Virus record (IMG/VR): IMGVR_UViG_2693429713_000015
Length of the DNA: 34,819 bases
Direction: 5' to 3' (one strand)
Source: a virus
Taxonomy: Duplodnaviria > Heunggongvirae > Uroviricota > Caudoviricetes
The position numbers were made by a program, and so were the translations under genes. Numbering within the stretch: the first letter of the stretch is position 1; the number at the start of each line of letters is the position of its first letter. The notes beneath the pieces are model-generated. The model was not told the origin of the DNA, did no database searches, and worked only from the letters and a program-made list of their open reading frames with translations. Below, piece after piece: positions 1 through 34,819 of the stretch.

Positions 1-646
<646 letters not shown>

Positions 647-649
647 AGC

Positions 650-1286
<637 letters not shown>

Positions 1287-1287
1287 T

Positions 1288-1344
<57 letters not shown>

Positions 1345-1373
1345 CAGAACTCGCGCCAGCCTGATTGCAGATA

Positions 1374-1763
1374 TTACTCTTTTTTCTCCGTATCTGCATC
1401 GGGTTCATCAGCAAATAGCTTGCCCTGCATCCGATCCAGTTCTTCTTTTCTTACCCGCTTAACCACGCTGTAGACCCACTGAAGCGAAACACCAAATTTG
1501 CGGGCCAGTTCGTGGTGGTTGCGTCCGTTAAACTCCCTGAAGATTTCCCGGTCGCGCTGACTGACCTTCCATACCATGCCCATCGGGAAATAAACGTTTT
1601 GCCCGCCCCAGACCTGCATCATTCGGTTCGCGACGGCCTGACCAATCTGGTCGGCAACTTCGGGCTCAATATCAATAATCTCGCGAACGGTCTCAGAGGT
1701 ATGCTGTGCCAGTTCCACCAGGAGTTCCGGCCCCTTACTTCGAAACTGATTCAGGTCGCTCAT
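1374..1763 (-). CDS. Mor/C-family transcriptional activator (middle/late gene activator)
   Basis: 129 aa; GGQNVYFPMG...REIFREFNGRNHHELARKFGVSLQWVYSVVKRVRKEE matches the Mor/C activator pattern; last gene of the leftward operon, as mor is in Mu. Confidence 0.75.
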   Translation of the reverse strand: MSDLNQFRSKGPELLVELAQHTSETVREIIDIEPEVADQIGQAVANRMMQVWGGQNVYFPMGMVWKVSQRDREIFREFNGRNHHELARKFGVSLQWVYSVVKRVRKEELDRMQGKLFADEPDADTEKKE

Positions 1764-2184
1764 GTTTGACTCCCGCAGCTCTGCGCTGCCACTTCTTCAG
1801 TTTCTCAATAACACTGCTTGCCTGTTCAGTACTGAGCCAGCGCAGGGCGCTGATGCCCGTTTCCCGCTTGATCCACCTCGCTAATGCATTTTCTGAACGG
1901 TCACGAACAATGCCGGCAGCAGCCATTTCAAGCCATAGCGCACGAATTTTCCTGGACTGCGGATGGTTATCCAGCGGTAAACCGGAGCTGGCTTTTCTGG
2001 CTGGTTTAACGCGAAAGCCTTTCTTTTTCATGGATTCCAGCACGCAGTTTAGTTGTGTGGTATCCATTCCTTTGGTTGAGGCTTTACCGGTCAGCCCCTG
2101 TAACATCTGGCGGTAGGTGTCTTCATCCATACCCAGTTCATTACGGGCAATATGGATAAGCTGTATCAGGCGTTTTTTCTGCAT
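1735..2184 (-). CDS. GemA-like protein (Mu gp16 family)
   Basis: 149 aa; N-terminus MQKKRLIQLIHIARNELGMDEDTYRQML typical of the GemA family; AGGAG RBS 5 nt upstream of ATG at 2184; sits immediately upstream of mor as in Mu. Confidence 0.7.
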   Translation of the reverse strand: MQKKRLIQLIHIARNELGMDEDTYRQMLQGLTGKASTKGMDTTQLNCVLESMKKKGFRVKPARKASSGLPLDNHPQSRKIRALWLEMAAAGIVRDRSENALARWIKRETGISALRWLSTEQASSVIEKLKKWQRRAAGVKHERPESVSK

Positions 2185-2185
2185 A

Positions 2186-2392
2186 TCATCTCCTTTTTTT
2201 CAGTCTGTCGGCAACAATGTCGGTTGCAGCTGGCAGGGTGACTGGCCAGAACAACATGACGGCGGTCATGTACAGGATGTAATGCGCGGTGTCGTAGTGC
2301 CTGCCATAGCCCAGGGAACGATGAAGTCTTGCGCTGCATGATCCTGCGTACATATACCAGAAAAGAAAACAGACAATGGTTTCAGTAGTCAT
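2186..2392 (-). CDS. Small hydrophobic protein (68 aa), hypothetical
   Basis: Internal ATG at 2392 preceded by GGGGAGG 8 nt upstream; product MTTETIVCFLFWYMYAG...AVMLFWPVTLPAA is hydrophobic; stop abuts the GemA start. Confidence 0.4.
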   Translation of the reverse strand: MTTETIVCFLFWYMYAGSCSARLHRSLGYGRHYDTAHYILYMTAVMLFWPVTLPAATDIVADRLKKRR

Positions 2393-2612
2393 TCTGAATA
2401 CCTCCCCATTCGATATGAATATTACGGGCAGCAATGACAGGGTCGTTATTCCACCATGCACCTGACATGTATTTTTCAACCTGTTCGCGTCCGGCAATAA
2501 CACCAATTGTGATCCCCGGCCTGACGTTCTTAAAAAAGGCGCGGGCAAAAAGGTATCTGGCAGATATTCGGCAGGCTTTTAATTTCCGGCTTTTACCTGA
2601 TAGCGTAATCAT
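2382..2612 (-). CDS. Hypothetical protein (76 aa)
   Basis: ATG at 2612-2610 overlaps the upstream gene's stop (ATGA arrangement); fills the gap in a tightly coupled gene chain. Confidence 0.35.
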   Translation of the reverse strand: MITLSGKSRKLKACRISARYLFARAFFKNVRPGITIGVIAGREQVEKYMSGAWWNNDPVIAARNIHIEWGGIQNDY

Positions 2613-3292
2613 CTGGCCTCCAGTTTCTGTTGTTCCTGCCCACTGACCGGGCGGTGCAGTCTGACGTTCTGCCCTTCACGAAACCCCGCATAGCGCGAGG
2701 CGTCGCCATTGCGGCTTCTTCCCGGTTTACGCGCCCTGGTGGTTTGCGTCTGCGGGTATTTATGTTCCAGCCACTGCTGCATCAGTTCACGCTCATCATC
2801 GGTCAGGGCAAAGGACTGTATTTCACTGATAACGGCCAGCACCCAGCCTTCGGCAAACTGGTCTCCACGGCTGGTGCGGGTGGCGGTTTTTATTCTTTTG
2901 TTCTGTGCACTGATATACTGCTGACGCGCCTTTTTCAGCTGACGGGCCAGCACTTCCCAGGTGTATGCAGCCAGTGCCGCACGTTCCCGGTTGCCGTAGA
3001 ACCCCACAGACGGATGCGTGCCGGGGTGAATGATGGAGTTAACACCAAATACCTCGCGGATGATGTTCATCAGGCCCAGCATGTAGCGCGGTGGACGGAG
3101 ACTGCCTGTCGGCCAGTAGTGACTGATGGTTTCATCAATATCACTCATAGCAATGTCGGAATGTGTGATGCCGTGAACATCCATCAGTTTACGGGCTCGG
3201 CACAGTGCCAGAGCGGCCTCGTGCGGGTTGCCGGATGCGGCCAGCGCCAGCAACTTTTTCAGTTTCTCAATGTGTTTATTCTGGTCTGTCAT
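2609..3292 (-). CDS. DUF2786-like early protein
   Basis: Likely start is ATG at 3292 (MTDQNKHIEKLKKLLALAASGNPHEAALALCRARKLM...), overlapping the upstream stop by ATGA; N-terminal helix pair resembles the DUF2786 signature (from memory). Confidence 0.5.
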   Translation of the reverse strand: MTDQNKHIEKLKKLLALAASGNPHEAALALCRARKLMDVHGITHSDIAMSDIDETISHYWPTGSLRPPRYMLGLMNIIREVFGVNSIIHPGTHPSVGFYGNRERAALAAYTWEVLARQLKKARQQYISAQNKRIKTATRTSRGDQFAEGWVLAVISEIQSFALTDDERELMQQWLEHKYPQTQTTRARKPGRSRNGDASRYAGFREGQNVRLHRPVSGQEQQKLEAR

Positions 3293-3504
3293 TGTTCTGT
3301 ATCTCCGGTATTTTTCTGCCGTTTCCATGCCCGGACAGCGTCGGACAGCTCTTTCAGGCTGTATGCTGCTTTAAGCTTTTCCCATAACCACTGTGTTGTT
3401 ATGTGCATCAGCAGGGCAGCCAGGGCTGCCCCCGCACTGAGGCATGTCGCCAGGCCAGTAAGAATCAGTATCCATGCGGTGATTTCCCTGAGTATGTCAG
3501 CCAT
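3289..3504 (-). CDS. Small membrane protein (71 aa), hypothetical
   Basis: Single strong hydrophobic segment ITAWILILTGLATCLSAGAALAALLM. Confidence 0.45.
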   Translation of the reverse strand: MADILREITAWILILTGLATCLSAGAALAALLMHITTQWLWEKLKAAYSLKELSDAVRAWKRQKNTGDTEQ

Positions 3505-3518
3505 TGAATGCCTCCCGG

Positions 3519-3815
3519 TTACTCGTTCGTGTAAATCACGCCCAGTCGTGCAGCCAGACGTTCCAGTTTTTTCTGTTTGTGGAAGTCAATCAGCCGGTCC
3601 ATCCCCTGAAGGCGCAATTGCTCTGTCATGATTTCCACGTCTGCCAGCTCTGCCGCGAGGTCGCTTTCGCTGCCCTGTCCGTTCAGATTGCGGGCAGCAC
3701 TGGCCGCCAGTTCAGCGGCCTCTTCTGTCAGTTTCAGGGCCTGTGCGTCCGGCCCGAAACGCTGCAGGGCCAGACGGTAGAGGGCGGTGCGGGTGAGTAT
3801 GGTGTTCCGTGTCAT
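3519..3815 (-). CDS. MazG-like nucleotide pyrophosphohydrolase-fold protein (98 aa), tentative
   Basis: Contains KLTEEAAELAASA ... DLAAELADVEIMTEQL ... KQKKLERLAARLG, matching the EExxE / ExxD / KxxR arrangement of small MazG domains; eye-match only. Confidence 0.45.
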   Translation of the reverse strand: MTRNTILTRTALYRLALQRFGPDAQALKLTEEAAELAASAARNLNGQGSESDLAAELADVEIMTEQLRLQGMDRLIDFHKQKKLERLAARLGVIYTNE

Positions 3816-3824
3816 GCCGCGCCC

Positions 3825-4097
3825 TCAGTGCTTCCGGCTGACGGTGATGTGCAGGCCGCCTTCTGCAGTGGTTTCCATCCGGTACGGCACCTCATGCGCT
3901 GCCGTGTGGGTTAGTGTGTTCACCAGTACCTGCAGGGCAGCCGCCTTTCCGTTGGTCGCCACAATGGCCTGAGCGGTCATGCTGATTAGCGCCGTCAGGA
4001 CGTGCTTCACATCGGTGAGGTCGCGGCATTCACACTCGTTGACATAGTGTTCAACAAGGGTTCGGGTGCGCTGTCGTGCTTCCTGTGGGGTAATCAT
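3825..4097 (-). CDS. Hypothetical early protein (90 aa)
   Basis: ORF in the operon, overlapping the upstream gene by 4 nt; no recognisable motif. Confidence 0.45.
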   Translation of the reverse strand: MITPQEARQRTRTLVEHYVNECECRDLTDVKHVLTALISMTAQAIVATNGKAAALQVLVNTLTHTAAHEVPYRMETTAEGGLHITVSRKH

Positions 4098-4288
4098 TGC
4101 GAGTCCTCCCTGTCAGGGCGGGAGAATTCCATGACGGGCACGTCTGCCGAAAAATGCTGGCTGCAGTACGGGCAGACCAGGGTGACGCGTACCGCAGGGA
4201 TGTGGTATTTACCGGACATCACGGCGATGGCGCTGTGAAAACGCAGGGCTGTTATATCCCTCTCGCACTGAATACATTTAAATATCAT
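4094..4288 (-). CDS. Small Cys4 zinc-ribbon-like protein (64 aa)
   Basis: CxxC...CxxC (CIQCERD ... CPYCSQHF); GAGGAG RBS 9 nt upstream of ATG at 4288. Confidence 0.5.
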   Translation of the reverse strand: MIFKCIQCERDITALRFHSAIAVMSGKYHIPAVRVTLVCPYCSQHFSADVPVMEFSRPDREDSQ

Positions 4289-4385
4289 GATTTAATTCTC
4301 CTCTGTTTCCGGCGTGCAGAAGCCCGCGGCGCTGACGCCGGAATAAAAAAGAAAATGTTTTTATTAAATAATTAACGTGGTGTGT

Positions 4386-4916
4386 TTACTGCACATCCTG
4401 CTCAAAAGGAATTATTGAAAAATCCTCAATGTCGCTTTTAATGGAAATACCGGGAATATTTTTCACGGCCTCTTTTTCATTCAGGATAGCGTCTTTATTT
4501 ATTTCCTCTTTTACACGAATAAAGCGCTCAAGCCCCAGACGTCTCAGCAGTTCAATGACATTATCCGCCCCGCGAATGCTGACTGACGGCGGACGGTTTC
4601 GCCACTGCACCTCGCCGGTGGTGAGGTTAGCGAACTTCACCTTCCCGTTGCCGGTCAGTTCATCACGGTGCGCCTCACACCATGTCTGGATACCGGACTG
4701 CAGTTCGGCCATGCGTTTTTTCAGGCTCTCGGTGAGCGGGGCATAACGTGCAGTGATGTCGCCAATGGTGTCATTCATTTCTGTTTCAGCCCTGACCAGT
4801 TCACGTTGCGCGTCACCAAGCAGTCTGATTCCCTCAATGACCTCTTCGCGTGTCCCCGGCACCCAGAGTGCTGCTGCGGCTTTGATACGTTTTGCCCCTT
4901 TTGTACTTTTTGCCAT
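4386..4916 (-). CDS. gam: Gam-like host-nuclease inhibitor
   Basis: 176 aa; collinear with Mu Gam as recalled (AKRIKAAAALWVP...RLGLERFIRVKEEINKDAILNEK...IEDFSIIPFEQ). Confidence 0.9.
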   Translation of the reverse strand: MAKSTKGAKRIKAAAALWVPGTREEVIEGIRLLGDAQRELVRAETEMNDTIGDITARYAPLTESLKKRMAELQSGIQTWCEAHRDELTGNGKVKFANLTTGEVQWRNRPPSVSIRGADNVIELLRRLGLERFIRVKEEINKDAILNEKEAVKNIPGISIKSDIEDFSIIPFEQDVQ

Positions 4917-4943
4917 ATTTTATGACTCCTCCTGTTGTGCTGA

Positions 4944-5213
4944 TTACCACAAAGATTCCGGCCACACGACGCGACAGCCGTGCAGTTCGAAAACGCCCTG
5001 ACGGAAATGTCCCCTGTGGTCATGACCGGTATACAGATAACAGGCCTTTCCCTGCTCAAGCATGCGCATGCAATGCGCACTCCGGGAAACGCGGATGACA
5101 GGTTTGTTACCCCTGATGGTGATGCTTTGTACATCCGTGTTCGTCGCCTTAAGCGCCATAATGGCTGACTGCACTTTGCTGATTTGCTGGTTGATACCTG
5201 TGGTGGATTTCAT
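4944..5213 (-). CDS. Hypothetical Cys/His-rich protein (89 aa) in the kil position between B and gam
   Basis: AAGGGG RBS; motif HCMRMLEQGKACYLYTGHDHRGH...HGC; function unknown. Confidence 0.45.
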   Translation of the reverse strand: MKSTTGINQQISKVQSAIMALKATNTDVQSITIRGNKPVIRVSRSAHCMRMLEQGKACYLYTGHDHRGHFRQGVFELHGCRVVWPESLW

Positions 5214-5215
5214 TA

Positions 5216-6382
5216 TTAAACCCCTTTGACAACGTCAGCGTTGACCTGTGGAACCCCGATTTCAGCGGCCAGATTCATGGCGGCTATTACCAGGTTACTG
5301 ACGGCCAGCGGATACAGCAGGCTGACCATATTTTTACGATGACTTCCCGGATTGCTCAGGCGGGCACGTATGGCATCCACTGCGCTGGCGTCCATAATGT
5401 CCGTCAGTTGTTTACCGGCCCGTTGCAGTTTGAACGTCAGAAACTCTTCAAGGTTATTGTCCAGAGGCAGAAGTTCGACCACCTCACAGCGCTGAACGAC
5501 TTCACGGACTTCCATATTGCGTTCAGACAGTTTTGTCGCCAGTTCCGGCTGGCCAATCAGCACGATGGACAGCAGTTTTTTGAAACCGGACTCCAGCTCA
5601 AAAAAGCGTTTGAGGTGTTTCAGTGTCGGAATGGGCAGACTGTGGGCCTCCTCAATCACCAGAACGTGGCTGAACCCCGCCTGGCTGCTGTCTTTCAGGA
5701 CGCGATGCAACTGGCGAAAGCGGGCGTCCTGACTGCGTCTGATGCTTTCCAGTGGTGCGATGGTACTGATAATGGCTTCGGCAATCGCTGCTGCCTTCAG
5801 GGTTTTCCCTTTCACATCGTTGTCTTCCATAGCGATGATGTATGGCTCGATAACAATTACCGGCGCATTCTCGCGGTTGATACGTTCAGTCAGGTCGCGG
5901 CGCAGCGTGGATTTACCCGCACCGGACTCACCGATGACGGCCATAAACCCACCATGACGGGCTGTCTGGTACAACGCCTCACGCACGTAGCGAATATCCG
6001 GGGTGGTGAACACATCATCAGAACCCTGCATGGCTTCGTCGGCGAACGGGTCACGGAAAAGACCAAACGCTTTTTTGGTTGCTGGAAATAACACCTGTTT
6101 TTTGAGTAACATATTCTCTTCCTCACTGAGGCTCGTTTTATCTGTGGTACCCGCTGTACGGGGCGTGGCCGCGCCCTGTACAGCATCAAAACTCTTCGTT
6201 GTATCAATCCCCTGACTTTCCAGCCAGGACGCAAGACGCCGGCGCACTTCTCCGGGGCTGGTGCGGGGCCACGCGTTATGATTCACAATCTGGGCCAGCG
6301 TGGCCTCAGAAACATCGACAGCTCTCGCCACCACCGCCTGTGGAATACGGGCCTCTTTCAGTTGCTGCTTCAGTACCAGCAT
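5216..6382 (-). CDS. DNA transposition ATPase B (MuB-like, AAA+)
   Basis: Walker A GESGAGKST; N-terminal HTH-like segment; immediately downstream of the transposase; preferred start is ATG at 6382 with GAGGAGGG RBS (the ORF track's longer form starts at a GTG). Confidence 0.85.
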   Translation of the reverse strand: MLVLKQQLKEARIPQAVVARAVDVSEATLAQIVNHNAWPRTSPGEVRRRLASWLESQGIDTTKSFDAVQGAATPRTAGTTDKTSLSEEENMLLKKQVLFPATKKAFGLFRDPFADEAMQGSDDVFTTPDIRYVREALYQTARHGGFMAVIGESGAGKSTLRRDLTERINRENAPVIVIEPYIIAMEDNDVKGKTLKAAAIAEAIISTIAPLESIRRSQDARFRQLHRVLKDSSQAGFSHVLVIEEAHSLPIPTLKHLKRFFELESGFKKLLSIVLIGQPELATKLSERNMEVREVVQRCEVVELLPLDNNLEEFLTFKLQRAGKQLTDIMDASAVDAIRARLSNPGSHRKNMVSLLYPLAVSNLVIAAMNLAAEIGVPQVNADVVKGV

Positions 6383-6392
6383 GTTTCCCTCC

Positions 6393-8162
6393 TCAGTTGC
6401 CGTTAACAATGCTGATAACACTGCTGCGGGCCGGTGTGGTCAGCGTGGCCATGACTTCATCCAGTGCGGCTTCCGGTACGCCGTCCGGGTACTGTGCCGT
6501 TAACTGGCGGTAATGTTCCGGCGTCCAGGTAAGGCCGTCGGCGCTGAACTTATCGCGCAGGGCTTTCGCGGCCTCCACATGAGTCATGGGACGTTGTTCA
6601 GTGCGCGGCCCGCGTACGTCAGAGGCCTGACCACGCTTCGGCATATAGGCCGGAAGTGTGGTGTCGTCGATATGTTTATACGGGTCAAGCCGCCCGCCGA
6701 ACGGCAGCGCCTTCGCCTTGCGTGCGGCGGCTGCATCTGCGGCGTTGTCTGTACCGGTAACCAGCGCTTCGGTTTCTTTTGCCGCCATCTGTGCCGGGGT
6801 TTCCGGCAGGGCTTTGTAACTTTCGCCAAATACCGCCGCGCCTTCAGCAAAGCCAAACTCGTTCTTTCTGACCTCTTCGACCAGGAAGAACGTCTCGTGG
6901 CCGTCCTCACCGGTCAGAACCACCTGTGCCACATCGCTGCGCCATGGGTTACGGGTAATCATCAGTTTTTCACCAACCAGTACGCCCGGTACCGTTGATA
7001 CGTCAAATTCAGTGCCCCGGAACGAGACACGAAGTTTTGGCGTGACTTTGCGGAGTTCTGGTGCCGCCACAGCCAGTTCACGACATACCTCAACGGAAGG
7101 CGCTTTTTTCAGCTGCTCAGCAGTAATCTTCAGCCAGATATCCGTGCGGGTTTTACCGTGGCGGCTGTGAACAGCCGTGGCGTTAAAGTGGCTGCGCCAT
7201 TTCGCGGCCAGCGCGTTGAGTTCTTCCAGACTGTGAACCGGCCGGAACTTCAGACCCGGCTCCAGCTTGCGTTCGATAATGTCACGCGCCTTTTCCACCT
7301 GTCCGGTGGCGCGGGCGTTATGCGGCTTGTGCGCTATCAGGTCGATGCCCAGTGAGCGGCACATGTTTTTCGTCATACCCGCGGTGTTTGCCGAGCCGGG
7401 GTCGAGATAGAGTATTTTCGGCACGCCGTGCAGCACGTCTGCGCCGCCACGCTCCTGCATGGCGTTGATAAGCACAGAACACAGGTTCTCACCTGATTCC
7501 GCGCCCGTCACATACTCAACGTAAATCCAGCCGCTGGCATGGTCGGTAATCTCGTAACTCCACACGCGGTCACTGGCGATACGGGCAAGGTTAGCGGGCT
7601 TGTTCTTGTAGAACTTCGCGCTGTCCATCACCTGCAGCCCTTTATGTCCATTGCTCAGGTAGTAAAGCGTGCAGAGTGAGGCGTCAATCTGCCAGACATG
7701 ATTGGGATGCAGACTGGCCACTTCGGTATGTGGTGCAGGGGCATCCAGTTGTTCCGGGTGCAGGCCATAGTTACGCAGAGCACGGCTGATGGCATCTTCA
7801 GACAACGGGAAAAACTCACTGGTGGTTTCATCTGTTCTGCCTGCGGTGATAAAGCCGTTAGCCCGCAGGGTTTCCACTGCATCTGCGATGGAATAGAGAC
7901 GCTTACCGTTCTTGCGGGTGGCCTCACGCAGTGTGGCAGATATCAGCGCGGCTTCGTCGCGGGTCAGGGCGCTGCGCCCGGCATCGGCGCGTTTTTTGCG
8001 TTTATCAGTCACAGATACCTCCTTCAGCCTGCGCAGCAGAGTGGCGCGGGACATGCCAAGTTCAGCACAGGCAGCGTCGTATATTGCACCGCGTTTACCA
8101 TGCCCCGCGTCACGTGCCGCGCGGGCTGTTTCAACCAGTTTTTCAGTCAGTGCCGGGGTCAT
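6393..8162 (-). CDS. Mu-type DDE transposase A
   Basis: 589 aa; N-terminal HTH region followed by an integrase-core-like central domain; position between ner-like genes and B. Confidence 0.9.
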   Translation of the reverse strand: MTPALTEKLVETARAARDAGHGKRGAIYDAACAELGMSRATLLRRLKEVSVTDKRKKRADAGRSALTRDEAALISATLREATRKNGKRLYSIADAVETLRANGFITAGRTDETTSEFFPLSEDAISRALRNYGLHPEQLDAPAPHTEVASLHPNHVWQIDASLCTLYYLSNGHKGLQVMDSAKFYKNKPANLARIASDRVWSYEITDHASGWIYVEYVTGAESGENLCSVLINAMQERGGADVLHGVPKILYLDPGSANTAGMTKNMCRSLGIDLIAHKPHNARATGQVEKARDIIERKLEPGLKFRPVHSLEELNALAAKWRSHFNATAVHSRHGKTRTDIWLKITAEQLKKAPSVEVCRELAVAAPELRKVTPKLRVSFRGTEFDVSTVPGVLVGEKLMITRNPWRSDVAQVVLTGEDGHETFFLVEEVRKNEFGFAEGAAVFGESYKALPETPAQMAAKETEALVTGTDNAADAAAARKAKALPFGGRLDPYKHIDDTTLPAYMPKRGQASDVRGPRTEQRPMTHVEAAKALRDKFSADGLTWTPEHYRQLTAQYPDGVPEAALDEVMATLTTPARSSVISIVNGN

Positions 8163-8177
8163 AGCTTGTCTTCCCTG

Positions 8178-8495
8178 TTATCCGATTCTGGCGGCAATTT
8201 TTCTGGCGAGGTCGCACAGTGTTTCGCCATCGCAGGTTTTCACCACGGTATTTACCGGTTGCGGTGCAACTACCGGGCGTAATGCTGACTGATTCTGCAG
8301 ACGTCTTATCTGCTGCATCAGCATCACCTCCATCGTCAGTACAAACGGGTGCGTCTCCTGTGCGGGTACGCAGATTTCACCGGAAGGGGTCACCACGCGG
8401 AAACCCTGCACCATCTCCGGCAGCAGATTACACAGTGCGTGCCCCAGTGCCTCCGGGCTGTCCATCAGGGTATTTTGTGTGTTATTCGTATTCAT
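8178..8495 (-). CDS. Hypothetical early protein (105 aa)
   Basis: ORF within the early operon; no recognised motif. Confidence 0.45.
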   Translation of the reverse strand: MNTNNTQNTLMDSPEALGHALCNLLPEMVQGFRVVTPSGEICVPAQETHPFVLTMEVMLMQQIRRLQNQSALRPVVAPQPVNTVVKTCDGETLCDLARKIAARIG

Positions 8496-9415
8496 TACTG
8501 CATATCCTCCGGTCGGTTGATTTCAGGTTCCGGTTCGGTCAGCCAGGCGGGGGCATCGTTACCCGATGGAGCGGCCTCAAGGTCAAACGTCTCACGTAAT
8601 GCATGAACACTGCGTTCAATCTGGCAGACCAGACCGGCCATGAAATCTCTGGGGGTATCGATCATGTTTTTGGTGCAGTATTCACACAGGGTCTCAAAAA
8701 CACTGGACAGCCGGACGGCGATAGCCGATTCGGCCTCAACCGCTAATGCCGTCACTTCCGCCCGCAATTTTTTCAGTTCTTCGTCTGGCGGCGGAGGTTG
8801 CAGGCGCGATTTCTTCTCCAGTTTTGTGGCCAGTTCGTTGATTTTTTCGTCCTTTCCGGCAAGCACCTGTTGCTGAGCTGCGTTGGTTTCGCGCGCTTCA
8901 CGCAGGGCGGCCTTCAGTTCGCGGCTGGTCATGCGATCAATATCATCAAGCGTTGCACCGGCGACGGTTCCACCATCAGCTAATGCGTCGAGTTCTTCGT
9001 CATCCAGAACCATCAGTTCATATAACTTGGTTTTTCCCAAAACGCTCAGCGCTGAGCGTTTTGGCTGTTCATCTCCATTGCCGAGAAATTTCACGCTGGC
9101 CTGCATCATGCGACGAGCTACCTGTGGTGCTAATCCGAGGTCGTTTTCCAGAATATTTGTGAAATCACCATGCGGTTCATTTTCTTTTAAGATGATCAGC
9201 CGCTTACCCGCTTCCAACATAGATTCAGCACTCTGCGCCATATAAAAACGTGCTTCGTGAACGATGCGTTCACGTTCATAAGGCAGTCCATCACCAAACT
9301 GCTGCATGATCTCCATGCGATGCTGTGTCATGGCATTCAGGCTGACGTTGAGATCATCCGACAGCGGTACATCGGCGTTCAGTTCAGTGTTAATCGGTGA
9401 TTTGGTACGTCCCAT
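8495..9415 (-). CDS. Hypothetical coiled-coil early protein (306 aa)
   Basis: Long ORF with an acidic/coiled-coil central region (ELKAALREARETNAAQQQVLAGKDEKINELATKLEKK); function unknown. Confidence 0.5.
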   Translation of the reverse strand: MGRTKSPINTELNADVPLSDDLNVSLNAMTQHRMEIMQQFGDGLPYERERIVHEARFYMAQSAESMLEAGKRLIILKENEPHGDFTNILENDLGLAPQVARRMMQASVKFLGNGDEQPKRSALSVLGKTKLYELMVLDDEELDALADGGTVAGATLDDIDRMTSRELKAALREARETNAAQQQVLAGKDEKINELATKLEKKSRLQPPPPDEELKKLRAEVTALAVEAESAIAVRLSSVFETLCEYCTKNMIDTPRDFMAGLVCQIERSVHALRETFDLEAAPSGNDAPAWLTEPEPEINRPEDMQ

Positions 9416-9425
9416 TGATTACTCC

Positions 9426-9740
9426 TTACAAACGACTACCTGAAATGACACGTTGGTTAATTTCGTTAATACGATCCTGTGCACGTGCCATCTCGTTACT
9501 GTGGGCCATGGCGATCTGCAGTAACTGGATGCCCGGTGCAAAACGTCCGTTCTCCAGTTTCAGAGCCAGCCCTTCTTCAATGAGGGTGTTGAGTGCCCGG
9601 TTGATGTTTGCCGGTGACTCGTGCAGTGCTGTCGCCAGTTCACCGTTAGAAATACCGTTCAGGGCATGACCGCGCAGCGCTTTGAGTACCCGGAGGATGC
9701 GACTGCCGGAGCTTGAAACATTCGTCTTACTCATCTGCAT
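9426..9740 (-). CDS. Winged-helix DNA-binding protein (104 aa), hypothetical
   Basis: N-terminal ILRVLKAL...GISNGELATAL...INRALNTLIEEGL resembles a winged-helix HTH. Confidence 0.45.
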   Translation of the reverse strand: MQMSKTNVSSSGSRILRVLKALRGHALNGISNGELATALHESPANINRALNTLIEEGLALKLENGRFAPGIQLLQIAMAHSNEMARAQDRINEINQRVISGSRL

Positions 9741-9786
9741 ACCTCTTTTGCGATATGTGATAACCTTTTACAAAGACTCAAAATAT

Positions 9787-9975
9787 TTAGGCCGCCTGAG
9801 CTGTTGATTTCAGTCCCAACTTCACGGCGATTTCATGGGATTTACCGTAACGGGCTTTGGTCTGCCCGTTGAGAACGCGGTATACCTCATTGCGGTTGTA
9901 GCCGTTTTCTTCTGCCCAGCGGGTGAAAGTGATCCCGCGCTGGCGGAAGAGAGCTTTGACTTGTTCTGCAGTCAT
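9787..9975 (-). CDS. Ner-like small DNA-binding protein (first early gene)
   Basis: 62 aa; AAGGAG RBS 6 nt before ATG at 9975; layout parallels Mu Ner; divergent from the repressor. Confidence 0.6.
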   Translation of the reverse strand: MTAEQVKALFRQRGITFTRWAEENGYNRNEVYRVLNGQTKARYGKSHEIAVKLGLKSTAQAA

Positions 9976-10022
9976 CGTTGTCTCCTTTGTTGATGCAATG
10001 ATGTTTGCCTTATATGTGTTAG

Positions 10023-10051
10023 ATTATTGCTCATAATTATGAGCATATCAA
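10023..10051 (-). promoter_or_regulatory. Putative early promoter Pe (minus strand)
   Basis: On the minus strand: -35 TTGATA (plus 10046-10051), 17-bp spacer, -10 AATAAT (plus 10023-10028), about 45 bp upstream of the Ner-like start. Confidence 0.5.
10029..10044. promoter_or_regulatory. Perfect 16-bp palindromic operator GCTCATAATTATGAGC
   Basis: Self-complementary 16-mer fills the spacer of the putative Pe; an extra half-site TTATGAGC recurs at 10067-10074 across the repressor start codon. Confidence 0.6.
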
Positions 10052-10068
10052 GATAGAGATTCACTTTT

Positions 10069-10425
10069 ATGAGCAAAGATATAGGAGAGCGCGTTATTTC
10101 TGTGAGGAAGAAAGCAGGGTTGAACCAGAGAGAATTTGCAGCTCGTTTAGGTATTTCTAATGGTGGTATCAGTCAGATTGAAAATGGAAAGGCGATGCCT
10201 GGAGGGGAGTTTCTGTTAAAGATGCATCAAGAGTTTAATGTTGATGTAAATTGGTTGCTCACTGGAATGAGCACAGATGGTATGACTAGAAACCAGAATC
10301 AAATTTCCCCAGAAAAACAAAAACTAATAGATACTTTTGACGACATGACACCAGACCAACAACGCTCATTTCTTGAGATTGGGCGATTCTATACTCAGCC
10401 AAAACCAGGAAAAATCGCAGGCTGA
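10069..10425 (+). CDS. XRE-family HTH repressor (c-repressor analogue)
   Basis: 118 aa; N-terminal HTH (LNQREFAARLGISNGGISQIENGK); divergent from the early operon; no peptidase domain. Confidence 0.8.
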   Translation: MSKDIGERVISVRKKAGLNQREFAARLGISNGGISQIENGKAMPGGEFLLKMHQEFNVDVNWLLTGMSTDGMTRNQNQISPEKQKLIDTFDDMTPDQQRSFLEIGRFYTQPKPGKIAG

Positions 10426-10510
10426 TACTGACCCGGACACAAAGGACAGGTGGTTGATCTGGATGCTTTCAGAAAACATCGCCAGTGACATAGTGGAAGT
10501 TGTTTGGTTT

Positions 10511-10543
10511 ACCGGAAAGCATTGTGCTTTCCGGTTTTGTTTC
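10511..10543 (+). terminator. Intrinsic terminator downstream of the repressor gene
   Basis: 10-bp stem accggaaagc / gctttccggt, loop attgt, followed by TTTGTTTC. Confidence 0.6.
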
Positions 10544-11306
10544 AGAAGTTGCAGATTAGCAGTTCACGGCGCGGCGTGGGTTTACCCGCCAGACTGTAGT
10601 TGATATTCACTGTCTGTATGTTCAGTCCAGTGAACACCTCGCGCATCTGCGGGATGTCGTTCACCGAAATTATCATTTTTCCTCTGATGCACCGGGCCAG
10701 CTCTGCCAGCCGCGAGTAGTTCCCTTCAGGAAAATCCACACCATAGCCTTCCGTACCCAGGTACGGTGGGTCGCAGTAGAACAGCGTGTGCGGACGATCA
10801 TAACGCTCAATGCACTGTTGCCAGTCCATGTGTTCTATGACTGTTCTGGAAAGCCGCAGGTGTGCCGCTGACAGTTCTTCTTCAATACGTAGCAGGTTGA
10901 AGCGTGGCGGGGATGTGGTGGAGGTACCGAAGCTGTGCTCTGCCACCTTGCCGCCAAACGCCTGCTTCTGAAGGTAGTAGAACCGTGCCGCACGCTGGAT
11001 ATCCGTCAGTGTTTCTTCCGGGGTGATCTGCAGCCATTTGTAGATCTGACGGCTGACCAGCGCCCATTTGAACTGGCGGACAAATTCTTCCAGGTGATGC
11101 TTTACCACCCGGTACAGATTCACCAGTTCACCGTTGATATCATTGATGACTTCGATCTTGCCGGGTGTCTTAAGAAAATAGAGCGCTGCTGCCCCACAAA
11201 ACGGCTCCACATAACATTCATGCGCCGGAAACAGCGGCAGAATGTGTTTTGCAAGGCGGCGTTTGCCACCAATCCACGGCACGATGGGTAATGTCTGCAT
11301 TTTCAT
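10542..11306 (-). CDS. Dam-family (D12 class) N6-adenine DNA methyltransferase
   Basis: DPPY catalytic motif; N-terminal VPWIGGKRRL AdoMet-binding-like motif; likely start is ATG at 11306 (MKMQTLP...) rather than the ORF-track start at 11396. Confidence 0.8.
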   Translation of the reverse strand: MKMQTLPIVPWIGGKRRLAKHILPLFPAHECYVEPFCGAAALYFLKTPGKIEVINDINGELVNLYRVVKHHLEEFVRQFKWALVSRQIYKWLQITPEETLTDIQRAARFYYLQKQAFGGKVAEHSFGTSTTSPPRFNLLRIEEELSAAHLRLSRTVIEHMDWQQCIERYDRPHTLFYCDPPYLGTEGYGVDFPEGNYSRLAELARCIRGKMIISVNDIPQMREVFTGLNIQTVNINYSLAGKPTPRRELLICNF

Positions 11307-11410
11307 AATCTGCAAGCCTTTTACAATTATTAAAAAATATGGCAGTCTGGTCAGGTCTCGCGAGACTGACTGAACCTTGGTCGGCTCACAGCGCATTCCT
11401 GTGGGGCGAT

Positions 11411-11450
11411 GACCAGCCCGGCTTTCGGGTGCCGGGCTGGTCGTTCTTTC
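11411..11450 (+). terminator. Plus-strand terminator-like hairpin with no obvious plus-strand gene upstream
   Basis: Perfect 12-bp stem gaccagcccggc / gccgggctggtc, 8-nt loop, followed by GTTCTTTC; the minus-strand flank is not U-rich. Confidence 0.4.
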
Positions 11451-11496
11451 ATGATGCGGCAGGGATGGCGGGATTTCTGTTAATGTGGTTTAGGGA

Positions 11497-11712
11497 TTAT
11501 CCGGGGCGATTTTCTGACCTTATCCGGTCCAGGGCATAAGTAATACCTTCTGCAAAAACAGAAGTATCAAACTGCTTTTGTATTCCCTGAAAATGAAAAG
11601 CGGCACGACAGACACTCAGTTCTCCGCGGTATAACCGGATAATATCTTCCAGAACATTGTTCACTGCTTCAGCACGGCGCTGATGTTCTGTTAACGTTAA
11701 TCGGGGATTCAT
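11497..11712 (-). CDS. Hypothetical protein (71 aa)
   Basis: AAGGAG RBS 6 nt upstream of ATG at 11712; predicted helical, no recognised motif. Confidence 0.45.
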   Translation of the reverse strand: MNPRLTLTEHQRRAEAVNNVLEDIIRLYRGELSVCRAAFHFQGIQKQFDTSVFAEGITYALDRIRSENRPG

Positions 11713-11713
11713 G

Positions 11714-12115
11714 ATGCACTCCTTAAATGATGATTTTTATGTACTCACCGGCAAAATATTCTGCCGATTACTGAACACGCATCCGGCACCTCAGGTTTTG
11801 ATTTATTCTGGTTTTTTCGATATCCCGGACCAGGTTGATCACGACCAGAAAAAGTGCCGGTGTTTTATTGATACGCTGATATGGCTTCGGGATAACAGCT
11901 ATATTCGTTACTCTCAGTTGCTGGCTGTGGGAGCGGCTGATGTCGTCCTCACGGAAAAAACGCTCTGTCTGCTCAATGCCATGCCGACCTTTCTGCAGCC
12001 CCGGCCCGTACCATTTAAAGAGTCACTTCTGGATGCAGTAAAAACCGGTGAAAATGCAGTCATCGCTGAATGCGTATCCCGGATTATGCGTTACGTGTTT
12101 AATGAACGTAAGTGA
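11714..12115 (+). CDS. Hypothetical protein (about 133 aa), uncertain
   Basis: 405-nt ORF filling the gap between two minus-strand genes; weak GGGGA RBS; start is back-to-back with the 71-aa gene start and its 3' end overlaps the P-loop gene by 25 nt. Confidence 0.35.
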   Translation: MHSLNDDFYVLTGKIFCRLLNTHPAPQVLIYSGFFDIPDQVDHDQKKCRCFIDTLIWLRDNSYIRYSQLLAVGAADVVLTEKTLCLLNAMPTFLQPRPVPFKESLLDAVKTGENAVIAECVSRIMRYVFNERK

Positions 12116-12819
12116 GGTTTATCCGCTGTCTGCATAATCCCGATAGCCAGTGCGAGGGGAAGTAATTCCGGGGAAACTCTTTCAAACAGCGATGCCCATT
12201 CTCCTCTCGCCATCACTCTGTCCAGCCCGCCCTCCAGTTGCATTTCAGCAATCTTCCTGATTTCCCGGAACAACGCCGCTTTGATCTCTTCATGCTCAGC
12301 TTTATTTTCCGGTGTCAGAAGGTATTCGTCGAAGAACCGGGGAGGCTGGTTAATCGGGATGTGTTCCTGTTTGCCGTACTTCGGGGACGAACAACATTCT
12401 GTTGACTGACCAGTGAGTTTACGTAACTCCTTCATGAGCAGCTCCTGATCGTAAACTGTCATCAGTGCCGCAATGGTGGCATGCAGTGCATCGGGCAGTA
12501 TCCAGGGTTGCCGGCCCGTGGGGCATATAACATCCAGCAGCTCATTCGTCCGACAGATACGCTCCTCGCCGTATGACAACAGGCCCTGTCCCGTGTATTC
12601 CTCCAGCCTGATCACTGTGCCAGCCCGTGGTTTCTGCCATGTGCTCAGATCATCCCCACTCATACGGCGCTCACCGTCCACGTCTGCGGCGTCGACAATG
12701 ACGCTGTTTCCGAATTCCTGTTTCACCACTTCCTCTATTCGCGCCAGTACGTAACTTTTACCGCTGCCCACAGGACCGGACACGGTGACAGTGATGACCG
12801 GATTCAGTGTCTGCGTCAT
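12091..12819 (-). CDS. P-loop NTPase of unknown function (242 aa)
   Basis: Walker A GPVGSGKS at residues 15-22; possible Walker B VIVDAADVDG; GAGGAG RBS 8 nt upstream of ATG at 12819; C-terminal about 150 aa unrecognised. Confidence 0.6.
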   Translation of the reverse strand: MTQTLNPVITVTVSGPVGSGKSYVLARIEEVVKQEFGNSVIVDAADVDGERRMSGDDLSTWQKPRAGTVIRLEEYTGQGLLSYGEERICRTNELLDVICPTGRQPWILPDALHATIAALMTVYDQELLMKELRKLTGQSTECCSSPKYGKQEHIPINQPPRFFDEYLLTPENKAEHEEIKAALFREIRKIAEMQLEGGLDRVMARGEWASLFERVSPELLPLALAIGIMQTADKPHLRSLNT

Positions 12820-12949
12820 ATCGTATTCTCCTCTGTGAATAATTCATCGTTTATCCTGCACATCCCGTATCCCCGGCTCTCTTAACGCGCTTTAAAATCC
12901 TTCGCGCCCTGTATTTGTGATGCTGTCTCCACCAGATAAGGAGACACAC

Positions 12950-13300
12950 ATGAAAAAACTGAAAAAATTCATTCCCCCTGTTAAAAAACCTCGCCTCAGC
13001 GGCTGGCTGCTGACCTCAGTGCTGTTGCTGGGCACCATCGCTCTGGTCTCACCACAGCAGCTGCCTGTTGTGATCTACAAGCTGGCACTCATCACGCTGG
13101 CAGCAGTGCTGGGTTACTGGCTTGACCGTTCGCTCTTCCCCAAAGCCCGTCCCGGTCAGTACCTGAAACATGACGACAGGCTGATGGCTGAAGGGCGTTT
13201 CCCGGTACAGACCGGCCTTCACCTGGTGTTTTCTGCTGCGTTAATCCGCCGTGCACTGATTGTTGCAGCGGTCTGCCTGGCTGTTGCGATGGGGCTTTAA
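12950..13300 (+). CDS. Putative holin (three predicted TM segments)
   Basis: ATG at 12950 with AAGGAG RBS; three hydrophobic segments; immediately upstream of the endolysin. Confidence 0.55.
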   Translation: MKKLKKFIPPVKKPRLSGWLLTSVLLLGTIALVSPQQLPVVIYKLALITLAAVLGYWLDRSLFPKARPGQYLKHDDRLMAEGRFPVQTGLHLVFSAALIRRALIVAAVCLAVAMGL

Positions 13301-13302
13301 TC

Positions 13303-14043
13303 ATGAACTGGCCGCAGATCACCTGGATTGTATGCATGTCCCTGAAACTGGCTTTCGAAGCCTTTCGGGTCTTCATCAGAACCGAACGCCTGTCAGTCCG
13401 CGCCGGGACCTTTCTGGTTCATATGGCATGGGTATTCTTTGTCGCAATGTTGCTCTGGTGTGGCGGCTTTTTCAGCCAGGCATGCGCAGCACAACCTCCG
13501 CAGGCTGCGCTGCAGTATCGCGATGATGTGATCCGTAATGCCCGGCTTGAATGGGGACTGTCTGCGCCGGTGGCCGATTTCGCCGCGCAACTGCATCAGG
13601 AAAGCGGCTGGCGACCTGATGCGATCTCGCCGGCTGGCGCTCAGGGACTGGCGCAGTTCATGCCTGCCACTGCCGACTGGATAAGCCAGTTGATACCGAT
13701 GCTGAGCAGTCGTGAGCCGTTTAATCCGGCATGGGCTATCCGGGCGCTGGTCAGCTATGACCGCTGGCTGTGGCAGCGTGTCAGCGCCGCCAGTGACTGC
13801 GAGCGTATGGCCATGACACTGTCGGGCTATAACGGTGGTCTGGGCTGGGTACAACGGGACAGGCGGCTTGCATCACAGAAAGGTCTGGACAGCACCCGCT
13901 GGTTCGGACATGTCGCCACGGTGAATGCCGGACGCAATGCGGCCAGCTGGCGGGAGAACCGCCATTATCCGCAGCGCATCCTGCGCGAACTGGCACCGCG
14001 ATATCTCACATGGGGAGGCAGCAGTTGTGTGGCATCTGGTTAA
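13303..14043 (+). CDS. Endolysin, lytic transglycosylase (SLT domain) with N-terminal hydrophobic (possibly SAR) segment
   Basis: Motif ESGWRPDAISPAGAQGLAQFMP characteristic of SLT domains; hydrophobic stretch MAWVFFVAMLLWCGGFF precedes it; true start may be an internal Met. Confidence 0.8.
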   Translation: MNWPQITWIVCMSLKLAFEAFRVFIRTERLSVRAGTFLVHMAWVFFVAMLLWCGGFFSQACAAQPPQAALQYRDDVIRNARLEWGLSAPVADFAAQLHQESGWRPDAISPAGAQGLAQFMPATADWISQLIPMLSSREPFNPAWAIRALVSYDRWLWQRVSAASDCERMAMTLSGYNGGLGWVQRDRRLASQKGLDSTRWFGHVATVNAGRNAASWRENRHYPQRILRELAPRYLTWGGSSCVASG

Positions 14044-14677
14044 AAAGCTGCCGTGGCGCGGCATTCTGCTGGCCATTCTTATCAATGCCTTTCTGGTCGG
14101 CCTGTATGCCATGGGATACAGAAGTGGTCATGACTCTGCAAAGCGTGACGGTGATACCGCGCTAAGTCAGTTGCAGTCAGCATTTGACGCGTACAAAACG
14201 GAGCAGGCAACGCTTGAGAATGCTGCGCTGCGGGCCTGGGCCAGACGGTATCAGGAGCAGGTGGCCGCCGGGCAGCGGGCTGAAGCCGGTTATCTTGAGC
14301 AGATTGCTCAACTGGAGAGCCGGAACAAACAACTACAGGGGCAAATTAACGATGTCACACAGCGCTGGATTGATGAAAAAGGTAAGAGTCATCCCATTGA
14401 GTGCGTGTTTACTCGCGGTTTCGTGCGCCAGTACAACGCCGCACTCGGATATGACAACGCATCCGTCGACACCGGTCATTCAGACTCAGTTGCCGCCACT
14501 GGCACCCGCTCTGGCACAGCGACCGGGCAACCTGAAACCACTGACACCCGGTTACGCGATTCGGGTGTCTCCCAGCGTGACGTTCTCGCCAACATCATCG
14601 ACAACGCATGGCAATGTCGTCGCTGGCGGAACCAGATAAACGCGCTGCTGGATGAACGGGAAGGATTACAGAAATGA
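14027..14677 (+). CDS. Rz-like inner-membrane spanin
   Basis: Probable GTG start at 14027 with GGGAGG 9 nt upstream; N-terminal TM (ILLAILINAFLVGLYAM) then coiled coil; overlaps the endolysin stop. Confidence 0.6.
   Translation: MWHLVKKLPWRGILLAILINAFLVGLYAMGYRSGHDSAKRDGDTALSQLQSAFDAYKTEQATLENAALRAWARRYQEQVAAGQRAEAGYLEQIAQLESRNKQLQGQINDVTQRWIDEKGKSHPIECVFTRGFVRQYNAALGYDNASVDTGHSDSVAATGTRSGTATGQPETTDTRLRDSGVSQRDVLANIIDNAWQCRRWRNQINALLDEREGLQK
14373..14639 (+). CDS. Rz1-like outer-membrane lipoprotein spanin, embedded in Rz in another frame
   Basis: MKKVRVIPLSACLLAVSC lipoprotein-type signal with lipobox, then Pro-rich mature part; entirely inside the Rz gene. Confidence 0.65.
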   Translation: MKKVRVIPLSACLLAVSCASTTPHSDMTTHPSTPVIQTQLPPLAPALAQRPGNLKPLTPGYAIRVSPSVTFSPTSSTTHGNVVAGGTR

Positions 14678-15000
14678 CACTGCAGGTTGAATTCTGGACG
14701 GTGGTGAGTTTTCTGCTCACCTTCATGGGGTTTGTGGGAGGGCTCGCCAAATGGTTGTTCAGTAAAACAGAAGAACGCCAGGCGGCACGATTCGCCTCCC
14801 TTGAACAGGCCCTGCAACAATCCGCCTCCAACTGGGGCGAGCTGGAAAAAGAATTTATGCGATTTAAAGCGGATTTACCGCTGAATTATGTCCGTCGAGA
14901 GGATTATATCCGTGGCCAGACAGTCATTGAGGCCAAACTGGACGCGCTTTATAACAAACTGGAAGTGGTACAGCAGTACCGCAATACCGGAGGTCAATAA
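14674..15000 (+). CDS. Single-TM late protein (108 aa)
   Basis: N-terminal TM (FWTVVSFLLTFMGFVGGLA) followed by a coiled-coil tail. Confidence 0.5.
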   Translation: MTLQVEFWTVVSFLLTFMGFVGGLAKWLFSKTEERQAARFASLEQALQQSASNWGELEKEFMRFKADLPLNYVRREDYIRGQTVIEAKLDALYNKLEVVQQYRNTGGQ

Positions 15001-15311
15001 TGGTCGATATTACCCGGGTACGCCGCGAATCCCTGCGCTGGAGTCTGCTGGTTGCCCTGAACAAGACCCGCCCTTACACCGCCAGCGAGACGCTGCTGCT
15101 GGATGTGTCCCGTGCCATCTACCCGGACACCACACCGCTGGAACTGCGCCGCGAACTGGATTATCTGGCTGACCGTAAAATGGTTGAGCTGGAGAAAAAA
15201 CCTTCTGGCGACTGGTTTGCTGACCTGACCCGCCTCGGCGTAGACCTGGTGGAATACACCGTGGAATGTGGTCCGGGTATTGCCCGCCCGGAAAAGTACT
15301 GGAGTGAATAA
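15000..15311 (+). CDS. Hypothetical late protein (103 aa)
   Basis: ORF coupled to its neighbours (ATGA overlap); unknown. Confidence 0.45.
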   Translation: MVDITRVRRESLRWSLLVALNKTRPYTASETLLLDVSRAIYPDTTPLELRRELDYLADRKMVELEKKPSGDWFADLTRLGVDLVEYTVECGPGIARPEKYWSE

Positions 15312-15856
15312 TGGCCAGACGCAGCACAATAGAAAAGCTGCCGGAAGACGTGCGCCGCTGGCTTGAACGGGCGCTGACTGAATCCGGCTTCAGCGGGTAT
15401 AACGAGCTGGAGTCACTGTTGCGTGAGCGGGGGTACGTCATCAGCAAATCCGCTATCCATCGCTATGGACAGAAGATTGAGCGCCGCTATGGTGCTATCC
15501 GTGCGGCAACAGAAGCGGCCCGCATGCTGACCGAAGGCGCAGCAGACGATCAGGATGCGCGTTCGGAGGCTGTGATAGCCCTTATTCAGACCGAGCTGTT
15601 CGAGAGTATTGTCCAGTTGCAGGAGGCGGAAGAAGGCGAAGTCGATCCTAAAGAACGCGTGGCCCTGCTGTCGAAGGTGGCGAAGAATGTGGCTACGCTG
15701 TCCCGCGCGTCCGTCAACCTCAAAAAGTTCCAGTCTGAAGTACGGGCCAGAGCGCAGCAGGCAGCCAGCAACGCCGAGAAAATTGCCCGTAAGGGGGGAC
15801 TGTCAAGCGACGCAGTACAGGCGCTTCGTCGCGAGATTCTGGGGATTGCCACATGA
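15311..15856 (+). CDS. Terminase small subunit-like protein (DUF3486 type)
   Basis: 181 aa, immediately upstream of the large terminase; N-terminal RRSTIEKLPEDVRRWLERAL pattern as in Mu-like small terminases. Confidence 0.6.
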   Translation: MARRSTIEKLPEDVRRWLERALTESGFSGYNELESLLRERGYVISKSAIHRYGQKIERRYGAIRAATEAARMLTEGAADDQDARSEAVIALIQTELFESIVQLQEAEEGEVDPKERVALLSKVAKNVATLSRASVNLKKFQSEVRARAQQAASNAEKIARKGGLSSDAVQALRREILGIAT

Positions 15857-17448
15857 CAAAATCATCCGGAGTGATTTTAAACGCCGCTGGCGGCGGCCCC
15901 GAAGGGATGAGTCCCATGGACGGGAGGAATAACCTTGCTCCCGTTTTGCCTGATACCTCGGCGCTGGATGCCCCTCCCGTTCTGTTGCCTTACCAGCAGC
16001 GCTGGGTGGCAGACACCTCTCCGCTTAAGGTGATAGAAAAGAGCCGTCGTACCGGTATTACATGGGCTGAGGCATCCGATAACGTACTGACCGCCGCCTC
16101 TTCTGCGCCAGCAGGCGGGATGAATGTGTATTACATCGCTTATAACCAGGACATGACCGTCGAATACATTCAGGCGTGTGCGATGTGGGCACGGGCATTC
16201 AACTATGCGGCCAGTGAAATTGAAGAAGGATTCTGGGAAGAGGACGACGACGACAAACACATCAGGACTTACACCATCAAATTTCCTGACTCCGGCTTTC
16301 GTATTGTTGCGCTCTCCAGCCGCCCGTCTAACCTGCGTGGCCGTCAGGGTATTATTGTTATCGACGAAGCGGCGTTCCATGAGCAACTGGACGAACTGCT
16401 GAAAGCGGCGCTGGCGATGCTTATCTGGGGGGGAAAGGTACGCGTTATCTCCACCCATGACGGTGACGACAATCCGTTCAATACGCTTATCGGGGATATC
16501 CGTGCCGGACGTCAGGGAGGCAGCATACATCGCATCACTTTCCGGGAAGCCGTATCTGAGGGGCTGTTCCGGCGCGTCTGTCTGCGCACCGGGAAGGAAT
16601 GGTCGGAGGCATCCGAGCAGGCCTGGATGGCATCGGTGTACAAATTCTACGGTGCCGGCGCATCCGAAGAGCTTGACTGTATTCCGGCCAACGGTGGCGG
16701 TGCCTGGCTGTCCCGTGCCCTGATAGAGTCCCGCATGTCCGCTGATACGCCGGTATTGCGTCTGACCTGCAAGGAAGGTTATGAACTGCTGTCTGATGAG
16801 GTTCGCTTCCGCGAGACGCAGGACTGGCTTGATGAGTATCTGAAACCATTGCTGGAGGCACTCCCCACTGATGCCCGCTCTTTCCTGGGGCGCGACTTTG
16901 GCCGTAGCGGTGATTTGTCGGTGGACTATCCCCTGCTGCAGGAGAAGAACCTGGTACGACGCGTGCCATTCGTACTGGAGCTGCGTAACGTGCCGTTCAG
17001 ACAGCAGGAGCAAATCACCTGGTATCTGATGGATGGCCTGCCCGGTCTGCTGGGTGCAGCGTTTGATGCCCGTGGTAATGGTGCCTATCTGGCTGAATAC
17101 GCCATGCAGCGCTACGGCTCCGGCCGGGTTCAGCAGGTGATGCCAACCGAAGGCTGGTACCGGGAGCATATGCCTCCGGTCAAAGCTGCACTGGAAGACG
17201 GCAACCTGGTGGACTTACCAAAGGATGAAGACACACTGGATGACCTGCGGGCCGTTCAGGTGGTGAACGGTGTCCCCCGCGTACCGGAGCAACGCTCAAA
17301 AGCAAAGGCTGACGGTGGTAAACGCCACGGGGATTCAGCCATCGCACTGGCGCTGGCGTATTTCGCCAGCCGTGAAATTAACAAAGGGCCGGTGAAGGCA
17401 AGCTCACGCCGTCGTCGTCAGGCGGCCCGTATGCTGGAGGGATTCTGA
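15853..17448 (+). CDS. Terminase large subunit
   Basis: 531 aa; ATPase-like region (IVIDEAAFHEQ) and a C-terminal nuclease-like half; position and size. Confidence 0.85.
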   Translation: MTKSSGVILNAAGGGPEGMSPMDGRNNLAPVLPDTSALDAPPVLLPYQQRWVADTSPLKVIEKSRRTGITWAEASDNVLTAASSAPAGGMNVYYIAYNQDMTVEYIQACAMWARAFNYAASEIEEGFWEEDDDDKHIRTYTIKFPDSGFRIVALSSRPSNLRGRQGIIVIDEAAFHEQLDELLKAALAMLIWGGKVRVISTHDGDDNPFNTLIGDIRAGRQGGSIHRITFREAVSEGLFRRVCLRTGKEWSEASEQAWMASVYKFYGAGASEELDCIPANGGGAWLSRALIESRMSADTPVLRLTCKEGYELLSDEVRFRETQDWLDEYLKPLLEALPTDARSFLGRDFGRSGDLSVDYPLLQEKNLVRRVPFVLELRNVPFRQQEQITWYLMDGLPGLLGAAFDARGNGAYLAEYAMQRYGSGRVQQVMPTEGWYREHMPPVKAALEDGNLVDLPKDEDTLDDLRAVQVVNGVPRVPEQRSKAKADGGKRHGDSAIALALAYFASREINKGPVKASSRRRRQAARMLEGF

Positions 17449-18944
17449 TGGCGAGGGGTATCTGGGTTTCACCCGATGAATTTGTTGCTTTTTCTGAGCC
17501 TCAGAAATCACTGACCGCGCAGATTGCCTCCCGCAGCCGCGCGATCGACTTTTACGGACTGGGCATGTATCTGCCCAATCCTGATCCCATTCTCAAGGCT
17601 CAGGGACGGGATATCCGTATCTACCGCGAACTGCGCACCGACCCGCTGGTCGGGGGCTGTATCCGCAGACGTAAAGCAGCGCTTAAATCGCTGGAGCGTG
17701 GACTGGAGCGTGGTCACGCCTCTGCCCGGGTCTTCCGTTTCATCCGCGACATGCTCGACGATCTGGATCTGTCCCGCATCATCGGTGAAATGAGCGATGC
17801 CGTGCTCTACGGGTATCAGCCCTGTGAAATCATGTGGGGCCGTTCGGTCAGGTCGTGGGCGGTGACGGATATTGTCGGCAAACCGCCTGAGTGGTTTCAG
17901 TTTGATACGGACAACTGCCTGCGCTTCCGGGCGCGTGATGCGGGTGTGGAGGGTGAGCTGCTGTCACCGTCAAAATTCGTGGTGCCGGCACAGGATGCCT
18001 CGTATGACAATCCTTACGGTTTCCCGGACCTGTCCATGTGCTTCTGGCCGGTCGCCTTCAAGAAAGGCGGGATGAAATTCTGGCTCCGCTTTGCCGAAAA
18101 GTTTGGCTCCCCGTGGGTGATCGGTAAGCACCCGAGGGGTGCAAATGATGCAGAGATTGAAAAACTGCTGGACTCCATGGAGCAGATGGTGGAGGACGCG
18201 GTGGCCGCCATCCCCGATGACAGCAGCATCGAACTCAAAGCCGCGGATGGTAAGGCGGACAGCAGCGAGGTATTCCGCGAGCTGATCACACTGTCACGCA
18301 GTGAGATCTCCATTGCATTACTCGGTCAGAATCAGACCACGGAAGCGAACAGTAACAAGGCCTCTGCACAGGCCGGGCTGGAGGTAACGGCTGATATCCG
18401 CGATGCGGATGCGGACATCATTCAGGCGGCAGTGAATCAGGTCATCAGAACGGTGGTCACCCTGAACTTCGGCGATGTGCCGTGTCCGGTCTGGGCCATG
18501 TGGGAACAGGAGGCCATTGATGACACCCGTGCCACCCGCGACGAAAAACTCACCCGGGCGGGTCTGCGTCTGACCCCGCAGTACTTCAAGCGTGAGTACC
18601 AACTGCAGGACGGCGATATTGACGAGACACCACCGTCGGAACGACAGAATAACATGCTGCCGCTGTCATTTGCCGAGGCGATTGATGCTGATATTCAGGC
18701 TCAGCAGCAGCTTGACGACGCGCTGGACATTCTGATGAACGGAGGCGCGTTAAATGGCACGCTGGAACCCGTCCTGGCACCTCTGTTCAGGCGGGTCGAA
18801 AATGGGGTTAACCCGTCTGAGCTGCTGGGCGAACTGGCGGAGCTCTACCCTCAGATGAACACGGACGATCTGCAGGAGCGGCTGGCCCGCATTCTCTTTG
18901 TGACAAATATCCGGGGGCGTCTGCATGAGCGTGACAACGGCTGA
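17448..18944 (+). CDS. Portal protein (Mu gp29 / DUF935-like)
   Basis: 498 aa, directly after TerL; Mu-like portal pattern (from memory). Confidence 0.8.
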   Translation: MARGIWVSPDEFVAFSEPQKSLTAQIASRSRAIDFYGLGMYLPNPDPILKAQGRDIRIYRELRTDPLVGGCIRRRKAALKSLERGLERGHASARVFRFIRDMLDDLDLSRIIGEMSDAVLYGYQPCEIMWGRSVRSWAVTDIVGKPPEWFQFDTDNCLRFRARDAGVEGELLSPSKFVVPAQDASYDNPYGFPDLSMCFWPVAFKKGGMKFWLRFAEKFGSPWVIGKHPRGANDAEIEKLLDSMEQMVEDAVAAIPDDSSIELKAADGKADSSEVFRELITLSRSEISIALLGQNQTTEANSNKASAQAGLEVTADIRDADADIIQAAVNQVIRTVVTLNFGDVPCPVWAMWEQEAIDDTRATRDEKLTRAGLRLTPQYFKREYQLQDGDIDETPPSERQNNMLPLSFAEAIDADIQAQQQLDDALDILMNGGALNGTLEPVLAPLFRRVENGVNPSELLGELAELYPQMNTDDLQERLARILFVTNIRGRLHERDNG

Positions 18945-19746
18945 ACTGGCGTACTGCATGACGCTTCCCCCGAAGCGGGCAATCAACTACCTGAAGTCCA
19001 AAGGGTATCAGATTACCTGGGACTGGGAAGAAATGTGGCAGGAGGCCCATGCCCGCGCCTTTACCGTTGCTAAAGTGACCCGCCTGGATATCCTGGAAGA
19101 TATTCGCGGGGCACTGCAGCAGGCTGTCGATGAAGGAAAAACCGATCGCTGGTTCCGGCAGGAGCTGGAGCCGGTGCTGAAGCGTAAGGGATGGTGGGGA
19201 CCACGTGACACGACTGACCCGGTAACGGGTGAGCCAGTCACCATTCAGCAGGGCAGTCCGTGGCGGCTCGATACCATCTTTCGCACCAATATGTCCGTAC
19301 TCTACAGCGCCGGTCGTTGGGCGGAACAGATGGAAAACGTCGACGACAGGCCGTACTGGATGTATACCGGCATCAACGACAGCCATACCCGCAGGAGCCA
19401 TCTGGCGCTGCATGGTCTGGTGCTGCGCTGGGATGACCCGTTCTGGCAGGCATTTTACCCGCCGAACGGCTGGCGCTGCCGCTGTAGTGTGATTGCCCTG
19501 AGTGCGGCGGATGTACGTGCCCGTGGCCTGAAGGTTATCAGCTCCGGCTCTGCCATGGGCCAGGAACTGAAACTGGTCTCAGAGAAAACCGGCGAAATGC
19601 GGAACGTGGCCACCTTTAATACCGGCACCACGAAGGTGATCACCGACGTCGGCTGGTCTTATGCACCGGGGGCAGCATACCGTCCCGACCTGGCCCGCTA
19701 TCAGGGTACGCTTCAGCCACTGGCACAACAGGAACTGAGAGGATAA
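18925..19746 (+). CDS. Mu F-like head morphogenesis protein
   Basis: 273 aa; HTRRSHLALHGLVLRWDDPFWQAFYPPNGWRCRCSV motif typical of the Mu F family. Confidence 0.8.
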   Translation: MSVTTAELAYCMTLPPKRAINYLKSKGYQITWDWEEMWQEAHARAFTVAKVTRLDILEDIRGALQQAVDEGKTDRWFRQELEPVLKRKGWWGPRDTTDPVTGEPVTIQQGSPWRLDTIFRTNMSVLYSAGRWAEQMENVDDRPYWMYTGINDSHTRRSHLALHGLVLRWDDPFWQAFYPPNGWRCRCSVIALSAADVRARGLKVISSGSAMGQELKLVSEKTGEMRNVATFNTGTTKVITDVGWSYAPGAAYRPDLARYQGTLQPLAQQELRG

Positions 19747-19748
19747 CA

Positions 19749-20207
19749 ATGGCTTCCGATAACCTGGTCAGTATCACCATTAACGATAAATCCCTGCGCC
19801 GGAGCCTCCGTGCGCTGGATCTTGCTGCCACAGACCTGGAGCCCGCGATGCGCAAAATTGCCGGAACCCTGCTGGCGGAAACACAGTTTAACTTTCTTGA
19901 TGAGGGGCGTCCGGGGTGGATGCCCTCGCTGGCAGCGGAAGAGCGTGACGGGCAGACACTGCAGGATACCGGGCGTCTGATGGGGTCAGTATCAACCGAC
20001 CATGACGACCGGCAGGCTGTTGTGGGGACCAACGTTGTTTACGGTGCCATTCACCAGTTCGGGGGTAAAACGGGGCGTAATGAGTCTGTTGAACTTCCGG
20101 CCCGCCCGTTCCTGCCGGTGACGGGGGATGGAGAACTACAGCCTGAAGTGGTAATCCCCATCCTCGATACCATTGTCCGCCATCTTGAATCAGCGGCCCG
20201 TCGCTGA
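19749..20207 (+). CDS. Virion morphogenesis protein (Mu G-like)
   Basis: 152 aa following the F-like gene; GAIHQFGG...ELPARPFLPV pattern. Confidence 0.6.
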   Translation: MASDNLVSITINDKSLRRSLRALDLAATDLEPAMRKIAGTLLAETQFNFLDEGRPGWMPSLAAEERDGQTLQDTGRLMGSVSTDHDDRQAVVGTNVVYGAIHQFGGKTGRNESVELPARPFLPVTGDGELQPEVVIPILDTIVRHLESAARR

Positions 20208-20253
20208 GTTTTCTCTCTTCAGGCGGGTGATTTATCATTGCCAGCGAATGAGG

Positions 20254-20297
20254 GGCTGTATTACCTTTATAAAGGCTTTACAGCCTCTGTTTTATAA
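20254..20297 (+). terminator. Terminator-like hairpin in the G-I intergenic region
   Basis: ggctgta (20254-20260) / tacagcc (20279-20285), with an internal 12-bp palindrome cctttataaagg, followed by TCTGTTTTAT. Confidence 0.35.
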
Positions 20298-20421
20298 CCG
20301 CCTCCGGTTCACCGTATTGCTTTCCCTGTCCTTCTCCCCTGATGTTTTCTAAAGCAGATTAAAATCGCCGGGCCTGCATTTCTCACAAACTGTCTCCGAC
20401 AACATAACGCGGGACAGCAAA

Positions 20422-21537
20422 ATGTCAGCCATTCACATTTTTAAAGCCGGTACTCATACCGATATGCACGGCAAAAAACTGCCGTTCACGCCAGACGATC
20501 TTGCCGCCTGCGTGAAAGCCTATGACCCGTCCGTCCATGAAGCACCACTCGTGATTGGTCATCCCAGAACGGAAGACCCGGCGTGGGGCTGGGTGAAAGC
20601 CCTGTCGCTCAGCGGCGTCGATCTGATGGCAGAGCCTGCCCAGCTGGACCCGCAGTTTGCTGAGATGGTCACCGACGGACGATTCAAAAAAGTGTCCGCC
20701 TCTTTCTACCTCCCGGATTCACCGTCCAATCCGAAGCCCGGCGTGCTCTACCTGCGCCATGTGGGCTTTCTCGGGGCACAGCCACCTTCCGTCAAGGGGC
20801 TGAAACAGGTGTCCTTCAGTGAGCAGGAAGAAGGTGTGGTGGAGTTCGCCGACTGGCAGGCCATCACGAATGCCTCCCTGTGGGGAAAGCTGCGCGATTT
20901 TCTGATCGCCCGCTTCAGTCTGGACGAAGCAGAAAAAGTCCTGCCGGAATGGCAGCTCAACAATCTGCGCGAAGAGGCGTACCGCGACACACCGTCGCAG
21001 GATGCAGCAGGTGCGCAATTCAGTGAGACAGGCCAGGTGCCGTCTTCCGCAAGTAACGAGGAATCATCGATGACAAAAGAAGAGATTGAAGCCCTTCAGG
21101 AGGAGAACCGCCGCCTGAAGCAGCAGGCTGCTGATCGCGATGCGCGTGATGCACAGGTCAGACAGGAGCAACTGCATAAGGACAATGTGGCCTTTGCAGA
21201 AAAACTGGTCGCAGAGGGCCGTCTGGCTCCCCGCGCCTCCTCCGTGGTGGTTGCCCTGCTGGATGCCGTCGCCGGTGGCGACAAGCCGGTGGAGTTTGCT
21301 GAGGGGGAAAGCCGCACACCGCTGGCCACCGCCTTTCGTTCATTGCTCTCCGACGGGGAGCCGGTGATGAATTTCGCCGAACAGGCCACAAAAGAGCGTG
21401 TCGGCGACACGGTGAAGGTGGATGTGGCAGAGTTTGCGGAAGCCGATCCTGAGCGTCTGGCCCTGCATCAGAAAGCAGTGGCCCTGTCCAAAAAAGAAGG
21501 CATCAGCTATGAGGCTGCTGTCGCACGCTGCCTGTAA
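20422..21537 (+). CDS. Head protease/scaffold (Mu I-like)
   Basis: 371 aa; N-terminal domain plus Glu/Ala-rich coiled-coil C-terminal half; immediately upstream of the major capsid gene. Confidence 0.75.
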   Translation: MSAIHIFKAGTHTDMHGKKLPFTPDDLAACVKAYDPSVHEAPLVIGHPRTEDPAWGWVKALSLSGVDLMAEPAQLDPQFAEMVTDGRFKKVSASFYLPDSPSNPKPGVLYLRHVGFLGAQPPSVKGLKQVSFSEQEEGVVEFADWQAITNASLWGKLRDFLIARFSLDEAEKVLPEWQLNNLREEAYRDTPSQDAAGAQFSETGQVPSSASNEESSMTKEEIEALQEENRRLKQQAADRDARDAQVRQEQLHKDNVAFAEKLVAEGRLAPRASSVVVALLDAVAGGDKPVEFAEGESRTPLATAFRSLLSDGEPVMNFAEQATKERVGDTVKVDVAEFAEADPERLALHQKAVALSKKEGISYEAAVARCL

Positions 21538-21551
21538 TTTAAGGAGAGAGC

Positions 21552-22505
21552 ATGTCTGATTACTTAAAAGGTAAACGTGTCGTTGATCCGGTACTGACCA
21601 GTATCGCCCGTGGCTATAAAAATGCCGCATTCATCGGCGAACGTATTTTCCCCGTCGTGCTGACGGACAAGGAAGGCGTGCGTGTACCGACCTTCGGGAA
21701 AACCGCCTTTGTGGAATATGACACCGAGCGTGCCGTCGGGGCGGACAGCAATGTTCTGGTTCGTGAAAAAACAGGCACGCTGGACCTGGTGCTGGGTGAA
21801 CACGATCTGGCTGCGCCGGTGGACTATCGCGAGCAGGCGGAGTCCATGTTTAACGAAGAGAGCAAGGCCATCCGTCGCGCCACGAATGGCGTGAACCTGC
21901 GCCGTGAACTTATCGCTGCCCGTCTGGCTCAGGATGAAAAGGTCTACCGTACCGGGCACGTCAAAAAACTGACAGCCAGTGATCGCTGGGTCGGTGGTAA
22001 GGGGGACCCCATCGGGGTGATTGAAGCCGGTATGGAAGCGGTCCGTACGGCCACGGGGCTGCGTCCTAACCTGATGACCATGGGGGCCGGCGTGATGGCG
22101 CTGCTGAAGTTCCACCCGGCGATTCAGGCCGCCATCGGAGCCAACGAACGCAAGCGCATCACCACAGAAATCCTGCAGGACCTCTTTCAGATCGAAGAGA
22201 TCGTCATCGGTGCCCCAGTCTCCCTGCCGTCCATGAAAGCGGCAATGGATAAGAACAGCGTGCCGGCGGATATCTGGGGAGACAATCTGATGCTGCACTA
22301 TGTCGGCAAACCGCAGCCGGGGGCGGACAGCGCGGACGAGAACGAGCCGTCCTTCGGCTACACCCTGCGTCGTAAGGGGATGCCTGTTGCCGACAAATAC
22401 GACGGAGCCGGTGGCAAGGTGAAGTACTGCCGTTATACCGATATCTACAAAGTCGCCGTGGTTGGTGGCGATGCCGGGTATCTCATTACCGGTATCAGTA
22501 AATAA
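21552..22505 (+). CDS. Major capsid protein (Mu T-like)
   Basis: 317 aa; AAGGAGAG RBS; position after protease/scaffold. Confidence 0.75.
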   Translation: MSDYLKGKRVVDPVLTSIARGYKNAAFIGERIFPVVLTDKEGVRVPTFGKTAFVEYDTERAVGADSNVLVREKTGTLDLVLGEHDLAAPVDYREQAESMFNEESKAIRRATNGVNLRRELIAARLAQDEKVYRTGHVKKLTASDRWVGGKGDPIGVIEAGMEAVRTATGLRPNLMTMGAGVMALLKFHPAIQAAIGANERKRITTEILQDLFQIEEIVIGAPVSLPSMKAAMDKNSVPADIWGDNLMLHYVGKPQPGADSADENEPSFGYTLRRKGMPVADKYDGAGGKVKYCRYTDIYKVAVVGGDAGYLITGISK

Positions 22506-22514
22506 GGAGGCGTT

Positions 22515-22853
22515 ATGGGAACCACTCAGCAGGTCATTCTGATCACAACCGTAACGGCAGGGGCAGCACTGGCACAGCAGCGTTTTGTCGGGGCAGATAA
22601 TACCCCCTGTAAAGCCGGTGCCGCAGCGCTCGGGGTTGCCGAAGTGGATGCTGTTACCGGCGACAGCACGCCGGTGAGCGTTCTGGGCATTATTGCTGTC
22701 GAGGCCGGGGCCGCTGTCAGCCGTGGTGTGGCTGTTCAGTCAGATGCTCAGGCCAGAGCCGTGCCGCAGTCCGGCGACGGTAAATCCTGTGGTATTGCAC
22801 TTGATGAAGCCGGGGGTGAAGGCGACGTCATTCGTATCCTGCGCGGGGTGTGA
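22515..22853 (+). CDS. Small Gly/Ala/Val-rich head-associated protein (DUF2190-like)
   Basis: 112 aa; composition and position after the capsid gene. Confidence 0.5.
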   Translation: MGTTQQVILITTVTAGAALAQQRFVGADNTPCKAGAAALGVAEVDAVTGDSTPVSVLGIIAVEAGAAVSRGVAVQSDAQARAVPQSGDGKSCGIALDEAGGEGDVIRILRGV

Positions 22854-22854
22854 C

Positions 22855-23301
22855 ATGTACTGCACCCTGGAGGATTTGCTTGCGCAGGTGCCGGAGCGGA
22901 CGCTTATCGAGCTCACCAGTGAAGAGATGGACTTCGACTCGCCTGCAACAGTGAATACCCGTGTGGTGGACAGCTGTATCCGCTATGCCGACGAGCTGAT
23001 TGATGCCCATCTGCGCGGACGCTATATCCTGCCACTGGCAGAGATACCGACTGTTCTGCGGGACATTGCCATCACGCTGGTCCGTTACCGGCTCTACGCC
23101 CGCCGCCCGGAAGGTGACCTCCCGGATACGGTGAAGGATGACCACAAAGAAGCGCTGCGGCAACTCAGGGAGTTACGTGATAACAGGCTCACGCTGGGGC
23201 TGCCGTCCACTCAGAAAGATGTGCCTGAGCCTGGCGAGTTTCGTGTACGCAGTCGCCCGGCCACTTTCGGCGGTCGTGACGGTTTACTGGAGAAATACTG
23301 A
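22855..23301 (+). CDS. Head-tail connector-region protein (Mu gp36 / DUF1320-like)
   Basis: ATG at 22855 just after the upstream stop; the longer ORF-track form overlaps the previous gene. Confidence 0.5.
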   Translation: MYCTLEDLLAQVPERTLIELTSEEMDFDSPATVNTRVVDSCIRYADELIDAHLRGRYILPLAEIPTVLRDIAITLVRYRLYARRPEGDLPDTVKDDHKEALRQLRELRDNRLTLGLPSTQKDVPEPGEFRVRSRPATFGGRDGLLEKY

Positions 23302-23765
23302 TGAACGTTCTGCCCGTCCTTGATGCGGTACTGGCCCGGTTACGCGAGAAGCTGCCGCAACTGCAGGTGGAGTACTTCCCGGAGAAACCGGCTGAATATC
23401 GCCTGAACCATCCGGTTGGCGCGTTGCTGCTGAGCTATGCCGGTTCGCGCTTTGACAGGCCGGATGATACCGGTGCGGTGATCCAGTCTCAGACTATCCA
23501 GCTCTGCGTCACGGTGGTCTTCCGCCAGCTCAACGGTAAAAAAGGGGCGATTAATGTCCTGGATGCTGTCCGCCGCATTCTCGGTGGCCACACCCCGCCC
23601 GGCTGCCGCCGCCGTATCTGGCTGACCCGCGAGGTGTTTATCGGTGAAGTCAGGGGGCTGTGGCAATACGCCCTCGACTTCGCGACTGAAAGCATCTTTA
23701 TCGAAGACAGCGATTTACCGTCCGGCCCGCTGTTAACCGAAGTGAACTATGAGGAAAGCGAGTGA
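23301..23765 (+). CDS. Head-tail joining protein (Mu gp37-like)
   Basis: 154 aa; ATGA overlap with the preceding gene; position. Confidence 0.5.
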   Translation: MNVLPVLDAVLARLREKLPQLQVEYFPEKPAEYRLNHPVGALLLSYAGSRFDRPDDTGAVIQSQTIQLCVTVVFRQLNGKKGAINVLDAVRRILGGHTPPGCRRRIWLTREVFIGEVRGLWQYALDFATESIFIEDSDLPSGPLLTEVNYEESE

Positions 23766-24016
23766 TGAAAGCATACCGCTATTCCGGCCCGGCCAGCGGC
23801 GTCACGCTGTCGGACGGAACCGAAATCCTGCTCTGGCCGGGGAAGGCGGTTTCCCTGCCGGAGGAGCATGACTACGTGAAGGTACTGGTGGCGCTGAAGC
23901 ATCTGACGCCGGTACCAGAAGATACTAAACCCGCCGTCACACCGGCTGTGCAGTCACCAAAGCGCAGAAGCAGCAGTGACAGCGAAGTGAAAACGGAGGA
24001 CGCCCATGGCAGCTAA
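23762..24016 (+). CDS. Small hypothetical protein preceding the sheath gene
   Basis: 84 aa; coupled by overlap on both sides. Confidence 0.4.
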   Translation: MMKAYRYSGPASGVTLSDGTEILLWPGKAVSLPEEHDYVKVLVALKHLTPVPEDTKPAVTPAVQSPKRRSSSDSEVKTEDAHGS

Positions 24017-25433
24017 CTATCTGCATGGTCCCGAAACCATTGAGGTGGAAAACGGAGCCCGCCCGGTTAAAACGGTGAAATCTGCCGTTATTGGCCTGAT
24101 TGGTACCGCCCCGATGGGGGATGTCAATACGCTGGTACAGTGCCTGTCTGAGAAAGACGCAGCGGCATTTGGCAGCCAGTTCACCGGCTTTACCATTCCG
24201 CAGGCGCTGGATGCGATTTATGACCATGGTGCAGGCACCGTTCTGGTCATTAACGTCCTCGACCCGGCGAAACATAAAACGGCGATCGAGGATGAGGTGG
24301 TTACCTTTGACAAATCGACAGGGCAGGCCAGACTGGCGCATCCGGTTGTCGCTAATGTGGTGGTGAAAAACAGTGAAGGCAGCACCACCCACACGGCGAA
24401 CACGGACTACCGTGTTGATGCGCAGGCGGGTGTGCTCACGAACCTGGGCAAGGCTATTGAGGCCGGTGGCAGCGTGAAGGTGAGCTATGAGTACGCGGAC
24501 CCGTCGAAGGTGACTGCGGCGGACATCATCGGCGGGGTGAACAGCGCCGGAAACCGAACCGGCATGAAGCTGCTTAACGACAGCTTCAACCTGTACGGCT
24601 ATTTCGCCAAAATTCTGATTGCGCCGGTGTTCTGCACCCAGAAGAGTGTCGCAGTTGAGCTTATCGCCATGGCAGAGAAGCTGGGCGCGGTAACCTACAT
24701 TGATGCGCCTGTCGGTACCACCTTTGCACAGGCTCTGGCAGGTCGTGGCCCGGAAGGCACCATCAACTTCAATACCAGCTCCGACCGCGTCCGTCTGTGC
24801 TATCCGCATGTGAAGGTATATGACCCGGTGACAAACACAGAGCGTCTGGAGCCGCTCAGCCAGCGTGCAGCAGGTCTGCGTGCCAGAGTCGATCTGGACA
24901 AGGGCTACTGGTGGTCATCCTCCAATCAGGAGATTCTGGGGATCACCGGCGTGGAGCGCCAGCTGTCCGCGATGATTGATGACCCGCAGAGTGAGGTAAA
25001 CCTGCTTAACGAACAGGGGATCACCACGGTATTCAGCAGTTACGGCAGCGGCCTTCGTCTGTGGGGTAACCGGACGGCAGCATGGCCAACGGTCACCCAT
25101 ATGCGTAACTTTGAGAACGTTCGCCGCACCGGTGATGTGATCAACGAGTCCATTCGTTATTTCAGCCAGCAGTACATCGACATGCCGATTACTCAGGCGC
25201 TGATTGATGCACTGACGGAGTCGGTCAACGCCTACGGTCGCAAAATGACTGGTGATGGTGCGGTACTGGGCTTCCGTTGCTGGTTTGATCCGGCCCGCAA
25301 TCCGGAGACGGAGCTGGCCGCCGGGCACCTGTTGCTGAGCTACAAATATACGCCACCACCGCCGCTGGAGCGACTGACGTTTGAGACTGAGATCACCTCG
25401 GAATACCTGTTAACCCTGAAAGGGGGCAACTGA
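24006..25433 (+). CDS. Contractile tail sheath protein
   Basis: 475 aa; N-terminus MAANYLHGPETIEV...; followed directly by the tube gene. Confidence 0.85.
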   Translation: MAANYLHGPETIEVENGARPVKTVKSAVIGLIGTAPMGDVNTLVQCLSEKDAAAFGSQFTGFTIPQALDAIYDHGAGTVLVINVLDPAKHKTAIEDEVVTFDKSTGQARLAHPVVANVVVKNSEGSTTHTANTDYRVDAQAGVLTNLGKAIEAGGSVKVSYEYADPSKVTAADIIGGVNSAGNRTGMKLLNDSFNLYGYFAKILIAPVFCTQKSVAVELIAMAEKLGAVTYIDAPVGTTFAQALAGRGPEGTINFNTSSDRVRLCYPHVKVYDPVTNTERLEPLSQRAAGLRARVDLDKGYWWSSSNQEILGITGVERQLSAMIDDPQSEVNLLNEQGITTVFSSYGSGLRLWGNRTAAWPTVTHMRNFENVRRTGDVINESIRYFSQQYIDMPITQALIDALTESVNAYGRKMTGDGAVLGFRCWFDPARNPETELAAGHLLLSYKYTPPPPLERLTFETEITSEYLLTLKGGN

Positions 25434-25954
25434 TGTCAAAGATTGAGATAAACCGCATCACGAATGCCAACATCTATCTGGATGGTACTAACCTGCTGGG
25501 ACGGGCTGAGGAAGTTAAACTCCCCGATGTCTCCATGATTATGCAGGAACACAAGGCGCTGGGGATGGTGGGTAAGGTGGAACTCCCGGCTGGTTTTGAC
25601 AAACTGGAAGGCGAAATCAAATGGAACAGCTTTTACCGCGATGCGATGCTGTCTGCCGCTAACCCGTACAGGTCGCTGGCACTGCAGTGTCGTTCCAGCG
25701 TCCAGCGCTACAGCTCGCAGGGGCTGATTGACGAAATCCCGCTGGTCACCTTCCTGACGATTATGTTCAAGAAGAACCCTCTGGGGACGTTCAAACAGCA
25801 CGAGAACGCCGAGTTCTCCAGTAGCTTCACCTGCACGTATATCAGACAGGTACTGGATGGTGAAGAGCTGCTGCAACTGGACTATCTGGCCAACATCTTC
25901 CGGGTCGGCGGTGTTGATCAACTGACTGACTACCGTATCAATATCGGGGGCTGA
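25433..25954 (+). CDS. Tail tube protein
   Basis: 173 aa immediately after the sheath (ATGA overlap). Confidence 0.8.
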   Translation: MSKIEINRITNANIYLDGTNLLGRAEEVKLPDVSMIMQEHKALGMVGKVELPAGFDKLEGEIKWNSFYRDAMLSAANPYRSLALQCRSSVQRYSSQGLIDEIPLVTFLTIMFKKNPLGTFKQHENAEFSSSFTCTYIRQVLDGEELLQLDYLANIFRVGGVDQLTDYRINIGG

Positions 25955-25990
25955 CGATGAGTGTTGAACTGACGGATAAAGGAAGACGAT

Positions 25991-26239
25991 GTGCGGCACT
26001 GGGCATGTCAAATGGTACGTGGTTTACCCTCCTTGATATTCCGGGGGGTGGAAACCCTTTTTAATACCCGTAAAACCAATGACCCGATTGACTGCACACG
26101 TTCAAAGGCCCGCAAACTGGCGGATTTGATTGAAGCATGGGAGCCTCCCGACCACTGGTTCTCCGGCACCGGCAAATCTGAGGGAAAGACGCTTCTCATC
26201 GCTTTCCTGCGTAACTGCAAGGGGTTTCGCACTTGCTGA
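25991..26239 (+). CDS. Small GTG-initiated ORF (82 aa), doubtful
   Basis: GTG at 25991 with AGGAAG 5 nt upstream; lies in a 380-bp gap between the tube and chaperone genes. Confidence 0.3.
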   Translation: MRHWACQMVRGLPSLIFRGVETLFNTRKTNDPIDCTRSKARKLADLIEAWEPPDHWFSGTGKSEGKTLLIAFLRNCKGFRTC

Positions 26240-26336
26240 CATCACAGGGGCTCCGGCCCCTTCTTCTTAATCTCCTTTAATATCCGTCACGCGCTTCTCC
26301 CGACATACTGCCCTGAACTTACACAGGAGCACAATC

Positions 26337-26609
26337 ATGTCACAGACCCCATCCGATACTTTTAAATTGTCTTATCCCTTCACCACTGCTGCAGGCACCA
26401 GAATTGAGCAGGTTGAACTGAAACGCCTGACGGTAAAAGACCTGAAGCAGGTGCGCAAAATCAGCAAAAACCCGGCAGACTGGGACGAACCGCTGATTGC
26501 CCGCAGTACTGGTCTTCTCCCGGAAGATCTCGACAATATGGATCTGGCTGATTACCTGCAGTTACAGAAACGATTTCAGCTCATCACGGGGATGGGTGAG
26601 AGCAACTAG
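26337..26609 (+). CDS. Tail assembly chaperone (P2 gpE-like)
   Basis: 90 aa; ACAGGAG RBS; sits just upstream of the tape measure gene with an overlapping extension frame. Confidence 0.65.
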   Translation: MSQTPSDTFKLSYPFTTAAGTRIEQVELKRLTVKDLKQVRKISKNPADWDEPLIARSTGLLPEDLDNMDLADYLQLQKRFQLITGMGESN

Positions 26610-26754
26610 GGCGCTGACGCAGGCGCAGGGGCTGCTGGCGAGATGGTTCCGGTTTCAGCCGGGGGAGATTGATGCCCTCGATACTGACGATCTGGAGATG
26701 TGGCTGGAGCAGGCTGAAGAGCAAATAAAAAGCGAGTACGGCGACAAATCATAG
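26497..26754 (+). CDS. Frameshift extension of the tail chaperone (E'-like), +1 frame
   Basis: Frame open across the end of the chaperone gene and continuing 145 nt past its stop, with no credible start of its own in the meaningful part; encodes an acidic tail (...EIDALDTDDLEMWLEQAEEQIKSEYGDKS). Confidence 0.45.
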   Translation: MPAVLVFSRKISTIWIWLITCSYRNDFSSSRGWVRATRALTQAQGLLARWFRFQPGEIDALDTDDLEMWLEQAEEQIKSEYGDKS

Positions 26755-26829
26755 TACAGACAGCCGCCAGTAGCGGCTGTTCTGCGTTATCCCCTCACGT
26801 CTTTTCACCTTCCCCGGAGGTTAACCACT

Positions 26830-29520
26830 ATGTCGGGACAGTTTTCAGTCGGCGTTGTTATCGGCGGGATGATTGGTAGCACATTCCGTTCTGCAATGAG
26901 CGGTACCCGCCGTGCGCTTGATTCCCTGAGCGATACCTCACGCCGCCTGCAGGAACGTCAGAACGCTTTAACCCGTGCAACAGAACGTTATGGTCAACTG
27001 GGTTCTTCCCGGATGCAGCATCTCAACAGCGAGCTGCTGCGGGTAAGCCGCACCATGGAGCAAATTGAGCGCCAGCAGCGCCGTCTGTCAGCGGCATCCG
27101 CTACCAGTGATGCGCTGAAAGCTAACCGCATGGCGCTGTATGGTCAGGGGATTGAAGCGTATGGCATGGCACAGACTGTTTATCATACGGTTTCCCCTGC
27201 CGTTCAGCAGTCCATGTCTTTTCAGGACAAAATGATTGATATGTCGATCACCGCAAAATATGACAATAAAACGCGGGATGGACTTGCCGGACAGATAAAA
27301 GGCTGGGCGCTTAAATACAATCAGTATCAGGATGAGCTGCAGGAGGCGGTGGGTTCACTCATCAGCGACAATATTGATAATGTGTCAGATATCGGTTTTC
27401 TGATGCCGGATATTGCCCGCGCGGCAACGGCAACACGCACGTCTGCTCAGGACTGGGCAAAAGTGGCCGCAGTCTGGCAAAACTCCCTGAAAGGTGCGGC
27501 CAGAGATTTTGGTGCCGTTCAGAATATTATGGCTTATGCCGGTGACCAGGGGTCATTTGAAATCCCGGATCAGGTCAAGTGGATGCAGTCCCTGGCCCCA
27601 ATGATGGCGGGTATTGCCAGTGGAAAAGAGGCTGTTGCTGAAATCGGGGCCAGTCTCCAGATAGCAAAAATCGGTGCAGGTTCCACCGACGAAGCAGCCA
27701 ATAATTTTAAAAACTTTCTTACCAAAATTTTTGCCCGCGATACTCAGAAACAGTTTGCTGATCTGGGTATTGATTTGCAGGGATCTATTGCGAGTTATAA
27801 AGCTGCGGGGATCTCTCCGATTGAAGGGATGTTGAGTGTTATAGAACGTTACCTCAATGCCAAAAGCCCCGAAGCGCTGGCCGGCTTCAAATCAGCCATG
27901 AAAATAAAGAATGATACGGCAAGAGATGAGGCACTTCAGGCTCTGGCGAAAAACTTTGGTCTGGGCGATATGTTCGCGGATATGCAGGTCATGGCATTTA
28001 TCCGCCCGATGCTGGCCAACATGGACAGATATCGAGAGATCCGTGCCGGTGCTCTCAGGGCTGCGGATAACGATTTGCTTGCCAGTGCTTATGATCAGCG
28101 GCTGAAATCTCCCCTTGAAGCCACTAAAACACTTATGGTCAGCAGTCGCGATCTGGCAATTACGCTGGGCGATCAATTAGCTCCATCTTTTATTTCTTTG
28201 ACTCAGGAACTGCTTCCACTCATTCAGGGGGCAAAACACTGGGTAGCGACTCACCCGCAATTTGTCAGTGGGGCTTTTAAGCTCATCAGTGCGCTCCTTG
28301 CGATTAAGATAGCGACTGTTGGTCTCAAACTGGGGCTGAATCTCCTTATTTCCCCCTTTGTAAGTGTCTGGAAAAATGCTGTTTTACTTCGGGCCAACTG
28401 GCTTCGTCTGTCGCTCGCACTGGGGCAAGGCGGTAAGCTCCGCTGGCTGGTGACCGGATTTAGCGCCGTCGCCAGAGGAGCCAGAACACTGAGTGGCGTG
28501 CTCTCCGGGGGGCTGGTTCGCGGAATTATGCTCGCCGGACGTGCTGTTCTCTGGATTGGACGTGCGCTGATGATGAATCCCATCGGTCTCGTTATCACCG
28601 CTGTCGCGGCAGCAGCTTACCTTATCTACCGCAACTGGGGGGCAGTCAGTGGCTGGTTTAAACAGCGCTGGGCAGACATTCAGGAAGCCTTTAACGGCGG
28701 CATTGTGGGAATTGGTAAGTTACTGATTAACTGGTCGCCGGCAGGCCTGCTCTATAAAGCCTTTGCAGCTGCGCTGAAATATCTTGGTGTTGATCTGCCG
28801 GCAAAGTTTACCGACTTCGGTGGCCATCTTGTCGATGGTCTGATTAACGGTATCAAAAACAAATGGGAGTCGCTCAAATCCAGTGTAACCGGAATGGGTG
28901 ACAGCATCAGTGGCTGGTTCAGCGAAAAGCTGGGCATTCATTCGCCGAGCCGCGTGTTTATGGGCTTTGGTGACAATATCGCGCAGGGGGCCGCCATTGG
29001 CCTGCAGCGGACCACTCCGCTTGCAGCTCTGGCCGGGCAGCGAATGGCCAGTGAACTGCTCCCCAGAATGCCCGTGAGCATCCAGGGGCCAGAAATACGG
29101 GATAACACTTCAGGTGTTCGCTTCAGTATGCCGTTGCCCGATATCAATGGGTTTATGTCGTCTGCTAAAAATGCGATCGGAGCCGTAATCAATAGTTTGT
29201 CTTCCATGCCCGCTATTCCGCTCTCCACCCGGGCATCGATTTTACCAGGGCAACGTCTGGCAAATGAGATGACACCGGATGTTCCCCGTATCCCCTCGCC
29301 TGAAATCCTGGCTGCCGGATATTCAGGCCGTGGTGCAGCTGCAACCGGCGGTGGAACGTCTGGTGGTATCCAGGTCAGCTTTAATCCTCAGTTTTTCCTC
29401 AATGGCAGGGAAACCACAGCGCCTGCAGGACTGACTGGTGCCCTGAATATGAGTCTGCATGAGCTGGAAAAAATGCTGGAGCGTCTGCTGGCTCAGAAAC
29501 AACGTAAGGAGTACCGCTGA
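26830..29520 (+). CDS. Tail tape measure protein
   Basis: 896 aa, helical N-terminal half, hydrophobic central segments and Gly-rich C-terminus; CCGGAGG RBS. Confidence 0.85.
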   Translation: MSGQFSVGVVIGGMIGSTFRSAMSGTRRALDSLSDTSRRLQERQNALTRATERYGQLGSSRMQHLNSELLRVSRTMEQIERQQRRLSAASATSDALKANRMALYGQGIEAYGMAQTVYHTVSPAVQQSMSFQDKMIDMSITAKYDNKTRDGLAGQIKGWALKYNQYQDELQEAVGSLISDNIDNVSDIGFLMPDIARAATATRTSAQDWAKVAAVWQNSLKGAARDFGAVQNIMAYAGDQGSFEIPDQVKWMQSLAPMMAGIASGKEAVAEIGASLQIAKIGAGSTDEAANNFKNFLTKIFARDTQKQFADLGIDLQGSIASYKAAGISPIEGMLSVIERYLNAKSPEALAGFKSAMKIKNDTARDEALQALAKNFGLGDMFADMQVMAFIRPMLANMDRYREIRAGALRAADNDLLASAYDQRLKSPLEATKTLMVSSRDLAITLGDQLAPSFISLTQELLPLIQGAKHWVATHPQFVSGAFKLISALLAIKIATVGLKLGLNLLISPFVSVWKNAVLLRANWLRLSLALGQGGKLRWLVTGFSAVARGARTLSGVLSGGLVRGIMLAGRAVLWIGRALMMNPIGLVITAVAAAAYLIYRNWGAVSGWFKQRWADIQEAFNGGIVGIGKLLINWSPAGLLYKAFAAALKYLGVDLPAKFTDFGGHLVDGLINGIKNKWESLKSSVTGMGDSISGWFSEKLGIHSPSRVFMGFGDNIAQGAAIGLQRTTPLAALAGQRMASELLPRMPVSIQGPEIRDNTSGVRFSMPLPDINGFMSSAKNAIGAVINSLSSMPAIPLSTRASILPGQRLANEMTPDVPRIPSPEILAAGYSGRGAAATGGGTSGGIQVSFNPQFFLNGRETTAPAGLTGALNMSLHELEKMLERLLAQKQRKEYR

Positions 29521-30404
29521 TGTTTGCCGTACTGGGTGATATTGAGTTTGAGCTGATTACCTACTGGGACGGCTTCGAGGCCACGTTCGGCGTCGATTAT
29601 GCGGAGCATGCCCGCATCGGGGGTAAGCCTGGCCTGCAGTTCGTCGGCGACAGGCTGGACGAAATCCAGATAACTCTGGTTTTCCATCAGCATTATTGTG
29701 TACCCGATGTGGAGCTGGCGAGACTGCGAACAGCCATGAAAGCCCATCAGGCACTGGCGCTGGTCTTCGGCAACGGTGACTATCGCGGCTGGTTCGTGAT
29801 TACCGATGTGACTGCAACCAGCGAGCAGACTGACAGTACCGGCAACGTGCTGGCTGTCAGTGCCACCGTGTCTCTCCGGGAATACACCGGTGACCCGAAA
29901 AATCCTCTGCAACCACCGGCAATACGCACGAAGCTCCCGGGTGTCGGGGCGGTCTCCGGTGCCATACCTTCACCTTCAGGGGTGGCGCAGTTCATCCGCA
30001 ACGGCGTCAACTATGCGAAACAGGCGCAGTCTGTACTCCAGACCACTATCAGCGCCGTTCGGGTGACACAGAAAATGAAGGATAACCCCGTTGTCGCACT
30101 GACCCGTGTGCCGGGGCTGATGAGCGGACTGGGTAATATCTCCGGGGCTCTGGGGAAAAGTGTTCCGGCGTTTAACGCACTCTCTGAATCCATGCCCGAT
30201 GCCATCAGTCTGGCCAGAACAGCCAGCGAAGCAGCCACGTATGTACAGCAGGCACAGTCTGCGCTGAGTGGTGTGGACAAAAGAAATATTGCAGGTGCTC
30301 TGGATACCGTTTCCGGGCAGCTTAACGCCGCCGGCACAGCATTCAACCGCATGTCTCCGGAATTAAGTGCAATGGCCGCCAGAATACTGACGAGGAGTGT
30401 GTGA
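29520..30404 (+). CDS. P2 gpU-like tail protein with a long Ala/Ser/Gly-rich C-terminal extension
   Basis: N-terminal about 130 aa (MFAVLGDIEFELITYWDGF...GWFVITDV) resembles the GpU family; about 160 aa of low-complexity extension follows. Confidence 0.6.
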   Translation: MFAVLGDIEFELITYWDGFEATFGVDYAEHARIGGKPGLQFVGDRLDEIQITLVFHQHYCVPDVELARLRTAMKAHQALALVFGNGDYRGWFVITDVTATSEQTDSTGNVLAVSATVSLREYTGDPKNPLQPPAIRTKLPGVGAVSGAIPSPSGVAQFIRNGVNYAKQAQSVLQTTISAVRVTQKMKDNPVVALTRVPGLMSGLGNISGALGKSVPAFNALSESMPDAISLARTASEAATYVQQAQSALSGVDKRNIAGALDTVSGQLNAAGTAFNRMSPELSAMAARILTRSV

Positions 30405-30616
30405 TGTTTCTTGAACATGTTACCCGTGACGGAGAGCGCTGGGATTCGCTGGCATGGCAGTACTACGGTGACCCGCTGGGCTATCCCCGGATTATTGCCG
30501 CCAATCCGCACGTGGCCATCACGCCGGTGCTGCCCTCCGGGCTGTTGTTACTGATCCCGGTGATTGAGGCTGAAGAAGCCCGTACAGAAGAGGATATTGC
30601 CCCATGGCTGAGATAA
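30401..30616 (+). CDS. Tail protein X-like (P2 gpX family)
   Basis: 71 aa; GERWDSLAWQYYGDP motif. Confidence 0.6.
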   Translation: MMFLEHVTRDGERWDSLAWQYYGDPLGYPRIIAANPHVAITPVLPSGLLLLIPVIEAEEARTEEDIAPWLR

Positions 30617-31758
30617 ACAGCACTGCGCAAGTCACATCAGCGTTAACCGGCGTCAGCGATGTGCTGACACCGGTGTTCACTTTGTGGTATCTGCAGAAAA
30701 ACATCACCTCTGATATCGCGCCTTATGTCACCCGTGTGACCTGGAGCGATAACATCAAAAATGAGTCCGATACCATTGAGGTGGAGCTGGACGACACCGA
30801 TGGCCGCTGGCTGGATAAATGGTATCCGGGCAAGGGTGACACGCTGACGCTGAAAATGGGCTATCAGGGCGAGAAGCTGCTGTCCTGCGGTACGTTCTCT
30901 ATAGACGAGATCGAAGTGAGTTCGCCCGCTTCCGTTGTTTCTATCCGTGGGGTGGCCACCTCGGTTAACAGTGCCCTGCGGACTAAAACCAGTCGTGGTT
31001 TTGAGAACACCACGCTGGCAGCTGTTGCGGGGCGGATTGCCAGAAAGCACCGACTGAAACTGGTGGGCAGCATTGAGTCCATCAGAATCGACCGGGTGAC
31101 CCAGTATGCTGAAACCGACGTGGGTTTTCTGCGCCGGCTGGCCAGCGAGTATGGTTATGCAGTGAAAGTGGTCAGTGACCAGCTGATTTTTTCTCATCTG
31201 GCCACACTGCGCAGTCAGGAGCCGGTCAGGCAGTTAAAACCGCAGGATGTGGCCCGCTTTTCCCTGCGTGACACCATCAACCGGGTCTATAAATCTGCAA
31301 AGGTAAAACACCAGAAAAGCAGCAGTAAAAAACTGATCGTCTACGAAGCTGATGGTGGTACCCGTGAAAGCGACAAAAAGCTCAAAGGTGGTAAGGTTAC
31401 CAGCGCTGACTCACTTAAAGTTAACAGCCGCGTCAGCGACCCGGACAGTGCCCGGATTAAAGCGGATTCAGCACTGGCCAGACATAACGAATACCAGCAG
31501 AACGGCTCCCTGACGCTGACGGGAACACCTCAACTGACAGCAGGCAACAAAATTGAACTGGTGGGTTTTGGGCAGTTATCCGGGCCATGGCTCATAACCA
31601 CTGCCCGCCATGCGTTTGACCGTAACAGCGGCTACACCACAGAGCTGGAAGTGGCACGGGGGCCAGTCACAAGAGGGAAAAAACAAAAAACTCAGAAACT
31701 CACGGTTTATCACCCGGATGGCAGTACATCGACGGTGATTAAGGAGAAGAAAAAATGA
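30604..31758 (+). CDS. Tail/baseplate hub protein (P2 gpD-like)
   Basis: 384 aa; position after U and X and before V. Confidence 0.7.
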   Translation: MAEINSTAQVTSALTGVSDVLTPVFTLWYLQKNITSDIAPYVTRVTWSDNIKNESDTIEVELDDTDGRWLDKWYPGKGDTLTLKMGYQGEKLLSCGTFSIDEIEVSSPASVVSIRGVATSVNSALRTKTSRGFENTTLAAVAGRIARKHRLKLVGSIESIRIDRVTQYAETDVGFLRRLASEYGYAVKVVSDQLIFSHLATLRSQEPVRQLKPQDVARFSLRDTINRVYKSAKVKHQKSSSKKLIVYEADGGTRESDKKLKGGKVTSADSLKVNSRVSDPDSARIKADSALARHNEYQQNGSLTLTGTPQLTAGNKIELVGFGQLSGPWLITTARHAFDRNSGYTTELEVARGPVTRGKKQKTQKLTVYHPDGSTSTVIKEKKK

Positions 31759-32351
31759 CTGGTGTCACTCGTCAGGTCGGTACGGTCAGTGCCGTTGATG
31801 CCGACAGGGTTCAGGCCCGCGTTCGTCTGCCTGAATGCGATAACCTGCGCACAAACTGGCTTAACGTGCTGCAGCGCAATACCCAGGATAACAAAGATTA
31901 CTGGCTCCCTGACGTGGGGGAGCAGGTTGAGGTGCTGCTCGATGCCAACGGCGAGGATGGTGTTATTCTGGGCGCGGTGTATTCAGACGTCGATAAACCA
32001 CCGTTCAGTGACAAAAATATCCGGGGAACCCGGTTTGCTGATGGTGCAGAGTACAGCTACAACCGGAAGACGCACACTCTGACCATCCGGGGCGGCATTG
32101 AGCATATTGTCATTGAGTGTGGTGCTGATGTGGTATTGAAAACACAGAAAGCCACGATTGACGCACCGGAAACCGAACTTACCGGAGATCTGCGTGTCAG
32201 GGGTAAGCTGATTTACGAAGGAGGCATGGCGGGTTCTGGTGGTGAAGGTGTTACCGCGACCATCCATGGCAATATCGAGATTAAAGGGAATGCCCATGCC
32301 ACGGGCAGTATGTTGTCTGATGGCGAAAACTCCAGCCACCACTCCCACTGA
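31755..32351 (+). CDS. Baseplate spike protein (gpV-like)
   Basis: 198 aa; N-terminal OB-like segment (GTVSAVDADRVQARVRL) and His-rich C-terminus SSHHSH. Confidence 0.7.
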   Translation: MTGVTRQVGTVSAVDADRVQARVRLPECDNLRTNWLNVLQRNTQDNKDYWLPDVGEQVEVLLDANGEDGVILGAVYSDVDKPPFSDKNIRGTRFADGAEYSYNRKTHTLTIRGGIEHIVIECGADVVLKTQKATIDAPETELTGDLRVRGKLIYEGGMAGSGGEGVTATIHGNIEIKGNAHATGSMLSDGENSSHHSH

Positions 32352-32405
32352 GCTTTTTAAACGCCTTTAATATCAGCGTTCCCGCACGGGGGCAATACTG
32401 CCCCC

Positions 32406-32753
32406 ATGAAAACAACCTCAGTATTCTGGCAACCGACCCTGCAGGCTCCCGGCGAAATTGTCCGGGGGCTGGATGATATCCGGCAGGCGATTCAAATTAT
32501 CCTGCGGACTCCCCGCGGCAGCGACCCGCATCGCCCGGAGTTCGGCAGCAATCTGCATCTTTATATCGACTGGCCTGTAGACCGGGCCATTCCGCATGTG
32601 GTGCGCGAATCCGTCGATGCCATCCGGCGCTGGGAGCCCCGCTGCCAGCTTATGTCAGTTAAACCCGCCGTCGACGGCGAACATCTTACGCTCCGGGTGA
32701 GCTGGAAAGGCTCAGACGGACAGACCCGGACTCAGGAGCTGCTATGGCGCTGA
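32406..32753 (+). CDS. Baseplate wedge protein (gpW / gp25-like)
   Basis: 115 aa; PEFGSNLHLYIDWPVD signature. Confidence 0.75.
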   Translation: MKTTSVFWQPTLQAPGEIVRGLDDIRQAIQIILRTPRGSDPHRPEFGSNLHLYIDWPVDRAIPHVVRESVDAIRRWEPRCQLMSVKPAVDGEHLTLRVSWKGSDGQTRTQELLWR

Positions 32754-33847
32754 CAGAACCCGATTTTATTGAACGCGATGCCGACAAAATCACGGCAGAA
32801 ATGATTGCGAAGTATGAAGCGGATACCGGCAAAACGCTGTACCCGGCACAGGCAGAACGTCTGCTGATTGATCTGTGGGCCTATCGCGAAATGCTGGTCA
32901 GGGTTGCGGTACAGGAGGCAGCAAAGCAGAATCTGGTCGCCTTTGCCCGTGAGCCGATGATTGATTACCTCGGTGAACTGGTCGGTGTATACCGTCTTGC
33001 CGCGCAGCCTGCCACTACCACGCTCCAGTTCTCCGTAGATGAGGCACTGGCCATTGATGTGCTGATCCCGGCAGGCACCCGCGTCAGCGCTTCCGACAGC
33101 GTTATTTTTGCCACCGATACAGATGTGGTACTGAAGGCCGGATTGCTGCTGGTCAATGTCACGTCCACCTGTACCGAACCCGGTACCGCTGGTAACGGCT
33201 GGCAACCTGCGCAGGTCAGTCAGTTACTCGATGAGATTGATAACGTCGACCTGCTGGTGAGCAATCTGACGGCCAGTTCCGGCGGTTCAGAACAGGAAGA
33301 CGATGACAGGCTCCGGGAGCGTATCAGGCTGGCCCCGGAGTCATTCACCAATGCCGGAAGCCGTGGCGCATACCGCTTTCATGCCATGCAGGCCCATCCC
33401 AACATTGTCGATGTTGCTGTGCTTTCCCCGGTTCCCGGGACCGTAGATCTGTATCCGCTGCTCAGTACCGGTCTGCCGGACGGCGGTGTTCTCACGCTGG
33501 TAGAGAGTTTCTGCTCTGATGAGAAAGTCAGGCCACTCACTGATACAGTGCGGGCTAAAACACCAGTGAAGGTGGATTACACCATTGAAGCCAAGATTAC
33601 GATCTATCGTGATCAGGATGCCAGGTCTGTAAAAGATGCCGCTAACAGCGCCATACAGAACTGGGTGGCATCACGTGCCGCCACGCTGGGGCGCGATATT
33701 GTCCCCAGCCAGATTATCAGTGCATTGTCCGTTTCCGGGGTGTACCAGGTTGAACTGGTGACACCGGCACTGCGGGTGGTGGCAGAAAACGAATGGGCAA
33801 ACTGTACGGCAATCACTCTTAACATGACTGGAGTGTCTGATGACTGA
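32744..33847 (+). CDS. Baseplate J-like protein
   Basis: 367 aa; position between W and I. Confidence 0.8.
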   Translation: MALTEPDFIERDADKITAEMIAKYEADTGKTLYPAQAERLLIDLWAYREMLVRVAVQEAAKQNLVAFAREPMIDYLGELVGVYRLAAQPATTTLQFSVDEALAIDVLIPAGTRVSASDSVIFATDTDVVLKAGLLLVNVTSTCTEPGTAGNGWQPAQVSQLLDEIDNVDLLVSNLTASSGGSEQEDDDRLRERIRLAPESFTNAGSRGAYRFHAMQAHPNIVDVAVLSPVPGTVDLYPLLSTGLPDGGVLTLVESFCSDEKVRPLTDTVRAKTPVKVDYTIEAKITIYRDQDARSVKDAANSAIQNWVASRAATLGRDIVPSQIISALSVSGVYQVELVTPALRVVAENEWANCTAITLNMTGVSDD

Positions 33848-34418
33848 GCCATTACAACTCCCGCCACCGCTTGAGGGTGATATCAGTCTCAGGACGCTGG
33901 GAAGACTGGCAGGACGGCTGGATAACATCGACCTGAGCGTACTGATGGTCTTTCTCGTCGATATCGTCGACAGTTCCGCGCTGCCATGGCTGGGCGAGCA
34001 GTTCTCACTGTCTGGCGATGGCTGGGAGCTGGCGGAATCGGACGATGTTCGCCGCATGCTTATAAAAGCAGCCATCGAACTGCACCGGTATAAAGGGACG
34101 CCGTGGTCAATCCGGGAAGTTATCCGCCGTTTTGGCTTTGGTGAAGTGGATCTGATTGAAGGCACAGGTCGTCTCAGTTACGACGGCAATCGCAGCTATA
34201 ACGGACTGTTTGTTCATGGAGATGCAGCCGCCTGGGCAGTTTATCGCGTTATTCTGAAACAGCCCATTACTAACGATCAGGCCGCGATGCTGCGTCAGAC
34301 GCTCGCTGCATTTGCACCGGCCCGCTGCCATCTGGCCAGCCTGGAGTATCAGTCTGTGGCCATTCGCTATAACAATACCGCCATCCATGATGGCAGTTAT
34401 AACCACGGGAGCAGTTGA
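33840..34418 (+). CDS. Tail protein I-like (P2 gpI family)
   Basis: 192 aa; position between J and the tail fibre. Confidence 0.7.
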   Translation: MTEPLQLPPPLEGDISLRTLGRLAGRLDNIDLSVLMVFLVDIVDSSALPWLGEQFSLSGDGWELAESDDVRRMLIKAAIELHRYKGTPWSIREVIRRFGFGEVDLIEGTGRLSYDGNRSYNGLFVHGDAAAWAVYRVILKQPITNDQAAMLRQTLAAFAPARCHLASLEYQSVAIRYNNTAIHDGSYNHGSS

Positions 34419-34420
34419 TT

Positions 34421-34819
34421 ATGGGAAACCTGAATGAAACAGAAAAGTGGGAAGAAAATATCTATCAACTGGAGACATCAGATCCGGTTCTGGGTGGTGC
34501 AGACGGGATATCAAATCGAGCCCCCCGGCAACTGGCAAACAGGACGAAATGGCTGAAGAAAAAAACGGAGGAAGCCGCACAGTCACTGGCTGAACACGTA
34601 CGTTCCCGTAACCACCCGGACGCGACACTGACAGCTAAGGGGTTCACCCAACTGAGCAGTGCCACCAACAGCACCTCTGAAACGCTGGCCGCCACACCAA
34701 AGGCCGTCAAGGCTGCATATGACCTGGCTGCCGGCAAGGCCCCCGTCAGCCATACTCACCCGTGGAGTCAGATAACGGGAGTGCCTGCTGCCTCGCTGAC
34801 GGCAAAAGGCACCGTACAA
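34421..34819 (+). CDS. Tail fibre protein, N-terminal 133 codons (truncated by window end)
   Basis: ATG at 34421 with GGGAGC RBS; open to the window edge; N-terminus MGNLNETEKWEENIYQLETSDPVLGG...TPKAVKAAYD typical of tail-fibre N-termini. Confidence 0.7.
   Translation, partial: MGNLNETEKWEENIYQLETSDPVLGGADGISNRAPRQLANRTKWLKKKTEEAAQSLAEHVRSRNHPDATLTAKGFTQLSSATNSTSETLAATPKAVKAAYDLAAGKAPVSHTHPWSQITGVPAASLTAKGTVQ

What the first reader, a model, noticed from the sequence alone, without database searches (positions are those of the whole stretch)
3289..4288. Cluster of four small translationally coupled early proteins between gam and the DUF2786 gene, including a MazG-like protein and a Cys4 zinc ribbon
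This position corresponds to the semi-essential early region of Mu-type phages, where host-takeover and anti-defence functions are usually found. The 98-aa protein carries an EExxE...ExxD...KxxR arrangement consistent with a MazG-type NTP pyrophosphohydrolase; the 64-aa protein has two CxxC pairs; the 71-aa protein is a single-pass membrane protein. None has an assigned function.
Basis: partly seen in the sequence, partly recalled or inferred. Interest (0 to 1): 0.5.

Follow-up and report, generated by a model that had tools for sequence, protein, structure and literature searches.

The report
Small early genes of Mu-like prophage
Four real but small genes sit in the early operon of a common E. 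coli Mu-like prophage; one is a divergent MazG-type nucleotide pyrophosphatase that databases already label as such, one is a zinc-ribbon protein that tends to travel with it, and two remain unexplained, so the finding is mostly ordinary.

Summary
Window 3289-4288 carries four minus-strand genes between gam and the DUF2786/DUF7168 gene: Zn64, p90, MazG98 and TM71. RefSeq calls the same four, and all are under purifying selection (dN/dS 0.08-0.39).

- **Zn64:** a generic zinc ribbon with four invariant Cys. In sister prophages its stop codon overlaps the MazG start, in some it is fused in frame, and unrelated Cys-pair modules are fused to many distant family members. This suggests a partnership.
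- **p90:** an Enterobacterales-restricted, mosaic, fast-evolving protein of three helices plus a beta-hairpin, with no informative relative.
- **TM71:** a single-pass membrane protein found only in part of the E. coli lineage.

The four genes are not a discrete unit. Tight packing continues through to mor. Any host-takeover or anti-defence role is untested.

The parts
4094..4288 (-). Zn64: 64-aa Cys4 zinc-ribbon protein (phrog_3401). It is the first gene after the gam spacer, and its stop overlaps the p90 start (ATGA).
   Evidence: ORF and RefSeq CDS WP_001295928.1. phrog_3401 matched at 1.6e-40. C5, C8, C39 and C42 are invariant in homologues down to 27-30% identity. dN/dS is 0.076. Pfam zinc-ribbon matches are all below threshold.
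3825..4097 (-). p90: 90-aa protein of unknown function (phrog_3691). The model shows three helices plus a C-terminal beta-hairpin. C22, C24 and (in full-length members) H90 are invariant. Alleles are mosaic and fast-evolving.
3519..3815 (-). MazG98: 98-aa single-domain all-alpha NTP pyrophosphohydrolase-like protein (MazG/HisE superfamily) with E31 E32 E35 / E56 D59 / K83 R86 and the subfamily signature ADVEIMxEQ.
3289..3504 (-). TM71: 71-aa single-pass membrane protein (phrog_3958). The hydrophobic segment covers roughly residues 9-33, and the conserved basic amphipathic C-terminal tail is probably cytoplasmic. Its stop overlaps the start of the DUF2786/DUF7168 gene (ATGA at 3289-3292).
   Evidence: ORF and CDS WP_000763553.1. 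phrog_3958 matched at 1.7e-41. It is present in only part of the E. coli lineage. In the divergent alleles the TM part varies and the C-terminal 35 aa are kept. dN/dS is 0.39.
4295..4356 (-). RNA hairpin in the 97-nt gam-Zn64 spacer. The extended stem pairs a U-run with the Zn64 Shine-Dalgarno sequence (GAGGAG). It is a possible translational or RNA-stability element at the head of the tightly packed gene chain.
   Evidence: MFE is -31.1 kcal/mol with z -3.5, and 0 of 200 shuffles fold as well. It is retained in a 78%-gam lineage with one C-G to U-A double change. It does not match the terminator pattern on either strand. Function is not tested.
4386..4916 (-). gam (host-nuclease inhibitor), the upstream flank. 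In some relatives it is followed directly by the MazG-like gene.
   Evidence: Pfam Phage_Mu_Gam matched at 1.9e-40. In L068 gam is followed directly by the MazG-like gene and then DUF2786.
2609..3292 (-). DUF2786/DUF7168 gene, the downstream flank. It is the next member of the overlapping gene chain that runs on through p76, p68 and gemA to mor.
   Evidence: Pfam DUF7168 matched at 1.2e-25 and DUF2786 at 6e-10. The RefSeq start is at M13, giving the ATGA overlap with TM71.

Best explanation
The region is part of the accessory ('semi-essential') stretch of the early operon of a Mu-like transposable prophage of E. coli. It is transcribed with A, B and gam after infection or induction.

- **MazG98** is a small, homo-oligomeric, Mg2+-dependent all-alpha NTP pyrophosphohydrolase. 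Two helices carry the acidic cluster E31/E32/E35 and E56/D59 that holds the metal ions. It cleaves the alpha-beta phosphoanhydride bond of a nucleoside triphosphate-type substrate to give NMP and PPi. By analogy with characterised small MazG enzymes, the most likely substrates are (d)NTPs, canonical or aberrant. The enzyme would then condition the nucleotide pool during replicative transposition.
- **Zn64** is a zinc-ribbon partner of the enzyme, acting as adaptor or regulator. It is made in fixed proportion by coupled translation.
- **p90** (cytoplasmic, fast-evolving, mosaic) and **TM71** (membrane-anchored with a conserved cytoplasmic tail) are independent, lineage-specific cargo genes inserted beside this pair.

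Shown here: gene reality, purifying selection, motif conservation, predicted fold, gene order and its variation. Inferred: catalysis, oligomeric state, substrate, the Zn64-MazG98 interaction, and every biological role.
For: **Genes are real**
- ORFs are and the matching RefSeq CDSs.
- dN/dS is below 0.4 for all four.
- The 1.2-kb block is present in 621 of 5,426 complete E. coli genomes.

**Early-operon context**
- The transposase (DDE-type, RefSeq annotation), the B-like ExeA/AAA protein, and Gam, GemA and Mor (Pfam) lie on the same strand.
- No promoter- or terminator-like sites occur inside the cluster beyond chance.

**MazG98**
- phrog_2245 matched at 2.8e-34. PGAP and JGI name it an NTP pyrophosphatase.
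- A profile search finds 10,697 representatives. E31 and D59 are invariant, and E32, E35, E56, K83 and R86 are at least 90% conserved.
- 10 of 80 relatives reach Pfam MazG, MazG-like or PRA-PH at E<1e-3.
- The family profile hits Bacillus MazG 5ie9 (E 0.006), iMazG and YpjD with the two motifs in register.
- The AF2 model has pLDDT 81.
- The Foldseek top three are iMazG, DCTPP1 and MazG.

**Zn64 link**
- In sister prophages the Zn-ribbon stop overlaps the MazG start (ATGA), with no p90 between them.
- L045, P0026 and P0036 are in-frame fusions.
- A 27-33% identical Zn ribbon still sits directly upstream of the MazG-like gene in L070, L071, L104 and L108.
- 13 of 50 long family representatives carry unrelated CxxC...CxxC modules at either end.
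- Cys4 ORFs are enriched 2.4-fold next to distant family members (p 0.008).

**p90 and TM71 are optional**.

**Substrate prior:** cyanophage MazG prefers dGTP and dCTP and does not cleave ppGpp (PMC6850273, listed).
Against: - The protein itself does not reach any Pfam or NCBIfam threshold (PRA-PH 14.5 bits against 21.3).
- hhalign against a single HisE sequence gives E 0.034 and low probability.
- No biochemical data exist for any member of this subfamily that I could find.
- Substrates in this superfamily cannot be read from sequence. Atd1 acts on ppGpp, whereas cyanophage MazG does not.
- The Zn-ribbon association is modest outside Enterobacterales: 14 of 158 neighbour positions.
- Relatives L068, L073 and L075 have MazG without any Zn ribbon.
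- The fused ORFs differ from the unfused ones by one A in an A-run and could be sequencing or slippage variants.
Confidence: 0.5

Rival explanations
1. Counter-defence enzyme. MazG98, with Zn64, destroys a nucleotide that the host uses against the phage. The target could be the alarmone (p)ppGpp, as for Atd1, or defence-made nucleotides such as chain-terminating or deaminated NTPs. p90 and TM71 would be further anti-defence or superinfection-exclusion factors.
For: - The phage MazG-like Atd1 hydrolyses ppGpp and protects against TIR-STING and retron-TIR toxicity (bioRxiv 10.1101/2022.06.09.495361).
- The genes sit in the accessory early region next to gam, a known host-nuclease inhibitor.
- p90 is mosaic and diverges far faster than its neighbours, as arms-race genes do.
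- In 10 of 79 distant loci the MazG-like gene is followed by an ORF that, judged by eye from its sequence motifs, looks like a ParB/DNA-methyltransferase, a typical anti-restriction function.
Against: - There is no direct evidence.
- tblastn of MazG98 against 50,697 phage records finds only four close relatives, so it is not a close homologue of any characterised phage MazG.
- p90 has dN/dS 0.29, which is purifying rather than positive selection overall.
- Most biochemically characterised small MazG proteins act on dNTPs (my knowledge, plus PMC6850273).
Confidence: 0.2
2. The four genes are unrelated, dispensable 'filler' ORFs of the early operon with no joint function. MazG98 is a relic or moonlighting helical protein without catalytic activity.
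For: - The content of the region varies between related prophages: TM71, p90 and even Zn64 can be missing.
- Fold-match statistics are only moderate.
- No curated family threshold is reached.
Against: - All four are under purifying selection.
- The metal-binding acidic residues of MazG98 are invariant or nearly so across thousands of relatives. That is not expected of an inactive relic.
- Zn64-MazG adjacency and coupling persist at 27-33% Zn-ribbon identity.
Confidence: 0.1
3. Zn64 plus MazG98 act on nucleic acid or on a polymerase rather than on the free nucleotide pool. The zinc ribbon would tether the pyrophosphohydrolase to DNA or RNA ends, to RNA polymerase or to the transpososome. Examples are removal of 5' triphosphates or local nucleotide control.
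For: - Zinc-ribbon modules of unrelated sequence are fused to the MazG-like domain at either terminus.
- Zinc ribbons commonly mediate binding to nucleic acids or polymerases (general knowledge).
- The gene neighbours gam, which binds DNA ends.
Against: - This is purely inferential.
- No family member hits any nucleic-acid-binding domain.
- Zn64 matches only generic zinc-ribbon profiles, all below threshold.
Confidence: 0.1

Closest known systems
iMazG, the integron-cassette MazG of Vibrio DAT722 (PDB 2q5z/2q73), and other single-domain ~100-aa MazG proteins (Sulfolobus SSO3215 1vmg, Bacillus MazG 5ie9, B. subtilis YpjD 2gta)
   Same: - Single-domain proteins of about 95-115 aa and all-alpha.
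- The EExxE...ExxD acidic motifs lie on two helices.
- iMazG is carried on a mobile element.
   Different: - Only 21-25% identity over structural alignments.
- MazG98 falls below Pfam MazG and PRA-PH thresholds.
- It has its own signature, ADVEIMxEQ, with extra conserved E61, E65 and Q66.
- No biochemistry or experimental structure exists for this subfamily.
HisE / phosphoribosyl-ATP pyrophosphohydrolase (PF01503; M. tuberculosis 1y6x/3c90)
   Same: - Same superfamily and similar size.
- It is the best, though sub-threshold, Pfam and NCBIfam match.
- The motif register agrees in hhalign.
   Different: - HisE is a histidine-biosynthesis enzyme in his operons.
- MazG98 is a phage early gene with no his context.
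- hhalign probability is low.
Atd1, the MazG-like anti-TIR-defence protein of Pectobacterium phage PcCB7V
   Same: It is a phage-encoded MazG-type catalytic domain in an accessory region. It sets a precedent that such enzymes can blunt abortive infection by hydrolysing ppGpp.
   Different: - No detectable close similarity: tblastn of MazG98 finds only four phage records, all Escherichia or Klebsiella Mu-like phages.
- The substrate of MazG98 is unknown.
- No Zn-ribbon partner is described for Atd1.
Cyanophage MazG (S-PM2 type)
   Same: It is a phage-borne MazG pyrophosphohydrolase long assumed to manipulate host physiology.
   Different: It was shown to prefer dGTP and dCTP and not to hydrolyse ppGpp (PMC6850273). 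It is larger and meets the Pfam MazG model. It occurs in lytic T4-like phages rather than transposable prophages.
Semi-essential early region of phage Mu (kil, gam, sot, arm, cim, lig, gemA, mor)
   Same: The operon position is the same, between B/gam and gemA/mor. The genes are small, tightly packed, accessory and variable.
   Different: None of the four proteins was matched to a named Mu function in Pfam, PHROGs or NCBIfam. Their homologues occur in a FluMu/PhiKM-like Enterobacterales lineage.

Membership tests
All-alpha NTP pyrophosphohydrolase superfamily (MazG / HisE / dimeric dUTPase) | Acidic metal-binding signature EExxE, then 12-28 residues, then ExxD, on two helices | tested here: met
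   The motif is E31-E32-A-A-E35, then 20 residues, then E56-L-A-D59. In the 80-sequence alignment E31 and D59 are invariant, and E32, E35 and E56 are at least 90% conserved. The motifs align in register with Bacillus MazG 5ie9 and HisE. The definition of the signature is from my knowledge of the family.
All-alpha NTP pyrophosphohydrolase superfamily (MazG / HisE / dimeric dUTPase) | All-alpha helical-bundle fold resembling solved members | tested here: met
All-alpha NTP pyrophosphohydrolase superfamily (MazG / HisE / dimeric dUTPase) | Curated profile membership (Pfam MazG PF03819, MazG-like PF12643, PRA-PH PF01503; NCBIfam) | tested here: not met
   The best match is PRA-PH at 14.5 bits against a cut-off of 21.3, and TIGR03188 at 14.3 against 42.7. 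Indirect support exists: 10 of 80 family members hit these models at E<1e-3, and the protein matches phrog_2245 'NTP pyrophosphohydrolase' at 2.8e-34.
All-alpha NTP pyrophosphohydrolase superfamily (MazG / HisE / dimeric dUTPase) | Mg2+-dependent hydrolysis of an NTP to NMP + PPi; homodimer or tetramer forming the active sites | not testable with these tools
   This needs enzyme assays and a structure, or at least a multimer prediction. The tools predict single chains only.
Zinc ribbon (Cys4) | Two CxxC knuckles separated by a beta-rich spacer, conserved among homologues | tested here: met
   C5xxC8 and C39xxC42 are invariant in eight homologues down to 27% identity, and CP(H/Y)C is kept.
Zinc ribbon (Cys4) | Membership of a specific curated zinc-ribbon family | tested here: not met
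   Only sub-threshold generic hits were found (Sgf11, Zn_ribbon_4, YnfU, Zn_ribbon_Brz, HypA).
Atd1-type anti-defence MazG | ppGpp hydrolysis and protection from TIR-effector toxicity | not testable with these tools
   This is an experimental property. Sequence relatedness to Atd1 was not compared directly. tblastn against phage records gave only four close relatives.
Mu-type semi-essential early region | Small accessory genes on the early transcript, downstream of A/B and gam and upstream of gemA/mor | tested here: met
   Pfam identifies Gam, GemA and Mor, and RefSeq annotates the A-like DDE transposase and the B-like ExeA protein. The prophage sits at different host sites in different genomes. 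Expression timing was not tested.
Translationally coupled gene set | Overlapping stop and start codons between consecutive genes | tested here: inconclusive
   ATGA overlaps occur at the Zn64/p90 and TM71/DUF2786 junctions. The other two junctions are spacers of 9 and 14 nt with their own Shine-Dalgarno sequences. Coupling itself would need reporter assays.

The most novel reading that the evidence does not exclude
Zn64 and MazG98 form a conserved two-part enzyme: a zinc-ribbon-guided NTP pyrophosphohydrolase. It would represent a very large phage subfamily (more than 10,000 cluster representatives, signature ADVEIMxEQ) that no curated Pfam or NCBIfam model covers at threshold. Its role would be to destroy a host immune or stress nucleotide, such as (p)ppGpp or defence-made NTP analogues. 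The mosaic, fast-evolving p90 inserted between the two genes would be a separate inhibitor of a variable host target.
Probability: 0.15. Interest if true: 0.6.

Novelty: new member of a known kind. Interest (0 to 1): 0.3.

Why it matters
This prophage is in about one in nine complete E. coli genomes, many of them clinical isolates. Its early accessory genes are therefore expressed in many strains on induction.

The MazG-like gene belongs to a very large, mostly phage-borne subfamily that no curated model reaches at threshold. It has no biochemistry, so one enzymological study would annotate thousands of genes.

If the zinc-ribbon partnership or an anti-defence role were confirmed, it would add a type of phage nucleotide-manipulating module. 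As it stands, the finding mainly confirms existing automated annotation.

Tried and rejected
- **Direct profile scans.** Pfam, NCBIfam and PADLOC scans of all four proteins gave nothing above threshold.
- **PDB sequence searches.** Searches with MazG98 alone and with the shallow alignment A1 gave nothing meaningful.
- **hhalign of the family profile against HisE.** The result was E 0.034 at low probability, with the motifs in register, so it is too weak to count for much.
- **Zn64.** Profile searches against PDB and Pfam gave generic zinc-ribbon noise only.
- **Zn-ribbon::MazG fusion as a Rosetta stone.** The fused ORFs differ from the common overlapping arrangement by one A in an A-run. I therefore down-weighted them.
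- **Programmed -1 frameshift at A_AAA_AAA making the fusion.** The slippery run is not conserved (L072 and L082 have AAACAATGA), so I rejected it as a general feature.
- **Intrinsic terminators or promoters inside the cluster.** None beyond chance.
- **Gene-neighbourhood survey of 79 distant family members.** Neighbours are heterogeneous. The only recurrent ones, judged by eye from sequence motifs, were a ParB/methyltransferase-like ORF (10 loci) and a sigma/ArpU-like regulator (7 loci). This does not decide the function.
- **Search for isolated phages.** Only four records were found.
Full report
**1. What is there**

The window is a Mu-like transposable prophage of E. coli with a little host DNA at its left end. 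The early operon lies on the minus strand, in this order (ORFs; identities from Pfam and RefSeq):
- A-like DDE transposase, 6393-8162 (RefSeq name)
- B-like AAA/ExeA protein, 5216-6421 (RefSeq name)
- an HI_1482-family protein, 4944-5213 (RefSeq name)
- gam, 4386-4916 (Pfam)
- four small ORFs
- the DUF2786/DUF7168 gene, 2609-3292 (Pfam)
- two more small ORFs, 2382-2612 and 2186-2392
- gemA, 1735-2184 (Pfam)
- mor, 1374-1763 (Pfam)

The four ORFs fill 3289-4288 exactly:
- Zn64, 4094-4288
- p90, 3825-4097
- MazG98, 3519-3815
- TM71, 3289-3504

RefSeq annotates the same four CDSs. The 1.2-kb block is found at 90% identity or more in 621 of 5,426 complete E. coli genomes, always on the chromosome. 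It is also 98.5% identical in the isolated phage PhiKM. The mor end abuts different host genes in different genomes, as expected for a transposing phage.

**2. Are the ORFs real genes?**

I extracted homologues from 80 IMG/VR contigs and computed Nei-Gojobori dN/dS.

| Gene | dN/dS |
|---|---|
| Zn64 | 0.076 |
| MazG98 | 0.13 |
| p90 | 0.29 |
| TM71 | 0.39 |
| gam (comparison) | 0.04 |
| gemA (comparison) | 0.23 |

All four are therefore protein-coding genes under purifying selection. p90 and TM71 evolve fastest. Each has its own PHROG family with a full-length match.

**3. Packing**

Read from the sequence:
- Zn64/p90 overlap as ATGA (4094-4097).
- p90/MazG98 are 9 nt apart, and a GAGGG Shine-Dalgarno sequence overlaps the p90 stop.
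- MazG98/TM71 are 14 nt apart, with GGGAGG.
- TM71/DUF2786 overlap as ATGA (3289-3292) at the RefSeq start.

Tight packing continues through to mor. The 'cluster of four' is therefore a stretch of a nine-gene chain, not a unit of its own. The only real gap is the 97-nt gam-Zn64 spacer. Its RNA folds into a stable hairpin whose extended stem covers the Zn64 ribosome-binding site (z -3.5). The hairpin is kept, with one compensatory pair, in a diverged lineage. No promoter- or terminator-like sites exceed chance.

**4. The 98-aa protein**

Direct Pfam and NCBIfam scans give only sub-threshold PRA-PH/HisE hits. It does match phrog_2245 'nucleoside triphosphate pyrophosphohydrolase' at 2.8e-34. Recent PGAP records and a JGI record already name it an NTP pyrophosphohydrolase or pyrophosphatase.

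An exhaustive profile search finds 10,697 cluster representatives at E<=1e-3, and 2,056 at <=1e-10. Most are proteins of 90-110 aa. In an alignment of 80 of them:
- E31, D59, Q66 and L87 are invariant.
- E32, E35, E56, K83 and R86 are at least 90% conserved.

There is also a subfamily signature, ADVEIMxEQ.

Further evidence for superfamily membership:
- Ten of the 80 relatives reach Pfam MazG, MazG-like or PRA-PH at E<1e-3.
- The family profile hits Bacillus MazG 5ie9 (E 0.006), iMazG, YpjD and SSO3215 in PDB, with the motifs in register.
- An AF2 model (pLDDT 81, all-helical) gives iMazG, DCTPP1 and Bacillus MazG as the Foldseek top three, at weak E-values.

Taken together, superfamily membership is well supported, at about 0.8, although no single statistic is strong.

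Function within the superfamily cannot be read from sequence. Atd1 of a Pectobacterium phage hydrolyses ppGpp. Cyanophage MazG hydrolyses dGTP and dCTP but not ppGpp (PMC6850273). Only four isolated phages carry a detectable relative.

**5. The zinc ribbon and its link to MazG98**

Zn64 has C5xxC8 and C39xxC42. All four Cys are invariant down to 27% identity. Only generic, sub-threshold zinc-ribbon matches appear.

Comparative gene order is informative:
- MazG98 is the most widely kept of the four genes.
- In a sister lineage from other Enterobacterales, the Zn-ribbon gene lies immediately upstream. Its stop codon overlaps the MazG start, and p90 is absent.
- In L045, P0026 and P0036, one extra A in the junction A-run fuses the two genes in frame.
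- Zn-ribbon homologues of 27-33% identity still precede the MazG-like gene in L070, L071, L104 and L108.
- Among the 50 family representatives of at least 130 aa, 13 carry unrelated CxxC...CxxC modules N- or C-terminal to the MazG-like domain.
- Next to 79 distant phage relatives, Cys4 ORFs occupy 14 of 158 adjacent positions against 35 of 906 background ORFs, an odds ratio of 2.4 at p 0.008.
- L068, L073 and L075 have gam followed directly by the MazG-like gene, with no zinc ribbon.

I conclude that a Zn-ribbon/MazG partnership is likely but not obligatory.

**6. p90 and TM71**

p90 occurs only in Enterobacterales, Morganella and Shewanella prophages and has no name anywhere.
- Its alleles are mosaic. 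Some E. coli alleles carry the N-terminal 40 residues of the 44%-identical Citrobacter/Klebsiella type joined to the E. coli C-terminal half.
- Its identity falls to 74-80% where neighbours stay at 95% or more.
- C22 and C24 are invariant, and the terminal His in all full-length members.
- The AF2 model (pLDDT 74.5) shows three helices and a beta-hairpin.

TM71 has one hydrophobic segment. It is missing from many otherwise near-identical prophages. In its divergent alleles the membrane segment changes and the basic C-terminal 35 residues are kept. This points to a cytoplasmic functional tail. Neither protein can be assigned a function from these data.

**7. Verdict**

The MazG call is already present in PHROGs and in current RefSeq annotation.

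This analysis adds five things:
- evidence that all four are genuine genes;
- the finding that MazG98 belongs to a very large phage subfamily that curated models do not reach at threshold;
- the recurrent zinc-ribbon association;
- the optional, mosaic nature of p90 and TM71;
- the spacer hairpin.

The host-takeover or anti-defence interpretation stays a reasonable guess with precedent (Atd1) but no evidence here. My best estimate is an early-expressed (d)NTP pyrophosphohydrolase with a zinc-ribbon partner, flanked by two unrelated cargo genes. Interest is modest.

Noticed in passing
window 4295-4356 (minus-strand RNA), in the gam-Zn64 spacer 4289-4385: A stable hairpin: a U-run, then a GC stem (CCGGCGU...ACGCCGG), then AAACAGAGGAG. 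Its extended stem sequesters the Zn64 Shine-Dalgarno sequence (MFE -31.1 kcal/mol, z -3.5). It is kept in a lineage with 78%-identical gam, with a C-G to U-A double change. It is not a classical terminator on either strand.
   Followed up: partly
L044, L047, L058 (about 3975-3990) compared with L045; proteins P0026 and P0036: In sister prophages the Zn-ribbon stop overlaps the MazG start inside an A-run (GCA AAA AAA TGA). One extra A gives an in-frame Zn-ribbon::MazG fusion ORF. A_AAA_AAA is also a -1 slippery heptamer whose -1 frame is the MazG frame. The run is not conserved, since L072 and L082 read AAACAATGA.
   Followed up: partly
window 3825-4097 (p90) and its homologues in L003, L015, L041, L054: p90 alleles are recombinant mosaics of two N-terminal and two C-terminal types. 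They diverge to 74-80% aa identity inside prophages whose neighbouring genes are at least 95% identical.
   Followed up: partly
L002 (phage PhiKM, PQ738613) locus 4455-4676, equivalent to window ~4154-4375 on the + strand: The GenBank record of PhiKM omits the Zn64 gene and annotates an antisense ORF in its place. RefSeq E. coli records annotate Zn64.
   Followed up: no
window 1-1300 compared with L001 1-1431: The mor end of the prophage abuts an ORF (1-588) and a truncated ORF (650-1012) that I recognise from memory as cbrC and a yieK/NagB-like gene; I did not test this. In NZ_CP135709 the same end abuts araH. Up to three copies occur per genome. This fits random transposition.
   Followed up: no
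L044-L082 lineage, e.g. L045 3110-3721: In many related prophages gam is replaced at the same position by an unrelated 203-aa protein (MSEVNKENYMKDRKGRLVPVDQ...). I did not identify it.
   Followed up: no
P0012, P0030, P0031; L042, L043, L074, L077 (MazG-like ORF of 169-206 aa): Some MazG-like alleles carry a C-terminal extension of about 70 aa (...LPxRELLEDWCGAVP...FIGA...) with no known family. Others (P0091, P0096) are tandem duplications of the domain. That probably explains why phrog_2245 is 218 positions long.
   Followed up: no
window 2186-2392 and 2382-2612 (minus strand): Two further small overlapping ORFs (68 and 76 aa) lie between the DUF2786 gene and gemA and have no family assignment. 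The 68-aa protein is hydrophobic (KD maximum 1.52). In some relatives its match falls to about 40% identity while neighbours stay above 95%.
   Followed up: no
L083-L162 (distant MazG-like loci), e.g. L162 2778-4238: In 10 of 79 distant phage loci the MazG-like gene is followed directly by a ~486-aa ORF that looks, from its sequence motifs, like a ParB-N/DNA-methyltransferase. In 7 loci a sigma/ArpU-like regulator lies nearby. I did not scan either ORF against any family library.
   Followed up: partly

What the first reader, a model, noticed from the sequence alone, without database searches (positions are those of the whole stretch)
4944..5213. Cys/His-rich 89-aa protein in the kil position between B and gam
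The product contains HCMRMLEQGKACYLYTGHDHRGH...HGC, a dense cluster of potential metal ligands, in the slot where Mu encodes the host-killing Kil function.
Basis: inference. Interest (0 to 1): 0.35.

Follow-up and report, generated by a model that had tools for sequence, protein, structure and literature searches.

The report
Divergent Mu Kil homologue after B
The 89-residue gene just after the transposition gene B of this Mu-like E. coli prophage is a real, common gene and a distant relative of phage Mu's host-killing protein Kil, but its cluster of cysteines and histidines is not conserved and is probably not a metal site.

Summary
The ORF at 4944-5213 (minus strand, 89 aa) is real. It lies between B and gam in the early operon of a BcepMu-like transposable prophage that is 98.5% identical to Escherichia phage PhiKM. 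It evolves under purifying selection and its DNA is present in 621 of 5,426 complete E. coli genomes.

It belongs to an uncharacterised family: phrog_2041, 85 clusters among 1.84 billion proteins, named 'HI_1482 family protein' in one RefSeq record. Four lines of evidence tie that family to Mu Kil.
- Profile-profile comparison gives 95% probability (E 3e-8), while shuffled controls stay at or below 1.5%.
- HMM searches hit each other's family and nothing else among 5,360 ORFs.
- Confident AlphaFold models of both proteins have the same order of helices and strands.
- Both models have the same best structural match among viral proteins.

Family members sit directly after B in 35 of 37 genome loci. 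This includes prophages whose A and B are 52-56% identical to Mu's.

The metal-ligand idea fails on conservation. No histidine is kept in more than 11 of 66 family members. The only residue shared with Kil is C80, in the motif G-C-x-V-x-W.

The gene is most likely a Kil-type host-toxic early protein. That function is inferred, not shown. It is a new member of a known kind, of modest interest.

The parts
4944..5213 (-). CDS of the 89-aa protein, a member of phrog_2041 (named 'HI_1482 family protein' in one RefSeq record) and a remote homologue of Mu Kil. Predicted fold: helix 5-23, strands 28-32 and 39-42, helix 46-53, then a three-stranded meander 58-65, 68-77, 80-87.
   Evidence: ORF. phrog_2041 1e-36 and phrog_6381 'Kil' 0.023. 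hhalign against Kil profiles 95%. AlphaFold2 pLDDT 90.7. pN/pS 0.19/0.80.
4962..4979 (-). Codons for residues 79-84, G-C-R-V-V-W. This is the C-terminal motif shared with the Kil family: C80 corresponds to Kil C70 and W84 to Kil W74.
   Evidence: W84 is invariant (66/66) and C80 is present in 55/66 family members. Kil C70 is invariant (28/28) and W74 nearly so. hhalign aligns the two motifs.
5221..5226 (-). Shine-Dalgarno-like AAGGGG, 7 nt upstream of the ATG and inside the 3' end of B. The B stop codon (TAA, 5216-5218) is 2 nt from the ATG, which suggests translational coupling.
   Evidence: Read directly from the sequence. Coupling is an inference.
5216..6421 (-). B-type AAA+ transposition ATPase, the upstream neighbour that defines the slot. 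RefSeq and PhiKM annotate a shorter start, about 389 aa.
   Evidence: AAA_22 3.8e-20. phrog_296 'DNA transposition protein' 1.5e-93. A B homologue lies directly upstream of the family gene in 35 of 37 genome loci.
4386..4916 (-). Gam host-nuclease inhibitor, the downstream neighbour. Its GGAGGAG ribosome-binding site is at 4926-4932, in the 27-nt spacer after the ORF's stop.
   Evidence: PF07352 1.9e-40. phrog_491 6.7e-73. Sequence.
6393..8162 (-). DDE (rve) transposase A of the prophage, at the head of the A-B-ORF89-gam gene string.
   Evidence: rve 9.8e-9. phrog_310 3.7e-147.

Best explanation
The ORF is a genuine early-operon gene of a BcepMu-like transposable prophage. It is translated right after B, probably by coupling. 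It encodes a small single-domain alpha/beta protein with the order helix-strand-strand-helix-strand-strand-strand. It belongs to a family of about 90-110-residue proteins (phrog_2041; 'HI_1482 family protein' in RefSeq). That family is a divergent sister of the phage Mu Kil family (Pfam PF26843) and fills the same post-B slot in many transposable phages.

By homology and position, it most likely does what Mu Kil does. After induction it would be made with A and B from the early promoter. It would then bind a host protein involved in cell growth or shape and stop the host from growing normally. Mu kil expression kills E. coli and makes the cells spherical.

The functionally constrained residues are the hydrophobic core, P38, and the C-terminal strand G-C80-x-V-x-W84.

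Shown here: the gene is real, it belongs to the family, it is remotely homologous to Kil, the fold is shared, and the position is conserved. Inferred: toxicity, the host target and the timing of expression.
For: - Gene reality.
- Family: phrog_2041 1e-36 and 85 clusters.
- Weak reciprocal signals at the single-sequence level. The ORF matches phrog_6381 'Kil' at E 0.023. Mu Kil matches phrog_2041 at E 0.2. BLASTP aligns HGCRVVW with NGCQIIW.
- Profile-profile comparison. Against close Mu Kil relatives it gives 77.6%. Against diverse Kil alignments it gives 95.1% (E 3.2e-8, 79 columns) and 94.9% (E 4.8e-8, 80 columns). All Kil sequences used carry PF26843.
- Controls: the reversed alignment and 30 column shuffles score at most 14.4, against 46.1 for the real comparison.
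- HMM cross-search of 5,360 six-frame ORFs. The family HMM's only outside hits are Kil proteins, including Mu Kil at 1.2e-3. The Kil HMM's only outside hits are family members, including the window ORF at 6.6e-3. Each locus has a single family hit (two fragments in the apparently frameshifted L054).
- Structure. The ORF89 model has pLDDT 90.7 and the Mu Kil model 96.3. Both have the same element order, in register with the hhalign alignment. The best BFVD match of both is A0A8S5L8A9: E 8.1e-9 with TM 0.86 for ORF89, and E 1.9e-3 with TM 0.61 for Mu Kil.
- Position. A B homologue lies directly upstream on the same strand in 35 of 37 Enterobacterales loci. Nine of these, in Photorhabdus and Xenorhabdus, have A and B 52-56% identical to Mu's. 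The same holds in metagenomic loci.
- Mu kil phenotype (host killing, spherical cells): PMC3961180, citing Waggoner et al. 1989.
Against: - The protein does not reach family-level significance against any Kil model. The best is phrog_6381 at E 0.023, and its relatives carry no precomputed PF26843 hit.
- Homology therefore rests on profile methods with shallow Kil alignments (template Neff 2.6-3.9).
- Pairwise identity to Mu Kil in the hhalign alignment is only about 13%. Function may have diverged at that distance.
- No toxicity data exist for any member of this family, and the molecular target of Mu Kil itself is unknown. The mechanism is an extrapolation.
- The Mu Kil model did not appear among the ORF89 model's own BFVD matches. 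The structural link is indirect, through one shared third protein.
Confidence: 0.6

Rival explanations
1. It is a small metalloprotein or redox-sensitive protein. C48, C58, H78 and C80 (possibly also H47, H64, H66, H69) would bind zinc or another metal, and the metal would be essential for its function.
For: - Eight Cys/His lie within 34 residues (permutation P about 0.004).
- Within the closest enterobacterial clade, C48, H64, H78 and C80 are invariant.
- By the predicted topology, C48 (helix 2), C58 (start of strand 3), H78 and C80 (the strand 4-5 turn) could lie at the same end of the sheet.
Against: - Across the family no His is kept in more than 11 of 66 members, and C58 in only 6 of 66.
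- C48 and C80 are each replaced by aliphatic residues in several members. Two members have no Cys at all.
- C48 and C80 do not co-vary significantly (Fisher P 0.13).
- PhiKM carries H69Y at 98.9% identity.
- The homologous Kil family has a single invariant Cys.
- There is no CxxC or CxxH motif.
- No zinc-finger or zinc-ribbon match appears in Pfam, in PDB sequences or in the fold searches.
- H64 lies at the opposite end of the sheet from H78 and C80.
Confidence: 0.08
2. It has the Kil fold but not Kil's job. It would be an accessory early protein, such as a modulator of B or of transposition target choice, or an inhibitor of a host defence or repair factor. It would not be intrinsically toxic.
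For: - Its linkage and probable translational coupling to B are family-wide. That could equally reflect a functional partnership with B.
- Divergence from Kil is extreme, about 13% identity.
- Many genes of the 'semi-essential' early region of Mu have unknown or host-modulating roles (PMC3820752).
- The downstream partners, Gam or DUF3164, deal with DNA ends.
Against: - The only characterised homologue is a killing function that Mu does not need for transposition. This is established knowledge; Waggoner 1989 as cited in PMC3961180.
- The model has no DNA-binding or enzymatic signature.
- The two families exclude each other in the same slot. That suggests functional equivalence.
Confidence: 0.28
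3. It is not a functional gene: a chance ORF, or a decaying remnant in a prophage.
For: No Pfam or NCBIfam model matches it. Some database copies are truncated or frameshifted, for example P0003, P0004 and P0014.
Against: - Purifying selection: pN 0.19 against pS 0.80.
- A conserved family with a confident predicted fold.
- A ribosome-binding site and tight operon packing.
- Present in an isolated phage, PhiKM.
- Identical in hundreds of E. coli genomes.
Confidence: 0.01

Closest known systems
Phage Mu Kil (gp5, Mup05; Pfam PF26843; phrog_2743, phrog_6381, phrog_2679)
   Same: - It is the first or nearly first gene after B in the early operon of a transposable phage.
- It is a small protein of 74-124 aa.
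- The predicted helix-strand-strand-helix-three-strand fold is the same.
- The conserved Leu in helix 1, the Pro before strand 2, and the C-terminal G-C-x-[VI]-x-W strand are shared.
- Profile-profile probability is 95%.
   Different: - Sequence identity is about 13%.
- The window ORF does not reach significance against the Kil family models tested (PHROGs), and its close relatives carry no precomputed PF26843 hit.
- It has a longer helix 2 and a longer strand 3-4 region, carrying the extra Cys48 and the histidines.
- It has a short C-terminal extension (SESLH/PESLW) that Mu Kil lacks.
- Toxicity is untested.
phrog_2041 / 'HI_1482 family protein' (RefSeq WP_000843445.1)
   Same: This is the family the ORF belongs to. 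It matches phrog_2041 at E 1e-36 over the whole length. RefSeq gives this name to the identical gene.
   Different: Nothing differs; it is a typical member. The family has no assigned function. None of the sources seen here links it to Kil: PHROGs lists it as 'unknown function', and GenBank and RefSeq mostly call it 'hypothetical protein'.
Lambda Kil and Rac KilR (small prophage-encoded division inhibitors)
   Same: They share a concept: a small early prophage protein that is toxic to the host and alters cell division or shape.
   Different: They share only the name. According to PMC3961180 the three kil products have no significant similarity. Lambda Kil acts on FtsZ through ZipA and causes filaments, whereas Mu kil gives spheres. 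No comparison was run here.
Zinc-ribbon or zinc-finger small phage proteins
   Same: It is rich in Cys and His over a short stretch.
   Different: It has no paired CxxC or CxxH knuckles, no conserved ligand set and no fold match. By contrast, the neighbouring 64-aa ORF at 4094-4288 does have CxxC-(29)-CxxC.

Membership tests
Mu Kil family (Pfam PF26843; phrog_2743/6381/2679) | Significant match of the protein to a family model | tested here: not met
   The best match is phrog_6381 at E 0.023. The close relatives P0001-P0020 carry no precomputed PF26843 hit, whereas every Kil relative does. The local Pfam copy lacks PF26843. The Kil HMM built here scores the ORF at E 6.6e-3 among 5,360 ORFs.
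Mu Kil family (Pfam PF26843; phrog_2743/6381/2679) | Homology at profile-profile level (superfamily relationship) | tested here: met
   hhalign gives 95.1% and 94.9%, E 3-5e-8, over 79-80 columns. Controls give at most 1.5%.
Mu Kil family (Pfam PF26843; phrog_2743/6381/2679) | Conserved C-terminal G-C-x-[VI]-x-W strand, plus the Leu of helix 1 and the Pro before strand 2 | tested here: met
   The ORF has L21, P38 and G79-C80-R-V-V-W84. Kil has L16, P33 and G-C70-x-[VI]-x-W74, all invariant or nearly so.
Mu Kil family (Pfam PF26843; phrog_2743/6381/2679) | Same fold | tested here: met
   AlphaFold2 models: ORF89 is H5-23, E28-32, E39-42, H46-53, E58-65, E68-77, E80-87. Mu Kil is H2-18, E22-27, E34-38, H42-45, E49-55, E58-67, E70-74. 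Both have the same best BFVD match. No direct superposition was possible.
Mu Kil family (Pfam PF26843; phrog_2743/6381/2679) | Location just downstream of B in the early operon of a transposable phage | tested here: met
   In the window the ATG is 2 nt after the stop of B. A B homologue lies directly upstream in 35 of 37 genome loci and in further loci.
Mu Kil family (Pfam PF26843; phrog_2743/6381/2679) | Expression kills the host and changes cell shape | not testable with these tools
   This needs inducible expression and microscopy. The Mu phenotype is taken from PMC3961180, citing Waggoner 1989.
phrog_2041 / 'HI_1482 family protein' | Full-length significant match to the family model or name | tested here: met
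   phrog_2041 at E 1e-36, residues 3-89 against profile positions 9-101 of 101. RefSeq names the identical gene 'HI_1482 family protein'. The link to the Haemophilus gene HI_1482 itself was not verified.
Structural zinc-binding domain (zinc ribbon or finger) | A set of three or four Cys/His ligands conserved across homologues | tested here: not met
   H47 8/66, H64 11/66, H66 5/66, H69 8/66, H78 10/66, C58 6/66, C48 49/66, C80 55/66. Two members lack Cys altogether. The Kil family has one invariant Cys.
Structural zinc-binding domain (zinc ribbon or finger) | Knuckle motifs (CxxC or CxxH) or similarity to a zinc-binding fold | tested here: not met
   The sequence has no CxxC or CxxH. No zinc-finger families appear in Pfam. 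The best PDB fold matches are NuoC-like complex I subunits at E 7.7e-3 or worse and TM about 0.5.
Structural zinc-binding domain (zinc ribbon or finger) | Metal actually bound | not testable with these tools
   This needs metal analysis of purified protein.

The most novel reading that the evidence does not exclude
The phrog_2041/'HI_1482' family and Mu Kil form one ancient, fast-evolving 'post-B killer' superfamily found throughout transposable phages. In addition, the enterobacterial clade that includes this gene would have acquired a lineage-specific Cys/His site. C48, H64, H78 and C80 are invariant in that clade. The site would bind a metal or sense redox state and so tune the protein's toxicity or its choice of host target.
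Probability: 0.08. Interest if true: 0.5.

Novelty: new member of a known kind. Interest (0 to 1): 0.27.

Why it matters
Mu Kil has been known since 1989, but none of the papers found here reports a molecular target for it. In the sources examined, the family studied here carries no function and no link to Kil. It is in about 11% of complete E. coli genomes, including ABU 83972.

Joining the two families gives a functional hypothesis to a very common prophage 'hypothetical protein'. It also shows that the post-B slot of transposable phages holds one divergent protein superfamily. It supplies a diverse alignment in which only about five positions are conserved (Leu, Pro, G-C-x-V-x-W). That alignment could guide mutagenesis and the search for Kil's target.

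The result also removes a misleading lead, the metal cluster. The practical consequence is modest: this is an annotation-level advance, not a new mechanism.

Tried and rejected
- Pfam and NCBIfam scans of the ORF found nothing. A Pfam scan of all 66 family members gave only scattered chance hits. The local Pfam copy lacks PF26843, so Mu Kil also gave nothing.
- Sequence searches of the PDB with both family profiles found nothing below E 0.29. There is no solved structure for either family.
- Foldseek against the PDB gave only weak matches to NuoC-like complex I subunits (E 7.7e-3 or worse, TM about 0.5). I judged these uninformative.
- tblastn of the ORF and of two distant members against 50,697 phage records found only PhiKM, KP12 and Phi06_2974 B. 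The family is known mainly from prophages.
- The search for related loci with the full family alignment failed because no stretch was conserved enough. A narrower alignment worked.
- I considered a C48-C80 disulfide or ligand pair.
- Literature searches for a Mu Kil mechanism, for BcepMu with kil, and for HI_1482 found only the 1989 phenotype as summarised in PMC3961180.
- I tried to find the Haemophilus HI_1482 sequence among family members. The AT-rich-looking members turned out to be from Gilliamella, so the origin of the RefSeq name stays unverified.

Full report
**What is there.** The window carries a BcepMu-like (genus Bcepmuvirus) transposable prophage of E. coli. The region 4300-6500 is 98.5% identical to Escherichia phage PhiKM. 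On the minus strand the early operon reads as follows:
- a DUF3102 protein;
- a small ORF;
- transposase A, 6393-8162 (rve; phrog_310 3.7e-147);
- B, 5216-6421 (AAA_22; phrog_296 1.5e-93);
- the 89-aa ORF, 4944-5213;
- Gam, 4386-4916 (PF07352 1.9e-40);
- several small ORFs, a DUF2786 protein, GemA and Mor.

Its ATG lies 2 nt after the TAA stop of B, with an AAGGGG element 7 nt upstream. Its own stop is followed 27 nt later by the gam start, which has a GGAGGAG site. The arrangement suggests one tightly packed, probably translationally coupled transcription unit.

**It is a real gene.**
- Against the 69%-identical orthologue in Klebsiella phage KP12, the non-synonymous proportion is 0.19. The synonymous proportion is 0.80, which is saturated.
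- An exhaustive HMMER search of 1.84 billion representative proteins found 85 clusters at E below 1e-3. Nearly all are 85-120 residues long.
- The DNA occurs in 621 of 5,426 complete E. coli genomes, always on the chromosome, in up to three copies.
- An AlphaFold2 model built on a 66-sequence alignment is confident, with pLDDT 90.7 and pTM 0.80.

**The metal-ligand idea.** The protein has 3 Cys and 5 His, all within residues 47-80. Given eight such residues in 89, that clustering has a permutation P of about 0.004. The overall content is only mildly unusual, with P about 0.06. Conservation argues against a metal site. Among 66 diverse family members the residues are kept as follows:

| Residue | Kept in |
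|---|---|
| H47 | 8/66 |
| H64 | 11/66 |
| H66 | 5/66 |
| H69 | 8/66 |
| H78 | 10/66 |
| C58 | 6/66 |
| C48 | 49/66 |
| C80 | 55/66 |
| W84 | 66/66 |

- C48 and C80 are each replaced by Leu, Val, Thr or Ile in several members, and two members have no Cys at all.
- Their co-occurrence is not significant (Fisher P 0.13).
- The PhiKM orthologue, 98.9% identical, already has H69Y.
- There is no CxxC or CxxH knuckle.
- No zinc-finger family or fold turned up in Pfam, in PDB sequences or in Foldseek.
- Within the closest enterobacterial clade, C48, H64, H78 and C80 are invariant. A lineage-specific site therefore cannot be excluded. However, in the model H64 sits at the opposite end of the sheet from H78 and C80.

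**What it is related to.** Pfam and NCBIfam give nothing. PHROGs places it in phrog_2041 (unknown function) at 1e-36. It also gives a weak full-length hit to phrog_6381, 'Kil protein for bacterial septation inhibition', at E 0.023. Reciprocally, Mu Kil (74 aa, from NC_000929) matches phrog_2041 at E 0.2. BLASTP aligns HGCRVVW with NGCQIIW. I tested this lead in four ways.

1. Profile-profile comparison.
   - The 66-member family alignment against nine close Mu Kil relatives gave 77.6% probability.
   - Against a diverse Kil set (Mu, Klebsiella Kp4866-3, Vibrio 1.028.O, Vibrio martha, Shewanella MuM16-2) it gave 95.1%, E 3.2e-8, 79 columns.
   - Against 28 Kil-family proteins that all carry Pfam PF26843 it gave 94.9%, E 4.8e-8, 80 columns.
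   - A reversed Kil alignment and 30 column-shuffled versions scored at most 14.4 (1.5% or less), against 46.1 for the real comparison.
2. HMM cross-search of 5,360 six-frame ORFs from all loci fetched.
   - The family HMM's only hits outside its own family were Kil proteins: Shewanella 1.9e-4, Klebsiella 9.4e-4, Mu Kil 1.2e-3.
   - The Kil HMM's only outside hits were family members, including the window ORF at 6.6e-3.
   - No locus had a member of both families.
3. Structure.
   - An independent AlphaFold2 model of Mu Kil (pLDDT 96.3) has elements H2-18, E22-27, E34-38, H42-45, E49-55, E58-67, E70-74.
   - The ORF89 model has H5-23, E28-32, E39-42, H46-53, E58-65, E68-77, E80-87.
   - The order is the same and is in register with the hhalign alignment: P38 with P33, C80 with C70.
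   - In BFVD, the best match of both models is the same uncharacterised Myoviridae protein, A0A8S5L8A9. For ORF89 the match has E 8.1e-9 and TM 0.86. For Mu Kil it has E 1.9e-3 and TM 0.61.
4. Position.
   - In a scan of 185,579 species genomes, 37 Enterobacterales loci encode a family member.
   - In 35 of them a B homologue ends just upstream on the same strand.
   - In nine Photorhabdus and Xenorhabdus loci, A and B are 52-56% identical to Mu A and B. There the gene in the kil slot is a member of this family, not a PF26843 Kil.
   - Metagenomic and other loci show the same pattern, with zero to three small ORFs in between.
   - The downstream neighbour varies. It is Gam here, in PhiKM and in Dickeya. 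It is DUF3164 in KP12 and in 36 of the 37 genome loci. So 'after B' is the conserved feature, not 'before gam'.

**Shared constrained positions.** The two families share few constrained positions: a Leu in helix 1 (L21/L16), the Pro before strand 2 (P38/P33), and the last strand, G-C-x-[VI]-x-W (C80/C70, W84/W74). In the Kil family C70 is the only invariant Cys or His. C80 therefore matters because it belongs to the Kil signature strand, not because it is a metal ligand.

**How it most likely works (inferred).** After induction the early promoter transcribes A, B and this gene together. The small alpha/beta protein then acts as Mu Kil does. Mu kil expression kills E. coli independently of phage replication and turns rods into spheres. 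This is reported in PMC3961180, citing Waggoner et al. 1989, which reads it as inhibition of cell elongation. Database names for Mu Kil instead say 'septation inhibition'. No target was found in the literature searched, so the most specific statement I can make is that the protein binds and inhibits a host growth or shape factor through its conserved C-terminal strand. I put the superfamily relationship at about 0.85. I put Kil-like toxicity, given that relationship, at about 0.6-0.7.

**Comparison with what is known, and novelty.** The gene is a typical member of an already catalogued but uncharacterised family. That family is phrog_2041, and RefSeq calls the identical protein WP_000843445.1 'HI_1482 family protein'. 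Most records call it 'hypothetical protein'. It fails direct membership of the Kil family as PHROGs defines it, and its close relatives carry no precomputed PF26843 hit. It meets every superfamily-level test I could run. None of the sources I saw records a link between the two families. I therefore classify it as a new, divergent member of a known kind. It is unrelated, other than in name and concept, to lambda Kil and Rac KilR, according to PMC3961180. That comparison was not run here.

**Limits.**
- No experiment supports toxicity for any member of this family.
- The Kil alignments are shallow.
- I could not confirm the origin of the 'HI_1482' name.

Noticed in passing
window 4094-4288 (-): This 64-aa ORF, MIFKCIQCERD...LVCPYCSQHF, has a CxxC-(29)-CxxC pattern typical of a zinc ribbon. 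It matches phrog_3401 at 1.6e-40 and gives weak hits to zinc-ribbon Pfam families. It is a much better metal-binding candidate in this early region than the 89-aa ORF. PhiKM's annotation calls an ORF on the opposite strand here, whereas RefSeq annotates this one (WP_000576352.1).
   Followed up: partly
L044-L051 and L053 (Photorhabdus and Xenorhabdus genome loci), about 3950-4230: These are Mu-like prophages whose A and B proteins are 52-56% identical to Mu A and B. In the kil slot they carry a member of the phrog_2041 family instead of a PF26843 Kil. The two divergent families appear to be exchanged at one position while the flanking genes stay conserved.
   Followed up: partly
window 4917-4943, and L013 2771-2787: A mosaic junction lies right after the ORF. 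Gam follows it in the window, in PhiKM and in Dickeya loci. A DUF3164 protein follows it in KP12 and in 36 of 37 genome loci. Nucleotide similarity to KP12 (88.5%) also stops inside the ORF, at about window 5137.
   Followed up: partly
E. coli genomes; L017: The ORF's DNA is present at 90% identity or more in 621 of 5,426 complete E. coli genomes (about 11%). It is always chromosomal, with up to 3 copies per genome. Carriers include ABU 83972 and the probiotic strain M-17. One RefSeq record names it 'HI_1482 family protein' and the other nine records listed call it 'hypothetical protein'.
   Followed up: partly
window 3519-3815 (-): A 98-aa MazG-like nucleoside triphosphate pyrophosphohydrolase (phrog_2245 2.8e-34) lies in the early region.
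   Followed up: no
window 1-1370: The first roughly 1.2 kb look like host genes rather than phage genes: a 195-aa Cys-rich ORF at 1-588 and a 120-aa fragment at 650-1012. The Mor-like gene at 1374-1763 is the last early gene, so the prophage end should lie near 1250-1370. The junction was not mapped.
   Followed up: no
window 5216-6421 (-): The longest ORF for B starts at a GTG that overlaps the end of A by 29 nt. PhiKM and RefSeq annotate a shorter B, 388-389 aa, named 'Eha protein' and 'ExeA family protein'. Its start codon is therefore uncertain.
   Followed up: no
Mu Kil annotation (L002 4315-4539): RefSeq and PHROGs name Mu Kil 'Kil protein for bacterial septation inhibition'. The phenotype as summarised in PMC3961180 is spherical cells, which that paper interprets as inhibition of elongation. 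The database name may overstate or mis-state what is known.
   Followed up: no

What the first reader, a model, noticed from the sequence alone, without database searches (positions are those of the whole stretch)
9976..10074. Perfect 16-bp palindromic operator positioned exactly in the spacer of the early promoter
GCTCATAATTATGAGC (10029-10044) lies between a minus-strand -35 (TTGATA) and -10 (AATAAT) with 17-bp spacing, so a dimeric repressor bound there would block the early promoter. A further half-site TTATGAGC overlaps the repressor's own start codon, suggesting autoregulation. This gives a clean, testable model of the lysogeny switch.
Basis: seen in the sequence. Interest (0 to 1): 0.5.

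Follow-up and report, generated by a model that had tools for sequence, protein, structure and literature searches.

The report
Prophage repressor operators at early promoter
The palindrome is very probably the main binding site through which a Mu-like E. coli prophage's own repressor shuts off its early (lytic) promoter; this is a classical phage switch, described here in more detail than before but not a new kind of mechanism.

Summary
The perfect palindrome is in fact 18 bp (TGCTCATAATTATGAGCA, 10028-10045). It fills the 17-bp spacer of TTGATA/AATAAT, the only 10-of-12 sigma-70 match in the whole window.

The window is a BcepMu/B3-type transposable prophage, 100% identical to phage PhiKM and present in about 390 of 5426 complete E. 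coli genomes. The promoter heads the ner-like/transposase/Mor early operon.

Comparison supports the operator reading. Relatives whose repressor is only 57-67% identical but keeps the same helix-turn-helix keep TGCTCA-N6-TGAGCA, while the centre and flanks drift. Twelve other immunity types examined (six in E. coli, six in Pseudomonas or Burkholderia phages) each carry a different site at the same position, plus a second site about 30 bp away over the repressor start codon.

A third perfect consensus site, O3 (10256-10273), lies inside the repressor gene and is conserved at synonymous positions.

The repressor has no autocleavage domain and looks SinR-like. Binding, the repressor's own promoter and looping are untested. 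This is a new, well-resolved member of a known kind.

The parts
10028..10045 (.). O1: primary operator, a perfect 18-bp palindrome TGCTCATAATTATGAGCA (half-sites TGCTCA/TGAGCA, 6-bp AT-rich centre)
   Evidence: Sequence. The half-sites are kept with 0 mismatches in relatives whose repressor is 57-67% identical, while the centre varies. Heteroimmune relatives carry other sites at the same position.
10046..10051 (-). -35 hexamer TTGATA of the early promoter Pe
   Evidence: it belongs to the only match of at least 10/12 in the window. Every immunity type examined has its own TTGxxx hexamer directly abutting its O1.
10023..10028 (-). -10 hexamer AATAAT of Pe; 17-bp spacer; the transcription start inferred near 10015-10017 is not mapped
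   Evidence: The -10 lies in the block TAGATTAT, which is conserved in all E. coli immunity types.
10058..10075 (.). O2: weaker second operator GATTCACTTTTATGAGCA. The right half-site is perfect and the left keeps only TCA. It is 30 bp centre-to-centre from O1 and covers the ribosome-binding region and codons 1-3 of the repressor.
   Evidence: The same arrangement, a second site 29-34 bp away over the start codon, is seen in 11 of 12 immunity types. The half-site is kept even where the start codon is GTG. Codon 2, AGC, is invariant in 5 lineages.
10256..10273 (.). O3: third operator TGCTCACTGGAATGAGCA inside the repressor gene (codons 63-68, LLTGMS), 228 bp from O1
   Evidence: Zero-mismatch hit. 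It is kept at gene position +187 in six diverged lineages, through Met->Val and Thr->Ser changes. The six-fold-degenerate codons inside half-sites are invariant in 3 of 3 cases, against 0 of 10 elsewhere. Candidate analogous intragenic sites occur in three heteroimmune types.
10069..10425 (+). Immunity repressor gene, 118 aa: an N-terminal XRE/434-type helix-turn-helix (residues about 5-65), a linker, and a C-terminal two-helix module (81-109). No S24 peptidase domain.
   Evidence: Pfam HTH_3 scores 55.8 bits. The best solved-structure matches are a designed DNA-binding protein (8tac, 7e-9) and 434 repressor variants, with wild-type 434 at 3e-8. Full-length homology to Fc02 RepC, 31% identity, E 2e-20. 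AlphaFold2 model and SinR as the top fold match.
9787..9975 (-). First gene of the early operon: a Ner-like DNA-binding protein of the BcepMu gp16 family
   Evidence: NCBIfam TIGR04111 scores 97.4 bits against a cut-off of 34. 71% identical to phage B3 ORF17.
9976..10027 (.). Conserved leader and left half of the control region: the ner 5' UTR with its Shine-Dalgarno AAGGAGA. It is shared by all E. coli immunity types and is a possible binding region for the Ner-like protein (inferred only).
   Evidence: Identity profiles and the alignment of intergenic regions.
10017..10025 (+). Candidate extended -10 (TGtTAGATT) for a rightward repressor promoter overlapping Pe; speculative
   Evidence: Present in all E. 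coli types, but these share the block by recent descent. The tool scan reported no plus-strand promoter match in 9400-10068. The B3/Fc02 literature predicts overlapping pC2/pE (PMC9936078).
10028..10320 (.). Exchangeable immunity cassette: O1, the -35, O2, the helix-turn-helix coding part and O3
   Evidence: Against strain 83972 the flanks are 93-100% identical in every 30-bp bin but one (90%), up to 10020 and again from about 10440. Positions 10021-10320 are at 40-56% and 10321-10410 at 63-66%. BLAST homology of the heteroimmune prophages stops at window 10027.
10511..10535 (+). Strong hairpin with a T-run: the likely terminator of the repressor transcription unit, lying between the convergent repressor and methylase genes
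   Evidence: and (-17.1 kcal/mol, z -5.5).

Best explanation
The region is the immunity switch of a BcepMu/B3-type transposable prophage.

Proposed mechanism. A small XRE-type repressor (118 aa, 10069-10425) binds as a symmetric dimer to TGCTCA-N6-TGAGCA. The strongest site, O1 (10028-10045), fills the 17-bp spacer between the -35 and -10 of the leftward early promoter Pe. Bound repressor should therefore exclude RNA polymerase and keep the ner-like, transposase, ATPase and Mor early operon silent in the lysogen.

A weaker site, O2, lies 30 bp away (about three helical turns, so on the same face) over the repressor's ribosome-binding site and start codon. A third consensus site, O3, lies 228 bp away inside the repressor gene. 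I infer that O2 and O3 stabilise occupancy of O1, by pairwise cooperativity and possibly looping through the C-terminal two-helix domain. I also infer that they limit the repressor's own expression, because any rightward transcript must cross O1 and O2.

Shown by sequence and comparison: the sites, their positions, their conservation with the helix-turn-helix, and their replacement in heteroimmune phages.

Shown experimentally only in a homologue (Fc02): the divergent gene is the maintenance repressor, and pE fires at ner on derepression.

Inferred: dimer binding, polymerase exclusion, cooperativity or looping, and autoregulation.
For: 1. Geometry. O1 exactly fills the spacer of the only sigma-70 match of at least 10/12 in 34.8 kb.

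2. Context. The gene order is ner-like, IclR-type HTH, DUF3102, transposase, AAA ATPase, Gam and Mor, all on the minus strand downstream of the promoter. The window is 100% identical to phage PhiKM, classified as Bcepmuvirus.

3. Co-conservation.
- Loci L040-L044, L016 and L049/50 have repressors 57-67% identical overall, but with helices 2-3 nearly unchanged.
- They keep O1, O2 and O3 half-sites with 0 mismatches while the centre N6, the -35 and the flanks change.
- In L051/52 the same helix-turn-helix sits in a different, Rha-containing phage. It again has a perfect 18-bp TGCTCATTTAAATGAGCA abutting a TTGACT -35.

4. Co-variation.
- Six heteroimmune E. coli prophages and six Pseudomonas or Burkholderia relatives (B3, JBD25, Fc02, PM105, vB_E427, BcepMu) each have a different site at this position.
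- Each also has a second copy 29-34 bp away over the repressor start, except LR-31 where it is 20 bp away.
- The best 18-bp palindrome of the intergenic region falls at the same place in 10 of 13 types. In the other three (83972, BcepMu, PM105) O1 is only weakly symmetric and was recognised from its O2 copy.

5. Specificity partner. Strain 83972 has an identical Ner-like protein (WP_000123378.1) and a transposase 93% identical over its first 70 residues, yet a different operator and repressor.

6. Synonymous-site constraint. Codons S2, L64 and S68, which lie inside half-sites, are invariant in five lineages. None of the 10 other six-fold-degenerate codons is.

7. Homology. Full-length similarity to Fc02 RepC. 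Temperature-sensitive alleles of RepC induce that prophage, and RNA-seq shows pE firing at ner (PMC9936078).

8. Fold. The DNA-binding domain resembles the 434 and P22 c2 repressors, which bind operators of 14-18 bp as dimers (the operator lengths are my own knowledge).
Against: - There is no binding, footprint or transcription-start data for this phage.
- The promoter is a consensus match only.
- The repressor's own promoter was not found. The tool scan reported no plus-strand promoter match in 9400-10068, so the autoregulation mechanism is unclear.
- In Fc02 the lysogenic repressor transcript comes mainly from a distal promoter.
- O1-O3 distances in the types that have an intragenic site (176, 191, 228, 259 bp) show no common helical phase, and three E. 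coli types show no O3 at up to 2 mismatches. Looping is therefore conjecture.
- Oligomeric state is inferred only from site symmetry and a monomer model.
- Several relatives share the left flank by recent descent, so conservation of the -10 block is not independent evidence.
Confidence: 0.85

Rival explanations
1. The palindrome is the site of the Ner-like (BcepMu gp16) protein, the Cro analogue, rather than of the repressor, or it is shared by both as in lambda.
For: Ner and Cro proteins of Mu and lambda act in the divergent promoter region (my own knowledge). The gp16-family gene lies immediately downstream of the promoter.
Against: Strain 83972 encodes the identical Ner-like protein (WP_000123378.1) but has a completely different sequence at this position. 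The palindrome follows the repressor's helix-turn-helix instead, including into a phage that lacks a gp16 gene. The conserved block 9976-10027 is a better candidate for Ner binding.
Confidence: 0.03
2. It is a chance palindrome in AT-rich promoter DNA with no specific ligand.
For: About 0.57 perfect palindromes of 16 bp or more are expected per window of this size. AT-rich spacers are prone to self-complementarity.
Against: The local shuffle P is 0.0003. There are two further copies of the half-sites nearby. Half-sites are retained with zero mismatches across 57-67% protein divergence, while type-specific sites occupy the same place in 12 other immunity types.
Confidence: 0.02
3. The palindrome acts as an RNA or DNA hairpin (terminator, processing site or cruciform) rather than as a protein-binding site.
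For: As RNA it folds into a 7-bp stem, -9.2 kcal/mol, z -3.3.
Against: No U-run follows it. It lies upstream of the predicted Pe start, so it is absent from the early transcript. O2 has only one good half-site and cannot form a hairpin, yet it is conserved. Stem-centre bases vary freely while the outer 6 bp are fixed, which is the pattern of a protein-contacted operator and not of a stem. No Rfam family matched.
Confidence: 0.03
4. The 118-aa protein is a controller (C) protein, or an antitoxin, serving the neighbouring DNA adenine methylase, and the palindrome is its C-box.
For: A D12-class methylase lies 117 bp downstream. C.AhdI and C.BclI, and HigA and HipB, appear among the structural neighbours of the HTH domain.
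Against: The methylase is convergent, not co-transcribed, and there is no endonuclease or toxin gene. Heteroimmune relatives with the same architecture (IAI39, AF22, OkiPb01694) have other genes at that position. The homologous Fc02 gene is a proven lysogeny repressor.
Confidence: 0.02
5. As in phage Mu, the operator region doubles as the transposition enhancer bound by the transposase N-terminal domain.
For: In Mu, O1-O2 overlap the internal activation sequence, and MuA domain I-alpha is homologous to the repressor's DNA-binding domain (my own knowledge).
Against: There is no similarity between the repressor and the transposase. The first 70 residues of the transposase are 93% identical in heteroimmune prophages whose operators differ completely.
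Confidence: 0.03

Closest known systems
Phage 434 and P22 c2 repressor-operator systems
   Same: The XRE-type five-helix DNA-binding domain is the best or near-best sequence and fold match: 434 repressor at 3e-8, and P22 c2 at rmsd 1.2-1.4 A over 65 residues. The operator is symmetric, with conserved outer half-sites and a variable, presumably uncontacted centre. There are multiple operators of graded quality at divergent promoters.
   Different: There is no C-terminal S24 autocleavage domain, so RecA-mediated cleavage is unlikely. The primary operator sits in the promoter spacer rather than over the -10 or -35. One operator lies inside the repressor gene. The phage is transposable, not lambdoid.
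Pseudomonas phages B3 and Fc02 (Beetrevirus): RepC repressor, ner-like gene, overlapping pE/pC2 promoters (PMC9936078; Braid et al. 2004 as cited there)
   Same: The repressor is homologous over its full length (31% identity, E 2e-20) and the Ner-like protein is homologous (59-71% identity). The divergent arrangement is the same. I find the same O1-in-spacer plus O2-over-start layout in B3 and Fc02. Fc02 supplies the experimental basis: temperature-sensitive repressor mutants, and a pE burst at ner.
   Different: The operator sequences differ (Fc02 has TGGGAC-N6-GTCCCA). The papers I could read describe promoters but no operators. No intragenic O3 was found in those phages at up to 2 mismatches.
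Phage Mu and D108 c repressor, O1-O2-O3 and Ner
   Same: A transposable phage in which a repressor gene diverges from a ner-A-B early operon. There are three operators, a small second DNA-binding protein is encoded first in the early operon, and heteroimmune relatives differ in this module.
   Different: The repressor belongs to a different fold family and is unrelated to the transposase N-terminus. The immunity region lies about 10 kb inside the genome with the early operon reading leftward, which is the BcepMu layout. The sites are palindromic rather than the Mu-type repeats (my own knowledge).
SinR/SinI, and the SinR-like repressors of arbitrium (SPbeta-like) phages with the small antirepressor AimX (PDB 1b0n, 9sf2, 9iaq)
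   Same: An N-terminal XRE helix-turn-helix plus a short C-terminal two-helix module. SinR is the top Foldseek hit over 110 columns, and a phmmer hit covers residues 5-106. There is no protease domain.
   Different: Tetramerisation and antirepressor control are untested here. No SinI-like paralogue of the C-terminal module was detected in the window. The host is Gram-negative and the phage is Mu-like.
Operators placed between the -35 and -10, for example P22 Arc at Pant; and auxiliary operators inside coding regions, for example TP901-1 CI site OD and lac O2 (all from my own knowledge)
   Same: Repression by occupying the spacer, and a distant auxiliary site within a gene that could support looping.
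   Different: The proteins are unrelated. The resemblance is functional only.

Membership tests
XRE / Cro-CI type helix-turn-helix regulators (Pfam HTH_3, PF01381) | Profile match above the curated gathering score | tested here: met
   55.8 bits against a cut-off of 23, residues 12-63. Fold rmsd 1.2-1.4 A to the P22 c2 N-terminal domain.
LexA / lambda CI type autocleavable repressors | C-terminal S24 peptidase domain with a Ser-Lys dyad | tested here: not met
   No Peptidase_S24 hit. The protein is only 118 aa, and the C-terminus is modelled as two short helices.
SinR-like repressors (helix-turn-helix plus helical-hook multimerisation domain) | C-terminal two-helix hook homologous to that of SinR | tested here: inconclusive
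   phmmer aligns residues 5-106 to SinR 2-103 at E 2.7e-4. Foldseek's top hit is 1b0n_A over 110 columns at E 3.2e-4, but the rmsd is 13.6 A because domain orientation differs. The model has helices 81-92 and 95-109 with pLDDT about 80.
SinR-like repressors (helix-turn-helix plus helical-hook multimerisation domain) | Tetramer formation, and inactivation by a small hook-containing antirepressor | not testable with these tools
   A tblastn search for a paralogue of the C-terminal module in the window found nothing above chance.
BcepMu gp16 family (NCBIfam TIGR04111), for the ner-like gene 9787-9975 | Profile match above the curated cut-off | tested here: met
   97.4 bits against a cut-off of 34. 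PHROG 925 at 3.8e-33.
BcepMu/B3-type transposable phage immunity region | A repressor gene divergent from a gp16/ner-like gene that heads a leftward operon with a DDE transposase, an AAA ATPase and Mor; lysis and structural genes lie to the right | tested here: met
   ORF map and Pfam hits. RefSeq and GenBank annotation of identical DNA. The BcepMu, B3, KS10 and Fc02 layouts.
Phage Mu c-repressor / operator-enhancer system | The repressor's DNA-binding domain is homologous to the transposase N-terminal domain, which binds the same region | tested here: not met
   BLASTP of repressor against transposase gives E 21. The first 70 residues of the transposase are 93% identical across heteroimmune prophages.
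Restriction-modification controller (C) protein with C-box | The C gene is co-oriented and co-transcribed with an endonuclease gene, and the C-box lies upstream of that operon | tested here: not met
   There is no endonuclease gene. The only neighbour is a convergent orphan D12 methylase, which is absent at that position in the IAI39, AF22 and OkiPb01694 relatives.
Repressor operator (functional class) | Sequence-specific binding by the cognate repressor, with repression of the overlapping promoter | not testable with these tools
   Only indirect evidence: co-conservation and co-variation with the helix-turn-helix and experiments on the Fc02 homologue.

The most novel reading that the evidence does not exclude
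The repressor is a SinR-like tetramer that bridges O1/O2 to the intragenic O3, looping out about 200 bp that encode its own DNA-binding domain. All three operators and the helix-turn-helix would then form one self-contained, exchangeable immunity cassette (10028 to about 10320). The C-terminal hook is shared by heteroimmune prophages and is even fused to an unrelated AlpA-type N-terminal domain. In this reading it is the common target of a so-far unidentified small antirepressor, which would induce these SOS-independent prophages across immunity types.
Probability: 0.2. Interest if true: 0.55.

Novelty: new member of a known kind. Interest (0 to 1): 0.38.

Why it matters
This prophage sits in roughly 7% of complete E. 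coli genomes (391 of 5426 at 99% identity or more). At least one of those records is labelled O25b:H4-ST131, and many come from human clinical isolates.

Knowing its operators, and that the repressor lacks an autocleavage domain, gives a concrete handle for asking what induces it. It also allows virulent or non-inducible derivatives to be built, and superinfection immunity between the many heteroimmune variants to be predicted from sequence alone.

More generally, the comparison defines a common control-region layout for BcepMu/B3-type transposable phages. The layout is an operator in the Pe spacer, a second operator over the repressor start codon, and often a third inside the gene. None of the papers I could search describes it.

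It remains a classical repressor-operator switch, so the conceptual gain is modest.

Tried and rejected
- Exact 18-mer search of 596 Gb of species-representative genomes. It gave 18 hits. The one I inspected (Symbiopectobacterium, L016) is a homologous prophage. The other 17 lie in unrelated taxa and were not inspected. My own estimate of the chance level is about 9, so the palindrome is not a dispersed repeat.
- Rfam search of the whole window: no family matched.
- Search for the repressor's own promoter. The tool scan reported no plus-strand match in 9400-10068. The CATAAT inside O1 is not conserved in same-immunity relatives. The extended -10 TGnTAGATT is conserved only among recently related E. 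coli prophages and is not evident in B3, BcepMu or PM105. The promoter is left unresolved.
- Search for a SinI-like antirepressor paralogue of the C-terminal module in the window: nothing above chance.
- Helical phasing of O1-O3. The distances (176, 191, 228 and 259 bp) show no common phase.
- Ner binding site. A GCAA-N6-TTGC motif at 9995-10008 is not consistently present in distant relatives. Not pursued.
- Literature. Searches for PhiKM, BcepMu plus operator, Bcepmuvirus plus E. coli, ST131 prophages, and B3-like plus operator found no description of these operators. The B3 genome paper (Braid 2004) is not held, and I did not try to fetch the BcepMu paper (Summer 2004).
- The site 10619-10636 (TGTTCAGTCCAGTGAACA, two symmetric mismatches) is within chance expectation for up to 2 mismatches (about 1.3 per window, my estimate). 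The diverged relatives L040-L044 show no site with up to 2 mismatches in the equivalent downstream stretch. It is not counted as an operator.
Full report
**What is there**

- GCTCATAATTATGAGC lies at 10029-10044. The perfect symmetry is actually 18 bp: TGCTCATAATTATGAGCA, 10028-10045.
- On the minus strand, TTGATA (10051-10046) and AATAAT (10028-10023) are separated by exactly 17 bp. The palindrome therefore fills the spacer.
- The promoter scan lists this as the best site of the region, at 10/12. My own scan of both strands of the whole 34.8-kb window finds no other site at 10/12 or better.
- TTATGAGC recurs at 10067-10074, over the ATG at 10069.

A perfect palindrome of 16 bp or more is not rare in a window this size. 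About 0.57 are expected and two are observed. Significance comes from position, from repetition and from comparison with relatives.

**Context**

- The window is 100% identical to Escherichia phage PhiKM (PQ738613, genus Bcepmuvirus).
- It is also at least 99% identical to a prophage in 391 of 5426 complete E. coli genomes.
- Leftward from the promoter lie a BcepMu-gp16-family (Ner-like) gene, an IclR-type HTH gene, a DUF3102 gene, a DDE transposase, an AAA ATPase, gam and mor. Lysis and structural genes lie to the right.
- The divergent 118-aa gene (10069-10425) encodes an XRE-type helix-turn-helix protein with no S24 peptidase domain.
- This is the layout of BcepMu, B3, KS10 and Fc02.

**Comparative test 1: co-variation**

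BLAST homology of many E. coli relatives stops at window position 10027, the left edge of the palindrome.

Against strain 83972 the identity profile is as follows:

| Window positions | Identity to 83972 (30-bp bins) |
|---|---|
| up to 10020 | 93-100%, one bin at 90% |
| 10021-10320 | 40-56% |
| 10321-10410 | 63-66% |
| from about 10440 | 93-100% |

Each of six heteroimmune E. coli prophages has a different site at the same place, filling a 16-17 bp spacer between the conserved -10 and a type-specific -35:

| Strain | Site at the O1 position |
|---|---|
| LR-31 | TATCCCAATAATGGGATA |
| NRZ14408 | TATACACAAATGTGTATA |
| AF22 | TGTCTAAAAAATTAGACA |
| IAI39 | ATGAGAACTATTGTTCTCAT |
| OkiPb01694 | GGTAGAAAATTTTCAACC |
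| 83972 | GTGCAGATTACCTCAC |

- The same holds in B3, JBD25, Fc02, PM105, vB_E427 and BcepMu, mostly with a perfect TTGACA -35 abutting the site.
- In 10 of 13 types, the best 18-bp palindrome of the whole intergenic region falls 20-35 bp before the repressor start. In 83972, BcepMu and PM105 the O1 site is only weakly symmetric and was recognised from its second copy.
- In 11 of 12 types a second, weaker copy lies 29-34 bp to the right, over the repressor's ribosome-binding site and start codon.
- In the window this second copy is GATTCACTTTTATGAGCA (10058-10075).

**Comparative test 2: co-conservation**

- Prophages from Klebsiella, Citrobacter, Serratia, Pluralibacter and Symbiopectobacterium have repressors only 57-67% identical. 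Their helices 2-3 are nearly unchanged (GLNQRDFAARLGISNGGISQIE).
- They keep TGCTCA-N6-TGAGCA with zero mismatches, while the central six bases, the -35 and the flanks vary.
- The same helix-turn-helix in a quite different, Rha-containing phage again has a perfect TGCTCATTTAAATGAGCA next to a TTGACT -35. Its O2 half-site overlaps a GTG start codon.

The recognised element is therefore TGCTCA-N6-TGAGCA with a free centre. This resembles the 434 operator, and wild-type 434 repressor is among the closest solved sequence relatives at 3e-8.

**A third operator**

The consensus has one more zero-mismatch hit in the window: 10256-10273, inside the repressor gene at codons 63-68. About 0.002 such hits are expected by my 4^-12 estimate.

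- The site is kept at the same gene position in all six diverged same-immunity lineages, through Met->Val and Thr->Ser changes.
- Of 48 invariant degenerate codons, only 8 use the same codon in all five lineages compared.
- The three six-fold-degenerate codons that lie in half-sites (S2, L64, S68) are all invariant. None of the ten other six-fold codons is. By my own hand calculation, Fisher's exact P is about 0.0035 (counts).
- NRZ14408 and OkiPb01694 each have an intragenic copy of their own operator with 2 mismatches out of 16, which I estimate at about 0.002 expected per locus.
- Strain 83972 has a weaker candidate, within chance on its own count (about 0.8 expected), although its half-sites form a perfect inverted repeat. 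LR-31, AF22 and IAI39 show none.

**Whose site is it?**

- Strain 83972 encodes the identical Ner-like protein and a transposase 93% identical over its first 70 residues, yet has a different operator and repressor.
- The repressor shows no similarity to the transposase.
- The methylase next door is convergent, and other genes replace it at that position in several relatives.

These facts exclude Ner, a Mu-style enhancer and a restriction-modification controller box as explanations.

**Experimental anchor**

The window protein is homologous over its full length to Fc02 RepC (31% identity, E 2e-20). In Fc02:

- Temperature-sensitive repc alleles make the prophage thermo-inducible.
- RNA-seq shows a burst of leftward transcription starting at ner.
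- The lysogenic repressor transcript comes mainly from a distal promoter, pC1, and a proximal pC2 overlaps pE (PMC9936078).

That paper describes no operators. I find TGGGACATCAAAGTCCCA in the Fc02 pE spacer, and a half-site at the repc start.

**Repressor architecture**

- AlphaFold2 (mean pLDDT 80) gives a five-helix HTH domain at residues 5-65, a disordered linker, and two helices at 81-92 and 95-109.
- Foldseek's top hit is SinR (1b0n_A) over the full length. Arbitrium-phage repressor/AimX complexes are also listed. phmmer aligns residues 5-106 to SinR.
- The C-terminal module is nearly identical among heteroimmune E. coli types and is even fused to an AlpA-annotated N-terminal domain.
- No SinI-like paralogue is present in the window.

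**Mechanism**

Shown by sequence: three sites, with O1 in the Pe spacer, all linked to the helix-turn-helix.

Inferred:
- Dimer binding at O1 excludes RNA polymerase from Pe.
- O2, 30 bp away (about three helical turns), and O3 add cooperativity or looping.
- Because the only DNA between the Pe -35 and the repressor start codon is the ribosome-binding site, any repressor transcript must cross O1 and O2. This would give negative autoregulation.

The repressor promoter itself was not located.

**Novelty**

This is a classical repressor-operator switch. I found no prior description of these operators, though my access to the literature was limited. I rate it a new member of a known kind and of moderate interest.

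Noticed in passing
window 9037-9064 (inside the DUF3102 gene 8495-9415, minus strand): This is the longest perfect palindrome of the window: 28 bp, CCAAAACGCTCAGCGCTGAGCGTTTTGG. In three heteroimmune relatives (83972, IAI39, OkiPb01694) it is kept as a 13/14 palindrome through compensatory changes on both arms, even though the encoded peptide changes. As RNA it folds at -19 kcal/mol on either strand, flanked by A4 and T4. It could be a bidirectional attenuator or terminator inside the early operon, or a protein-binding site. It does not follow the immunity type.
   Followed up: partly
window 10300-10425 (repressor residues about 78-118); proteins P0018, P0020, P0023: The C-terminal 40 residues of the repressor (SPEKQKLIDTFDDMTPDQQRSFLEIGRFYTQPKPGKIAG) are nearly identical in prophages whose N-terminal DNA-binding domains and operators are unrelated. 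One of these is annotated as AlpA family. The pattern indicates domain shuffling and a shared function, such as multimerisation or a common inducer target.
   Followed up: partly
loci L051 and L052 (metagenome contigs): The same helix-turn-helix and the TGCTCA-N6-TGAGCA operator pair occur in a phage that is not Mu-like: its neighbours are an 80-aa gene and a Rha-family gene. There the repressor carries an Fc02-like C-terminus, starts at GTG, and has no O3. The helix-turn-helix and its operators move between phage types as a module.
   Followed up: partly
window 10619-10636 (3' end of the methylase gene 10542-11396, minus strand): TGTTCAGTCCAGTGAACA resembles the operator but has two symmetric mismatches. 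This is within chance expectation, and the diverged same-immunity relatives L040-L044 show no site with up to 2 mismatches in the equivalent downstream stretch. It is probably not functional.
   Followed up: partly
window 10069-10425; PQ738613.1 29435-29791: The GenBank record of phage PhiKM does not annotate the repressor gene at all. Instead it carries a 41-aa minus-strand 'hypothetical protein' at window 10366-10491, which is very likely spurious. RefSeq E. coli genomes annotate the 118-aa protein as WP_000031013.1.
   Followed up: yes
window 10511-10535: An 11-bp GC-rich hairpin followed by a T-run (-17.1 kcal/mol, z -5.5) lies between the convergent repressor and DNA adenine methylase genes. 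It is the likely terminator of the repressor transcript. I have not checked whether it could also stop methylase read-through from entering the immunity region antisense.
   Followed up: no
locus L002 (E. coli AR_0067), 3258-4064; window about 1000-1763: In the chromosome, the Mor end of the prophage abuts a truncated site-specific integrase pseudogene next to tcyJ. The transposable prophage therefore appears to have landed in or beside the remnant of an older element.
   Followed up: no
window 9976-10027: The ner leader is conserved across all E. coli immunity types and partly in B3 and PM105 (…ATGCAAnGATGTT…). It contains GCAA-N6-TTGC at 9995-10008 and is a candidate binding region for the Ner-like protein. 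The motif is not consistent in distant relatives.
   Followed up: partly

What the first reader, a model, noticed from the sequence alone, without database searches (positions are those of the whole stretch)
10426..12949. Accessory island between the repressor and the lysis cassette: Dam methyltransferase, two small ORFs and an uncharacterised P-loop NTPase
This 2.5-kb block is the only stretch of the prophage not accounted for by Mu-type early functions or virion/lysis genes. The P-loop gene, the 71-aa gene and the Dam gene all point leftwards, away from the late operon, and the first two have strong RBSs, so they are probably real and expressed independently of lytic growth. Such cargo slots in prophages often hold exclusion, defence or DNA-modification modules. 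Whether the methyltransferase and the NTPase act together is pure inference.
Basis: partly seen in the sequence, partly recalled or inferred. Interest (0 to 1): 0.7.

Follow-up and report, generated by a model that had tools for sequence, protein, structure and literature searches.

The report
Variable cargo slot in Mu-like prophage
The 2.5-kb block is a real, swappable cargo slot of a common E. coli BcepMu-type prophage. It holds an ordinary orphan Dam methylase, an unusual interleaved antisense gene cassette of unknown function, and a mosaic protein whose "P-loop NTPase" is only a 75-residue Walker-A mini-domain.

Summary
Four conserved genes lie between the repressor and the holin of a BcepMu-type transposable prophage. 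The window is 100% identical to Escherichia phage PhiKM, and the same block is present in 493 of 5,426 complete E. coli genomes.

Related prophages carry different genes between the same flanks, so this is a true accessory slot. The four genes are not one system:
- **Dam.** It is an intact orphan D12-class methyltransferase, common in Mu-like phages. It occurs without the P-loop gene, and the P-loop gene occurs without it.
- **The cassette.** The protein's C-terminal module travels with the 134-aa and 71-aa genes as a syntenic unit.
- **The start overlap.** The 134-aa gene sits antisense between its neighbours, and its start codon overlaps the 71-aa gene's start head-to-head (CATG). The same geometry appears in 43 of 43 P2-like phages, inside their cos-proximal defence hotspot.

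No known defence family matches any of the three unknown proteins. Their function is unknown; a conflict or regulatory role is inferred, not shown.

The parts
10069..10425 (+). Left flank: 118-aa HTH_3/CI-type repressor-like protein. It is not annotated in the PhiKM GenBank record.
   Evidence: Pfam HTH_3 E 4.6e-15; PHROG transcriptional regulator/repressor families; annotated in RefSeq.
10511..10535 (+). Terminator-like hairpin with a T-tract, after the repressor gene and just past the 3' end of Dam.
   Evidence: Consensus scan: 11-pair stem followed by TTTGTTT. Function not tested.
10542..11306 (-). Orphan Dam-family (D12 class) N6-adenine DNA methyltransferase, 254 aa. Motif I (FCGAAA) and motif IV (DPPY) are intact.
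   Evidence: PF02086 E 6e-29; TIGR00571 score 116.6 against a cutoff of 114.85; phrog_56 E 1.5e-100; motifs read from the sequence; dN/dS 0.04-0.10; homologues at 60-66% identity in B3, MuM16-1, phiE125, KS9 and other temperate phages.
11326..11354 (-). Promoter-like site upstream of Dam (CTGACC-17-AATAAT). A diverging promoter-like site lies at 11300-11327 (+).
   Evidence: Consensus match only, 9 of 12 positions. Not tested.
11411..11442 (.). GC-rich hairpin between the 71-aa gene and Dam. In two related loci the aligned part of the stem is kept while the loop differs.
   Evidence: Folds at -36.2 kcal/mol (+ strand) and -28.7 kcal/mol (- strand). Stem conserved and loop variable in L016 and L021, whose extracted sequence ends inside the 3' arm.
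11497..11712 (-). 71-aa protein (phrog_4490), function unknown. It is the last gene of the leftward run before Dam. Its start codon overlaps that of the 134-aa gene head-to-head (CATG).
   Evidence: phrog_4490 E 7e-53, full length; 73-aa homologue in the same position in the Serratia-like locus L052; present in 499 of 5,426 E. coli genomes; retained when the 134-aa gene is deleted.
11711..12115 (+). 134-aa protein (phrog_2266), embedded antisense between the 242-aa and 71-aa genes. It overlaps the former by 25 nt at the 3' ends and the latter by the CATG start. A winged-helix-like sequence pattern is my inference.
   Evidence: phrog_2266 E 2.6e-44; 53% identical homologue in Serratia; 143-aa homologues at ~30% identity in P2-like phages; 43 of 43 P2-like loci keep the CATG head-to-head overlap with a small gene; deleted cleanly in L016 and L021.
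12094..12372 (-). C-terminal module W of the 242-aa protein (about aa 150-242). It co-occurs with the 134-aa and 71-aa genes.
   Evidence: It is a stand-alone 102-aa gene in the same position in L052 (BLASTP 2e-11, 46% identity over 54 aa; phrog_3787 positions 176-230). Genome counts: 503 (W), 492 (134-aa), 499 (71-aa). P-loop variants without W (141, 151, 158 and 291 aa) have no 71-aa or 134-aa gene nearby.
12412..12510 (-). [not shown]
   Evidence: It lies at the C-terminus of P0037, P0039 and P0062. It is also the core of the stand-alone 108-aa protein P0074.
12592..12819 (-). N-terminal ~76-aa Walker-A mini-domain of the 242-aa protein: strand, GPVGSGKS, helix, short strand, a loop holding conserved E50 and W61, then a strand.
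12882..12930 (+). Late-promoter-like motif for the lysis operon (TTAAAATC-N23-CTGTCTCC), back-to-back with the 242-aa gene.
   Evidence: The same two boxes at the same 31-nt offset occur at 20359-20397 before another late operon. A looser copy lies at 26276-26315. A Mor/C-type late activator gene lies at 1374-1763 (-). Function inferred.
12950..13300 (+). Right flank: holin, the first gene of the lysis/late operon.
   Evidence: PF13272 E 1e-41; phrog_1528 holin.

Best explanation
The block is a recombination-prone cargo slot at the early/late boundary of a BcepMu-type transposable prophage. It is assembled from modules that move independently, not from one system.

1. **Dam.** This is an orphan m6A methyltransferase of a lineage widespread in Mu-like and other temperate phages. 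It most likely methylates phage DNA, and host DNA in lysogens, so that progeny escape restriction. That makes it the functional counterpart of Mu mom (role inferred).

2. **A three-gene cassette.** It comprises the C-terminal module W of the 242-aa protein, the 134-aa protein and the 71-aa protein. The 134-aa gene lies antisense inside the leftward run (242-aa gene, then 71-aa gene, then Dam).
   - What the sequence shows: any transcript that carries the 71-aa ribosome-binding site must cover the 5' end of the 134-aa gene in antisense, and the reverse also holds.
   - What I infer: the two sides are expressed in a mutually exclusive way. The 134-aa winged-helix-like protein would be made in one state. 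The 71-aa protein, made by read-through in the other state, would act as its antagonist or partner.

3. **The Walker-A mini-domain.** The first ~75 residues of the 242-aa protein form a phage-specific minimal domain, fused here to shuffled short modules. It probably binds a phosphate-bearing ligand. It is not a canonical P-loop NTPase.

The overall role is accessory: inter-phage or host conflict, or regulation. It is not replication or morphogenesis.
For: **Identity and spread**
- The window is 100% identical to phage PhiKM, classified as Bcepmuvirus.
- The block covers at least 80% of the query in 493 of 5,426 complete E. coli genomes.

**Slot variability between conserved flanks**
-.

**Independence of the modules**
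- Dam occurs without the P-loop gene in L006 and KP12.
- The P-loop gene occurs without Dam in L004, L023-L028 and L030.
- The P-loop N-domain is in 570 genomes, against about 500 for W, the 134-aa gene and the 71-aa gene.

**Dam**
- Domain and motifs are intact and under strong purifying selection.
- Its homologue in phage B3 sits behind a Com-like regulator. Homologues in several other transposable phages lie at the genome end.

**Cassette**
- Locus L052 keeps W-only gene / 134-aa homologue / 73-aa phrog_4490 gene / Dam in the same order and with the same overlaps, although it lacks the P-loop domain.
- The CATG head-to-head overlap is present in 43 of 43 P2-like loci.
- Those loci lie between gpQ and gpA, which is the published P2 defence hotspot (PMC9122126).
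- In P2-like phages the small gene is followed by a strong terminator, and no internal consensus promoter is found. This fits read-through expression.

**Mini-domain**
-.
Against: - No expression data exist. The promoter and terminator calls are consensus matches close to the numbers expected by chance.
- The winged-helix reading of the 134-aa protein rests on my reading of its sequence pattern and on a depositor's HHpred note for phage Midge.
- The small partners in the two phage families show no detectable homology (hhalign probability 0.1%). The shared geometry could therefore be convergent, or the small ORF could matter as a DNA/RNA element and not as a protein.
- The 325-bp deletion of the 134-aa gene in L016 and L021 shows the cassette is dispensable.
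- Dam's target sequence is unknown.
Confidence: 0.55

Rival explanations
1. The 242-aa protein, the 134-aa protein and the 71-aa protein together form a new anti-phage defence or superinfection-exclusion system. The lysogen would express it, and the 71-aa protein would act as the prophage's own antidote on induction.
For: - The cassette sits in a variable cargo slot.
- The 134-aa family also sits in the P2 gpQ-gpA hotspot, where many cargo genes are defensive (PMC9122126).
- In a follow-up study, 6 of 8 P4 satellites chosen at random for unknown-function genes at their defence loci protected against phages (PMC13586616).
- Loss events seen so far remove the 134-aa gene and keep the 71-aa gene; the reverse was not seen. 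This is what an effector/antidote pair would predict.
Against: - No PADLOC model matches any of the three proteins beyond Walker-A noise.
- No enzymatic effector domain was found in any of them.
- The mini-domain also occurs in phage contigs that look lytic. That argues for a phage-side role, not a host-protective one.
- No phenotype data exist.
Confidence: 0.25
2. The 134-aa and 71-aa genes are a small regulatory switch. It would set expression of Dam, or of neighbouring cargo, according to the lysogenic or lytic state, and would have no direct role in conflict.
For: - The interleaved antisense geometry is conserved.
- Back-to-back promoter-like sites lie in the Dam/71-aa spacer.
- A conserved hairpin lies between the 71-aa gene and Dam.
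- The phage Midge annotators called the homologue a putative transcriptional regulator.
Against: - In P2-like phages the pair occurs with no Dam and beside unrelated cargo, or beside none.
- No DNA-binding domain is detected by Pfam or PDB searches.
Confidence: 0.15
3. The Walker-A mini-domain protein serves the phage as a host-takeover or counter-defence factor, for example as a non-hydrolysing binder of nucleotides or nucleotide signals.
For: - Stand-alone 70-90-aa versions sit in small-gene clusters of phage contigs. One lies about 4.5 kb from an Acb2/Tad1-like gene.
- The Walker-A residues are the most conserved feature, while the usual catalytic acid is not conserved.
- Mosaic fusion to short modules is typical of fast-evolving conflict proteins (general knowledge).
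Against: - The evidence is purely contextual.
- The Acb2-like neighbour is several genes away.
- No ligand or target is known.
- Some family members have GKN in place of GKS/T.
Confidence: 0.12
4. Dam and the P-loop protein work together as a restriction-modification-like or BREX-like self/non-self system.
For: They lie close together on the same strand in this window. A methyltransferase model from the two-gene PD-Lambda-5 system gives a weak hit to Dam (E 5.8e-16).
Against: - Each gene occurs without the other in relatives.
- The best PADLOC hit for Dam is a generic type II methyltransferase model (E 6e-112).
- No nuclease or large ATPase is present.
- The P-loop part is a 75-aa mini-domain.
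Confidence: 0.03
5. The three unknown ORFs are decaying remnants with no function.
For: - Constraint on the 71-aa gene is relaxed (dN/dS 0.34-0.59 on few substitutions).
- The 134-aa gene has been lost by deletion in some lineages.
- Truncated P-loop variants of 141-158 aa are common.
Against: - All frames are intact in about 500 genomes.
- dN/dS is below 1.
- Protein-level conservation reaches down to 30-54% identity with length and overlaps preserved.
Confidence: 0.05

Closest known systems
Phage-encoded orphan Dam-family methyltransferases (for example Pseudomonas phage B3 ORF48 and Burkholderia phage phiE125 gp27), and functionally the Mu mom modification gene
   Same: D12-class domain with DPPY and FxGxA motifs. 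60-66% identity to the methyltransferases of B3, phiE125 and KS9. No partner endonuclease. Carried by transposable temperate phages.
   Different: - It lies at the repressor/lysis boundary, not at the genome end.
- No Com-like translational activator lies upstream.
- It is not the E. coli Dam orthologue (NF008152 score 67 against a cutoff of 441).
- Its target sequence is unknown.
- Mom itself is a different enzyme family.
Cos-proximal defence/cargo hotspot of P2-like phages (gpQ-gpA, the old/tin locus; Rousset et al. 2022, PMC9122126)
   Same: Conserved flanks with swappable cargo. The 134-aa family (phrog_2266), with its head-to-head small partner, is found in both places.
   Different: - The phage family, the flanks and the neighbouring genes are all different.
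- The hotspot here abuts the immunity region and the late promoter, not cos.
- None of the cargo seen in this slot matches a validated defence system.
P-loop NTPases of the SIMIBI class (MinD/ParA/Mrp, UreG/HypB)
   Same: The strand-GxxGxGKS-helix-strand start, including a local 'SVIVDAAD' stretch that resembles the MinD/ParA beta-2 (my reading). The weak structural and profile hits with the highest identity are Cfd1, FlhG and UreG.
   Different: - Only about 45-55 residues align.
- D43 is not conserved.
- There is no Walker B, no switch regions and no five- to seven-stranded core.
- The family domain ends at about residue 75.
Excludon-type and IS10 pIN/pOUT-type overlapping antisense gene arrangements
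   Same: The two genes' transcripts must overlap in antisense across translation start sites. This predicts mutual interference (read from the sequence).
   Different: - Both partners here encode conserved proteins.
- The start codons themselves overlap.
- No transcript mapping exists.
- The resemblance is architectural only.

Membership tests
Dam / D12-class N6-adenine DNA methyltransferase | Full-length match to PF02086 / TIGR00571 above the curated cutoffs | tested here: met
   PF02086: 102 bits against a cutoff of 22, covering profile positions 1-248 of 253. TIGR00571: 116.6 against 114.85, which is only just above.
Dam / D12-class N6-adenine DNA methyltransferase | AdoMet-binding motif I (FxGxG-like) and catalytic motif IV (DPPY) | tested here: met
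   The string FCGAAA is found at 0-based index 35 and DPPY at index 178 of the 254-aa protein.
Dam / D12-class N6-adenine DNA methyltransferase | GATC target specificity | not testable with these tools
   It needs a methylome or DpnI/MboI digests. It is not the E. coli Dam equivalog (NF008152: 67 bits against 441).
Type II restriction-modification system | A cognate restriction endonuclease next to the methyltransferase | tested here: not met
   None of the neighbouring proteins matches a nuclease family in Pfam, NCBIfam or PADLOC. Dam occurs with other neighbours in relatives.
Mu mom/com-type modification module | A small zinc-finger Com-like translational activator overlapping the start of the modification gene | tested here: not met
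   No Cys4 ORF is present in 11290-11520 on either strand. Phage B3 does have one in front of its Dam homologue.
P-loop NTPase | Walker A motif GxxxxGK[ST] | tested here: met
   GPVGSGKS at residues 15-22. G20 and K21 are invariant and S22 is at least 90% conserved across 24 diverse homologues. A subgroup has GKN.
P-loop NTPase | Conserved Walker B acidic residue at the end of a hydrophobic strand | tested here: not met
   D43, after 'SVIV', is replaced by E, S, C, G, V and others in homologues. The only conserved acid nearby is E50, which lies in a loop.
P-loop NTPase | Three-layer alpha/beta core with a parallel sheet of at least five strands | tested here: not met
   [not shown]
Known anti-phage defence systems (PADLOC-DB v2.0) | A significant match of a component protein to a system model | tested here: not met
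   The 71-aa and 134-aa proteins have no hits at E up to 1. The 242-aa protein gives only Walker-A-level hits (best E 0.003).
Prophage accessory (moron/cargo) hotspot | Conserved flanking genes with different gene content between them in related elements | tested here: met
   At least six different contents were seen between the repressor side and the holin in BcepMu-type prophages.
Prophage accessory (moron/cargo) hotspot | The genes are dispensable for the phage life cycle | tested here: inconclusive
   Natural variants lack each gene. KP12 and PhiKM are deposited as phage isolates. No deletion experiment has been done.
Type II toxin-antitoxin pair | Two co-transcribed adjacent genes, with the antitoxin indispensable when the toxin is present | tested here: inconclusive
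   The genes are divergent, not an operon. Loss of the 134-aa gene alone is tolerated, and no case of the 71-aa gene lost alone was seen (492 against 499 genomes). Toxicity was not tested.
DUF2513 / winged-helix regulators (for the 134-aa protein) | A significant match to the Pfam family or to a solved winged-helix structure | tested here: not met
   Six family members, including the one UniRef names DUF2513, give no such Pfam hit. The PDB profile search gives no hits at E up to 10.

The most novel reading that the evidence does not exclude
The antisense-embedded 134-aa gene, whose start codon overlaps that of a small opposite-strand gene (with the W module in BcepMu-type phages), is a previously undescribed mobile cassette. 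It would occupy the cargo hotspots of two unrelated temperate-phage families. It would work as a state-dependent (lysogen versus induced) conflict device, in which overlapping antisense transcription makes the effector and its antagonist mutually exclusive.
Probability: 0.2. Interest if true: 0.7.

Novelty: new member of a known kind. Interest (0 to 1): 0.45.

Why it matters
- **Prevalence.** The prophage is common. Part of the block is found in 635 of 5,426 complete E. coli genomes, including an isolate labelled O25b:H4-ST131. Its cargo is therefore part of the everyday accessory genome of clinical E. coli.
- **Experimental design.** The slot holds separable modules. The obvious experiment, deleting the whole block, should be split into single-gene deletions.
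- **Annotation.** The "P-loop NTPase", "ABC transporter ATPase" and "KAP family NTPase" labels that databases give to fragments of this protein rest on a Walker-A motif alone.
- **A candidate for hotspot screens.** The interleaved 134-aa/small-gene cassette recurs in the P2 defence hotspot with a strictly conserved start-codon overlap. It is a concrete, cheap-to-test candidate, and a possible natural example of protein-coding antisense gene control.

Tried and rejected
- **AF2 on the full-length 242-aa protein** with its 12 close homologues gave mean pLDDT 45.5. The model was unusable and was not searched.
The last structure job went to the P-loop N-domain, so neither the 134-aa nor the 71-aa protein was modelled.
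- **The search for related loci with the broad N-domain alignment** failed for lack of a conserved stretch. A narrower alignment worked. In genome contigs it returned only two loci, and one (L008, a 345-aa protein) matches only across the Walker-A region and is probably unrelated.
- **Rfam scan of 9500-13500** found no known RNA family.
- **Homology between the 71-aa family and the 63-64-aa P2-type partners** was rejected (hhalign probability 0.1%).
- **A Com-like regulator in front of Dam** was not found.
- **A late activator hidden in the block** was rejected, because the Mor/C-type gene is at 1374-1763.
- **Literature searches** for PhiKM, BcepMu-type E. coli prophage defence, ST131 Mu-like prophage and DUF2513 returned nothing on these genes.
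- **Hits P0042 and P0077** in the representative search are repeat-protein artefacts.
- **Greedy ORF calling in the high-GC distant loci L033-L037** was too noisy to give context.


Full report
**What the window is**

The window is essentially Escherichia phage PhiKM (PQ738613.1, genus Bcepmuvirus, from a uropathogenic E. coli). It is 100% identical over 9400-13400. The layout is BcepMu-like:
- The early operon runs leftwards from about 9975. It holds a Ner-like protein, an IclR-type HTH protein, a DUF3102 protein, the transposase, a MuB-like protein, Gam and a Mor/C-type late activator at 1374-1763.
- The lysis and virion genes run rightwards from 12950 (holin, SLT endolysin and onwards).

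The same 3.4-kb stretch is found at 80% coverage or more in 493 of 5,426 complete E. coli genomes. Some part of it is found in 635 genomes, including an isolate labelled O25b:H4-ST131.

**The observation**

- Dam, 10542-11306 (-)
- 71-aa gene, 11497-11712 (-)
- 134-aa gene, 11711-12115 (+)
- 242-aa gene, 12091-12819 (-)

The ribosome-binding sites are as described. Each ORF matches a full-length PHROG family, three of them of unknown function, and RefSeq annotates all four. dN/dS against diverged alleles is 0.04-0.10 for Dam, 0.20-0.34 for the 242-aa gene and 0.34-0.59 for the 71-aa gene. The 134-aa protein has full-length relatives at 53% identity in Serratia and about 30% in P2-like phages. 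These are genes.

**Is it a cargo slot? Yes.**

Between the same flanks, relatives carry other content:
- An HTH protein, a 328-aa protein, a 193-aa protein and a 158-aa P-loop variant (L004).
- The same first two genes plus a 203-aa protein and a DUF2441 protein (L005).
- An NA37 nucleoid protein, a 401-aa protein with a weak KwaA-like hit, and Dam (L006).
- Two unknown proteins, Dam and a DUF2441 protein (Klebsiella phage KP12).
- Lipoproteins and other unknown proteins (L029, L030).

None of this cargo matches a validated defence system in PADLOC v2. The statement that this block is the only unexplained stretch of the prophage is too strong, because several early genes are also of unknown function.

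**Dam**

The protein is a complete D12-class methyltransferase. It matches PF02086 and sits just above the TIGR00571 cutoff, and it has FCGAAA and DPPY motifs. No endonuclease lies beside it.

Homologues at 60-66% identity are carried by many temperate phages:
- Transposable phages such as B3, UMP151, Bise, Shewanella MuM16-1, Stenotrophomonas phiSHP3 and Curvibacter TJ1.
- Burkholderia phages such as phiE125, phi1026b and KS9.

In several transposable phages the gene lies at the genome end. In B3 it sits mid-genome, directly behind a Com-like regulator. No Com-like ORF is present here.

It is therefore an ordinary phage orphan methyltransferase. Protection of progeny DNA from restriction is the established role of such enzymes (general knowledge). 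Its target sequence is unknown, and it is not the E. coli Dam orthologue.

**The "P-loop NTPase"**

An exhaustive search of 1.8 billion representative proteins found only 60 relatives, and they share only the first ~75 residues. Beyond that point the proteins (70-364 aa) are mosaics of short modules in different orders.

In a 24-sequence alignment of the N-domain:
- G20 and K21 are invariant.
- G15, G18, S22, E50 and W61 are at least 90% conserved.
- The candidate Walker-B aspartate D43 is not conserved.

A profile search of the PDB matches P-loop proteins only over positions ~10-48, which is strand, loop and helix.

With 20 diverse sequences, AlphaFold gave mean pLDDT 75.8 for residues 1-140. 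Fold searches with that model gave:
- Foldseek against the PDB: nothing.
- BFVD: one 82-aa viral protein at 35% identity.

Stand-alone 70-90-aa versions lie in phage contigs among small unknown genes. One lies about 4.5 kb from an Acb2/Tad1-like gene.

The Walker-A motif is clearly under selection, so phosphate or nucleotide binding is plausible. The protein nevertheless fails two of the three defining features of a P-loop NTPase that I could test.

In BcepMu-type prophages this gene, when present, always sits divergent from the holin. This holds even where the holin is only 65-69% identical (L029, L030, L032). It lies next to a motif (TTAAAATC-N23-CTGTCTCC) that recurs with identical spacing before another late operon.

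**The cassette**

The C-terminal ~90 residues of the 242-aa protein (module W) are a separate 102-aa gene in the Serratia-like BcepMu prophage L052. There the order and overlaps are the same as in the window: W gene (-), 134-aa homologue (+, 54% identity), a 73-aa phrog_4490 gene (-) and Dam (-). No P-loop domain is present at all.

In E. coli genomes W (503), the 134-aa gene (492) and the 71-aa gene (499) have nearly the same distribution. The P-loop N-domain is wider, at 570 genomes. P-loop variants that lack W have neither small gene nearby.

The 134-aa gene is antisense to its neighbours. Its 3' end overlaps the 242-aa gene by 25 nt. Its ATG overlaps the 71-aa gene's ATG on the other strand (CATG), so each gene's ribosome-binding site lies inside the other's first codons.

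The same head-to-head CATG overlap, with a 63-64-aa partner (86 aa in one locus), is present in 43 of 43 P2-like loci that carry a 134-aa homologue. The partner belongs to phrog_2454 in the one P2-like example scanned, and shows no detectable homology to the 71-aa family. In the loci where both markers were found, the pair lies between gpQ and gpA. That interval is the published cos-proximal defence hotspot of P2-like phages (PMC9122126). The pair sits next to varying cargo there (a Fic protein, a nucleotidyltransferase-like protein with an HTH protein, or nothing). In the two P2-like phages scanned, the small gene is followed by a strong terminator.

Two related loci (L016, L021) have a clean 325-bp deletion. 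It removes the 134-aa gene from codon 19 onwards and leaves the 242-aa gene and the 71-aa gene 53 nt apart, like an operon.

**Mechanism: what is shown and what is inferred**

Shown:
- The modules are independent of one another.
- The overlapping, interleaved geometry exists and is conserved across two phage families.
- The 134-aa gene is dispensable.

Inferred:
- The 71-aa gene is expressed by read-through from the 242-aa gene across the antisense 134-aa gene. Expression of the two strands would then be mutually exclusive.
- The 134-aa protein, which has a winged-helix-like sequence pattern (my reading, plus a depositor's HHpred note), would be the state-specific effector or regulator, and the 71-aa protein its antagonist.

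I hold the overall picture (cargo slot, separable modules, orphan Dam, non-canonical mini P-loop) at about 0.55. I hold the specific antisense-switch model at about 0.2.

Rival readings are a new defence or exclusion system (0.25), a purely regulatory switch (0.15), a phage-side counter-defence role for the mini-domain (0.12), a joint Dam-NTPase system (0.03) and decay (0.05).

**Comparison with known systems, and novelty**

Dam is a known kind of gene. The slot is a new instance of a known phenomenon, namely prophage cargo hotspots. I found no paper describing this slot or these three proteins. The interleaved cassette and the minimal Walker-A domain are uncharacterised and fit no family I could test. 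Without a phenotype they do not justify more than "new member of a known kind".

Interest is moderate. The element is very common in clinical E. coli, and the cassette is a cheap, well-defined candidate for a functional test.

Noticed in passing
window 12882-12930, 20357-20397 and 26276-26315: Late-promoter-like motif. TTAAAATC and CTGTCTCC occur at an identical 31-nt offset upstream of the holin operon and of the operon that starts at 20422. A looser copy precedes the gene at 26337. They are probably binding and start sites for the Mor/C-type activator encoded at 1374-1763 (-).
   Followed up: partly
window 11411-11442: An 11-bp GC-rich stem between the 71-aa gene and Dam (-36 kcal/mol with its flanks on the + strand). 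In L016 and L021 the aligned part of the stem is kept while the loop differs; their extracted sequence ends inside the 3' arm. A T-rich tail is present only on the + strand, so its role (terminator, attenuator or RNA-stability element) is unclear.
   Followed up: partly
window about 12360 (codons 153/154 of the 242-aa gene): The window's allele lacks 15 bp (five codons) that the majority 247-aa allele carries within the run 'IPVNTIPVNQ'. This looks like slippage in a short tandem repeat. The reading frame is preserved.
   Followed up: partly
L001 (PQ738613.1) 3670-4026 and 5312-5716; window 10366-10491: The PhiKM GenBank record does not annotate the 118-aa repressor or the 134-aa gene. It annotates instead a 41-aa ORF on the opposite strand that overlaps the repressor's 3' end. 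RefSeq E. coli genomes annotate both genes.
   Followed up: yes
L004, L005, L006, L002, L029, L030 (same slot in relatives): Alternative cargo in the slot includes DUF2441 proteins, an NA37 nucleoid-associated protein followed by a 401-aa protein with a weak KwaA-like hit (E 8e-5), two predicted lipoproteins, and 328-, 203- and 193-aa proteins of unknown function. None is a recognised defence system in PADLOC v2.
   Followed up: partly
L053-L096 (P2-like loci), for example L087 4533-5570 and L068 4559-5792: In P2-like phages the 143-aa/63-aa pair sits on the gpQ (cos) side of the hotspot. Between it and DinI/gpA lies variable cargo: a Fic protein, or a nucleotidyltransferase-like protein with an HTH protein. 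In some phages the pair appears to be the only non-backbone content detected there.
   Followed up: partly
L112 180-596 and 5001-5270; L109 845-1090: Stand-alone mini-P-loop genes lie in 73-79-kb phage-like contigs among small unknown genes. The neighbourhoods include an Acb2/Tad1-like hairpin-domain gene about 4.5 kb away, DUF7484 proteins, an NAD-dependent ligase and a TubZ-like protein.
   Followed up: no
whole window: GATC occurs 90 times against about 133 expected from base composition (ratio 0.68). This is a mild depletion for a phage that carries its own Dam-family enzyme in a Dam-positive host. Its significance was not assessed.
   Followed up: no
window 11300-11354: Two promoter-like consensus matches lie in the Dam/71-aa spacer and point in opposite directions: one on the + strand at 11300-11327 and one on the - strand at 11354-11326. 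The rightward one would transcribe through the hairpin and across the 71-aa gene in antisense, towards the 134-aa gene. The number of such matches is close to the chance expectation.
   Followed up: no

What the first reader, a model, noticed from the sequence alone, without database searches (positions are those of the whole stretch)
10542..11306. Phage-borne orphan Dam-family methyltransferase convergent with the repressor gene
A D12-class adenine methyltransferase (DPPY motif) is carried without any adjacent restriction endonuclease. Phage orphan methyltransferases commonly protect against host restriction or act in epigenetic regulation. No GATC cluster was seen in the nearby promoter regions I read.
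Basis: partly seen in the sequence, partly recalled or inferred. Interest (0 to 1): 0.4.

Follow-up and report, generated by a model that had tools for sequence, protein, structure and literature searches.

The report
Silent prophage methyltransferase with antisense RNA
The gene is a real but already catalogued prophage DNA methyltransferase of unknown target sequence, and it travels with a conserved, unannotated small RNA gene on the opposite strand that may keep it switched off in the lysogen.

Summary
Window 10542-11306 (minus strand) encodes a 254-aa D12-class, alpha-order DNA methyltransferase with intact motifs and no nearby restriction enzyme. It lies convergent with the HTH repressor gene.

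It is already known. The protein is identical to one in E. coli JJ1886, and a published study equates a JJ1886 protein with M.EcoMIV of the ST131 prophage Phi2. That study assigned it no methylation motif in the lysogen and measured low transcription. The host element is a BcepMu-like transposable prophage found in 635 of 5426 complete E. coli genomes.

GATC specificity is not established. The residues Dam uses to read GATC are not conserved, and the family profile matches the N4-cytosine enzyme M.CbeI almost as well as DpnM.

The new result is a conserved structured element immediately upstream (window about 11349-11452). It occurs in 80 of 85 homologous loci, also precedes com-methyltransferase operons, and has no Rfam match. 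G-U versus A-C counts, folding energies, a U-rich tail and a conserved TAnnnT hexamer all place it on the opposite strand. It looks like a roughly 100-nt terminated small RNA whose promoter overlaps the methyltransferase ribosome-binding site. A silencing role is my inference, not a demonstrated function.

The parts
10542..11306 (-). Methyltransferase CDS, 254 aa. It is D12-class with alpha motif order and is identical to JJ1886 WP_000783854.1, which the literature equates with M.EcoMIV.
10761..10772 (-). Catalytic motif IV (DPPY, residues 179-182).
   Evidence: Read from the sequence. These are invariant columns D179 P180 P181 Y182.
11184..11207 (-). Motif I, the SAM-binding segment (EPFCGAAA, residues 34-41).
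   Evidence: E34, F36 and G38 are invariant or nearly invariant. The segment aligns to the Dam and DpnM FxGxG motif.
10899..10958 (-). Putative target-recognition hairpin (residues 117-136, FGGKVAEHSFGTSTTSPPRF). The positions equivalent to Dam R124, L122 and P134 are not conserved.
11372..11450 (-). Covariance-model hit for the conserved element core. The model was built on the methyltransferase strand; the functional RNA is inferred to lie on the plus strand.
   Evidence: 70.6 bits, E 6.5e-17. It is the only hit in the window.
11411..11455 (+). P1' hairpin: a 12-bp GC-rich stem at 11411-11442 followed by the U-rich tail GUUCUUUCAU. I read this as the intrinsic terminator of the plus-strand RNA.
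   Evidence: Covariation is shown.
11380..11410 (+). P2' hairpin. On the plus-strand orientation it extends with G-U pairs, to 12 bp with 4 G-U in relatives.
11349..11371 (+). P3' hairpin containing the perfect 12-bp palindrome GTCTCGCGAGAC (11355-11366). Its sequence varies between relatives but it always forms a hairpin.
11320..11348 (+). Candidate sigma-70 promoter of the plus-strand RNA: -35 TTTACA (11320-11325), a 17-nt spacer, and -10 CAGTCT (11343-11348). The inferred start site is near 11355. An alternative candidate is CTGCAA 11310-11315 with AAAAAT 11333-11338.
   Evidence: In the promoter-P3 segment the only invariant columns (A123 and T127 of the window row) map to A2 and T6 of this hexamer. 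A TAnnnT hexamer sits at the same place in relatives, including the com-type loci.
11317..11320 (-). Shine-Dalgarno AAGG of the methyltransferase, 10 nt upstream of the ATG. It is overlapped by the -35 of the opposite-strand promoter.
   Evidence: Read from the sequence; conserved as AAGGCTT.
10511..10535 (+). Terminator-like hairpin with a T-run, lying between the convergent repressor and methyltransferase genes.
10069..10425 (+). HTH_3/CI-like repressor gene, convergent with the methyltransferase. It is not annotated in GenBank PQ738613.

Best explanation
Shown: window 10542-11306 (minus) encodes a SAM-dependent, alpha-class D12 DNA methyltransferase. It is carried as cargo in the variable slot between the repressor and the lysis cassette of a BcepMu-like transposable prophage. 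It has no partner nuclease. Its protein is identical to a JJ1886 protein, and the literature equates a JJ1886 protein with M.EcoMIV.

From published work: it is barely transcribed in the lysogen and adds no detectable motif there.

Shown: its recognition sequence cannot be read off from Dam, because the Dam-type GATC-contact residues are not conserved.

Shown: the gene forms a mobile module with a conserved structured element immediately upstream.

Inferred, with several independent lines of support: the element is a roughly 100-nt small RNA made from the opposite strand (window about 11355 to 11452, plus). It has three hairpins, the last being an intrinsic terminator. Its promoter lies within the methyltransferase 5' leader, and the -35 overlaps the ribosome-binding site.

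Inferred, untested: any methyltransferase transcript must come from upstream and cross this RNA gene head-on. The RNA and its promoter would then hold the methyltransferase off in the lysogen through antisense pairing with the leader and transcriptional interference. Strong late or read-through transcription during lytic growth would overcome this block, so that progeny DNA is methylated before packaging and protected from restriction in the next host.
For: Identity and prevalence:
- Pfam, NCBIfam, PHROG and PADLOC all assign a methyltransferase.
- The region is 100% identical to Escherichia phage PhiKM, classified as Bcepmuvirus.
- It is found in 635 of 5426 complete E. coli genomes.
- The protein is identical to the JJ1886 one, and the literature equates a JJ1886 protein with M.EcoMIV.

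Silence in lysogens.

Cargo status: phage BcepMu itself and an E. coli variant prophage lack the gene at the same slot.

Late-gene association:
- In phiE125, KS9, VP882 and TJ1 the homologue sits at the end of the lysis or tail operons, in the same direction.
- 18 of 85 relatives carry a Mu-type com gene (PF10122) directly upstream.

The element is real and linked to the gene:
- P1 and P2 show 149 cells changed on both sides, against 51.7 in shuffles and 18-38 in slid controls.
- The covariance model R1 hits 80 of 85 loci. These include 18 com-type loci that were not used for training.
- It gives no hit in prophages lacking the methyltransferase (L003, L010, L011).
- A methyltransferase-independent pattern scan of viral contigs returned 120 loci. 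73 have this D12 methyltransferase family immediately downstream (I did not run R1 on these 73). Among the other 47, 9 are R1 hits, including loci with com plus an unrelated N6_N4 methyltransferase.

Strand assignment:
- On the methyltransferase strand there are 21 G-U against 68 A-C pairs. The opposite strand folds more stably in 38 of 42 sequences.
- On the same alignment, alifold gives -35.07 against -19.75 kcal/mol, with 93 against 10 G-U cells.
- P1' is followed by a U-rich tail.
- A conserved TAnnnT hexamer with a -35-like box lies ahead of P3'.
Against: - No expression data for the RNA were available. The promoter, start site and terminator are sequence inferences, and two candidate -10 elements exist in the window.
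- The window's -10 (CAGTCT) is weak.
- P3 shows only a mild strand preference (28 against 13) and could instead act in the sense leader.
- The inferred RNA does not overlap the methyltransferase SD or ATG. Antisense action therefore requires a long sense leader, which has not been shown.
- A sigma-70-like site for the methyltransferase itself exists at 11354-11326, although it is not conserved in KP12.
- The low transcription reported in lysogens could simply reflect the lack of a late activator.
- The methyltransferase specificity, and therefore the anti-restriction benefit, is unknown.
Confidence: 0.6

Rival explanations
1. The enzyme is a plain GATC-specific phage Dam. It supplements host Dam during rapid lytic replication, either avoiding MutH or SeqA problems or protecting against MboI/DpnII-type enzymes. 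The upstream element would then be incidental.
For: - The TIGR00571 dam-subfamily cutoff is passed.
- The best solved relative is the GATC enzyme DpnM.
- Databases annotate relatives as 'methyl-directed repair DNA adenine methylase'.
- In two relatives (L051, L072) the gene sits behind a cluster of GATC sites resembling the Mu mom promoter.
Against: - Three alignment methods agree that the Dam R124 equivalent is not a conserved Arg. They also agree that K9, L122 and P134 are replaced.
- The Dam equivalog model fails, 67 against 441 bits.
- The family profile matches the N4-cytosine enzyme M.CbeI (7M6B) at E 1.3e-36, close to DpnM at 2.3e-38.
- Two methylome papers list the target as undetermined, while giving GATC for other phage Dam types.
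- GATC depletion is the same in prophage variants with and without the gene, 0.53 against 0.55.
Confidence: 0.3
2. The upstream element acts on the methyltransferase strand as a cis-regulatory 5' leader. It would be riboswitch-like or protein-binding, analogous to the Com target and translation-inhibition structure of Mu mom, and would gate access to the ribosome-binding site.
For: - The element is always on the same side and at a fixed distance from the first gene of the operon, 32-102 nt.
- Sense-strand folds repeatedly pair AGCC or AAGCCU with the GGCU of the SD.
- P1 and P2 covary in either orientation.
Against: - G-U against A-C asymmetry of 21 to 68, and antisense more stable in 38 of 42 sequences.
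- Alifold energy of -35 against -20 kcal/mol.
- The apparently single-stranded conserved flanks of P2 become a 12-bp G-U-containing helix only on the other strand.
- In com-type loci the element lies upstream of com rather than between com and the methyltransferase.
Confidence: 0.15
3. The element is not an RNA gene. It is DNA-level or boundary punctuation: a bidirectional terminator (P1) that closes the upstream operon, plus palindromic protein-binding sites (P2, P3) for a phage regulator of the methyltransferase promoter.
For: - P1 follows the last late gene in phiE125, KS9 and VP882.
- P3 apices are often perfect palindromes, loop included.
- Symmetric operator half-sites can mimic covariation.
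Against: - The P1 and P3 stem sequences are too variable for a shared binding protein across unrelated phage types.
- G-U asymmetry is an RNA property.
- The conserved A2/T6 hexamer implies a promoter firing away from the methyltransferase.
- The P1 loop consensus (GYNNNARC) is conserved.
Confidence: 0.15
4. The methyltransferase is one component of a multigene defence or toxin system together with its neighbours: the 242-aa P-loop protein and the 134-aa and 71-aa ORFs.
For: The slot between repressor and lysis genes is a variable cargo site. The 242-aa ORF has an N-terminal P-loop.
Against: - The neighbours have no PADLOC, Pfam or NCBIfam defence or nuclease match.
- They sit in mixed orientations.
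- They are absent or different next to the methyltransferase in KP12 and in other phage types.
- In JJ1886 an IS66 element sits beside the 242-aa ORF homologue, which PGAP annotates shorter there, 636 nt against 729 nt.
Confidence: 0.05

Closest known systems
M.EcoMIV (EC958_1101, prophage Phi2 of E. coli ST131; Forde et al. 2015, PMC4659465)
   Same: The window protein is 100% identical to the JJ1886 protein. The paper states that M.EcoMIV is 100% identical to a JJ1886 protein. It describes the same D12 domain and orphan status in a prophage.
   Different: No difference at the protein level. The paper did not describe the upstream RNA element and did not determine a recognition site. I could not verify the mapping of the old JJ1886 locus tag (P423_04965) onto the current one.
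GATC-specific alpha-class D12 enzymes: E. coli Dam (2G1P), DpnM (2DPM), T4 Dam (1YFL)
   Same: They share the Pfam family and the motif order (motif I, then the recognition hairpin, then DPPY). The aromatic residue at the hairpin start (F117 against Y119) is kept. Profile E-values are 2e-38 to 6e-11.
   Different: - The Dam base-contact residues K9, L122, R124 and P134 are replaced.
- The hairpin is about 3 residues shorter in the profile alignment.
- It is followed by a family-specific TSTTSPPRF segment.
- The Dam equivalog model is failed.
M.CbeI (7M6B), alpha-class N4-cytosine methyltransferase of Caldicellulosiruptor bescii
   Same: It is the second-best solved relative of the family profile (E 1.3e-36). 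It aligns full-length and includes DPPY. Its identity comes from PMC8616854.
   Different: It modifies cytosine N4. This shows that D12 membership plus DPPY fixes neither the target base nor the sequence.
Phage Mu com-mom DNA-modification operon
   Same: Both are late-expressed DNA-modification genes of a transposable phage under extra post-transcriptional control. 18 of 85 homologous loci carry a bona fide Com (PF10122) directly upstream. Two relatives have a mom-like GATC-cluster promoter.
   Different: - The window has no com gene.
- The enzyme is a methyltransferase, not Mom.
- The R1 element is absent from the Mu com-mom region; the best score there is 6.6 bits.
Homologues in temperate phages: phiE125 gp27, phi1026b gp26, KS9 gp25, VP882 'Dam'
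   Same: They are 64-66% identical over the full length. phiE125, KS9 and VP882 were shown here to carry the same upstream element: R1 scores of 71, 74 and 54 bits.
   Different: Here the gene sits in the repressor-lysis cargo slot and points toward the repressor. In those phages it sits at the end of a late operon. Reports of their activity are known to me only from memory, and I could not retrieve them.
Antisense and small-RNA control of modification genes or phage functions (for example antisense RNAs of the EcoRI R-M system, P22 sar, lambda oop; named from memory)
   Same: The architecture is a short, terminated RNA made opposite to a gene's 5' region.
   Different: The inferred RNA does not overlap the start codon. 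It is a conserved three-hairpin family spread across many phage types, with no Rfam 15 match. Rfam's 'D12-methyl' motif is recalled from memory only, and nothing in Rfam reached E of 1 here.

Membership tests
D12-class DNA methyltransferase (Pfam PF02086) | Full-length match above the curated cutoff | tested here: met
   102 bits against a cutoff of 22, covering profile positions 1-248 of 253.
D12-class DNA methyltransferase (Pfam PF02086) | Catalytic motif IV (D/N)PP(Y/F) and SAM-binding motif I in alpha order (I, then recognition domain, then IV) | tested here: met
   FCGAA at residues 36-40 and DPPY at residues 179-182. These are invariant family columns.
Dam (GATC-specific orphan adenine methyltransferase) | NCBIfam dam subfamily model TIGR00571 | tested here: met
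   116.6 bits against a cutoff of 114.85, a marginal pass.
Dam (GATC-specific orphan adenine methyltransferase) | E. coli Dam equivalog model NF008152 | tested here: not met
   67 bits against a cutoff of 441.
Dam (GATC-specific orphan adenine methyltransferase) | Conservation of the GATC-contact residues (EcoDam K9, L122, R124, P134; the residue roles are from my knowledge of the 2G1P literature) | tested here: not met
   - Pairwise HMMER alignment gives P10, K120, A122 and S132 at these positions.
- The profile alignment to DpnM puts a variable residue opposite the Arg.
- MAFFT offers a semi-conserved K/R120 as a possible substitute.
Dam (GATC-specific orphan adenine methyltransferase) | Methylation of GATC | not testable with these tools
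   Published lysogen methylomes cannot tell, because host Dam masks GATC and the gene is nearly silent.
Type II restriction-modification system | A cognate restriction endonuclease gene adjacent to the methyltransferase | tested here: not met
   No nuclease or defence domain was found in the flanking ORFs. The neighbours are not conserved across 85 loci.
Mu com-mom type translational control | A Com zinc-ribbon gene (PF10122) directly upstream of the modification gene | tested here: not met
   There is no Com in the window. The only CxxC...CxxC small ORF (4163-4276, minus) does not match PF10122. The feature is met in 18 of 85 relatives.
Any curated RNA family (Rfam 15) | A covariance-model match at E of 1 or better | tested here: not met
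   No hit in window 9700-13000. No hit at the element in 7 related loci.
Independently transcribed, intrinsically terminated bacterial small RNA | Conserved helices supported by covariation | tested here: met
   R1 hits reach E of 1e-21 and include untrained loci.
Independently transcribed, intrinsically terminated bacterial small RNA | Own promoter and a Rho-independent terminator on the inferred strand | tested here: inconclusive
   A conserved TAnnnT hexamer with a -35-like box is present, as is a GC-rich hairpin with a U-rich tail. This is sequence evidence only, and the -10 in the window is weak.
Independently transcribed, intrinsically terminated bacterial small RNA | A detectable discrete transcript | not testable with these tools
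   No transcriptome data were accessible.
BcepMu-like transposable phage (Bcepmuvirus) | The gene set and order of BcepMu: Mor, GemA, Gam, ExeA-like, DDE transposase, DUF3102, divergent repressor, SLT lysis cassette, Mu-like head genes and P2-like tail genes | tested here: met
   100% identical to phage PhiKM, which is classified as Bcepmuvirus. The order is the same as in NC_005882.

The most novel reading that the evidence does not exclude
The structured element next to the methyltransferase is a previously undescribed family of phage small RNAs. It would be about 100 nt long, with three hairpins, its own promoter and an intrinsic terminator. It is conserved in temperate phages of beta- and gamma-proteobacteria. 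It is physically coupled to DNA-modification operons: com and/or a methyltransferase of either the D12 or the N6_N4 class. On this reading it acts as the switch that keeps DNA modification off in lysogens and permits it in lytic growth, and it might also have trans targets.
Probability: 0.4. Interest if true: 0.6.

Novelty: new variant of a known kind. Interest (0 to 1): 0.4.

Why it matters
The methyltransferase alone is ordinary. It is a named, widespread prophage orphan enzyme, and the only open question about it is its target sequence.

What would matter is the coupled RNA. Silent prophage methyltransferases are a recurring puzzle in bacterial methylome studies, where genes are present, apparently intact, yet show no motif. 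A conserved RNA gene wired into the translation-initiation region of such genes would give a concrete, testable mechanism for that silence and for its release during induction. It would also add a widespread candidate family to the still short list of phage-encoded regulatory RNAs.

The prophage sits in about 12% of complete E. coli genomes, including ST131, so strains for the experiments are readily available.

Tried and rejected
1. The longer 284-aa start at 11396, as annotated in GenBank PhiKM. I rejected it because the frame is broken by an indel in KP12, PGAP uses 11306, and the stretch is the non-coding element.
2. A small conserved peptide upstream (a 33-aa ORF). I rejected it because substitutions and indels are not codon-like.
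3. The 12-bp palindrome GTCTCGCGAGAC as a repeated operator or Mor-binding site. It is unique in the window, and its sequence is not conserved in relatives.
4. A sense-strand riboswitch or Com-target reading. This was my first model. I demoted it after the strand tests.
5. My recollection that 7M6B was M.BceJIV was wrong. It is M.CbeI.
6. Searches for experimental specificity data came back empty. These covered phiE125 gp27, VP882 Dam, 'EcoMIV' and 'D12-methyl'. Woods 2002 and Sprenger 2024 are not held in the library.
7. Linking the GATC-free early region to the methyltransferase. I rejected this because the desert is also present in a variant prophage that lacks the gene.
8. PADLOC, Pfam and NCBIfam scans of the neighbouring ORFs for a nuclease or defence partner found nothing significant.
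9. I did not run a structure prediction, because it could not settle the specificity.
Full report
**1. The observation**

The minus strand carries an ORF ending at 10542, and the ATG at 11306 gives a 254-aa protein.
- It matches Pfam PF02086 (D12-class N6-adenine DNA methyltransferase) almost end to end: E 6e-29, 102 bits against a cutoff of 22.
- DPPY is encoded at 10761-10772 and the FxGxG-type motif I at about 11184-11207. The order is alpha: motif I, then the recognition region, then motif IV.
- In a 41-member family alignment, every invariant column (G13, K15, E34, G38, D56, R86, A106, E158, D170, D179, P180, P181, Y182) is present in the query. Nothing suggests an inactive protein.

The shorter start is the real one:
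- PGAP nt in JJ1886.
- Homologues align from residues 1-7.
- A 1-nt indel breaks the 284-aa frame in Klebsiella KP12.

The gene is convergent with an HTH_3/CI-like repressor gene at 10069-10425, and a terminator-like hairpin lies between them at 10511-10535. The flanking ORFs have no significant nuclease or defence-system match. There is no GATC cluster in the nearby promoter gaps.

**2. Context and identity**

The window is a rotated copy of the whole genome of Escherichia phage PhiKM (PQ738613, Bcepmuvirus). The 3.5 kb around the gene is 100% identical to that record.

The gene order is that of the transposable phage BcepMu. Mor, GemA, Gam, the ExeA-like protein, the DDE transposase and DUF3102 run leftward. 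The repressor is divergent from them. The SLT lysis cassette, Mu-like head genes and P2-like tail genes run rightward.

The methyltransferase lies in the slot between the repressor and the holin. BcepMu itself has other genes in that slot, and an E. coli variant of the same prophage carries different cargo there. The gene is therefore accessory cargo.

The region occurs in 635 of 5426 complete E. coli genomes, and the exact protein is seen on at least 1000 contigs. It is identical to the JJ1886 protein. Forde et al. 2015 state that M.EcoMIV (EC958_1101, prophage Phi2) is 100% identical to a JJ1886 protein, and that no recognition site is known for any homologue above 65% identity. In that study the gene was transcribed significantly less than dam, and no SMRT motif could be assigned to it.

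A probable orthologue in Photorhabdus luminescens TT01 is plu3449: D12 domains, 771 nt, prophage P80. Its target is also listed as '?', and its expression was below 0.001 of gyrB.

So the gene is already catalogued.

**3. What does it methylate?**

This cannot be decided here, but plain Dam specificity should not be assumed.
- The dam subfamily model is passed by only 2 bits, and the E. coli Dam equivalog model is failed by a wide margin.
- In the pairwise HMMER alignment to E. coli Dam, K9, L122, R124 and P134 align with P10, K120, A122 and S132. Those four are the base-contact residues of the Dam-DNA complex, as I know it from the 2G1P literature.
- The family-profile alignment to DpnM also puts a variable position opposite the Arg. 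It replaces the F-N-V-P segment and makes the hairpin about three residues shorter.
- MAFFT instead aligns a semi-conserved K/R120 with that Arg, so a substitute contact is possible.
- The profile matches M.CbeI (7M6B) at E 1.3e-36, almost as well as DpnM at 2.3e-38. M.CbeI is an alpha-class N4-cytosine methyltransferase.

I put the probability of GATC at about 0.3.

**4. A conserved element upstream**

The roughly 150 nt upstream of the start codon is better conserved between the window and KP12 than the coding region is.

I collected 80 genome loci encoding relatives at 62-87% identity, from Enterobacterales, Burkholderiales, Neisseriales, methylotrophs and others, and added five phage loci. 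Most share a recognisable pattern upstream of the gene.

In a 42-sequence alignment (A2), two helices covary strongly. P1 is a two-part 13-bp stem and P2 is built on CACAG/CTGTG. Together they show 149 cells changed on both sides, against 51.7 ± 5.0 in shuffles and 18-38 when the partner column is slid. 84.8% of cells pair, against 28-36% in the slid controls. A third hairpin, P3, varies in sequence but is present in essentially every locus.

A covariance model of the 79-position core (R1) gave the following.
- It hits the window once, at 11372-11450: 70.6 bits, E 6.5e-17.
- It hits 80 of 85 methyltransferase loci, always on the gene's side and strand.
- In 62 loci the hit lies 32-102 nt from the ATG.
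- In 18 loci a Mu-type com gene (PF10122) lies between the element and the methyltransferase, and the distance is 182-242 nt. These com-type loci were not in the training alignment, yet they score up to 64 bits.
- Prophages without the methyltransferase (BcepMu, the LC-1302 variant) give no hit. Nor does the Mu com-mom region.
- Rfam 15 has no match, either in the window or at the element in seven relatives.

As an independent test, I scanned viral contigs for the P2 hairpin pattern alone, which returned 120 loci.
- 73 have this methyltransferase family immediately downstream. I did not run R1 on these 73.
- Of the other 47, only 9 are R1 hits.
- Among those 9, three are cut off by contig ends, two have com followed by a non-homologous N6_N4 (PF01555) methyltransferase, and one has com alone.

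The element is therefore tied to DNA-modification operons rather than to one protein family.

**5. Which strand?**

I first read the element as a 5' leader of the methyltransferase mRNA. The strand tests contradict that reading.
- On the methyltransferase strand the modelled pairs contain 21 G-U/U-G but 68 A-C/C-A. On the opposite strand those A-C pairs become G-U.
- The opposite strand folds more stably in 38 of 42 sequences, by 8.6 kcal/mol on average.
- On one and the same alignment, RNAalifold gives -35.07 kcal/mol with 94.4% canonical pairs and 93 G-U cells for the opposite strand. It gives -19.75 kcal/mol and 10 G-U cells for the methyltransferase strand.
- On the opposite strand, the conserved flanks of P2 that look single-stranded become part of a 12-bp helix containing four G-U pairs. 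P1 becomes a GC-rich hairpin followed by a U-rich tract, which is the form of an intrinsic terminator.
- In the promoter-P3 segment the only invariant columns map to positions 2 and 6 of a hexamer on the opposite strand, just before P3'. The hexamer reads TAGGCT, TAGAAT or CAGTCT depending on the locus. A -35-like box lies 16-18 nt upstream. The com-type loci show TAnnnT at the same place.

In the window this gives:
- -35 TTTACA (11320-11325), a 17-nt spacer, -10 CAGTCT (11343-11348), and a start near 11355;
- hairpins P3' (11349-11371), P2' (11380-11410) and P1' (11411-11442);
- the tail GUUCUUUCAU;
- a fold of -54.7 kcal/mol, z = -4.5.

The -35 overlaps the methyltransferase Shine-Dalgarno sequence (AAGG, 11317-11320). 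An alternative promoter candidate, CTGCAA/AAAAAT, lies about 10 nt upstream.

**6. Mechanism**

*Shown:*
- an intact orphan D12 methyltransferase carried as prophage cargo;
- a conserved, covarying structured element linked to it and to com-methyltransferase operons;
- sequence signatures that place the RNA on the opposite strand.

*From published work:* the gene is nearly silent in lysogens.

*Inferred:*
- The element is a small RNA of about 100 nt, transcribed away from the methyltransferase.
- There is almost no room for a methyltransferase promoter between the RNA's start site and the ATG. The one sigma-70-like site present (11354-11326) is not conserved in KP12. Productive methyltransferase transcripts should therefore come from upstream and cross the RNA gene head-on.
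- This arrangement predicts repression by transcriptional interference and by RNA-RNA pairing with the leader. Strong late or read-through transcription would relieve it.
- That fits the position of homologues at the ends of the lysis or tail operons in phiE125, KS9, VP882 and TJ1. It also fits the Com regulators seen in other relatives.
- The likely benefit is methylation of progeny DNA before packaging.

None of the regulatory steps has been tested. The RNA could instead have trans targets.

**7. Rivals**

- A GATC-specific phage Dam (0.3). This concerns specificity only and is compatible with the regulatory model.
- A sense-strand leader (0.15).
- DNA-level punctuation, meaning a terminator plus operator sites (0.15).
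- A multigene defence system with the neighbouring ORFs (0.05).

The evidence for and against each is given in the Rival explanations section.

**8. Verdict**

The finding as written is correct but ordinary and already known. Its functional interpretation is only partly supported. The added value is the conserved opposite-strand RNA element, which appears to be undescribed.

Noticed in passing
window 2512-8659: A 6149-bp stretch with no GATC at all covers most of the early operon, from the DUF3102 gene through the transposase, ExeA-like and Gam genes to the small ORFs beyond. The Markov expectation is 18.4 sites, so the chance of zero is about 1e-8. Window-wide, GATC is at 0.53 of expectation. 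The desert recurs in an E. coli variant prophage lacking the methyltransferase (6089 bp) and in Klebsiella KP12_2 (3949 bp). BcepMu, whose host I recall lacks Dam, has GATC at 1.02 of expectation and no gap above 737 bp. This looks like host-Dam-linked counter-selection concentrated on the transposition genes. The cause is unexplained.
   Followed up: partly
whole window; PQ738613.1: The window is a circular permutation of the PhiKM record; window position x corresponds to record position x+19366. It is 145 nt longer, which I attribute (not checked) to the sequencing gap annotated in the tape-measure gene of that record. Both window ends fall inside the tail-fibre gene. The Mu-type genome ends should lie near window 880-1374, between the tail-fibre gene and Mor.
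   Followed up: no
window 10069-10425 (+); PQ738613.1 29435-29791: The HTH repressor gene is not annotated in the GenBank phage record. That record instead lists a 41-aa minus-strand ORF (29732-29857) and uses the over-long 284-aa methyltransferase start.
   Followed up: yes
window 10028-10045, 10256-10273, 10067-10083: A perfect 18-bp palindrome, TGCTCATAATTATGAGCA, lies in the divergent early promoter gap. Related half-copies lie at the start of and inside the repressor gene. These are likely repressor operators.
   Followed up: no
window 11477-11491 (-) and 12879-12893 (-): Two copies of the motif AAA(C/G)NNNRTTAAYAG. One lies just upstream of the RNA terminator. The other lies in the divergent gap between the 242-aa ORF and the holin gene. 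In Photorhabdus, Xenorhabdus and Brenneria relatives a similar motif (TTTTAAAGGGCGTTAAGAG) lies just upstream of the element. It might be a binding site for a Mor-type activator or a promoter. At 2 mismatches, the number of matches in the window is not above chance.
   Followed up: partly
L051 (Yersinia pekkanenii) and L072 (Candidatus Pantoea bathycoeliae), upstream of the methyltransferase: These two relatives lack the R1 element. Instead they have three to four GATC sites within about 70 nt upstream, resembling the Dam/OxyR-controlled promoter of Mu mom.
   Followed up: no
window 11497-12819: Three cargo ORFs of unknown function lie between the methyltransferase module and the holin, in mixed orientation. 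They are 71 aa (phrog_4490), 134 aa (phrog_2266) and 242 aa with an N-terminal P-loop (phrog_3787). In JJ1886 an IS66-family element sits between the 242-aa ORF homologue and the holin, and PGAP annotates that ORF shorter there, 636 nt against 729 nt.
   Followed up: partly
window 4163-4276 (-): A 64-aa ORF with CxxC...CxxC cysteines lies in the early region next to gam. It is not a Com homologue, since it has no PF10122 match.
   Followed up: yes
OM835952.1 (Klebsiella phage KP12 clone KP12_2): This record is labelled Vequintavirinae, but its gene content and order are those of a BcepMu-like transposable phage with the same methyltransferase module.
   Followed up: no
L005 2855-2934 (VP882 20859-20938): VP882 carries a copy of the element (54 bits). 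The literature describes a validated Hfq-binding VP882 sRNA, VpdS, of about 50 nt. I could not retrieve its map position, so whether the two coincide is unknown.
   Followed up: partly

What the first reader, a model, noticed from the sequence alone, without database searches (positions are those of the whole stretch)
11320..11450. Strong plus-strand intrinsic terminator and a 12-bp palindrome with no plus-strand gene to terminate
A perfect 12-bp GC-rich stem (11411-11442) followed by GTTCTTTC reads as a terminator only on the plus strand, yet the nearest upstream plus-strand gene is the repressor, which has its own terminator at 10511-10543. A perfect palindrome GTCTCGCGAGAC (11355-11366) lies just upstream, about 50 bp from the Dam start on the other strand. 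This could be a small plus-strand RNA, or a regulatory site for the Dam gene with a stop for read-through antisense transcription.
Basis: seen in the sequence. Interest (0 to 1): 0.45.

Follow-up and report, generated by a model that had tools for sequence, protein, structure and literature searches.

The report
Antisense small RNA gene guarding phage dam
The "orphan terminator" is probably the 3' end of a conserved, folded small RNA of about 95 bases, read opposite to a phage DNA-methylase (dam) gene; it travels with that gene in many phages and most likely restrains its expression.

Summary
There is a perfect 12-bp G+C-rich hairpin at 11411-11442 followed by GTTCTTTC, and a perfect palindrome at 11355-11366. 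The window is a BcepMu-like transposable prophage, identical here to Escherichia phage PhiKM.

Both features belong to one conserved non-coding element of about 95-120 nt at 11335/11355-~11450 on the + strand. It has four helices: a 5' hairpin SL1 (the palindrome) and a three-way junction made of P0, SL2 and SL3 (the hairpin). All four covary. G.U pairs far outnumber A.C pairs, so the folded strand is the plus strand, opposite to dam.

A conserved -10-like hexamer (TGn-TAGGCT / TAGAAT; here TGG-CAGTCT) sits just upstream of SL1. A U/C-rich tract follows P0.

The element lies immediately upstream of, and divergent from, 60 of 70 Dam homologues (65-100% identity) in Mu-like, lambdoid and other phages. 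Close relatives without dam lack it.

High-GC copies from Burkholderia phages score at Rfam's threshold for ctRNA_pGA1. The window copy does not.

A Mor-box late-promoter geometry predicts a dam mRNA starting at about 11444. The RNA would then be antisense to about 90 nt of that leader.

Best reading: a countertranscript-type antisense RNA controlling dam. No transcript data exist.

The parts
10542..11306 (-). dam gene (D12-class N6-adenine DNA methyltransferase, 254 aa), the gene the element is linked to
   Evidence: ORF list. Pfam PF02086 at E = 6e-29. Annotated as DNA adenine methylase in PhiKM and in E. coli genomes.
11316..11322 (-). probable dam ribosome-binding region (AAAAGGC on the minus strand)
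   Evidence: GTAAGCCTTTT is conserved in all relatives at a fixed distance from the dam ATG. Inferred, not tested.
11320..11348 (+). predicted promoter of the small RNA: -35 TTTACA (11320-11325), 17-bp spacer ending in TGG (TG at 11340-11341), -10 CAGTCT (11343-11348)
   Evidence: Across the family the hexamer at this position is TAGGCT, CAGGCT, TAGAAT or TAAAGT. A at position 2 and T at position 6 are invariant, and TGn usually sits upstream. The window's own -10 is weak (2 of 6). An alternative in the window is TTTTCA-16-TACAAT (11300-11327), but it is not conserved in distant relatives. Inferred.
11355..11450 (+). predicted small RNA of about 96 nt. The 5' end is predicted at 11355 (alternative about 11334); the 3' end lies in the U-rich run at 11447-11452
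   Evidence: Covariance models R1 and R2 match 11335-11453 at 134.9 and 98.6 bits. The fold has z = -5.0. Covariation is shown. No conserved ORF.
11355..11366 (+). SL1: the palindrome GTCTCGCGAGAC, read as a 5'-terminal hairpin (GUCU-CGCG-AGAC)
   Evidence: Every family member has a perfect or near-perfect palindrome at this position, each with a different sequence. The 4 inner pairs are 100% paired, all with changes on both sides. Imperfect copies keep U.G on the plus strand (L062, L148, L201, L216, L226).
11372..11375 (+). P0, 5' strand (GAAC; possibly extended by UGA at 11367-11369), followed by junction CUUG at 11376-11379
   Evidence: Pairs with GUUC at 11443-11446. In relatives the pairs are GAGAGC/GCUCUU, CAGGGC/GCCCUG, GACAGC/GCUGUC, GAGGGC/GCCCUC and GGAAGC/GCUUCC. 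There are 6 pairs, 5 with changes on both sides, 90.5% paired. This helix was not in the model that made the alignment.
11380..11410 (+). SL2: irregular 12-bp hairpin (core CACAG/CUGUG) with loop 11392-11398
   Evidence: 10 of 12 pairs change on both sides (CACAG/CTGTG, CACTG/CAGTG, CGCAG/CTGCG, CCGTG/CACGG). The loop varies freely in sequence and length. G.U versus A.C cells: 117 to 2.
11411..11442 (+).
   Evidence: Perfect stem. 12 of 13 pairs change on both sides in the wide alignment. G.U versus A.C cells: 44 to 2 in close relatives and 53 to 22 in the wide set.
11443..11452 (+). P0 3' strand (GUUC) followed by the U-rich run UUUCAU; probable termination zone
   Evidence: GTCGTTCTTTCA is invariant in the enterobacterial branch. 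In all branches the 5 nt after P0 are U/C-rich: UUUCU, UCUCU, UUCUU, UUUUU. Termination itself is not shown.
11444..11493 (-). predicted Mor-dependent dam promoter: dyad box TTAATGTGGTTTAG (11480-11493), 23 nt, -10 CATCAT (11456 down to 11451), start near 11444
   Evidence: The hexamer CATGAT, CATCCT, CATCAT, CAGTAT or CATTCT always lies 23-24 nt from the box, although the spacer has many unrelated sequences. The same box-23 nt-hexamer geometry precedes holin and two other late gene starts in the window. A Mor gene is present. Inferred.

Best explanation
The hairpin is the 3' stem-loop of a small non-coding RNA gene on the plus strand. Together with the dam gene it forms a mobile two-part cassette.

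The RNA is predicted to start at about 11355 from its own sigma-70 promoter (TTTACA-17 bp with TGn-CAGTCT). That promoter lies inside the dam leader region. The RNA folds into a 5' hairpin (the palindrome) plus a three-way junction (P0, SL2, SL3). It is predicted to end at the U-rich run after P0, at about 11448-11452.

dam is predicted to be transcribed from the other strand, from a Mor-activated late promoter just beyond the hairpin, with a start near 11444. The first ~90 nt of the dam mRNA would then be exactly complementary to the small RNA. In other phages the same target would be made by read-through from the upstream late gene.

The RNA would therefore act like a plasmid countertranscript (ctRNA). 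It would pair with the dam leader, and its promoter would fire head-on against dam transcription. That would keep the methylase low until strong late transcription overwhelms it.

The terminator also stops the small RNA's own transcription before it reaches the late promoter and the lysis genes.

Shown: the structure, the folded strand, the linkage to dam, and the conservation. Inferred: both promoters, the 3' end, and the direction of the effect on dam.
For: 1. Homology with other prophages ends exactly after GTTCTTTCA, and the non-coding block is at least as conserved as dam itself.
2. In 46 distinct close relatives SL3 keeps 98.5% pairing, and 5 pairs change on both sides.
3. In the wide alignment 31 of 35 pairs change on both sides. 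The covariation score is 0.529, against 0.199 for shuffles and 0.05-0.10 for slid controls. P0 covaries although it was not part of the model that made the alignment.
4. Strand: plus-only G.U versus minus-only A.C cells are 164 to 0 and 44 to 2 in close relatives, and 117 to 2 for SL2 in the wide set.
5. Linkage to dam:
   - The element is found upstream of and divergent from 60 of 70 Dam homologues.
   - It is absent from 8 dam-less BcepMu-like loci with the same lysis genes.
   - L004 and L063 carry one copy per dam: the intact gene and the 5' remnant each have their own.
6. A -10-like hexamer with invariant A2 and T6, often with TGn, sits 6 nt before SL1 in all branches.
7. The loops are hypervariable, while helices, junction and promoter are conserved. 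This is as expected for a cis-antisense RNA whose target changes with it.
8. Burkholderia-phage copies score 45.1, 44.9 and 44.4 bits against Rfam RF00236 ctRNA_pGA1, whose gathering score is 45.
9. The Mor-box geometry predicts a dam-strand start next to the hairpin, and the phage has a Mor gene.
Against: - No transcript, 5' end or 3' end has been observed.
- The window's own -10 (CAGTCT) matches the consensus at only 2 of 6 positions.
- In one branch (L202 type) the palindrome starts right after the hexamer. The predicted start would then fall inside it.
- The U-tract is short and interrupted, and the simple terminator scan did not report the hairpin.
- The predicted RNA does not cover the dam ribosome-binding site; it ends about 35 nt upstream of it. 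Any effect on translation would have to be indirect.
- An alternative dam promoter, TGcCATATT on the minus strand (11344 down to 11336), may exist in the enterobacterial branch. It would give a dam mRNA that does not overlap the RNA at all.
- The window copy does not match RF00236.
- 10 of 70 Dam loci showed no copy.
Confidence: 0.6

Rival explanations
1. It is only a plus-strand transcription stop (an insulator). It halts read-through from the repressor gene, or other antisense transcription across dam, before that transcription reaches the late promoter and the holin-endolysin genes. Their expression would kill a lysogen.
For: - In the commonest layout the hairpin ends about 104 nt before the holin ATG and 36 nt before the late-promoter box.
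- The repressor is on the same strand upstream.
- Loci of the L005 type have lost most of dam but kept the element.
- The holin ribosome-binding site also has a fold-back hairpin that would silence read-through transcripts. Protection against read-through therefore seems to be selected here.
Against: - Sister phages with near-identical holin/SLT genes but no dam lack the element.
- In phiE125-type and other phages the element lies between co-directional genes (Rz or a tail-fibre assembly gene, then dam). There is nothing on its strand to protect there.
- A terminator needs neither SL1, SL2, P0 nor a conserved -10-like hexamer, yet all are conserved or covary.
- The U-tract is weak.
Confidence: 0.15
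2. It is a trans-acting small RNA, perhaps Hfq- or ProQ-dependent. It would regulate host or other phage mRNAs by imperfect pairing, and would be carried as lysogenic-conversion cargo next to dam.
For: It is a stable fold with its own predicted promoter and a 3' hairpin plus U-rich end. Prophage-encoded regulatory small RNAs are common in E. coli (general knowledge).
Against: No single-stranded stretch is conserved across the family. The loops of SL2 and SL3 vary freely, and the conserved bases lie in helices, the junction CYYG and the promoter. The strict position and orientation next to dam in unrelated phage types points to a function in cis. The 3' U-run is short and partly paired in P0.
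Confidence: 0.12
3. The functional molecule is on the dam strand or is the DNA itself. Either the structure is a folded 5' leader of the dam mRNA, or the palindrome is an operator for a dimeric regulator of dam, or the DNA is a single-stranded structure or recombination site that mobilises the dam cassette.
For: - The element sits in the dam leader or promoter region.
- SL1 is always a palindrome that includes its centre (TCGA, CGCG, CCGG, TGCA, GTAC), as protein-binding sites and cruciforms are.
- The homology block between phages ends exactly at the element.
- G.T pairs are also tolerated in single-stranded DNA.
Against: - On the dam strand the many G.U pairs become A.C mismatches: 117 to 2 in SL2 and 164 to 0 in close relatives.
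- The palindrome sequence is not conserved even between relatives whose Dam proteins are about 81-86% identical to the window's, and no DNA-binding protein is co-conserved.
- The L170 type replaces the inner palindrome with an 18-nt A/T-rich loop but keeps the outer stem.
- The phages involved use different replication modes, which argues against an origin-type single-stranded signal.
- The conserved -10-like hexamer on the plus strand is left unexplained.
Confidence: 0.08

Closest known systems
Rfam RF00236 ctRNA_pGA1 (countertranscript RNA of rolling-circle plasmid pGA1, antisense to the rep mRNA leader)
   Same: - Both are small RNAs of about 80-100 nt transcribed from a promoter inside the leader of the downstream gene, in the opposite direction.
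- Both have two consecutive hairpins followed by a U-rich tail.
- The SL2 + SL3 + tail of the Burkholderia-phage copies align end to end with the model at 45.1, 44.9 and 44.4 bits; the gathering score is 45.
   Different: - This element is attached to a phage dam gene, not to a plasmid rep gene.
- It has two extra conserved parts, the 5' hairpin SL1 and the closing helix P0, that are not in the Rfam model.
- The window copy and the other enterobacterial copies do not match the model even at E = 10.
- No similar DNA was found in 72,556 plasmids.
Phage antisense RNAs: P22 sar (arc-ant intercistronic region) and lambda OOP (own knowledge)
   Same: These are short phage-encoded antisense RNAs with their own promoter and intrinsic terminator. 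They lie in or next to an intercistronic region and oppose a gene whose untimely expression is harmful.
   Different: sar covers the ant ribosome-binding site, and OOP covers the 3' end of cII. This RNA covers only the distal leader of dam. There is no sequence or structural relationship. Those RNAs are simple hairpins, not a three-way junction.
Phage Mu com-mom control (own knowledge)
   Same: A DNA-modification gene of a transposable phage is placed under the late activator of the Mor/C family, and is additionally held in check after transcription starts.
   Different: Mu uses the Com protein and Dam/OxyR control of the promoter. Here the second layer would be an antisense RNA. mom and dam are unrelated enzymes.
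IS10 RNA-OUT / RNA-IN and other convergent-promoter pairs such as coliphage 186 pR/pL (own knowledge)
   Same: Face-to-face promoters about 90 bp apart give 5'-overlapping transcripts. Control could come from RNA pairing, from transcriptional interference, or from both.
   Different: The overlap is longer than the 36 bp of IS10, and the RNA fold is different. There is no evidence here that GATC methylation controls either promoter; no GATC was seen when reading 11307-11452.

Membership tests
Rfam RF00236 ctRNA_pGA1 | Covariance-model score at or above the gathering score (45 bits) | tested here: not met
   For the window there was no match at gathering or at E up to 10 in 11000-11900. Homologues linked through models R1 and R2 do reach it or nearly so: L232 45.1, L221 44.9, L236 44.4, L177 35.6 bits.
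Rfam RF00236 ctRNA_pGA1 | Antisense to the leader of a plasmid replication-initiator (rep) mRNA | tested here: not met
   The neighbour is a D12-class DNA methyltransferase in phage genomes. No plasmid match was found.
Rfam RF00236 ctRNA_pGA1 | Two adjacent hairpins followed by a U-rich 3' tail | tested here: met
   SL2 and SL3 plus a U/C-rich tail, with covariation.
Intrinsic (Rho-independent) terminator | G+C-rich stem with a short loop | tested here: met
   12 perfect pairs, 10 of them G-C, with an 8-nt loop and dG -27.8 kcal/mol.
Intrinsic (Rho-independent) terminator | Uninterrupted U-tract directly after the stem | tested here: inconclusive
   The tail is GUUCUUUCAU, with 5 U in the first 8 bases. 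It was not reported by the consensus scan. The first 4-6 nt are paired in P0, and a U/C-rich run follows P0 in all branches.
Intrinsic (Rho-independent) terminator | RNA 3' ends mapped in the U-tract | not testable with these tools
   No Term-seq or RACE data are available.
Cis-encoded antisense RNA | Own promoter on the strand opposite to the target gene | tested here: inconclusive
   The conserved hexamer TAGGCT / TAGAAT / TAAAGT / CAGGCT has invariant A2 and T6 and frequent TGn. In the enterobacterial branch there is a -35 of TTTaCA or TTTgCA. The window hexamer is weak, and no activity has been measured.
Cis-encoded antisense RNA | Overlap with a transcript from the other strand | tested here: inconclusive
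   In the BcepMu-like branch, overlap is predicted from the Mor-box promoter geometry, with a start at about 11444. In other phages it is predicted from read-through of the upstream co-directional gene, which ends at the hairpin. It has not been observed.
Mor/C-dependent late promoter (for the predicted dam promoter) | Activator gene present; dyad box centred near -43; no -35; the same design upstream of late operons | tested here: met
   - Mor family protein (PF08765, E = 1e-43) at 1374-1763.
- TTAA-N6-TTWA occurs 7 times against 0.87 expected.
- Box-23 nt-GATGCT / CATACT / AATACT precedes the holin and two other gene starts, and box-23 nt-CATCAT points toward dam.
- The hexamer is conserved over variable spacers.
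- Activation by Mor was not tested.

The most novel reading that the evidence does not exclude
The most novel reading not excluded is that the four-helix RNA is more than an antisense partner. It could be a dedicated riboregulator of orphan phage Dam methylases. For example, the three-way junction might bind and inhibit or retarget the Dam protein, acting as an RNA 'antitoxin' to a mutagenic enzyme. Or it might sense a signal that times methylation of progeny DNA. This would explain why a closed junction with a conserved CYYG linker is kept across Enterobacterales and Burkholderia phages, when a simple antisense hairpin would do. It would also mean that many chromosomal 'ctRNA_pGA1' annotations are in fact this dam-linked RNA.
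Probability: 0.1. Interest if true: 0.8.

Novelty: new variant of a known kind. Interest (0 to 1): 0.55.

Why it matters
Orphan Dam methylases are among the commonest accessory genes of temperate phages. They affect restriction evasion, mismatch repair, mutation rate and host gene expression. How the phage controls them is largely unknown.

If this RNA is what it appears to be, three things follow:
- A single conserved antisense module accompanies dam through Mu-like, lambdoid and other phages of Enterobacterales and Burkholderia. It is present in about 10% of complete E. coli genomes, including ST131 strains.
- The module gives a directly testable handle on when phage Dam is made.
- Hits to Rfam's plasmid family ctRNA_pGA1 in proteobacterial chromosomes may be misnamed.

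The work also yields a concrete map of Mor-dependent late promoters in this phage group, including boxes that appear to work in both directions.

Tried and rejected
1. Small proteins were rejected. The plus-strand ORF 11339-11539 has a stop at codon 4 in most relatives. The minus-strand 33-aa ORF (11452-11351) loses its ATG in most relatives.
2. A lambda-Q-like or put-like antitermination leader for the late operon was rejected. The late promoter box and -10 lie downstream of the hairpin, and dam-less phages with the same holin promoter lack the element.
3. A palindrome acting as an operator for the repressor or an HTH protein was rejected. There is no second copy in the window, 12-bp palindromes are as frequent as chance, and the sequence is not conserved.
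4. A hammerhead-like core (CUGA...GAA) was considered because of CUGACUGAAC. It was rejected because that sequence is specific to one branch, and Rfam finds no ribozyme.
5. The outer stem of SL1 used in model R1 was dropped. It was only 77% paired, and its 3' side belongs to P0.
6. Literature searches found no description of a dam-linked antisense RNA. The search terms covered BcepMu late promoters, prophage methyltransferase antisense RNA, Mu-like prophage small RNAs, ctRNA_pGA1, phiE125 gp27 and Burkholderia small RNAs.
7. Plasmid pGA1 could not be fetched for a direct comparison.
8. The Pantoea stewartii copy that lacks the upstream part turned out to be an IS630-family insertion in a decayed prophage, so it is uninformative.

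Full report
**What is in the sequence**

The window is a BcepMu-like transposable phage. Positions 10500-12200 are 100% identical to Escherichia phage PhiKM, genus Bcepmuvirus. In E. coli 81009 the same prophage lies next to ycaL.

Around the finding the genes are:
- a Ner-like gene (9787-9975, -);
- an HTH repressor (10069-10425, +);
- a hairpin with a T-run (10511-10535);
- dam (10542-11306, -; PF02086);
- 190 bp of non-coding DNA;
- three unannotated cargo ORFs: 71 aa (-), 134 aa (+) and 242 aa (-);
- the late genes, starting with holin (ATG at 12950) and an SLT endolysin.

A perfect 12-bp stem with a short loop is far beyond chance: 2 in the window against 0.02 expected. A perfect 12-bp palindrome is not: 8 against 9.5 expected.

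**Conservation defines one element**

Homology with Klebsiella phage KP12 and Escherichia phage Phi06_2974 B covers dam plus 146 bp upstream. It stops precisely after GTTCTTTCA.

The element was found in:
- 556 of 5,426 complete E. coli genomes;
- 56 IMG/VR contigs;
- 12 further species of Enterobacterales, including Pantoea, Mixta, Buttiauxella, Trabulsiella and Limnobaculum.

The 21-mer GTCTCGCGAGACTGACTGAAC is invariant in 54 of the 56 viral contigs, although the matched Dam proteins fall to about 81% identity. No reading frame is conserved.

**It is an RNA structure on the plus strand**

In 46 distinct close relatives the hairpin SL3 keeps 98.5% pairing. Five of its pairs change on both sides, often through U.G intermediates (C-G to U.G to U-A).

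Wobble pairs valid only in a plus-strand RNA far outnumber those valid only on the minus strand. The counts are 44 to 2 in SL3 and 164 to 0 in the neighbouring stem SL2.

A covariance model built from these sequences (R1) finds diverged copies. In this wide alignment 31 of 35 pairs change on both sides. The covariation score is 0.529, against 0.199 for shuffles and 0.05-0.10 for slid controls.

Four helices emerge:
- **SL1** is the palindrome.
- **P0** is a closing helix. The 4-6 nt before a CYYG junction pair with the first 4-6 nt after SL3. Examples are GAAC/GUUC here, and CAGGGC/GCCCUG, GACAGC/GCUGUC and GAGGGC/GCCCUC elsewhere.
- **SL2** has the core CACAG/CUGUG.

P0 was not in the model that produced the alignment, so its covariation is independent evidence. 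It also explains why the 'tail' GTTCTTTCA is invariant in this branch.

The loops of SL2 and SL3 vary freely.

**The element belongs to dam, not to the lysis genes**

In the commonest layout the hairpin ends about 104 nt before the holin ATG. That first suggested an insulator or a late-operon leader. Three results argue against this:
- BcepMu-like phages with near-identical holin/SLT genes but no dam have no copy.
- A search started from the Dam protein found the element immediately upstream of, and always divergent from, 60 of 70 Dam homologues down to 65% identity.
- In those other phages dam follows a co-directional late gene: Rz spanin, a tail-fibre assembly protein, a tail protein or the major capsid protein. 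That gene's stop codon abuts SL3. An example is Burkholderia phage phiE125, between gp26 (Rz) and gp27 (DNA methyltransferase).

Loci with two dam copies, one intact and one a 5' remnant, have two elements.

**Ends of the RNA (inferred)**

Six nucleotides before SL1, every branch has a hexamer with invariant A2 and T6. It is TAGGCT, TAGAAT, TAAAGT or CAGGCT, and here CAGTCT. It is usually preceded by TGn.

In the window this gives -35 TTTACA (11320-11325), a 17-bp spacer with TG at 11340-11341, -10 at 11343-11348, and a start at about 11355, the first base of the palindrome. The window also has TTTTCA-16-TACAAT, which would start the RNA at about 11334. That promoter is not conserved in distant relatives.

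After P0 all branches have a short U/C-rich run. SL3 stacked on P0 followed by this run is the likely terminator, but it is atypical and was not picked up by the consensus scan. The predicted 98-nt RNA folds with z = -5.0.

**The other strand (inferred)**

The phage encodes one Mor/C-family activator. A dyad TTAA-N6-TTWA occurs 7 times in the window against 0.87 expected.

On the plus strand the geometry is box, then 23 nt, then a hexamer:
- GATGCT, followed by the holin start;
- CATACT (box at 26267), followed by a gene start;
- AATACT (box at 32357), followed by a gene start.

The same geometry exists leftward. The box at 11480 is followed by 23 nt and CATCAT, pointing at dam. The box at 12882 is followed by 23 nt and CAGGAT, pointing at the 242-aa ORF.

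Across relatives the 23-24-nt spacer toward dam has many unrelated sequences. The hexamer CATGAT, CATCCT, CATCAT, CAGTAT or CATTCT is nevertheless always there, 6-7 nt before the complement of the RNA's tail.

This predicts a Mor-dependent dam mRNA starting at about 11444. Its first ~90 nt would be the exact complement of the small RNA. In the short layout one box would serve both holin and dam. From memory, Mu's C protein binds TTAT-N6-ATAA centred near -43.5, which is the same design.

**Relation to known families**

Rfam 15 has no match in the window. The Burkholderia-phage copies, however, align end to end over SL2, SL3 and the tail with RF00236 ctRNA_pGA1. They score 45.1, 44.9 and 44.4 bits against a gathering score of 45.

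That family is defined by a plasmid countertranscript against the rep leader. It has the same layout: a promoter inside the leader firing backwards, two hairpins and a U-rich end.

I therefore read the element as working like a ctRNA, but I do not file the window copy as a member of RF00236. It fails the score, it is linked to dam rather than rep, it is on phages, and it has two extra conserved parts (SL1 and P0). No similar DNA exists in 72,556 plasmids.

Literature searches found no description of a dam-linked antisense RNA.

**Mechanism, with confidence**

- That this is a conserved plus-strand structured element linked to dam: high, about 0.9.
- That it is a separate small RNA gene with its own promoter and terminator: about 0.7.
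- That it acts in cis against the dam leader, or by head-on promoter interference, to hold dam down until late transcription is strong: about 0.45-0.6. This rests on analogy and on inferred promoters.

Three weak points remain. The RNA does not cover the dam ribosome-binding site. The window's -10 is poor. And a possible second dam promoter, TGcCATATT (11344 down to 11336), would give non-overlapping divergent transcripts.

The insulator reading remains possible as a secondary function in this phage group.

**Verdict**

The palindrome is part of that RNA and not a demonstrated protein site.

This is a new variant of a known kind: a countertranscript-type antisense RNA, here with a three-way-junction fold and a consistent partnership with phage dam genes. 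It is moderately interesting and directly testable.

Noticed in passing
window 12882-12895, 26267-26280, 32357-32370 (and 14864-14877): Dyad boxes TTAA-N6-TTWA occur 7 times against 0.87 expected. At three sites the box is followed after exactly 23 nt by GATGCT, CATACT or AATACT and then by a gene start. These are probably the Mor-dependent late promoters of this phage. The site at 14864 lacks a good hexamer.
   Followed up: partly
window 12853-12895: The box upstream of holin also has a leftward hexamer CAGGAT at 23 nt (12858 down to 12853). It is followed by GAGGAG and the ATG of the 242-aa cargo ORF. The box therefore looks bidirectional, as it would be for holin and dam in the short layout.
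   Followed up: partly
window 11477-11492 and 12879-12894: Two copies of CTNTTAAYGYNNTTTA (0.05 expected) flank a 1.4-kb cargo block: ORFs of 71 aa (-), 134 aa (+) and 242 aa (-), with no Pfam or PADLOC family. In relatives, different cargo sits at exactly this joint, right after GTTTA. The box looks like a hot spot for cargo exchange.
   Followed up: partly
window 12925-12945: GTCTCC (12925-12930) can pair with GGAGAC (12940-12945), which contains the holin Shine-Dalgarno sequence. The predicted late start (about 12931) lies after GTCTCC. Only read-through transcripts from upstream would therefore carry the anti-SD arm, a fold-back inhibition design as in IS10. It is conserved in relatives.
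   Followed up: partly
window 9037-9064: A perfect 28-bp palindrome, CCAAAACGCTCAGCGCTGAGCGTTTTGG, lies inside the DUF3102 early gene (8495-9415, -). It is far beyond chance, but with this exact sequence it was found only in near-identical phages. Its function is unknown.
   Followed up: partly
window 10511-10535: An 11-bp hairpin lies between the convergent repressor and dam genes. It has a T-run only on the plus strand, so dam has no obvious intrinsic terminator of its own.
   Followed up: no
window 1-1800: The window starts inside the tail-fibre gene and runs straight into the Mor end of the early operon. In the E. coli 81009 prophage, by contrast, host DNA (ycaL) directly flanks the Mor end. 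The window therefore looks like a circularly permuted phage assembly, as the PhiKM record is, and not an integrated prophage.
   Followed up: partly
L066 5685-6720 (Pantoea stewartii): An IS630-family element is inserted at the TA of GGCTAGTC. It separates the RNA's SL1 from its predicted promoter and from dam in a decayed prophage.
   Followed up: yes
L149/L150 about 3118-3241; L005/L045/L061: These are remnants. L149 and L150 keep only the 3' half of SL2 plus SL3, without dam. L005-type loci keep the whole element plus the first ~23 codons of dam, but have lost the rest of the gene.
   Followed up: partly
L004 1910-2028 and 2545-2665: Two diverged copies of the element lie in one prophage, one per dam (an intact gene and a 5' remnant). 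This shows that dam and the RNA recombine as a unit. The first copy is followed 45 nt later by a plus-strand 126-aa ORF.
   Followed up: partly
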